Shown here one piece after another: positions 1-34,726 of a stretch of DNA of 34,726 bases. The stretch is taken from the NCBI GenBank assembly GCA_002269645.1, contig NIVC01004282.1:1-34726 (forward strand), given 5' to 3'. This stretch comes from Macrostomum lignano. Lineage: Eukaryota. The notes beneath the pieces are model-generated. The model did not search any database. It was not told where the DNA came from and saw nothing but the letters and a program-made list of their open reading frames with translations. The stretch's first letter is position 1. Every line of letters starts with the position of its first letter. A program made the translations under genes and the position numbers.

Positions 1-600
1 AAAAGTGCTGGCTTCCGGTGTCGCGCCTTCAACGCCTACACAATCCTGTCATCAAGATTGCACTCACACTGCGATAGTCTTTCGGGCGCGACGCTGCACC
101 CGTTGAAGACTATGAGGGCTGGCGTTGAAGCCGGGCTGCTGGGCCCGCAGTTACTGCAGGCGGGTTGCTGCGGGCCGCACACCCCAGCCTCTGGCGTTTC
201 CCGCTGTCGCCTGCCGTAGCATCTCTGGCAATGCGGTCTTGTCGTGATGCTTGTTCTCACTCTGCAGGCTGCTAGCTGCTGCAACTGGGAATTTTGTGCT
301 CACCGATGCCTGCAGACTCTGCATAGTGTACCGCAGCTGCTGAACTTCGCTGGATTAACTCGTTGGGGTTGCACCGCTGCTGCTGGGATGCTTGGCGAGC
401 TGTGCTGCATCAGTAGCTGGGCTTTTTGAAGCGCTTGCTCTGAGGTCTACCAGCTCACAGATTCGGGAAGGCCGCAGACGAACGGATGGAACAGCAAAGC
501 TCTTGAGCATCTTTTTTGTCCACAGAAGAGCTTTTGAACATCTTATTCAACTCGTATAAGTACATGCGTGGAGTCTAATTCGATAAGACCTTGGGTAAAA
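1..600 (-). mobile_element. Decayed Ty3/Gypsy gag-protease fragment (frameshifts and stops)
   Basis: Minus-strand pieces in shifting frames read PRMYLYELNKMF, LLFHPFVCGLPESVS, EQALQKAQLLM, RIARD (degenerate Zn-knuckle end), GNARG, and a DTGS protease-like motif near position 10-21. A possible PBS-like TGGTGACGAGC lies at 862-872. Confidence 0.55.
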
Positions 601-1435
601 TTGGGTCTTATCGCATTGGTTAGATTTAATCTTCAAAGAAACTTTAACAAAGTGCGTAAAAGCAAAGACAGGGGTAGCCGACGCACCAAGTCTATTAAAA
701 CTCCTTTAGGAGCAGCTTATTGTCGGGCAATGCTTTAAAAATGCTCTCAGTTACCGCAAGGCAATCCTGTAAAAGTTGTTTGAAATTTGATAAAGCACAT
801 TTGTTAAAAATAAGTGCCTGGGAATGTGGGGCAGGTCGCGTGACCCTTGCCGTGCGGGTGTGCTCGTCACCAGACTGCTAGGAAATTATTGCTAACGCAT
901 GAAAGTCACAGAGCTAAATCTCAAAAGTAGAATTACTCATCAAATTAAAAACCAAGGGTCAACTTTTGTGGAGATTTAAATTTTCGAGCTTGTGAAGAGT
1001 CAAGTTTCTGAAGGGTTCTGTATTTTTCTCTCTCCTTTTCCTCTCTTTGTCAATGGAGATTCCACAGCCGAACAGACTTGGCTTCTTCAACACCAGTTTA
1101 ATAAAGTAGAAACGCTTCGTGAATCGTACAAAAATCGCTTAAGAAATTTTTTATACGAGTGTATATTTAAAATTTGAAATATGTCGTCCCGATCGGCCAA
1201 CTTCGAGTAGCCTATTCTTCGAGTAGGCTAGGCAGAATATTTTGAACAGATTTTGTGAAGCAAAGTTGTTTATCTTTGAAAAAATGGTAATAAGGTAAAT
1301 TAAGATTATTAAAACACTTAAGTTTATGGGCAGTTTTCAGGGAAACCTGTTGCTTGTCAATTAATGTTCTTTGTTATAATCGAGTTTTTTCTGTAATCTT
1401 TGGAAAAATTCAATTGTCTTCGTATAGTATTTTCT

Positions 1436-1448
1436 TTTATTTTTTATT
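1436..1448 (-). promoter_or_regulatory. Candidate polyadenylation signals of the dynein gene
   Basis: Two AATAAA hexamers on the minus strand (tttatt at 1436-1441 and 1443-1448), about 250 nt after the stop codon. Confidence 0.35.
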
Positions 1449-1693
1449 ATACAACCAACAAGCAACATGGCCTGGTCCAATCTGTAGGAATCAGAATCTC
1501 AAAAAATCTCAAAACATATAAGCTATATAAAACTCACATCGTAGGAGCTGGCATATAGTCAATCCTCTCTCGATAGTTAAAAAACCAACTTGCAGGCAGC
1601 CAAAATAGAAATAGTTTTTGTGGTGAAAGTCAACAAAATATTAAGTACTTTTACACGGTTTGATATAAGCTACAGTCACGTGACAGCGCGGTA

Positions 1694-1955
1694 TTAATCA
1701 TCGAGCTGGCAAAGCAGAGCGCAGCCTCGCTTCACCCAGTGCGACGGCTTCTCGGTGCAGTTGAGCAGGATTGGCAGCACAAAGTTGGTGCTGTGACCTG
1801 TGGTGGACAAAACGCCTCGCCTCTCGGAGGTCTTGTATACCGGGCAGGTGTACCGATTTGAATTCTCGTCAATCTCTTCTCGTTTCATCGGTCGAAGCCA
1901 GATTACTGGCACGTGATCGTACAGAATCTTTGGCAGCTGCTCGGCTAGGCAATTT
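1694..1955 (-). CDS. DNAH12: Dynein exon 20 (C-terminus, TAA)
   Basis: ttcag|A AAT TGC CTA; reads [13 protein letters not shown]...CQLDD*. Confidence 0.95.
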
Positions 1956-4900
1956 CTGAATTGAATTAGAAGGGTCGGGACCATAGATAGTGTAAAAAGC
2001 TAGAGTGAGGGATCGGGACCATAGACAGTGTAAAAAGCTAGAGTGAGGGATCGGGACCATAGACAGTGTAAAAAAGCTGGACTGGGGGATCGGGACCATA
2101 GACAGTGTAAAAAGCTGGACTGAGGGATCGGGACCATAGACAGTGTAAAAAGCTGGACTAAGGGGTATGGACCATAGATAGTGTAAAAGGCTAGAGTGAG
2201 GGATCGGGACCATAGACAATGTAAAAAGCTGGACTGAGGAGGGGTCGGGACCATAGACAGTGTAAAAAGCTAGATTGAGGGATCGGGACCATAGACAGTG
2301 TAAAAAAGCTGGACTGAGGGATCGGGACCATAGACAGTGTAAAAAGCTAGAGTGAGGGATCGGGACCATAGACAGTGTAAAAAAGCTGGACTGAGGGATC
2401 GGGACCATAGACAGTGTAAAAAGCTGGACTAAGGGGTATGGACCATAGATAGTGTAAAAGGCTAGAGTGAGGGATCGGGACCATAGACAATGTAAAAAGC
2501 TGGACTGAGGAGGGGTCGGGACCATAGACAGTGTAAAAAGCTAGAGTGAGGGATCGGGACCATAGACAGTGTAAAAAAGCTGGACTGAGGGATCGGGACC
2601 ATAGACAGTGTAAAAAGCTGGACTGAGGGATCGGGACCATAGACAGTGTAAAAAGCTGGACTAAGGGGTCGGGACCATAGATAGTGTAAAAGGCTAGAGT
2701 GAGGGATCGGGACCATAGACAATGTAAAAAGCTGGACTGAGGAGGGGTCGGGACCATAGACAGTGTAAAAAGCTAGAGTGAGGGATCGGGACCATAGACA
2801 GTGTAAAAAGCTGGACTGAGGGGGGGGGTCGGGACCATAGACAGTGTAAAAAGCTGGACTAAGGGGTTTGGACCATAGACAGTGTAGTGTGGACAGTTGG
2901 TCTAAAAAATTCTCTGGAAAGATTTTTAAGCGCACAGTATTCAATGGGGTTTTACCATAGACTATTTAAGGACGAGAACAATCCGTGCAGTAAAAATACA
3001 CGAGGGAGATGGGAGCGAGTACTGTAACATATAATCCATCTATAATATATTGTAAGCAACTTATTTTTGACGTCATCTTTATATGCTTCTATCTCAACTT
3101 TTTTTGTCTACTTGATCGCTAAACTACTAGTAAGTACTATCTATGGGTATAAGCTGAAGTTTAATCCTAGATTATTATTACAAAAATCCGGTTGCTGCTA
3201 GAGAACTGTATTAGGTATCGCCTACTAAAGAGTAGCTCGAAGTACGAAGTACGAAAGAAGCCAATATTTTATATTTTGGGCAAATATCAAGCGCACAGAA
3301 CTTCAAACAAGTGTATTTATAGGTGAAGACCAGCTGACGAAGAGTAAAGACTCAGAAAAGCAGTCCTGGCCTTTGAGTTTGGAGTTCTAATCCCGGACCC
3401 CGGTTGTAGAAGATCCTAAACTTTTTTGCAGAGTTTACTTATTGCAACAGACTAAAATTTTGTGATAGAAGCAGTTACTAAAATATTTGATTTATTTTTG
3501 TTATAATCTGCAGCTACTTTCTTTTTTATGGCCATTAAAATCTACTAGCATCTCGGACTCACCTGTCTCGATCCCACCTGGCCCCGTCCAGGTACAGTCC
3601 AATAACGTAGGCGCCATCCTTCGGCGCGGTGGACATGCTGTCCACGGCCAGCACCTGGAAGTCGAAGCCGAGCAAGTCGATGGGATGGTGTACTTCCTAG
3701 CGTAGTTCTGCGTCACACCCGTCAGGAAGGCCTGCGTGAAGAAGAAGCCAGAGATCCAAAACACCGCCGGCTTGTCCTCGTCGTACCACTTCTTGAGGAA
3801 CTTTAGGCGCTCCAGCAGGTCGTTGATGTAGCTGCCCAGCGGCTTGAGGCTCGGGTAGGAGGCGCGCATCCACAGGGCCGGCACCTTGCCCACCGCCAGG
3901 CTGCCGCCGAGGGCCTCGAGGTCGGCGTTCATCACCACCAGACCCTTGATGGCCTTCTCCAGGGACTGCAGCGAGGAGCGGACCGTGCCAACCAGCTTGT
4001 TGAATCGCTCCATCTCCTGGGTGAGCACGGTGTTCATGCTCTCCGTGTACACCACCGGGAACTTGCGAACCGCCGCCTCGAGGTCAAAGTTTGGCGGTAG
4101 CTTCTTCAGAATGTCGGTGGCGATCTCGTTCAGGTAGGAGTCGCTCTGGCCGGCCTTGCTCGATCCCGCCTGACCGAGGGTGAGCAGCACGAGTCGAACA
4201 GGCCGCGCGTCTCCTGCAGCTCCCGGCTGATGTCAACATTCTCGTGCATACCGAACACCTCCGGGTGCTGGTAGGCCGGCAGCTTCTTGATGAACTCCAG
4301 GTAGTCGGCGTAGTCCATCTTGTTGGGGATGTAGTAGTTGCCGGATGGGCTCAGCTTGTACTTCTGCTCGGTGACCACGCCAGGGTTGTAGAAGTCGGCC
4401 AGGATCGTCATGAGGCAGCGCCTGTCGCGGTCGTCGGTGACGCGGCCGCCATAGTTGCACTCGCCAGTCAGGTAGGTGATGGCGTCGTAGGGCACCTGCT
4501 CGTACTCGTTGACGAACATGCGCAGTTGGCGCACGGAGATGCTCAAGTCAGAGTCGTTGAAGCCGTAGGGGATGTTCCAGCCCATCGGGCCGAACTTCCG
4601 GCGCTCCTGCACCAGCGCGTGGAAGAAGCAGAGGCTGTACAGCAGCTTCTCGAACGTGGCCTCTTTGCCGGGGCAGCCGTTGAAGAATGATGGGTCAGAG
4701 ATTGGATCGTTGAGGTACGACTGCAGCAGATTCTGCCGCAGGCCGGTCGGTGGCTCGTTGGTCATCTTGACGCCGTTCTGCAGCACCGTGACTGGGAACT
4801 TCGGACTCGGGTAGCTGGTGAGCCACAGGCGGAAGTCCTGATGCGTGTTCTCCCTGGCCAGCCACTCCTCGCAGATCTTCTCCAGCTCGCCCATCCAGCT

Positions 4901-7900
4901 GACGGCCAGGTGACAGTTCTGCAGCATGATCCAGCTGCCGTCCTCCATGGCCTTCTCAATCTTCCTGGCCGCGATGGGTCCCTGGCCCTGGCCGAGCGAG
5001 ATCGAATCGAACTTGTTACCGCTGAAGCCCATGTCGTCCACGAATTTCAGCAGCGCCATGGTGGGATCCGCGCCCGGCGACAGCACAAAAATCATCGGCA
5101 CGTCGCGGCGCGAGTCCTGATAGGAGCGGCTCAGATCGAACGGCGGCGGCTCCACGAATTTTGGGCCGAGTTTCTCTCTGACGTACTGCGTCACCATTGG
5201 GATGATCTTGTCCGGCCGGATGCAGCGGACCACGATGATGCGCTTGAACTCGTCCAGCTTGGTGTGCCACGGGTCGGGCAGGGTCGCCTCGTGCGGATCT
5301 TTGCTCTCGTAGAACTGCTTCCATTCGGAGATGTGGTCGCAGAAGTGTTGCCTGGAAAATTAACAGAAGTGGCTGTGTGCTCTCCAGGCCTTGCACACCG
5401 GATTTTGACCAGCTGCCCGATTCCATAGGTAAAGATCTTCGTTGGATTACCTGAAGATACGCTCCAGGAACACCTGTTTCCAGCTATACCTGAGTGATCA
5501 GCACACCTGTTTCCAGCTATACCTGAGTGATCAGCACACCTGTTTCCAGCTATACCTGAGTGATCAGCACACCTGTTTCCAGCTATACCTGAGTGATCAG
5601 CACACCTGTTTCCAGCTATACCTGAGTGATCAGCACACCTGTTTCCAGCTATACCTGAGTGATCAGCACACCTGTTTCCAGCTATACCTGAGTGATCAGC
5701 ACACCTGTTTCCAGCTATACCTGAGTGATCAGCACACCTGTTTCCAGCTATACCTGAGTGATCAGCATACACCTGCACGGAGTTACCCGGGTTCACCCGT
5801 TCTCACCTGAATCCCTTGAACGCGGGCAGGTCAGACATGCGGCAGATTTCGTCCCAGCTCTTTTCGGACAGCCAGGACGGGTCCGGATTGGGCAGCTTGT
5901 TCTCCAGTCCGACTCCGCCAGTGAGGAGGAACAGCAGCTCCTTCTCGTCAAGTTCGCCTCGAGCACTGCAAAATGGGTTTTGAGCAATGGCGATGACTAG
6001 AGCAGTTCCAACTGTTCTGGTACTAGTGAATCAACCATATTGATTGCGTGATTGTGTGAATCAAGCTCTGATTTTCTTGCTTTTTCAATCTCTCTACCAA
6101 AGTGCTTGAAGTATACTACTTACAATAGAGCATTATATAGACTGTGAATATTTTTTGTTTACAAAACTTAGGCAATTGTGATATAAAGTGTTTTATACAA
6201 ACTAGCCGATAAATTTGATTGCAAAACAACTGTACCGGTAGGTGACATGAAGCACTGCAATCGGTAATGTGCTTAACAAAACATCCAATTAAAAATAACA
6301 AAAAAGAGCAACAAAAGCTCAGATTAGTCCTCACAGCGCAGTGTTATAGTGGCAGGTTGGATAAGTATAGCATGGACAGTGGCTGGAGCAGCGAAGAGAC
6401 AGAACTATTTTAACTCGGAAGAAGAAGAAGAAGTATTTCAAAATAGTCTAAATTAGCTTGCCAAGCTTCATTAGACCGGGGTTGGGGCTGAACTTACGAC
6501 ATGAGCTGGGTGGTCATTAGGAATGAGAATAGCAGCTTATCGGTGGCAAATAGCGACCGACAGACATTAGTATAGAGCGATATGGTGAAGTGCTCAATCA
6601 GATAGCGGATTCGCTTCTCCAGAATGCGGCTCTTGTTACTGAAATGACGGTGGAAAGCGTTGGCCAGGCGGGCTGGCGCTACTAAGCTACTAATAGTTAG
6701 TTAAATAGCAAATTAATCACTGTTAGTAAGCGTATATTATATACATAATTATTGATTAATAGCCGTGGTTAATTGTTATTAATAATAATAAAATCAATCA
6801 ATGCTAGATTAGCGGGACCGCAATCATATTGCCGAAATCGATTCGGCCTCAGAGCTTTCGTCATCATAATCCATATCTACGAGCTGGGATTATGAACTCG
6901 ATCTCACATCACTAAATTGGTGCAGAGCTTTAATGAGAAAAGCAGCTTGTCCTTGGCGAACAGGGAGCGGCACACATTCTCGTACAGATTGTACTGAAAA
7001 TGGTCCTTCAGGTAGCGAATGCGGCGCTCCAGAATCTTTGACTTGTTGCTGAAAATTATTTTAACTAATTGTTTTAACTTCGTGATGGATTGAATGCACG
7101 ACTTTATTACATATTGTGAGTTAAATTTATGCATCTTTCAGTGACGCGTGCATTTGGGCAAAAGTGATGCAAACGATAAAATTAAATATAAGTTATGCAT
7201 GATGTATGATACTCGTAGTAATACTAAAGCACTGAAATATACATGATAGGCATCGCGTGAGAGAAGTTGACTGATCTGACAGCCAATCAGCTTGAGTGGA
7301 GTGAGGTGGGTGCCCATGAGAGGTAGAAAACGACTAGGCATCATTTTTCCAGCCAATCAGCATCACGTTTGTAGACTAGAACTCTCTAGCCAATATTGTG
7401 TGAGGAAAGGAGGAGCTTCAAAGGAGGCAATAAAATCACCAATATTCTCACCTTTCATTGATGGAGCTGATATAAAGGTTGACAAACCAGATCAGCGAGT
7501 ACTGGTACATCGGATCAATGTTAGGCAGATCCGTGATCGAGAAGAACAGTATCGATGAGTGGTTCGCAATTGGCGCGTAGTCCATGCGGGCCGCATCAAT
7601 TTTCTCTTGAGTTTTCTCTGCCACCTAAATTAAATATCAAATGTGCAGTTAGTATAAAAATTCACTAGCGACATAGGACTTGTGCTGATTTTATCACTAA
7701 TATAATGTATTGATTAGCAATTTCTTAACTTCTAGACTTCCGCAGATAAGTTTAAGATTTAGGGCCATCTTAAACGTGCTATTCAGCTGCATGCTAACCG
7801 TAACCAACTCTGTTTAACCTTTGCAGTAGTGGTGGTGGCGAATGCGCTAGGCCACTAGGCTAGCGACATAGTACAAGTGTACATGCTTGAAAGCACCGCC

Positions 7901-10900
7901 TCACCTTCTGCTTCTTCTGAATGTCGTCGGACAAGATCTTGGAAGAGTCGAGAATCTGGATGGCGCTCTCGTTCTCCAGGATGTTGCCTTCGGCCTCGGC
8001 CAGAGTGGCCAGAATCTTGTCCTCGATCTCTTTCAGCTGGCGCCGGTTCTGCGCAGTCATCTTAATCAGCGACTGCCGCTCCTCCTCCAGGTCCGGCCTA
8101 GCGGGATTGATTTGAATTGGAAAATGCGTTTGAGCCTACTGATAGTAGAATTCACAGTAATCAGCCATAGCTAGCTAAAACAGGTGTGTCTAAACCACCA
8201 CTCACTTCTCCTTAGCAACCACGATGCCAAGCAGCTGGTCCTCCAGACCCTCCGGCGTGATCATGAAGTTCAGAAGGGACACCTTCACGGCGATCTCCGG
8301 TAGGTAGTGCGGGTTCCTCAGCTTTGTGGTGATGAAGAACTTGAAATCTTTCGAGTATTCGATGGTGGTTTCGCCCAGACGGATCATGTCGACTCCACCT
8401 AGAGGGATTCGATCATTTTTAGAGTATAACTAACTGCAATAAATGTTCCTCATTCCTGTGCGTTCCAAAGCAAAGCTATGAAATTAACGATGAAAAAATA
8501 TATTTTGCTCTAAAAGAAATAATTCAATATTAAAGGTGAGTGACTTCTGTGAAAATGGAATTTCAAGGGATGAACGAGTGCACAAAACTTTTACACTCAA
8601 TCTCCAATAGTCTTCACATGCCAAACTTAAGGAATCGTGCCTTGGTGGAATTCTCAAAGCCCTCTATCTCGATCCTTCGGCTCGGTGACACAGCCCTCTA
8701 TCTCGATCCCTCAGCTCGGTGACACAGCCCTCTATCCCATCCCGATCCCTCAGCTCGGTGACACAGCCCTCTATCCCGATCCCTCAGCTCGATGACACAG
8801 CCCCCTATCCCGATCCCTCAGCTCGGTGACACAGCCCTCTATCCCGACTCCATGCATTATAAATTATGATAGTTTATTTAGTAGTTTATATTATCTGTCG
8901 CCAGTGGAATCATGCAGATGCAAGACCGAACACATGCGGACCAAAGAAGCTGCTCATGCACCGCTCATGCACCGGATGCGCAGACAGACGGCCTCATCGT
9001 GCAGCCGTGCAGCTGGTTATTATGTACTTTTTGTAGAGCCGACATGCGAGCTCACCGAGGCCGCGAGTCAGGCTGGAGGCTGACGCTGAGATGTCGTACC
9101 GGCTGCCGCTGCTGGCTCGAGATTCGTCTAATATTTTTTGCCGAGATTAAATTAGCTTTGGTATTCTACGAATAATTCGCTTTGTGCTTGGCTCAGTTTT
9201 ATTGTGGGAACAGTTTTTCTTATAGAGTGGCCCGCTGGGTGTATTCAATCAATATATGCAGTATATGCTCGTACATACGTAACTCTAGTCACACACAAAC
9301 TGTTTGTGAATTGCCGACTCGAAAAAATTGAACTAAACAAAACTAAGGTGACACGGTTTTGTTCGCATGGTAACCAAATATAATTCTATCTGTTGTTATA
9401 ACTGGAAAAATGATCGTCTTACTCTGTCCTCTAGCTGAAATATTCGATAAGTTTGTTATTTTCAATGATTAGTAATGCTGTTATGATTATGAGAGACATG
9501 CATTCCTGACATTACCAATAGATATATTGTCATGCATTATATGGTTTGCTACTGTTTTGTTTTTAATTAGCAAAAATTAGATATTACTATATTATCAAAG
9601 ACAATGGTGGTTTGTCTCAGCTATCGTGCCTGTAGCTTCAATAAACAAAAGCCGGTTCTTTGAACTGTCGCGAGGCAGTGCAGAAAACCTACTGAAATAT
9701 TGTGTCTAAACTCACTCTGCTTGAACGTCTGCTTGAGCAGCACCGGTTCCAGGCTGGGGTCCAGCTCCTCTCCGACATTCTCTAGTAGCAGCGGGTTGCC
9801 GTAGCTGATGGCCATCTCCATCTGGCGCATGTAGTTCGAGTCGCTCAGTTTGATCACGGCGAAGCCTGGCGTCGACTTGTATGTGTTCTTGATCCACTTG
9901 TTGGCCTGGCCTTGCGGATCGATCATGAGCGGCCTAAACGTGTCGATAGTAAGCTTACGTTAAATCACGTGACAGCAGAATCAACTGAGTTCCTTTGGTG
10001 AAGACCAGGGAGTAGCGGCATCCCATCTGGGAGTTGCGGAATCCCATCAATGGACTGGGGGAGTTGCGGAATCCCATCGATGGACTGGGGGAGTTGCGGA
10101 ATCCCATCGATGGACTGGGGGAGTTGCAATGGACATCGATGGACTGGGGGAGTTGCGGCATCCCATCGATGGACTGGGGGAGTTGCGGAATCCCATCGAT
10201 GGACTGGGGGAGTTGCGGCATCCCTTCGATGGACTGGGGGAGTTGCGGAATCCCATCGATGGACTGGGGGAGTTGCGGAATCCCATCGATGGACTGGCGG
10301 AGTTGCGGCATCCCATCGATGGACTGGGGGAGTTGCGGAATCCCATCAATGGACTGGGGGAGTTGCGGCATCCCATCGATGGACTGGGGAGTTGCGGAAT
10401 CCCATCGATGGAATGGGGGAGTTGCGGAATCCCATCGATGGACTGGGGGAGTTGCGGCATCCCATCGATGGACTGGGGGAGTTGCGGCATCCCATCGATG
10501 GACTGGGGGAGTTGCGGAATCCCATCGATGGACTGGGGGAGTTGCGGAATCCCATCAATGGACTGGGGGAGTTGCGGAATCCCATCGATGGACTGGGGGA
10601 GTTGCGGAATCCCATCAATGGACTGGGGGAGTTGCGGCATCCCATCGATGGACTGGGGGAGTTGCGGCATCCCATCGATGGACTGGGGGAGTTGCGGAAT
10701 CCCATCGATGGACTGGGGGAGTTGCGGAATCCCATCGATGGACTGGGGGAGTTGCGGCATCCCATCGATGGACTGGGGGAGTTGCGGAATCCCATCAATG
10801 GACTGGGGGAGTTGCGGCATCCCATCGATGGACTGGGGGAGTTGCGGAATCCCATCGATGGACTGGGGGAGTTGCGGAATCCCATCGATGGACTGGGGGA

Positions 10901-13900
10901 GTTGCGGCATCCCATCGAAGCAACGCTTTTACGCAAAAACCAACGAATTTGTGCGTCTTTGCACTGTCGAGATTCAAAATGGTATATTACAATCGATTGC
11001 TTAGCACTCACCAGCGCCTGGAGTTGGACACAATGACCGAATTGTCAATGGAGAACGCGTCTCTCGGCAGGCCGGCAATGTTCCAGGCCTGGATCTGCAC
11101 GGGATCACCCAGACAGACGGTCAGGGAGAAATTATCCGAACAGGGAATATTCTTTTCTTTGCACAGCTTCACCCACTCGTTGGTGGTCTGGGACCTGTAG
11201 ATCATGGTGAATGGGCCCAGGTAGGCAATAACACCTGCGGATATGAGCACATCGCCAAGCAGGTTGTCGTAGATGCTCTGCAGGTTCTTGGCCGCCTGAT
11301 CCCAGCGGTCCTTCTCCCCTCCAAGGCCGCCGATGAGCTTCTTGGCTCTGTCCAGCTTCTTGGCGCAGAGATCGACCTCCATCTCTAGGCGCGCCTTCTC
11401 ATTCTGCGCGTCCTCCAGCCGCTGCTTCAGCTGGGCCAGCTTGTCCTGCACGGCGCGCAACTCGCCCTGCTTCTGCGCCAGAATCTCCATGTTGCTCTTC
11501 AGCTCAGACTCGGCCTCGGCCAGCTTGGCCTTCTTCGGGGCCACCACCTTGGCGACGCGATCGTAGACCTCCATGGCGAGGATCCACTTGCACAGACCTT
11601 CAGCTGCGGACGATGCACGTGACACCTTGCTGGGCTCGAACTCGGGATTTGGTATGTACTCCTTGCGGATCTTTGTCATCACCGCGACGGGTATGTTGTC
11701 TTTGTCATACTCTTTCAGATAATTCAGGAAATTCATGTCGTTGATCAGCTTCTTGGACGGGCCCCAGTAATCGAGCACCTTTTTGGGTCCGCCTGCCGGG
11801 TCTTGAATCTTGTCGGGCGGCACCTGGCGCATTACGCACACGGCGGCCATCACGATCTTTACGCCTTCGGGAGGATTCTGCATCGTTTTCACGATGGTGA
11901 TATCACTGGGCTTCAGGGTATTCAGCGCCTCCAGGGCGGCCTCAAGAGCTGGCAGGGCCTCAGCCAGGTCCGCTTCGCATTCATCCTTTAACGCACGCGA
12001 GGAGGCCGCCTTCTCGTTAACCATCGCCTCCTCCTTGGTCACCTTGTCCTCCTGCTCGGCAACTACAACCGATTCGTGCTCGATAACTTTCATAAGCTCA
12101 ATGTTCTCAGCGCTGGCCTGCACCAGCTGCGGCTGCAGAGCCTCCAGCTTCTCCTGCATGTCCTTCACTTGCTCACCAGCGAAGGCCAGCTTGTCCAGAC
12201 CATTGACGTAGCGCCGCTTTTGGCGCATCGTTTCCTCCTGTTTGGCATTGATGAGGCCTCGGAAGCTGAGGATAAGCTCTAAATAGGAGGTGGGCGTCAC
12301 GTATGTCTTACGTCCCATCTCCGTCAAAAACTTTTCTGACAGCAGTCGAATGCTGGTGTGGAAATTCTGCACAATCTTCACCACGTCGGTCCTGTGGTCA
12401 TCCTCCATATCGACTGACTCGAAGGACTTCATGGCCACGCGTTCCAGAGCATCTGGTGGCCAGGGCTGGAACCAGTCAATTGTGCAGCAGTTGATCAGGC
12501 TGGGAAACTTCCGTAGCCGATTCCTGAATGCGTCGCCAATAGGCGAGAAGGCGATCACAATGTGCAGGTTCTCTCGCACCCGATTCACGAAGAATGCGTA
12601 CAGGGCGATTGGAGAGAAGTCGGCGTTCTTGTCGCCAGCTTGGGCAAATGGCCGCACGGTCTCCATGATCTCAACCTTCTCGTCGTTGGGGAAAAGGTTG
12701 GGAATTTCTCCCGTGTTTAGCAGATTGTCAATGTCCTCCAGGAAGGTTTCCTCTTTGATCTGCGTGTCGGCCATCAGGAAGACGGTTTTCTTTCCTTCAG
12801 CACCGGCTTTCTTCATCATCTTCTTGACGTCCTCGCGCCACTCGGTCATGCCGTAATTCTTTGAGATTTCCGGCTGGCAGATGATGTAGCCAGCCATTGA
12901 GGTGGCCAGCCGCGTTAGCGACTGTCTACCAGAGCCGCCGACGCCGACAAGAAGGGCGTGACCTCCTGGCGTCCTGAGGATGCGGCAGATTCTTGATAGA
13001 TGCTCTAGTACGTAGCGGAAGATGACCAGGTGCATCTTGTTCTTTTGAATGTTGTTGTACTCGTCCAGAGCCTGCTCGACAATCGGGTACAAATCGTCAA
13101 TGCTCTTTGCTTCTTCGTACACCCGCTCATCAGGCTCAAGATCCGGGTTCATGAAGTCGCCAAAGATCAACGATCTGACGTCTTCCTCGCTGACTGACCC
13201 CTGCCCGGTACCGCCACCGGCCAGATGCTCAAACACGGACTCGAAGCTGTCCTTGAAGTGGTTCTTTACTGAGTCCTGCAGCAGCTTGAATAGCCATTTC
13301 CTGTCCGTGTCGTCTGTTAGACGATCGTAAAAGACGCGCATCACCTCGTGGCACCACAGGCGAGTGAAGACGCGTTTCTCTGTCACCTGCTCGCGCTTAA
13401 TCAGACAGACACCCAGGATGATTCGGCTGAAGTCGCGCAGGTTGAACACGTAGTGACTCTTAGCCGGCGTTGGCAGGAGATTCTTGATAGCTGCCTTGTA
13501 GACCTCCATGGTCGAGTGCACGATGGTACTGCCGATGGCGAGGAAGTCCGATGTGAAGCCTTGCGTCTTCATGTACGTATTCATCAGAGCTGTGAAAATG
13601 CGAATCATTGTGTCATCGTTAAATGGCGTCATTGAGACGATGTTGAAGTGTCGCATGAAGCGCGGCGTGATGTCGTTGCGGCCGCCACCCGGTGGTCCCA
13701 TGGCGGCGATGAAGTAAACATCCTGAAGGATGATCTTGGAAGTGTCCTTCAAGTCGTACCAGTTGCCGTGGTCAAAGTACTGGCGAAGCAGCTCAATGGG
13801 CGGCTGGGCTCCGTACACCTCCTTCTGCGGCATATTGATGTCGTCAATGAAAATGACAGCCTGCTTGTTGATCGGCGGTCCGAAGATTCCCTTGCGGCGC

Positions 13901-16900
13901 CTGTCCAGCTTTGACATGATGACGGTCTGCGTCTGATTGGCGCTTGTCTGAGCACTGAAATTCACGAAATGAGGCACAAATTTGTCCTTTGACAGCTCGT
14001 TCATCATCTTGTCCTGGACGTAGACGGATTTTCCCGTGCCGGTAGGGCCGACAAACATAAGCGGCCGTGATTTCTCAATGCAGAGATCCATGATGAACTT
14101 GTAGCGTGCGGTGTCCATGGTGGGCACCAGGATCTCGCGGATCTTCTTGCCGGCAAACAGATCCGCGCCGCGAATCAGATCGTTCCAGTGGCGCCACTGG
14201 CCTCTGGCCTTGGTCTGCAATGGCAACAAAGGCAGTGCTTGCTCTACTTCCGACTAAGTCAGATTTCTGCTGCTGACCCTATGAAAATGCGTGTGAATTC
14301 TTGAAATAAAGCATTTTCATAAAAAAGATAAAAAAATCTTTCCTCTTTGTGACTGGCTGAAAAAACACATTTATATGAAATTTGACACAAATAAAATCGT
14401 GATTCTAGCCACTGTGACTGTGCCACTTTGGTCATGACAATTAACTTACAACAAGGTTGAGCCTATTAAACTGGAAGTTTGCACATGATAGAAGAAATTG
14501 TTTGTTAGCTTGCGTTATGCTTTGTTAGACAGACTGGCAGAATTGAAGCTTAGTTGTAGCAAGTGCATACCTCGTACATGTAGTCATAGACCATTCCATT
14601 TTCTGGGAACACGGTCTCAATCTTGCCTATCTCCTTTGGTATCGGGTTAGCCTCATTGCGACCACTGATGAGTTCGCGGAAGAACTTGTCGAATTTTTCT
14701 CGACTGTCGACGTCCAGAATGCCGCCGATGGACCACGGGATGGCAAAGAGCCAGGCAGCTACAATCCACGTCTTCAGGTGCTTGTTGTCCTTGGCGTTCT
14801 CGGCGTTGACGTGCTCGTCCATGAGCATGTCGATGAAGAACATGCATGACCGCACCAGATTAGTCTGGCTGCTGTTGATGTACTCTCGGCAGCTCTTGCG
14901 CACAAAGTCCAGGCAAGGATCAATGGCCCACTCCATGAGGTGCGACATCACTTCTTGGCTGCCGTCCTTGATCAGCACCTCGGGGAAGCTTTCGATCCAG
15001 GACTTGACCAACGGGCGCCAGCCCAGAGTGCTGGGCTCGAGGTAAATCATGCCACACCGGCTGACAGTGGCCGGGGACGCCTGCGACAGGTCCATGGTCT
15101 CGAAGATGAGACTCATGACCTTGCTCATCTGGATGATTTCTCCAGACATCAGACACAGCTTCTTGTTGTCGTCTGCAATTAAACAAAAATATTGACAGTG
15201 CCGTTGAATATTTCACATTTTATTGATAAATTGTGCTATCTATTTAATCCAAGCTCACCCAGAACAGTGTTCATGGACTCAATCCACAGCGTATCGATGG
15301 GCCCATCGAAAATGACCCACTTCCGGTCGGGTGTGTCGTTAGAAGCGAATTCTCGGAACGTGTTGGCTGTGATACCGTCGGTCCACTCGTGCGACACCGG
15401 GTCGAACTGGCCAAACAGCTGGCCCATTGTGATGGCTTTGGGATTGATGGTCCGGTACATGACCTTCTCGTAGTCTTCCGAGTAGCCGGCCTCGTTCAAA
15501 TTGGTCATCGTCTCGGCCAGAACATGAAGCACACTCGTCTTTCCACCGAACGGTTCGCCCACCAGCATGAAGCTAAAATAGGAAAGCATTTATTGTGTAC
15601 TGTTTGCTCATACGATAAACAATCAGCAAAAGCATTCACTCGGCAACTCACCCGTGACGTACGATCATCATTTCGTAGGTCTGGATGATTTTCTCGGTAA
15701 AGAAGTCAACACTCTGCAGTTTGTGAGCCTCGCATACGCGACGAATTTCGTCGAGGAAGATCCTGTAGTCCGCTTCGGGCCTCTTAACTCCCGGAAACAA
15801 GTCGCTGATGATGCCCTCAAACAGTGGAATATCGTGCGACAAGAATTTTGGCAAGTTCACATCCAGGATGGAGCGTAGCAGCAGGATGTTCTCATCGTCA
15901 TCTGGAAACTTCAGCTTGAGATTTCCGGCAGCTGAGAGCACAGCCTTGACGGCACGCATTCCGTAGTCGTAGTGGCTCTGCGAACTGAGCAGCTCGGAGC
16001 TCAGTCGGTAAGTGGTAACAATCTTCACGGCCAGGTTTCGAGCGTCCATGAAGCCGAACGAGTAAAGAGAGATCTCTCCGATCATGGCATAGTCTGGCAC
16101 CATCATAGCCACCGGCCGGAACAGCACCTTCAGGTTGTCGGGCAGCTCGGAGCGGCCGGCATATCCGGGGTTCATGGTGATGCACACGTAGCAGTTGGGG
16201 TTGAGCTTGAGCAGGGTGCCCTCGAAGTCGAACTCAGAGGCTTTGCTTCGCACGGCGATGATGATGCTGAGAATCTGCTGCGCCACCACAGACAATACTT
16301 CGAGCTCGATTCGATTGAACTCGTCGAAGCAGGCCCAGGCGCCGCTGGATGCCAGGCCCTTGAAGAACTTCCCCATGGCAATGTAGTCCAGGCCGTCCGA
16401 GCAGTTAAAAACAACACACTGTACAGCCAGAGCCTTCGCCAAATCCTTTGTTGTTTCCGTCTTGCCCGTACCGGCTGGACCCTCGGGAGCGCCATTCAAA
16501 TTGAGGTGGTACGCGCCGATCAGAGTGCGATAGCACCTGTCCGTAAGCGGCGTGATGACAAGACGCGGCGAGTTGCCCAGGTACTCGTAGGCGTACCGAA
16601 CTTTGGCGTTGGTCAGGCGGATGAACACGTTCTCGTCCTCCCAGTAGTAGCGCATCTGCGCCAGCCAATTGAAGTCGTTTTCATCGGACACGCCCTTCTT
16701 CACCATGTCTTCCACCACGTCCCGGGAGTGCACATCGATAACGACCAGCGCACCCAGAGTGATGCGCTGCTGCGCGTTCAGCTTGCCACGAACCAGCACA
16801 ACGATGTCAGATAGCTGGTCGGACAGCTTCTTGTAGTAGTCCTTAAGACCCTGGACACCGGCGCTTAGCGAGTCGTGCACCTCGGCTGTCCAGTAGATCT

Positions 16901-19900
16901 GGGAGACACACAGGACTACCTGTCCAGGCCAGTCACAGACCCACTTCTTTCGGGCCTCAATAGCATAGGCCTATAAAGAGAAAACGGTTGAGGTGACCTT
17001 GCAGTTAATGAAGATTGATTAATCAGCGCACACAAAAACATTTTATGGTTTGCATGCGAAGGGAAGGAGATATGTGATTTTCAATACTGTTATTGATTGA
17101 GTCATTTAACCGACAAAATTATTAGTACGAGTAGAATTTCGTGATTAAAAACAAAAATAGACAGTGACTTGACAATTGATACACTGGGAAACATTTTGGC
17201 GTCTCGGGATGGCACTGGTCAAACATTCAATTTCAAACTTCAGTTCACCAACAACTGAACAAAAACAAGCACGACAAATTGAGAAATTACATGCGTCGTG
17301 TCCGCTGACAAGAGCGACGGATATTTCTGAAACGTTGGCATTCAGTGCGACAATAACTGCATCTCATCGTATTGTATAAAAAGTACCGATCGAACTGTAC
17401 ATCGTGACAGCCTAATAGTTTACCATGCTTAGTGACATATATCGGACGCAACGAATTAAATTTACTCGTACTAGCAAATATGACCAGAGAAAATGCTTAA
17501 GCTATTGATGCTATTGTGTGCCCAATAAAATTAAATAAACAATTTTAAAGCTTAGAAACGTATCAGCTCATCGGCGGGACTAGACGCAAACATGATGTTG
17601 TTGATTCGTTTGTCACACAAGTCCTAAAAACGATTTTACGATGGTTGAGTTGTTGCCGCTCTGACGGAATCTATTATACGAGAATGATCAAACGCTACGA
17701 ATGGAACGGAGATTTGCTCAATTTTTTGTTTAAATAAACTCTAAAAATGGATTAGCTGAGGGAGAGAGAAACAGGACTTACGTCGTAGGACGCAGCGATA
17801 ACATCGCGCATGGACATCAACATGACGTCCTGCACCTGAAGGAGCCACTTTTCAACCGCTCCTCGCGCCTCAGACGTGCTGATGGTCTGGCTAAACTTGA
17901 TCTTCTCTCCTTCGCTCGAATACATCCCGTGAATGTCCAGCGCACTATCGAACTCCAACTTCGCGATGCCCTCAAAGCACTTCTTAAGATGCGGCTGGAC
18001 GCGCAGCGGGTCCTTTGTCTCGGACAGAATCTCCAGCATCTCATCGTTCGACAGGAAGAAAAATCGAGGGAAGAAAAGACGCTTCTTTTCCAGGTAGGAG
18101 TTCAGACCCTTCTGGATCTTGTCCAGCAGATCGTTGGAGTCTTTCAGTTTCTCCAGGAGGCCGGGCATGTCGGTGGCCTTCAGCAGCTTGGGGTCCTTGG
18201 CAGTGTTCTTCATGATGTCGCGCCAGTTGCGATCCACAGTTTGGAACAGGCGGCCCTGTTCCGGCATCTGCTGCATGATGTCCTCAGAGCTGAAGATCGG
18301 CTCTAGGTACAGCCAGTTCGCCTGCACCTTCAGCCACTCGTCGATGGTCTCCTGAATGCGCAGCAGGCGCTCTTCCCACTCTCGGATTTCCTTTTCAAAT
18401 GGCCGGATGAACGGCGAGCCACGCATCGTCTGCGTGCGCATGATCTGGTCGTCGAGCTGGGTTTGAATATCGTCAACACTGGACAGAATGTTGATGCCGG
18501 TCTCGCGGTAGGGGATCAGGGAGAAGCTGATTGGCTCCCAGTCTTCGATCATCTTCTTCATGCCTGAAATGCCGGTATGTGGAATGCGTGTAATAACCAC
18601 GAACTAGAAATTTGATAGAAGCCAAATCTGAACTCACCCTTCTCAAGGCTGTGCTCTTTTGTAGCGGCAGCGGATATCTGGCCGAACTCCTCCATGAAGG
18701 CGTCCAGCTTGAGCCCGAGCACCTTGATTAAAGTTGTTCCAGAATCCGGGGTGATGTCGAATCCGCAGATGCTGGACATTTTTTCCCAGTGACGCTGCCG
18801 GATGCCCGGGTTGCACAGAATTTCGATGACGTTGATCTTCTCCTTGAACTCGCGGATCTTCTCCGTTAGAGTGTTGCAAATGTCCAGTGCAGCGGGCGGC
18901 TTAACTTCCTCTTCATCATCTTTTTCCTCCTCGCCACCCTCACCTTGAGTGTCTTCCTCCAGCTTCTTTCTCTTCTTCTTCTCGCGCTCCCGCTCTTCCT
19001 TTTCGGCCTGCATCTTCTTCAGCCGGTTGTTGAACACCTTGGAGACGCGGAAAATTTCGCGGCTAATTTCATCCACCTCTTCGGCAATGCGCTCGGCATC
19101 CAGGGCGAGGAATTCACCTTTCAGCCACCTGAAGAGAGAGATAAAACATTACGCTAAAGTATTTCCATGGTTCGATAAACACTATTTCATGCACTTACTG
19201 GTTCTCCTTATTCAAGTATCGGAATGTGTTCTTAAAGATGCTAAGGAACGGCTGCATCAGGTTAGTCAAGTCGTCGATATCTGGGAATGGCGTCACCGGG
19301 TACTTGTACAGCTGCTCCTCCTTGTTGATCCACTCGGAGTCGGCCCGAGCGGTGTCCAGGCGCTGCTGAACTTTGTTGACGTCCTGCACGTACTGGCTCA
19401 TGATCTCGAGATCCATCTCGCCGTAGTCGTTGAATTCATCCACTCGGTTGCGGATGCGCTGCAACTCGGCAATTAGCTTCTCCTTGCGCTCAATCAGAAG
19501 CTTCTCACCTTGAGTCTTGGACTCCTCTTGCAGCTGGAAGAGTTATTTGATTGAAGCAAAGTAACTCAATGCGTACTTTAATTTATCATATTCAGCAGCT
19601 ACTTACCGTCTCGTTTTCATCGAAGATTGGCGAGATCCTCTTCGGCCAAGTCAGGACTTCACTGTTCAGCTGGAGATCGTCGTCGTTGAAGATCCAGACG
19701 TCCAGCAAGTACTGCAGGCGGTTTTGTGATTCCTTGATCTTCTCATTCAGCGTCACCATGCCAGTGCTACGAGCTTGCTCCATAAATTTAATCATCTCCA
19801 TGAGCTCCTCGCTGGTCTCCGGTTTCTTCTGAGCTCTGGCCTTGACGTAGTCGAACTGCTGGCAGATTTTTGTGTTCTCAGCACGGTGGTCACGCACCAC

Positions 19901-22140
19901 CCGCTCCAGCAGGCGGTCGGCGTAGCCCTGAGCCACTTCGGCGAGGCCGTTCTTCAGCTCCTCGACGTTCAGCCGGATGAGATCGTAGAACTCTATGGTT
20001 GGATTACGCCGAATGGCGTACGAGATGGCGCGATACTCTTCGATCAGCTCGCAGTACTCGGCGAACGTGTGTTCCTCGGTTAGGAACTTCTCTACTCGAG
20101 AGTTGGCCGTACCGTCGACCAGGTAATCGTACCGCTCGTGGTACGACCTGAGGCTGTTCTCTACGCTTTCAAAGTAGCGCGCAGCAGCGGATTTTAGTTT
20201 GGCTTTGGCCAACTGCACGATGTGCTCCGCCAGCTCCGTCGGGACGTTCACATTCGGCGTGGCTGACAGCTGCGAGCTCACTGTGGGAATCGAGCTTAGG
20301 CTCTTGTTCACCTCATCTACAACCGAGAGTAGGAGGTCCTCGTACACCGCGTACTCTGGATCGACGCTCATTTGGCGATCTTGGAAGGACAGGAACATGT
20401 TGAGCTGCGGCAGCCTGAAGCGCTGCTCCTCATCAAAGAGGAGAACCCACGCATTGACGGTTTCCTCTTTGAGCAGCTTGAGCTGGTTTGACATGAGAGT
20501 GGTTACGCAGCTGTAGAACGGCTCCTGAAGGTCCACACGAAGCACTGAAGTTGTGCGTTCAGAGAAGATCTTCATCACCTCCCGGTACCAGTGGCCGAGT
20601 AATCGCTCTTCCATCTTTTCGCATTCGTAGGTAACATTTGTGCGCAATGTCTCAAACTCCATGGGGCTTTCGGCCTTGTACTCAGCCAAGTCCAGAATTA
20701 TCTGCTGGCCGAGCTCACGCTGGCACAGCTCCAGCAGCTTTGGCATTTGTGGATACAGAATCATCAGCCGGTAAGAAATTTCTCGCTTATTCGCTACGAA
20801 ACTCTCGTGCCACTCCTTTGAGAAATCGAGTCCTCTGAAAATTTTATTGAGTTCGAAATCGCTTACTTAAATTTTAGGCTTCTAGGCTAGGCTTACTTAA
20901 ATTCTCTCAGTGATCAGTTAAATTAAAGTTGATGACCTACACTGGTTCCTCTGACGGTTCCACTAGATCATCGTCCTCCAGGCCAGGGACATCAGGCTTC
21001 TTCAGAGACAGTTGAACTAAAATCGATGTTTCAGCTCGTAAAATTAGATAATCTGCATTGAAAGCAACCCCTTTCAAGCGGGTTTTAGTTTAAAAATTTT
21101 GAATTACTCACCAAGAGATTTCTTCATGCTTGTGTCAAAGTTCTGATTTACTTCAGCCAGCACTTCGTTCAGAAAATCGTCCTTGCCTTCGCGAAGATGT
21201 TCGGCAATCTTGTGCTTTATGTTGACCAGCCATTCCGGCGACATGGGCGGAATCGGGCTGCTTTCAACGCACTTTCGTAGGAATTCGTAGTTTAATCGCA
21301 CTTTTCTGTCATCGCTCATCATCTGAAAAGTAGTTTTTTGCCTAGCTAAAGTTCTATAAGCAAGACAAGTATTTGCAGAGATTGAAAATCATCTCAAGCC
21401 AAAATAAAACACAGTGGAAAGGCGCACCTCCTGTGGATACTCCGGCGGAGTTGGTTTCGACAGATCTTTGTTGTCATACTTCATTTCGTGCTGTGTTTTC
21501 AGCGCCCTCTCGATTCTAATTAAAAATGAGATTAGAGTTAAAATATAATTTTTCAGATATGAAATTTAGATACCCCAAAATGTTTGAGTATAAATTTTTG
21601 ATACTTAACAATAAATTACTGCAAATTGCGTTCAGAGAAAGAATGTTGCAGTATGTACAAAATATACCCTGTTAATATAGAGTAAATTCACAGTTTTAGA
21701 ATCTAATATTTTTGGTGAAATCCAACGTACCATTATTAAGGCCACATCCAATGTTTTAGGTTGCAAGTAAAATACAACTTATAACCAATTAAGCATATAT
21801 ATAGATGTCTAAGTTTCTAAATACATATATGTAAATTTGATAGTTAGATAAATAGTGCAAAATTGAAATGCAGATCAACGATCTAAACAGAAAAGGATCA
21901 AAGTATCGATTAAACACTAAAATTTATCAACTGGGGCAGCAAAAGTCAAGCTTTAACCACCAAATAATGTCACTTACAAGAACTGTTGCAACTGATCTCT
22001 TTTCTTGTCGGCCAGGCGGTAGTTATGCAAATTAAGAGCGGCGAATTCACCCTCTTCAACTCCGGATTTGCTTTTCACATCATGCTTTCCATTAGATCGT
22101 TTCTCCCCCGCGATTGGGGGAGTTTTTCGTTGCTGCTCAT
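1694..22140 (-). CDS. DNAH12: Axonemal inner-arm dynein heavy chain 12 orthologue; 20 coding exons, 11,940 nt assembled (+3 missing bases, about 3,980 aa)
   Basis: All 19 introns are GT-AG with consistent phases. P-loops: GPAGTGKT (AAA1), GEPFGGKT (AAA2), GPTGTGKS (AAA3), GVGGSGRQS (AAA4). Stalk/MTBD, AAA5, AAA6 and the C-terminus [15 protein letters not shown] are present. The N-terminal tail ([40 protein letters not shown]) matches recalled DNAH12 rather than DNAH3/7. Confidence 0.93.
1972..2885. repeat. 38-bp minisatellite, about 24 copies, with 5-7-mer higher-order pattern (dynein intron 19)
   Basis: Unit gggaccatagacagtgtaaaaagctagagtgagggatc and gctggactgagggatc variant; unit starts at 1977 and 2015. 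Confidence 0.95.
3563..5351 (-). CDS. DNAH12: Dynein exon 19 (AAA6, lid, C-terminal domain); contains two -1 frameshifts
   Basis: ttccag|G CAA CAC ... GAC AG|gtgagt. Motifs [24 protein letters not shown] and [10 protein letters not shown]. Frame breaks near 4190 and 3682-3684. Confidence 0.93.
5471..5767. repeat. 33-bp minisatellite, 9 identical copies (dynein intron 18)
   Basis: Unit cacctgtttccagctatacctgagtgatcagca; starts at 5471 and 5504. Confidence 0.97.
5807..5965 (-). CDS. DNAH12: Dynein exon 18
   Basis: tgcag|T GCT CGA ... TTC AG|gtgaga; [22 protein letters not shown]...LPAFKGF. Confidence 0.93.
6498..6638 (-). CDS. DNAH12: Dynein exon 17b: duplicated, candidate mutually exclusive exon
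   Basis: tttcag|T AAC AAG ... ATG TC|gtaagt; 141 bp; [46 protein letters not shown]; same length and phases as 17a. Confidence 0.88.
6908..7048 (-). CDS. DNAH12: Dynein exon 17a
   Basis: tttcag|C AAC AAG ... GTG AT|gtgaga; 141 bp; [46 protein letters not shown]. Confidence 0.92.
7452..7624 (-). CDS. DNAH12: Dynein exon 16 (buttress CC2, AAA5 small domain)
   Basis: tttag|GTG GCA GAG ... GAA AG|gtgaga; [20 protein letters not shown]. Confidence 0.94.
7905..8097 (-). CDS. DNAH12: Dynein exon 15 (buttress/strut)
   Basis: gctag|G CCG GAC ... CAG AAG|gtgagg; PDLEEER...[16 protein letters not shown]. Confidence 0.94.
8206..8398 (-). CDS. DNAH12: Dynein exon 14 (AAA5)
   Basis: tctag|GT GGA GTC ... 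GAG AA|gtgagt; [27 protein letters not shown]. Confidence 0.95.
8659..8848. repeat. 34-bp minisatellite, about 5.5 copies (dynein intron 13)
   Basis: Unit gccctctatc(t/c)cgatccctcagctcggtgacaca. Confidence 0.92.
8911..9047 (-). promoter_or_regulatory. RBFOX-type intronic splicing enhancer cluster (3 UGCAUG + 2 GCAUG)
   Basis: Plus-strand catgca at 8911, 8955 and 8966 and catgc at 8933 and 9043, i.e. (U)GCAUG on the pre-mRNA just downstream of the candidate cassette exon. Confidence 0.55.
9056..9127 (-). CDS. DNAH12: Candidate 72-bp in-frame cassette exon in dynein AAA5
   Basis: tattag|AC GAA TCT ... CTC G|gtgagc; phase 1/1 like intron 13; branch-like gctaat upstream; gives [25 protein letters not shown]. 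Weak polypyrimidine tract. Confidence 0.55.
9716..9933 (-). CDS. DNAH12: Dynein exon 13 (AAA5)
   Basis: tttag|G CCG CTC ... CAG A|gtgagt; [15 protein letters not shown]...LLKQTFKQ. Confidence 0.95.
10015..10918. repeat. 30-bp G-rich minisatellite, about 30 copies (dynein intron 12)
   Basis: Unit gatggactgggggagttgcgg(a/c)atcccatc, containing the palindrome ccatcgatgg. Confidence 0.97.
11012..14214 (-). CDS. DNAH12: Dynein exon 12 (AAA3, AAA4, stalk/MTBD, start of AAA5), 3,203 bp
   Basis: tgcag|ACC AAG ... CGC TG|gtgagt; [25 protein letters not shown]. Confidence 0.97.
14571..15172 (-). CDS. DNAH12: Dynein exon 11 (AAA2 C-terminal part)
   Basis: tgcag|AC GAC AAC ... TAC GAG|gtatgc; [24 protein letters not shown]. 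Confidence 0.95.
15259..15572 (-). CDS. DNAH12: Dynein exon 10 (AAA2 P-loop)
   Basis: tttag|C TTC ATG ... CTG G|gtgagc; [25 protein letters not shown]. Confidence 0.95.
15652..16970 (-). CDS. DNAH12: Dynein exon 9 (AAA1)
   Basis: tatag|GCC TAT ... CAC GG|gtgagt; [38 protein letters not shown]. Confidence 0.97.
17782..18563 (-). CDS. DNAH12: Dynein exon 8 (linker)
   Basis: ttcag|GC ATG AAG ... TAC GAC|gtaagt; [25 protein letters not shown]. Confidence 0.96.
18638..19128 (-). CDS. DNAH12: Dynein exon 7
   Basis: ttcag|G TGG CTG ... AAG G|gtgagt; [19 protein letters not shown]. Confidence 0.95.
19199..19533 (-). CDS. DNAH12: Dynein exon 6
   Basis: tccag|CTG CAA ... AAC CA|gtaagt; [11 protein letters not shown]. 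Confidence 0.93.
19607..20834 (-). CDS. DNAH12: Dynein exon 5 (tail)
   Basis: ttcag|A GGA CTC GAT ... GAG ACG|gtaagt. Confidence 0.93.
20941..21016 (-). CDS. DNAH12: Dynein exon 4
   Basis: tttag|TT CAA CTG ... CCA GT|gtaggt; [24 protein letters not shown]. Confidence 0.85.
21112..21322 (-). CDS. DNAH12: Dynein exon 3
   Basis: ttcag|ATG ATG AGC ... CTT G|gtgagt; [17 protein letters not shown]. Confidence 0.92.
21428..21515 (-). CDS. DNAH12: Dynein exon 2
   Basis: attag|A ATC GAG ... CAG GAG|gtgcgc; PTPPEYPQE. Confidence 0.85.
21978..22140 (-). CDS. DNAH12: Dynein exon 1 (ATG in GCC-ATG context; one -1 frameshift in G5 at 22116-22120)
   Basis: MSSNEKLP(P)IAGEK...[16 protein letters not shown] after restoring one C; donor TT|gtaagt. 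Confidence 0.7.
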
Positions 22141-22443
22141 GGCACCATATACAAAAATCCAAGAAAAAAGACTGTAATGTAAATTCTTACAGTTCTAAAT
22201 GTTACTAAAATCTCACAAAAAATTGAAATTAAATTTACTTCGTGCTCGCTAGCTACGACTAAGTTATAACAAATTTTTGACATTTGTTCTTAGTTTATCG
22301 TGTTATGTATAACTTTTCGCGCAAAAAAATATTTATAATTTTTTTAAAACAAAATAATAAACCTCAAAATTTTCGTTTGTTTATGAATTTATAACGCACA
22401 ACCACGCCGCTGCGTTGTCGAATAACATTCAAAGCATGTGAGT
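22141..22443. promoter_or_regulatory. Bidirectional promoter region with candidate RFX X-box GTTGTC-G-AATAAC (22414-22426)
   Basis: Short interval between the dynein ATG and a plus-strand donor gtgagt (22438); local CpG cluster at 22394-22420; minus-strand acceptor cattacag near 22172. Confidence 0.45.
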
Positions 22444-22671
22444 CAGTTTGAACTAAATTTACAAAAATTTTCACTGCGATCCTGTGGTAATAAACCTATT
22501 TGTCCTGCTAGGTTGATATAGTCATTTTTAGAATAGAAAATCTTCTGTTGTCCGGAGTTAATTGCTGTGTTTTTGTTCTTGGTCTTGACTTGATATATAG
22601 GGCCTGGGCAAAATAAGTATCCTAATCCTAGGAGTAAGGACCTAGTCATTCCTATTATTTATAAAATAATT

Positions 22672-22910
22672 ATGACTAAACTATCGCCTAGTCCTTTCAA
22701 CACTATGAGCTCGCCTTGGATGAAATCTACTACCTATTATGTTAATCCAACATCATCCGTTCCAGTTCCAGCTATTTATCCAACAGCAACGTGGAATAAT
22801 AAAGTAAACTCTTTTGTTCTAGAAAACAAACAAACACTACTAAAAAGTGCAGTGATTTTATGTGTTCTTACAGCCCTTGTGCTGTTGTTCTTTGTTGCCA
22901 AGTCTGTCAT
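22672..22910 (+). CDS. FAM174: FAM174-like (DUF1180) membrane protein: S/T/P-rich ectodomain plus TM exon
   Basis: MTKLSPSPF...TLLKSAVILCVLTALVLLFFVAKSV; phase-2 donor AT|gtaagt joins 32818 in frame. True start uncertain. Confidence 0.7.
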
Positions 22911-23647
22911 GTAAGTTGTAAAATATTGTTCTTATACATTGGCAACATTGATTGATTTTTAGTTTTGGAGTACTTAGGCTATTCATTTTAGAAATGGCAA
23001 CTATGTCTATAAGGTTCAAGCTTATAGGCACATCTGCAGTGCCATGTATGTTGTAAGCACATATGGTACAATTGCTTTAATTTTTGGCAATAAAGAGACT
23101 GCCACTGTTTCCAATGTTGAATGGATTGTATAGGCCTAGGCCTAATAGGGACATAGCCACCCTCTAGGCCTTGTTTTTCATAGTCAGGAAGGTGCCCTTT
23201 TTGCTTGAAAATTCCAGTGTGCATTAGCCCTTCATAGTTCATTTGGTATGCATGTTTGGCATGCTTAAATCTTAAAAAAAATTATTTGGCATATTTTATA
23301 CAAAGCAAACCACTTTTTTAGCATATAAAAAGTGGTATACAAAGCTATTTGAAAATAAGTGCAAGTTTCTATAACAAAGATAAAACATTTCAAAGAAAAA
23401 GGTTGCAGTTAAGAGATGACGGATGATGGGAGTGCAAATAAAAAAAAGAATAAATATTAATTGGATATAAAAATATAATGATTTAAAGAATTTAAGTATC
23501 AGAACTTTGCACAAGTATGTAACTACAAATTATTTATAAAGGAAAAATAGACACAACACTTATTTTGTTATATATAAATATCAAATGTAACAATAGAAAA
23601 AAGGTCTATTATTATTGCAGCACAAAAGTAAAGTTGCATAATTTTAA

Positions 23648-24335
23648 GGCAGTGCTTATCCCCACGGTACCGTAGGAATAATTTCTGTCTTATTCCAACG
23701 GTACCGTGCGAATAATTTTCTGCTTATCCGCACGGCACACTGAGGAGATAGCTGCCCTATCTTCTACATATGCCGTGCGAATAATTTTCTGCTTATCCGC
23801 ACGGCACATTGACGAGATAGCTGCCCTATCTTCTACATATGCCGTGTTGTGGGAAGTTTAGTACATACGATTTGAGTGCAGTATAACAACATAACTTGGC
23901 TTGAACATTTGTTCTAAAGAAATAAAGATTTTTTCTATGAGAAAGAATTTTTTTGTGTAGTAACAAATGATTTAAATTAAATTAACTCTAAGAATTGTTT
24001 ATTATTTAAATTTTTAGCAAAGTCTAATCTGATCTCGCCGTGATTTATATAGTCCATTGCCGCTTCCGTAGAATTTTACTACTCATTTGAATTCGCATGA
24101 TTCATATTCATATTGTGGACAAGCAGAAAATTATTCGCACGGCATATGTAGAAGATGGCCAGCTATCTCGTCAGTGTGCCGTGCGGATAAGCAGAAAATT
24201 ATTCGCACGGCATATGTAGAAGATAGGGCAGCTATCTCCTCAGTGTGCCGTGCGGATAAGCAGAAAATTAATCGCATGGTACCGTTGGAATAAGACAGAA
24301 ATTATTCCTATGGTACCGTGGGGATAAGCAGTGCC
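23648..24335. mobile_element. Non-autonomous Mutator-like foldback element/MITE, 688 bp
   Basis: About 198-bp TIRs (23648-23846, 24138-24335) starting GGCA with internal 69-bp tandem units; perfect 9-bp TSD taattttaa (23639-23647, 24336-24344). Confidence 0.9.
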
Positions 24336-24789
24336 TAATTTTAAACTTTTGTTATAAATAATAGGCCTAGTCAATTCCAATTTTTAGCATATTTGGCATA
24401 CATAGAGACTTCTTCCCACATTTAATTCTAGTATACACATGCCACCTTCCTGACTATGGTATGTCTTTAAGTATAAATTCATTAATGATATAGCTACTAA
24501 TACTATATAGACTTCATTAACATGGCTGCTATTTCTACTGAGAGACATTCTAGATATTGTTTAAGATATGGCCACCATGTCTATAAAGCTCTAATATTAT
24601 AGGCAAAGGCACAATGGTCTAGCCATGTCTATATTGTAGCATGGACTTAATTATTATTAGAGGAATGATCATTGTTTATATGTATTTTTTTATTATAAAC
24701 ATAGCCAACATGTCTTTAAATATGGCATTTTAGTTTTATAGGCTTAGCCTTTTATATAGATTATTCTTTTATATAAAGCTTTAGTTCTA

Positions 24790-25576
24790 GGCTCATTCCA
24801 TATAAGATGGACATTTTTGGAAAATAGAAAAAAGTCAATATTTTTGCTTGCCATTGCCTTATCAGCCAATTTTTTTACCAAATGTTTTTTATGTGTAATA
24901 TCTACAATCTAAGAATAAATGAATGATAAAATGTTAGATTAGTATGTTATCAAGTGGCAAAAAGTCATTTTTGTAAAAATTTAGACATTTTTCTAAGCAA
25001 AAGACATCATTAAGTTTGTGTACCTTTTAAAAACAAATAGAAAGCTTTGGAAGGTTGAAACAAACTATAGATAAAAGTATAGTACTTGCATCATCAGATA
25101 AAAGTATTGGTGACCAAATAATCTATTATATTTTTAATATATTGGTACCTCAAAGTTACTGAATTGACAGAAAAAAATATGTTACGACCATAATGTTACA
25201 ACCATAAGGCTGCCTTTTCTTTTGTATCTTTGTTGCCTTTTTGAGTTTATATATTCTACAAAAAGAGTATGATTTCTAAAGATGTTCTGAGTCAAATTTT
25301 AAAAAATGTACAGCAAAATATCAAAAATAAAAATGTTATAAGACTTTTACCTTTTAGTTTCTATATGTCAAAAATCCTGTTGTTACGACCATAAGTGCCA
25401 TTCAAGGTTTAATAGCATCTATACTAATGATGATATCTACATGAAACTCTATAAAAATATTTTTGACAAAATTATCTTTCATTTAAAATATTGGTTTAGT
25501 ATATTCTATTATTATATTTCATTTTATAAGTAAAAATAGCCTGTCATGTTACGACCATGCTTATATGGAATGAGCC
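24790..25576. mobile_element. Non-autonomous DNA transposon (MITE), 787 bp, superfamily uncertain
   Basis: Perfect 17-bp TIR GGCTCATTCCATATAAG (24790-24806 / 25560-25576); 4-bp TSD tcta; internal gttacgaccat repeats at about 25181, 25382 and 25548. Confidence 0.8.
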
Positions 25577-26149
25577 TCTAGTAATAAATGTAATTCTATT
25601 TCAAGACAATAATGAATAAGCTTTAATATTAATATATTTTTACTTTTTATAGCTTAGCCCATGCCTAGATTTCCTATATACTAAAAATGAGTTGTCTGTG
25701 GGTATGTGGGTATGCGATAGATTTCAGAAAAATAAACTCAACCGATTTTCTTCAAACTTGCACCATTCGATCAAAAATTTTCCTGGGACGGTACATGCAT
25801 CTTGGCTAAGAAATTGCTCAATGTTAAAGGGATTAAATATTCGAAAAACATGCTTTTTTGCAAAGGTCAAGCAGCTCTTTCGACCTGAAATGCATTGTAA
25901 GAATGCTAGAGAAAAAACTGACTGACTGAATTCCGATTGTGATAAAGATTGCATCACAACAAGTTGAAAACAGTGCTGAAGAAATGCACACACAACTTGA
26001 TTTAAATTGCGTAACCATATTGCTAACTTAAATTGAGACTGATACTGGCTGACTGAGAAATTGATTATGTCATAACTTTTTACTCCAATTGACTTGCTGT
26101 AAGAATTGAATTATAAGGGCCACAATTCATGTTCTCCAATTGAAAAGAG

Positions 26150-26230
26150 ATAGCCCTGATGCGAACAGACTGGAATGCTAATGTAGCGACCTGGGTTCGA
26201 ATCTTAGTAGTGCAAAAAGATTTTTTTTAT
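26150..26230 (+). other. Degenerate tRNA/SINE-like remnant
   Basis: B-box-like gggttcgaatc near 26191-26202 followed by a T-run; no convincing cloverleaf. Confidence 0.3.
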
Positions 26231-26261
26231 TAAAACACTTTAAAAACACAACAAAACTGCT

Positions 26262-29180
26262 AAACATCAAAGAAGCGCAATGTCAAACATAGAAGAGCCA
26301 ACATATCGAACATAAGAGTTACCATGTCAAACATAAAAGAGCTACCATGTCGAACATTAAAGAGCCACCATGTCAAACATTTCGGAGCCACCATGTCAAA
26401 CATTAAGAGCCACCATGTCAAACATTTAGGAGCCACAATGTCAAACATATATGTGACTTTATGTCAAATATTAAAGAGCCACCATGTGGAACATTAAAGA
26501 GCCACTATATCAAACATTTAAGAGCCACCATGTCAAACCTAAAAAGAGCCACCATGTCGAACATAAAAGAGCCACCATTTCAAACATTGAAGAGCCACCA
26601 TTTCAAACATTGAAGAGCCACCATTTCAAACATTAAAGAGCCACCATGTCAAACAATTAAAAGCCAGCATGTCAAACATAAAAGAGCCACTTTGTCGAAC
26701 ACTAAAGAGCCACCATGTCAAACATAAAAGAGACAACATGTCAGACATTAAAAAGCCACCGTATCAAACATAAAAGAGTTACCATGTAGAACATTAAAGA
26801 GCCACCATGTTGAACATTAAAGAGCCACCATTTCAAGCATTTAGAGCCACCATGTCAAAGATTTAAGAGCCACCATGTCAAACATTTAAGAGCCACCATG
26901 TCAAACATAAAAGAGCCACCATTTCAAACATTGAAGAGCCACCATTTCGAACATTGAAGAGCCACCATTTCGAACATTAAAGAGCCACCATGTCAAACAT
27001 ATATGTGACTTTATGTCAAACATTAAAGAGCCACCACGTCGAACATTAAACAGCCACCATGTCAAACATAAAAGAGCCACCATGTAAAACATTAAAGAGC
27101 CACCATGTCAAACATTTAAGAGCCACCATGTCAAACATAATAGAGCCAAAATTTCGAACATTAAAGAGCCACCATTTCGAACATTTAAGAGCCACCATTT
27201 TGAACATTAAAGAGCCACCATTTCGAACATTTAAGAGCCACCATTTTGAACATTAAAGAGCCACCATGTCAAACATTAAAGAGCCACCATGTCAAACATA
27301 AAGAGCCACCATGTCAAAAATTTAGGAGCCACCATGTCAAACATATATGTGACTTTATGTCAAACATTAAAGAGCCACCATTTCGAACATTAAAGAGCCA
27401 CCATGTCAAACAATTAAAAGCCAGCATGTCAAACATAAAAGAGCCACTTTGTCGAACACTAAAGAGCCACCATGTCAAACATAAAAGAGACAACATGTCA
27501 GACATTAAAAAGCCACCGTATCAAACATAAAAGAGTTACCATGTAAAACATTAAAGAGCCACCATGTCGAACATTAAAGAGCCACCATTTCAAACATTTA
27601 GAGCCACCATGTCAAAGATTTAAGAGCCACCATGTCAAACATTTAAGAGCCACCATGTCAAACATAAAAGAGCCACCATTTCAAACATTGAAGAGCCACC
27701 ATTTCAAACATTGAAGAGCCACCATTTCGAACATTAAAGAGCCACCATGTCAAACATATATGTGACTTTATGTCAAACATTAAAGAGCCACCACGTCGAA
27801 CATTAAACAGCCACCATGTCAAACATAAAAGAGCCACCATGTAAAACATTAAAGAGCCACCATGTCAAACATATATGTGACTTTATGTCAAACATAAAAG
27901 AGCCACCATGTCAAGCATAAAAAAGCCACCATGTCAAGCAGAAAAGAGCCACCATGTAAAACATTGAAGAGCCACCATGTCGAACATTAAAGAGCCACCA
28001 TGTCCAACATATATGTGACTCCATGTCAGACATTAAAGAGCCATCAAGTCAAACACTAAAGAGCCATCATTGCAGACAGTAAAGTGCCACCAGGTCAACA
28101 TTAAAGAGCCACCATGTCAAAAATTAAAGAGCCACCATGTCTAACATTAAAGAGCCACCATGTCAAAAATTAAAGAGCCACCATGTCGAACATTAAAGAG
28201 CCACCATGTCTAACATTAAAGAGCCACCATGTCTAACATTAAAGAGCCACCATATCAAAAATTAAAGAGGCACCATGTCGAACATTAAAGAGCCACCATT
28301 TCAAACATTAAAGAGCCATCATTACAATAAGGTGCCACCAGGTCAAACATTAAAGAGCCACCATGTCTAACATTATAGAGCCACCATGTCGAACATTAAC
28401 TAGTCATCATGTCAAGTATATTCGTGACTCCATGTCAAACATTAAAGAGCTACCATGAAGAACATTAAAGAGCCATCATGTCAAACATAGAAGAGCCACC
28501 ATGTCAAACATTAAAGAGCCACCATGTCTAACATTAAAGAGCCACCATGTCTTACATTAAAGAGCCACCATGTCTAATATTAAAGAGCCACCATGTCGAA
28601 CATTAAAGAACCACCATGTCTAACATTATAGAGTCACCATGTCGAACATTAAAGAGCCACCATGTCGAACATTAAAGAACCACCATGTCTAACATTATAA
28701 AGTCACCATGTCGAACATTAAAGAGCCACCATTTCAAACATTAAAGAGCCACCATGTCAAACATTAAAGAGCCACCATGTCTAACATTATAGAGCCACCA
28801 TGTCAAACATTAAAGAGCCACCATGTCGAATATAAAAGAACCACCATGTCGAACATTAAAGAGCCACCATATCTAACATTAAAGAGCCACCATGTCAAAC
28901 ATAAAAGAGCCACCATGTCAAACATAAAAGAGCCACCATGTCAAACATATATGTGACTCCATGTCAAACAGTATAGAGCCACCATGTCAAACATTAAAGA
29001 GCCACCATGTCAAACATTAAAGAGCCGCAATGTCAAACATAAAAGAGCCACCATGTCAAACATTAAAGAGCCACAATGTCAAACATGAAAGAGCCACTAT
29101 GTCAAACAATAAAGAGACACCATGTCAGACATTAAAAAACCCCGAATCAAACATTAAAGAGCCACCATGTCAAACATAAA
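26262..29180. repeat. 23-bp satellite, about 127 diverged copies, with a 757-bp internal duplication
   Basis: Consensus aaagagccaccatgtc(a/g)aacatt; diagnostic variants recur 757 bp apart (26654 vs 27411; identical ORFs at 26901 and 27658). Confidence 0.97.
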
Positions 29181-29280
29181 ATTTACACAATTTCAAACGT
29201 AAAAGTAAGCGTCATGCCAATTTTAAAGGAGCCACTATAAAGCTAAGGAAATTGTAGCACTAGCTACTTATTGTATGGTG

Positions 29281-29520
29281 GATGCTTACTATTTGGGGAT
29301 GCTTGCTATCTGGGGGATGCTTGCTATCTGGGGGATGCTTGCTATCTGGGGATGCTTGCTATCTGGGGGATGCTTGCTATCTGGGGGATGCTTGCTATCT
29401 GGGGGATGCTTGCTATCCGGGAGGGGGAATGCTTGCTATCTGGGGGATGCTTGCTATCTGGGGATGCTTGCAATCTGGGGGATGCTTGCTATCTGGGGGA
29501 TGCTTGCTGTCTTGGGATGA
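29281..29520. repeat. 17-18-bp minisatellite, about 13 copies
   Basis: Unit atgcttgctatctgggg(g). Confidence 0.95.
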
Positions 29521-30008
29521 TTTCTTTTTGGATTACACTTTATTTGAGCAGTTTGTCTGTCGTCTTTGTGAGGCATTATTTGGCTGTCTTTTTGTTACTT
29601 GTAGAGAACAGAGATTCTATCCAGATGTCCCCCAACGGGGGCGAAGATTGCTAGTCATTCACTAAAAACAAGATATTAAAATAGTTAGACTCAAGTCATT
29701 CTAACAGTTGATTTACATATAAATTTTTGCAATAATTTTAATTTTAGGATTTTAGCAATAAATAAATATTTAAAGATAGAACTTGTGTGTAGGCTTATAT
29801 ACAAGAGACAATTATGTATTTATTTACATTTATATTAATAGGGGTCTTAATTCTTAGCTATAAAAATTGTTCTTTTTTATCCTATTACTATTATTAATCC
29901 TATTACTATTATTAAGATTGTACAAAAGGCTTTTATCCCTAACATTTTGTTTTTAATCTAAAATTATAAGGCTATTACTATCAAGGTTTGGTCTATTTTT
30001 GCAAAGGA

Positions 30009-30473
30009 CTAAATGAACTGTTCCACAATCTCTTCTTCCCGCTGTTCCAAAGTCATGTTTTGGAAGGCTCACAAAGCTAGCTCAATCAGGCAATTGGTAT
30101 ACGATTCTACTGGCTCATTCCTGCCCTGCATCTGGCCTCTAAATTCTTCCCTAAACTCTGCTGAACTGCCAATTCTGCCAAAGCATTCTACAAGTCTATC
30201 CTTAAACACTTCATATTCCAGATCATCTGGGAGGTTCAGACACTGCACTGCTGCAAACGCAGTAGCCAGGTCAAGGTTTGCGAGAAGCTCTTGCTTCTGG
30301 TGATCTTCTTTGATACCCTCAGCTTCACAGCGCTGGTCGAAGGCAGTCAACCAGATCCTGATATCTTGACCTGGCGTGAATTTCTAAATTTTTGCATGCC
30401 TTTGTGGACCTAACTCTAACCCGTTTCTTAGCTCTTCAGCTAGCATCACAATCGCATCATTTGCATTGGCCAT
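30009..30473 (-). pseudogene. Gypsy/Ty3 gag pseudogene (nonsense codons; no pol downstream)
   Basis: MANANDAIVMLAEEL...KI*KFTPGQDIRIWLTAFDQRCEA...FREEFRGQMQGRNEPVESYTNCLIELAL*AFQNMTLEQREEEIVEQFI*; retrotransposon gag/MHR-like QxxxExVxxY. Confidence 0.8.
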
Positions 30474-30542
30474 TTCTTACTTTCTAATTTCTTTTACTGT
30501 TTCTCTGATCTATTCAATTCTGGCAATTTCTCTGATTTTTTA

Positions 30543-30790
30543 CGCTGCCACCAAGGTTGACATAGGGCTACTTTTCTATTTCCTATTATTGAATATCCCA
30601 CCGCTGCCACCAAAGTTGACGTAGGGCTACTTTTCTATTTCCTATTATTGAATATCCCACCGCTGCCACCAAAGTTGACGTAGGGCTACTTTTCTATTTC
30701 CTATTATTGAATATTCCACCGCTGCCACCAAAGTTGATGTAGGGGTTACTTCTGTCTTTATAAATAATCTCATAATGCCATCAAAGTTGT
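30543..30790 (-). repeat. 59-bp tandem repeat containing a tRNA-Leu primer-binding site
   Basis: TGGTGGCAGCGGTGGGAT at 30595-30612 and 30654-30671, one mismatch at 30713-30730, 11-nt version at 30543-30553. Complement of the recalled tRNA-Leu(AAG) 3' end ATCCCACCGCTGCCA plus CCA. Confidence 0.85.
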
Positions 30791-31072
30791 GATAGGGGTG
30801 AGCTTCCCTCTATTGGTTAATGTACTTTCGTATCAATGTACTTATGCTTATTGGTAGCGTGCCTACTTCTATATTAGTAGCATCTGTACATGTACTGTAC
30901 TCTTTGGCCTGAGTGGTCTAATGGCACTGTCTACTTTATTTACTCCTATAAGTTTTCTCTCAGTCCTGGGCATTCATTGGATCAGAGGGTCATAGCCTTA
31001 TGTGTTTTCGCTGCCCTGAAGTGATTTTTCTGCCCTGAGGCACTTTCTCGCTGATTAGTGGGCTTTTCAACA
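30733..31072 (-). mobile_element. Putative 5' LTR of the Gypsy relic
   Basis: TGTTGA... at 31072, ...TCAAC at 30733 directly before the PBS; AATAAA at 30935-30940. No second LTR seen, so boundaries are tentative. Confidence 0.4.
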
Positions 31073-32817
31073 CTACTCACAATTTAGGGCTTTACTCTAG
31101 GAAATAAATAGGTCTTTAAAAGTTTTGCTAATAAGATTTGATTCTTAGATAGAAAATAGATTGTATTTTCATTTATATATTATTGAGTGTTTTATGTTTT
31201 ATTGATAAAATATACCTTGACAATGGCCTTAAAAGGTTGAAAAAATTGGTTTTGTATTGTCCATGTTGATTTTAAGCTTTATCTATATATTCTACATGTA
31301 CTAAAAGTCTAAGTACTATTCTAATGATCATTGTTTTTTTATAAATTATTCACTAACCACCTTGCATATATTTTTTGAAATATTAATAAACTTTTAACAT
31401 ATACTTTATATCTAATGCAATTAAAGGATTTGGAGGTGGTCATTATGCCATACTTTATGGTGCATGACCAAGATAGTCAAAGCTTTTAATGGTAACAGAA
31501 TAGAACATAGATAGGCCACTCTATGCAAACTATTAAAAATTTGAACCTACAAAGCTAGAAAAATTATTTAAGCTAACCACAGACACTGAGAGTTTAAGTT
31601 TTGTAACTATGGGGAATAGATATTCTTTTTTGTCATAGTAAGGAAAAATATATAGTTGTTAGCCATTTATATACATGAGCTGTACTCAATAGAAAATTAA
31701 TGATAAGGGTTTTAAACTTGCTTAGTTGCTATATGAGAGGCTGCAGCACCTATGTTTTATTGAAAGAATATATAGTTTGGAAGTTAACTATTCTAGCAAT
31801 GAGACAGCCTTTATTGTTATAGAGACAGTAAGAACTGACATAGGTGACATTAGCTTTGCAATTAGCAGCAATAGAATTGACAAGCCAAACAAAAAATCAA
31901 CCATCTACAGTGTAAGATGTAGTGTCATGCCAATATAGACTCAATACATAAATATATATAACATATATGGATTATCGTACAATGCACTTAATGCTTAAGC
32001 TATTGAAATTAAACTATATGTAGACAATGGTCACTAAAACTTTCAAGAGATACATTGGGTCTAATGGGCTCACCCAAGAAACCTGAGTGGTCCATCTAGG
32101 GAATAAACAATTTATATATTAGAATAGGTATATATTTCCTTTTTAATTTTTGTATAATTAATAACATCAAATATAGGAGACACAAAGGGTATGCCTCTAT
32201 CAATTTAGATTTTCTCTTTCTTTCTATGAGTAACACAATCAAAGCCAAAGTACCTTAGTAACCTGAACCATTAGTTCAATTTTTTAGATCTGAACCTGAT
32301 TATAAATAATTGATTTGGATATATAAATAAAAGTTTATAAATTATACATATAAACACAATAGATATTAAGTTGCAAATTAATAGTAAAGAGAGAAAATAT
32401 AATAGCAGTAGATCAAGTAGATATGATCATAGAACAATAAATTCTTTATCAAGGTAGATCAACCATTTCCAATATGGCTAGATTTAGATGAAATTGACAT
32501 TGCAAAGATGTTTTATCCTACTAAATGCTTCTAGTGTGGTGTTGATATATTTAAATAAATCTGGGTTGATACTGTATATATTAATGATAAATTTAAGTAT
32601 AGTTTTTAACAAAATTGCAATAATTATAATTTTTCTTCATATTGCACACGGTTCAACAAACTTTTTAGAACACTATTTATAAATGTTAAATAAAGCTTTG
32701 TAGGAATGGTTTTAATTCTTGCCAGTCGAGGTCTCTAAAATGCTTGTTTGTACCTGGTTCTATAATCTAATTGTCAGTCAGGACAGTAGTGTAGAACTTG
32801 CTTACAATTGCCAACAG

Positions 32818-32983
32818 GCTGCAGCGCCGGGCTAGCAAGTCTCGCCGCTACGGATTGGTTGACACCGACAAGCTGGAGATGCAGCGACTTGATGAAGACG
32901 ACGCAGACGACGAAGTGACCGTCTTCGATGCCAACGGAGGAGGCGGCGGCGGCAGGCTGGGCCGGTCGTTGGTTCGCAATTGA
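32818..32983 (+). CDS. FAM174: FAM174-like protein, terminal exon (cytoplasmic tail)
   Basis: ccaacag|G CTG CAG; LQRRASKSRRYGLVDTDKLEMQRLDEDDADDEVTVFDAN resembles the recalled FAM174A tail (K-T-R-R-Y-G ... M-E-L-x-P-L ... D-D-E-D-D ... T-L-F-D-A-N). Confidence 0.8.
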
Positions 32984-33470
32984 ATATTCAGTATATATGC
33001 GCTACTGCCCTACTTTAAGTAGCGAGCGCAGAGAGCGCGTTTGTTTTTTTTATTATTCATTTTCGGAGGTCAACTTGGATGTGAGAAAATTCGACATTGA
33101 ATTCTGATTAACCCGATTGAGTCTCATTAATTTTATCTTTCATTTGTGTAAATCTGGTCATAAAATCGACTAGTTTCACTTGCTCGTAGAGTCCTACCAA
33201 CTTTATTTATATCCATTGTCTCAATATTTTTCCACATTTTAAGCTACATTATGAAATATTAGAGTCCTGCTTTGACATGTTTGTTATTTAAGCGGAATTT
33301 TATGTTTAAACCGATTTAATCTAATACTTTCCATTCAATTTTAGAGTAGCTCGTACGTTTAGCTTCGTATAAGTCTGTTAAGGCAAAGGGAAATTAATTT
33401 TTTGTATGCATAGAGTTGAGATAGCACTAGATTGCCTCCTGAATTTTCATTTAATCGTTTCTGACTTGCC

Positions 33471-34726
33471 CTTATGGAGTCCGCAGTGCTGTCTCTGAAT
33501 AATCGGCCTTATGGAGTCCGCAGTGCTGTCTCTAATAATCGGTCTTATGGAGTCCGCAGTGCTGTCTCTGAATAATCGGCCTTATGGAGTCCGCAGTGCT
33601 GTCTCTGAATAATCGGCCTTATGGAGTCCGCAGTGCTGTCTCTGAATAATCGGCCTTATGGAGTCCGCAGTGCTGTCTCTGAATAATCGGCCTTATGGAG
33701 TCCGCAGTGCTGTCTCTGAATAATCGGCCTTATGGAGTCCGCAGTGCTGTCTCTGAATAATCGGCCTTATGGAGTCCGCAGTGCTGTCTCTGAATAATCG
33801 GCCTTATGGAGTCCGCAGTGCTGTCTCTGAATAATCGGCCTTATGGAGTCCGCAGTGCTGTCTCTGAATAATCGGCCTTATGGAGTCCGCAGTGCTGTCT
33901 CTGAATAATCGGCCTTATGGAGTCCGCAGTGCTGTCTCTGAATAATCGGCCTTATGGAGTCCGCAGTGCTGTCTCTGAATAATCGGCCTTATGGAGTCCG
34001 CAGTGCTGTCTCTGAATAATCGGCCTTATGGAGTCCGCAGTGCTGTCTCTGAATAATCGGCCTTATGGAGTCCGCAGTGCTGTCTCTGAATAATCGGCCT
34101 TATGGAGTCCGCAGTGCTGTCTCTGAATAATCGGCCTTATGGAGTCCGCAGTGCTGTCTCTGAATAATCGGCCTTATGGAGTCCGCAGTGCTGTCTCTGA
34201 ATAATCGGCCTTATGGAGTCCGCAGTGCTGTCTCTGAATAATCGGCCTTATGGAGTCCGCAGTGCTGTCTCTGAATAATCGGCCTTATGGAGTCCGCAGT
34301 GCTGTCTCTGAATAATCGGCCTTATGGAGTCCGCAGTGCTGTCTCTGAATAATCGGCCTTATGGAGTCCGCAGTGCTGTCTCTGAATAATCGGCCTTATG
34401 GAGTCCGCAGTGCTGTCTCTGAATAATCGGCCTTATGGAGTCCACAGTGCTGTCTCTGAATAATCGGCCTTATGGAGTCCGCAGTGCTGTCTCTGAATAA
34501 TCGGCCTTATGAGGTCCTGCAGTGCTGTCTCTGAATAATCGGCCTTGTTGAGGAGTCGCAGTGCTGTCTCTGAATAATCGCCTTATGAGGTCCGCAGTGC
34601 TGTCTCTGAATAATCGGCCTTATGAGGTCCGCAGTGCTGTCTCTGAATAATCGCCTTATGGAGTCTGCAGTGCTGTCTCTGAATAATCGGCCTTATGAGG
34701 TCTGCAGTGCTGTCTCTGAATAATCG
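33471..34726. repeat. 37-bp satellite, at least 34 near-identical copies, running off the window end
   Basis: Unit cttatggagtccgcagtgctgtctctgaataatcggc; starts at 33471 and 33508. Confidence 0.98.

What the first reader, a model, noticed from the sequence alone, without database searches (positions are those of the whole stretch)
6498..7048. Hidden tandem exon duplication: candidate mutually exclusive exons in the DNAH12 motor domain
Intron 17 hides a second 141-bp exon with identical length and phases, a canonical acceptor and a GTAAGT donor. The two exons share 31 of 46 full codons at amino-acid level (67%), and 17 of those 31 differ synonymously. That indicates an old duplication with both copies under purifying selection. 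The exons encode the helical region after the buttress (AAA5 small domain/extension), so alternative use would give two motor isoforms from one gene. I do not recall this being described for DNAH12.
Basis: partly seen in the sequence, partly recalled or inferred. Interest (0 to 1): 0.9.

Follow-up and report, generated by a model that had tools for sequence, protein, structure and literature searches.

The report
Ancient alternative exon pair in DNAH12
A flatworm inner-arm dynein gene carries two tandem 141-base versions of one motor-domain exon, and this pair dates back to the common ancestor of flatworms, ribbon worms and molluscs, where database isoforms use one version or the other, so one gene probably makes two slightly different ciliary motors.

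Summary
On the minus strand, exon A (7048-6908) and exon B (6638-6498) are both 141 nt. They have the same split-codon phases, AG acceptors and GT donors. They share 31/46 residues, and 17 of those codons differ synonymously (dN/dS about 0.2, silent sites saturated).

The window is Macrostomum lignano DNAH12. GenBank's RNA-derived model uses A only. Two UniProt models join A and B in tandem.

The same exon pair, in the same order and with the same phases, exists in the nemertean Lineus and the gastropod Haliotis. RefSeq isoforms of Lineus and ten mollusc species are equal in length and differ only in this 47-residue segment, as expected for mutually exclusive exons. Sea star, amphioxus and coral loci have a single copy.

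Exon A groups with the spiralian-specific "alpha" exon. Exon B sits where the canonical "beta" exon sits.

Exon B is therefore a retained, selectively constrained alternative exon, not a relic.

Still untested:
- use of exon B in M. lignano RNA
- the mechanism that enforces exclusivity
- any functional difference between the isoforms

I found no paper describing this event. It is a new member of a known kind.

The parts
1697..21484 (-). DNAH12 orthologue of Macrostomum lignano (GenBank PAA47942.1, BOX15_Mlig003862g8). It has about 19 coding exons and encodes about 3900 aa.
   Evidence: One search gives a 99% match to P0241, whose longest contig (34726) equals the window. One search gives best solved-structure matches to DNAH12 chains (9fqr_PW, 8j07_g1). 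The Pfam list has DHC_N2 but no DHC_N1.
7452..7624 (-). Constitutive upstream exon (...[19 protein letters not shown]), with donor AAG|gtgaga.
7049..7451 (-). 403-nt intron upstream of exon A. It contains CCAAT-like motifs on the + strand.
6908..7048 (-). Exon A, the 'alpha' type: [46 protein letters not shown](I). It is the only version in the RNA-derived GenBank models.
   Evidence: It is 81% identical to the Lineus alpha exon, including 27 consecutive identical residues. It groups with Lineus alpha in 84% of NJ bootstraps.
6639..6907 (-). 269-nt intron between A and B. It is AT-rich, contains a TACTAAC branch-like site and a small GC hairpin, and is identical in three genomic copies.
   Evidence: fold z = -2.46
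6498..6638 (-). Exon B, the positional counterpart of the canonical 'beta' exon: [46 protein letters not shown](S). GenBank leaves it inside an intron.
   Evidence: The only differences among the three genomic copies are two synonymous third-position changes, at 6635 and 6521.
5966..6497 (-). 532-nt intron downstream of exon B.
5807..5965 (-). Constitutive downstream exon ([17 protein letters not shown]...), with acceptor ttttgcag|T.

Best explanation
Exons A and B are the M. lignano copies of a two-exon, mutually exclusive cluster. The cluster arose by tandem duplication of a 141-nt DNAH12 exon in a spiralian ancestor, before flatworms, nemerteans and molluscs diverged. Each mature mRNA is expected to carry one version. 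This gives two inner-arm dynein heavy chains that differ only in a 47-residue segment (two helices in a low-confidence model) lying between the buttress hairpin and AAA6. Exon A (alpha type) is the dominant form in whole-animal RNA. Exon B (beta slot) is probably a minor form restricted to a cell type or stage.

Shown here:
- the duplication itself
- its age and its orthology to the pair in other spiralians
- selective constraint on both copies
- mutually exclusive use in database isoforms of other spiralians

Inferred:
- use of exon B in M. lignano
- exclusivity in M. lignano
- any functional difference between the two motors
For: Anatomy. The two exons have equal length and phase, their own AG and GT sites, 67% residue identity, saturated silent sites and unrelated flanking introns.

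Orthology.
- In Lineus longissimus the alpha exon is at 26259-26399 and the beta exon at 26922-27062. Both have the same AG|C entry phase and TT|gtaagt donors.
- In Haliotis cracherodii, alpha is at 62047-62187 and beta at 62775-62915.
- Ab initio models of Sinanodonta, Plakobranchus and Nucella, and the RefSeq isoform Saccostrea X3, contain alpha followed by beta.

Exclusive use.
- Isoform pairs in Lineus, Mizuhopecten, Pecten, Dreissena, Argopecten, Magallana, Gigantopelta, Haliotis and Ostrea are equal in length. They differ at 11-19 positions, all inside this segment.
- Haliotis rufescens and Liolophura show the same swap alongside a difference elsewhere in the protein, bringing the mollusc species with the swap to ten.
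- Contigs of 11.7-12.8 kb with uninterrupted ORFs carry alpha only (P0248) or beta only (P0414).

Age.
- The sea star, amphioxus and coral loci each hold a single 141-nt copy.
- The alpha signature is absent from all non-spiralian proteins fetched.
- In the NJ tree, A groups with Lineus alpha in 84% of replicates, A is sister to B in 4%, and B falls among the beta and single-copy exons.

Constraint in M. lignano.
- Both exons are intact in three genomic copies.
- Exon B differs among them only by two synonymous changes.
- Both exons have weaker splice-site scores than the constitutive exons of the same gene, as is typical for alternative exons.
- The GenBank annotation pipeline discarded isoforms below 0.75 of the major one. 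The absence of a B isoform from that annotation is therefore uninformative (PMC5730564).
Against: - No transcript containing exon B without exon A was seen for M. lignano. All three RNA-derived GenBank copies use A only.
- Two UniProt models join A and B. Double inclusion stays in frame (141 = 3 x 47), so nonsense-mediated decay cannot enforce exclusivity.
- The A-B intron is 269 nt, too long for steric exclusion.
- No convincing docking/selector RNA pairing was found.
- Exon B has diverged more from the beta consensus (about 66%) than exon A has from alpha (81%). Its assignment to beta rests mainly on its position.
- RefSeq isoforms are computed models. I infer that they are supported by RNA but did not inspect that support.
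Confidence: 0.75

Rival explanations
1. Exon B is a silent relic in M. lignano. The ancestral beta exon stopped being spliced in this lineage, and only exon A is used.
For: The RNA-derived GenBank models of three gene copies contain A only. Exon B has diverged more from its counterparts than exon A has: 66-67% against 81%, with a long branch.
Against: Exon B keeps an open frame, its exact length, both splice sites and the correct phase. dN/dS against A and against Lineus beta is well below 1, with silent sites saturated. The two differences among genomic copies are both synonymous. Its substitutions are mostly conservative. The annotation pipeline dropped minor isoforms. A relic of any real age would have decayed, as the flanking introns have.
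Confidence: 0.12
2. Both exons are included together, so the protein carries a tandem 47-residue repeat, as in the UniProt models A0A1I8J266 and A0A1I8JJN8.
For: Two M. lignano database models and several ab initio mollusc models contain both exons, as does one RefSeq isoform, Saccostrea X3. Co-inclusion preserves the reading frame.
Against: The RNA-derived M. lignano models have one exon. All other RefSeq isoforms, and every outgroup DNAH12, have exactly one 47-residue unit. Gene predictors commonly join mutually exclusive exons. A duplicated helix pair would have to fit into a conserved AAA+ lid region.
Confidence: 0.08
3. The duplication happened independently in Macrostomum and in the mollusc and nemertean lineages, so the resemblance of A to alpha is convergent.
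For: The exon is only 47 residues. Support for an alpha clade containing A is moderate (61-82%). Exon B carries Ala31 as alpha exons do. dN from A to Lineus alpha (0.154) is about the same as from A to Lineus beta (0.160).
Against: The order is the same (alpha upstream) in all genomes examined. A and Lineus alpha share 27 consecutive identical residues, including the alpha-specific Lys14, Gln18, Glu23 and Ala31. A and B are sisters in only 4% of replicates. Silent sites between A and B are saturated.
Confidence: 0.05

Closest known systems
DNAH12 isoforms annotated by RefSeq in Lineus longissimus and in molluscs (for example XP_064633434 vs XP_064633435; Magallana gigas X1 vs X2; Haliotis cracherodii X2 vs X3)
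   Same: This is the orthologous event. The position is the same, the exon is 141 nt with the same phases, alpha lies upstream of beta, and the isoforms differ only in this segment.
   Different: Those records are automated isoform models that no paper I could find discusses. In M. lignano, neither public annotation shows the alternative use, and exon B has diverged unusually far.
Mutually exclusive exon in the motor domain of Schistosoma mansoni cytoplasmic dynein heavy chain DHC1 (Pillmann et al. 2011, PMC3228551; mentioned again in Kollmar 2016, PMC5100056)
   Same: It is a tandem-duplicated exon of equal length with split codons at both ends, inside a dynein motor domain, and was predicted from the same criteria.
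   Different: It is a different dynein class (cytoplasmic dynein 1) and a different exon. Deep conservation across phyla was not reported in the passages I read.
Arthropod muscle myosin heavy chain clusters of mutually exclusive exons
   Same: One motor gene yields motor-domain variants through homologous alternative exons that are conserved over long periods.
   Different: Those genes have many clusters with several variants each, and functional tuning has been demonstrated. Here there is one cluster of two exons and its function is unknown.
Cell-type-specific isoform of Drosophila Dnah3 (CG17150) (zur Lage et al. 2019, PMC6367277)
   Same: A single-headed inner-arm dynein heavy chain differs between ciliated cell types through alternative splicing.
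   Different: That case is a 39-bp cassette exon near the C-terminus, not a homologous exon swap.

Membership tests
Mutually exclusive exons derived from tandem exon duplication | Two neighbouring exons occupy one slot between the same constitutive exons. | tested here: met
   A (7048-6908) and B (6638-6498) lie between exons 7624-7452 and 5965-5807.
Mutually exclusive exons derived from tandem exon duplication | The exons have the same length and reading-frame phase, and each has its own splice sites. | tested here: met
   Both are 141 nt with identical split codons, AG acceptors and GT donors.
Mutually exclusive exons derived from tandem exon duplication | The two exons are homologous in sequence beyond chance. 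| tested here: met
   31/46 residues are identical. tblastn gives E about 1e-10 (whole protein) to 7e-17 (exon query). Exon B is the only secondary hit in the window.
Mutually exclusive exons derived from tandem exon duplication | Exactly one of the two exons is present in mature transcripts of this species. | not testable with these tools
   No M. lignano RNA data are reachable. The GenBank RNA-derived models have A only, and the UniProt models have A plus B.
Mutually exclusive exons derived from tandem exon duplication | Exactly one of the two exons is present in transcripts of orthologues. | tested here: met
   Equal-length isoform pairs in Lineus and eight mollusc species differ only in this segment. 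Haliotis rufescens and Liolophura also swap it, alongside a difference elsewhere. There are transcript-like contigs with alpha only and with beta only. The one exception is Saccostrea X3, which has both exons.
Mutually exclusive exons derived from tandem exon duplication | A known exclusion mechanism applies: steric hindrance, incompatible spliceosomes, or a frameshift leading to NMD. | tested here: not met
   The A-B intron is 269 nt. All sites are GT-AG. 141 nt is a multiple of 3.
Docking-site/selector competing RNA structures (Dscam and 14-3-3-zeta type control) | One intronic docking site is complementary to a selector next to each variant exon, and this is conserved. | tested here: inconclusive
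   Only short, AT-rich, 72-92% complementary arms were found in M. lignano and Lineus. The best candidate arms are broken by indels in the other gene copies. An energy-based duplex scan timed out.
DNAH12 (single-headed inner-arm dynein heavy chain, DNAH3/7/12 group) | The closest relatives are DNAH12 orthologues rather than other heavy chains. | tested here: met
   The best solved-structure matches are DNAH12 chains (9fqr_PW 3.4e-64; 8j07_g1 7.3e-64) against DNAH7 at 1e-54. Full-length identity is 62-69% to proteins named DNAH12 in many phyla and 49-54% to DNAH3.
DNAH12 (single-headed inner-arm dynein heavy chain, DNAH3/7/12 group) | The architecture has a short tail without DHC_N1, six AAA modules, a stalk and a C-terminal domain, about 3900-4000 aa in all. 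| tested here: met
   The reconstructed protein is 3881 aa. The Pfam list has DHC_N2 and AAA_6/5/7/8/9, MT, AAA_lid_11 and Dynein_heavy, but not PF08385. The C-terminal domain is present once two 1-nt frameshifts are bridged.

The most novel reading that the evidence does not exclude
Spiralian animals have kept, for more than half a billion years, a switch that makes two mechanically distinct inner-arm dynein motors from one DNAH12 gene. The switch swaps a predicted helix pair next to the buttress, the element that couples the AAA ring to the microtubule-binding stalk. The two motors would serve different cilia, such as locomotory epidermal or gill cilia versus sperm, protonephridial or sensory cilia, or different docking positions within the 96-nm axonemal repeat. 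Alpha-specific residues (an acidic residue at exon position 23 and Ala instead of Glu at position 31) would tune the coupling.
Probability: 0.4. Interest if true: 0.75.

Novelty: new member of a known kind. Interest (0 to 1): 0.6.

Why it matters
Isoform diversity of axonemal dyneins is normally explained by gene duplication, not by splicing. A homologous exon swap inside the motor domain, conserved across at least three phyla, offers a natural paired experiment: two motors that differ only in 47 residues next to the buttress. It could show how this region tunes dynein mechanics and how different cilia in one animal are specialised.

In practical terms, it also shows that both public M. lignano gene models are wrong at this locus. 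One omits an exon and the other fuses two alternatives. The same fusion error occurs in several mollusc proteomes, where it adds a spurious 47-residue repeat to DNAH12 sequences used in alignments.

Tried and rejected
- Short protein queries (151 aa and 382 aa) returned only fragments and no close relative. The homology tool seems to list only hits up to about 1.75 times the query length. I therefore rebuilt the whole 3881-aa protein and searched with it, which identified the species and its full-length relatives.
- I first guessed a Drosophila origin from codon usage and long exons. One search rejected this.
- Looking up the Lineus X1 protein failed because only one product per gene is indexed. 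X2 worked.
- The Octopus locus could not be read because the gene spans 432 kb. Whether cephalopods have lost the alpha exon is therefore unknown.
- The Schistosoma haematobium model ends in junk just before the exon, and no other flatworm locus was reachable.
- The inverted-repeat search for docking/selector pairs gave only chance-level AT-rich matches, and the candidates are not preserved in the other gene copies.
- An RNA duplex energy scan with shuffles timed out.
- The AlphaFold model of a 332-residue fragment was of low confidence (mean pLDDT 62.6, about 46-52 over most of the exon). I used it only for secondary structure and did not attempt a fold search or contact analysis.
- The first bootstrap scripts failed or timed out before succeeded.
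- Literature searches for a description of this event found nothing.
Full report
**1. What is in the sequence**

The finding lies in a large minus-strand gene. Reading that strand shows two exon-like blocks.
- Exon A is 7048..6908. Its acceptor is ttttcag|C and its donor is GAT|gtgaga.
- Exon B is 6638..6498. Its acceptor is atttcag|T and its donor is GTC|gtaagt.

Both are 141 nt. Both begin by completing a split Ser codon left open by the upstream exon (7624-7452, ending ...AATGAAAG). Both end two bases into a codon that the downstream exon (5965-5807) completes.

In the coding frame they read:
- A: [46 protein letters not shown]
- B: [46 protein letters not shown]

Identity at codon positions 1, 2 and 3 is 33/46, 35/46 and 16/46. 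Nei-Gojobori gives pN 0.30 and pS 0.69, so dN/dS is about 0.2 with silent sites near saturation. The 80 nt of intron on each side are no more alike than random sequence. Searching the whole reconstructed protein against the window finds exon B as the only secondary hit.

**2. Which gene and which organism**

A peptide spanning the region matches solved DNAH12 chains best (9fqr_PW E 3.4e-64, 8j07_g1 7.3e-64, both at residues 3128-3278), ahead of DNAH7, DNAH3 and DNAH1.

Short protein queries returned only fragments. I therefore rebuilt the coding sequence from open-frame segments and splice-site scoring, giving 3881 residues. Searching with that protein found a 99% match to PAA47942.1, "BOX15_Mlig003862g8" of Macrostomum lignano. 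Its longest contig, 34726 bases, is this window. The next-best hits are proteins named DNAH12 from a nemertean, molluscs, echinoderms, amphioxus, vertebrates and corals, at 58-69% identity.

The domain list has DHC_N2 but not DHC_N1, as expected for a single-headed inner-arm dynein.

Pfam places the exon between AAA_9 (the AAA5 large domain) and the D6 P-loop domain. A low-confidence fragment model (mean pLDDT 62.6) predicts a long helical hairpin, which is the buttress, followed further on by two helices covering the exon. The label "AAA5 small domain" comes from published dynein architecture and was not tested here.

**3. How public annotations treat the exon**

The GenBank protein and the two other GenBank copies that reach this region contain exon A only. 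Two UniProt models (A0A1I8J266 and A0A1I8JJN8) contain A immediately followed by B.

The GenBank annotation was derived from RNA-seq assemblies (StringTie and TACO plus a de novo transcriptome), with isoforms below 0.75 of the major form discarded (PMC5730564). Exon A is therefore the dominant form in whole-animal RNA. The absence of a B isoform from that annotation says little.

**4. Other copies in the same genome**

Two further loci of the same assembly carry the region at 99.2% and 97.5% identity. This is consistent with the duplicated chromosome of the sequenced line. Both exons are intact in both loci. Exon B differs only at 6635 and 6521, and both changes are synonymous third-position changes. 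This is weak evidence but points the right way.

**5. The decisive comparison**

Among the full-length relatives, some gastropod proteins carried an odd version of this segment, and three non-RefSeq mollusc models carried two versions in tandem. I listed the members of ten protein clusters and extracted the segment from each. RefSeq isoforms of one gene come in two forms:
- an "alpha" form, roughly [11 protein letters not shown][DE]NVxRSxFAK[DH]K
- the canonical "beta" form, YLSDHFTYxLYCNVCRSLFEKDKLLFSF

Both forms occur in Lineus longissimus, Haliotis cracherodii, H. rufescens, Gigantopelta, Magallana gigas, Ostrea, Argopecten, Mizuhopecten, Pecten, Dreissena and Liolophura.

In the ten isoform pairs from nine of these species that differ nowhere else, the two isoforms have exactly the same length and differ at 11-19 positions, all inside this 47-residue window. 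Haliotis rufescens and Liolophura show the same swap alongside a difference elsewhere in the protein. Two contigs of 11.7 and 12.8 kb with uninterrupted ORFs, which can only be transcripts, carry alpha only and beta only.

In the Lineus genome the two exons are each 141 nt and 522 nt apart, with alpha upstream. They have the same AG|C entry and the same exit phase as in the window. Haliotis has the same arrangement, with 587 nt between the exons.

Exon A of the window shares 27 consecutive residues with Lineus alpha ([27 protein letters not shown]).

**6. Age and orthology**

The complete DNAH12 loci of a sea star, amphioxus and a coral each contain one 141-nt copy, of beta type, even under a very permissive search. 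The alpha signature occurs in no non-spiralian protein fetched.

A neighbour-joining tree of the 47-residue units puts exon A with Lineus alpha in 84% of replicates. It puts A inside the alpha group in 61% of replicates, or 82% if B is allowed to join that group. A and B are sisters in only 4%. Exon B sits on a long branch among the beta and single-copy exons.

The duplication therefore predates the split of flatworms from nemerteans and molluscs, and postdates the split from deuterostomes and cnidarians. Ecdysozoans were not tested. Exon B is assigned to beta mainly by its position, because its sequence has drifted: about 66% identity to Lineus beta, against 81% for A to Lineus alpha.

**7. 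Mechanism**

What the splice produces is clear. Either exon fits in frame between the same neighbours and gives proteins of identical length.

What enforces the choice is not clear.
- Double inclusion would stay in frame, so nonsense-mediated decay cannot police it.
- The 269-nt intron rules out steric exclusion.
- All sites are GT-AG.
- I searched for docking/selector complementarity in M. lignano and Lineus and found only short AT-rich matches. The best candidates are disrupted in the other gene copies.

Both exons score below the constitutive exons of the gene on a within-gene splice-site matrix, which fits regulated exons. The A-B intron folds somewhat better than shuffles (z = -2.46). Together with exon A, it shows no difference at all among the three genomic copies, while the flanking introns show 2-15 differences. 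Both are hints of regulatory content, no more than that.

**8. Function**

This part is inferred. The consistent alpha/beta differences lie in the middle of the exon: positions 14, 18, 23, 26, 31, 33, 36 and 38. The first 13 residues are nearly invariant in both types.

Alpha exons have an acidic residue at position 23, where beta has Cys, Thr or Val. Alpha has Ala at position 31, where beta has Glu. The segment follows the buttress, which in published dynein mechanics links ring movements to the stalk. A modest change in coupling or in a neighbour contact is therefore plausible.

As far as I recall, and I did not verify this here, macrostomid sperm lack axonemes. In M. lignano the contrast is more likely to lie among epidermal, protonephridial, gut or sensory cilia.

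**9. Comparison with what is known**

Mutually exclusive exons from tandem duplication are a well-known kind. One was predicted in the motor domain of Schistosoma cytoplasmic dynein (PMC3228551). Kollmar notes that some dynein genes have alternative motor-domain forms (PMC5100056). Cell-type-specific splicing of a fly inner-arm dynein has also been reported (PMC6367277).

I found no paper describing this DNAH12 event, although RefSeq's automated isoforms record it in molluscs and in Lineus. I therefore file it as a new member of a known kind.

**10. Verdict**

The main gap is direct RNA evidence in M. lignano. Interest is 0.6. The event is ancient, conserved and undescribed, and it gives a clean handle on a mechanically important part of the motor. 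The class of phenomenon is familiar, however, and the functional consequence is unknown.

Noticed in passing
window 4190 and 3684 (minus strand, large C-terminal exon 5351-3563): Two 1-nt frameshifts interrupt an otherwise perfectly conserved coding exon: TCG|TG where GG is expected, and CCC where CCCC is expected. The GenBank protein PAA47942.1 runs into junk and stops after ...RGLFDS because of the first one. Both are in short homopolymers. The assembly is PacBio/Canu polished with Pilon, so these are probably assembly errors rather than a pseudogene.
   Followed up: partly
window 6636-7048 compared with L001:16002-16414 and L002:16559-16971: Exon A plus the whole 269-nt A-B intron show no difference among three genomic copies. 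The flanking introns carry 2-5 difference events upstream and 8-15 downstream. From the flanking rate, about 6 would be expected in the A-B intron for L002. This may reflect regulatory constraint or local gene conversion.
   Followed up: partly
window 7281-7292, 7351-7362, 7389-7400 (+ strand, intron upstream of exon A): A CCAAT-box-like motif, CAGCCAATCAGC, occurs twice about 70 nt apart, and a third copy, TAGCCAATATTG, lies nearby. They are on the strand opposite the gene. Their meaning is unknown.
   Followed up: no
window 1971-2886, 5470-5767, 8658-8847, 10029-10918; intergenic 26262-29181, 29276-29519, 33470-34726: There are large minisatellite arrays inside four introns of the dynein gene (units of 30-38 nt, up to 30 copies, one array 100% identical) and in the flanking region (23 nt x 127 copies; 37 nt x 34 copies running off the window). 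This fits the reported 15% simple and tandem repeat content of this genome.
   Followed up: no
window 30072-30383 (minus strand): A 104-residue open frame has a retrotransposon gag-like look (KFTPGQDIRIWLTAFDQRCEAEG...). It lies next to tandem repeats upstream of the dynein gene.
   Followed up: no
proteins P0253, P0420-P0423 (crinoids) and P0254 (sea star), directly after the homologous exon: Echinoderm DNAH12 isoforms differ by a short insertion immediately downstream of this exon (...ANILI[ACQGEATD]KKEMD...). The junction after this exon is therefore also a site of alternative splicing outside Spiralia.
   Followed up: no
proteins P0251, P0252, P0314, P0367, P0368, P0385: Several public proteomes (Sinanodonta, Plakobranchus, Nucella, two M. 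lignano UniProt entries, and one Saccostrea RefSeq isoform) contain DNAH12 models with alpha and beta fused in tandem. This adds a 47-residue repeat that is probably spurious.
   Followed up: partly
proteins P0399 vs P0247 (Liolophura X1/X2), residues 96-104: A second small alternative region lies near the N-terminus of the chiton DNAH12. It is unrelated to the exon pair.
   Followed up: no
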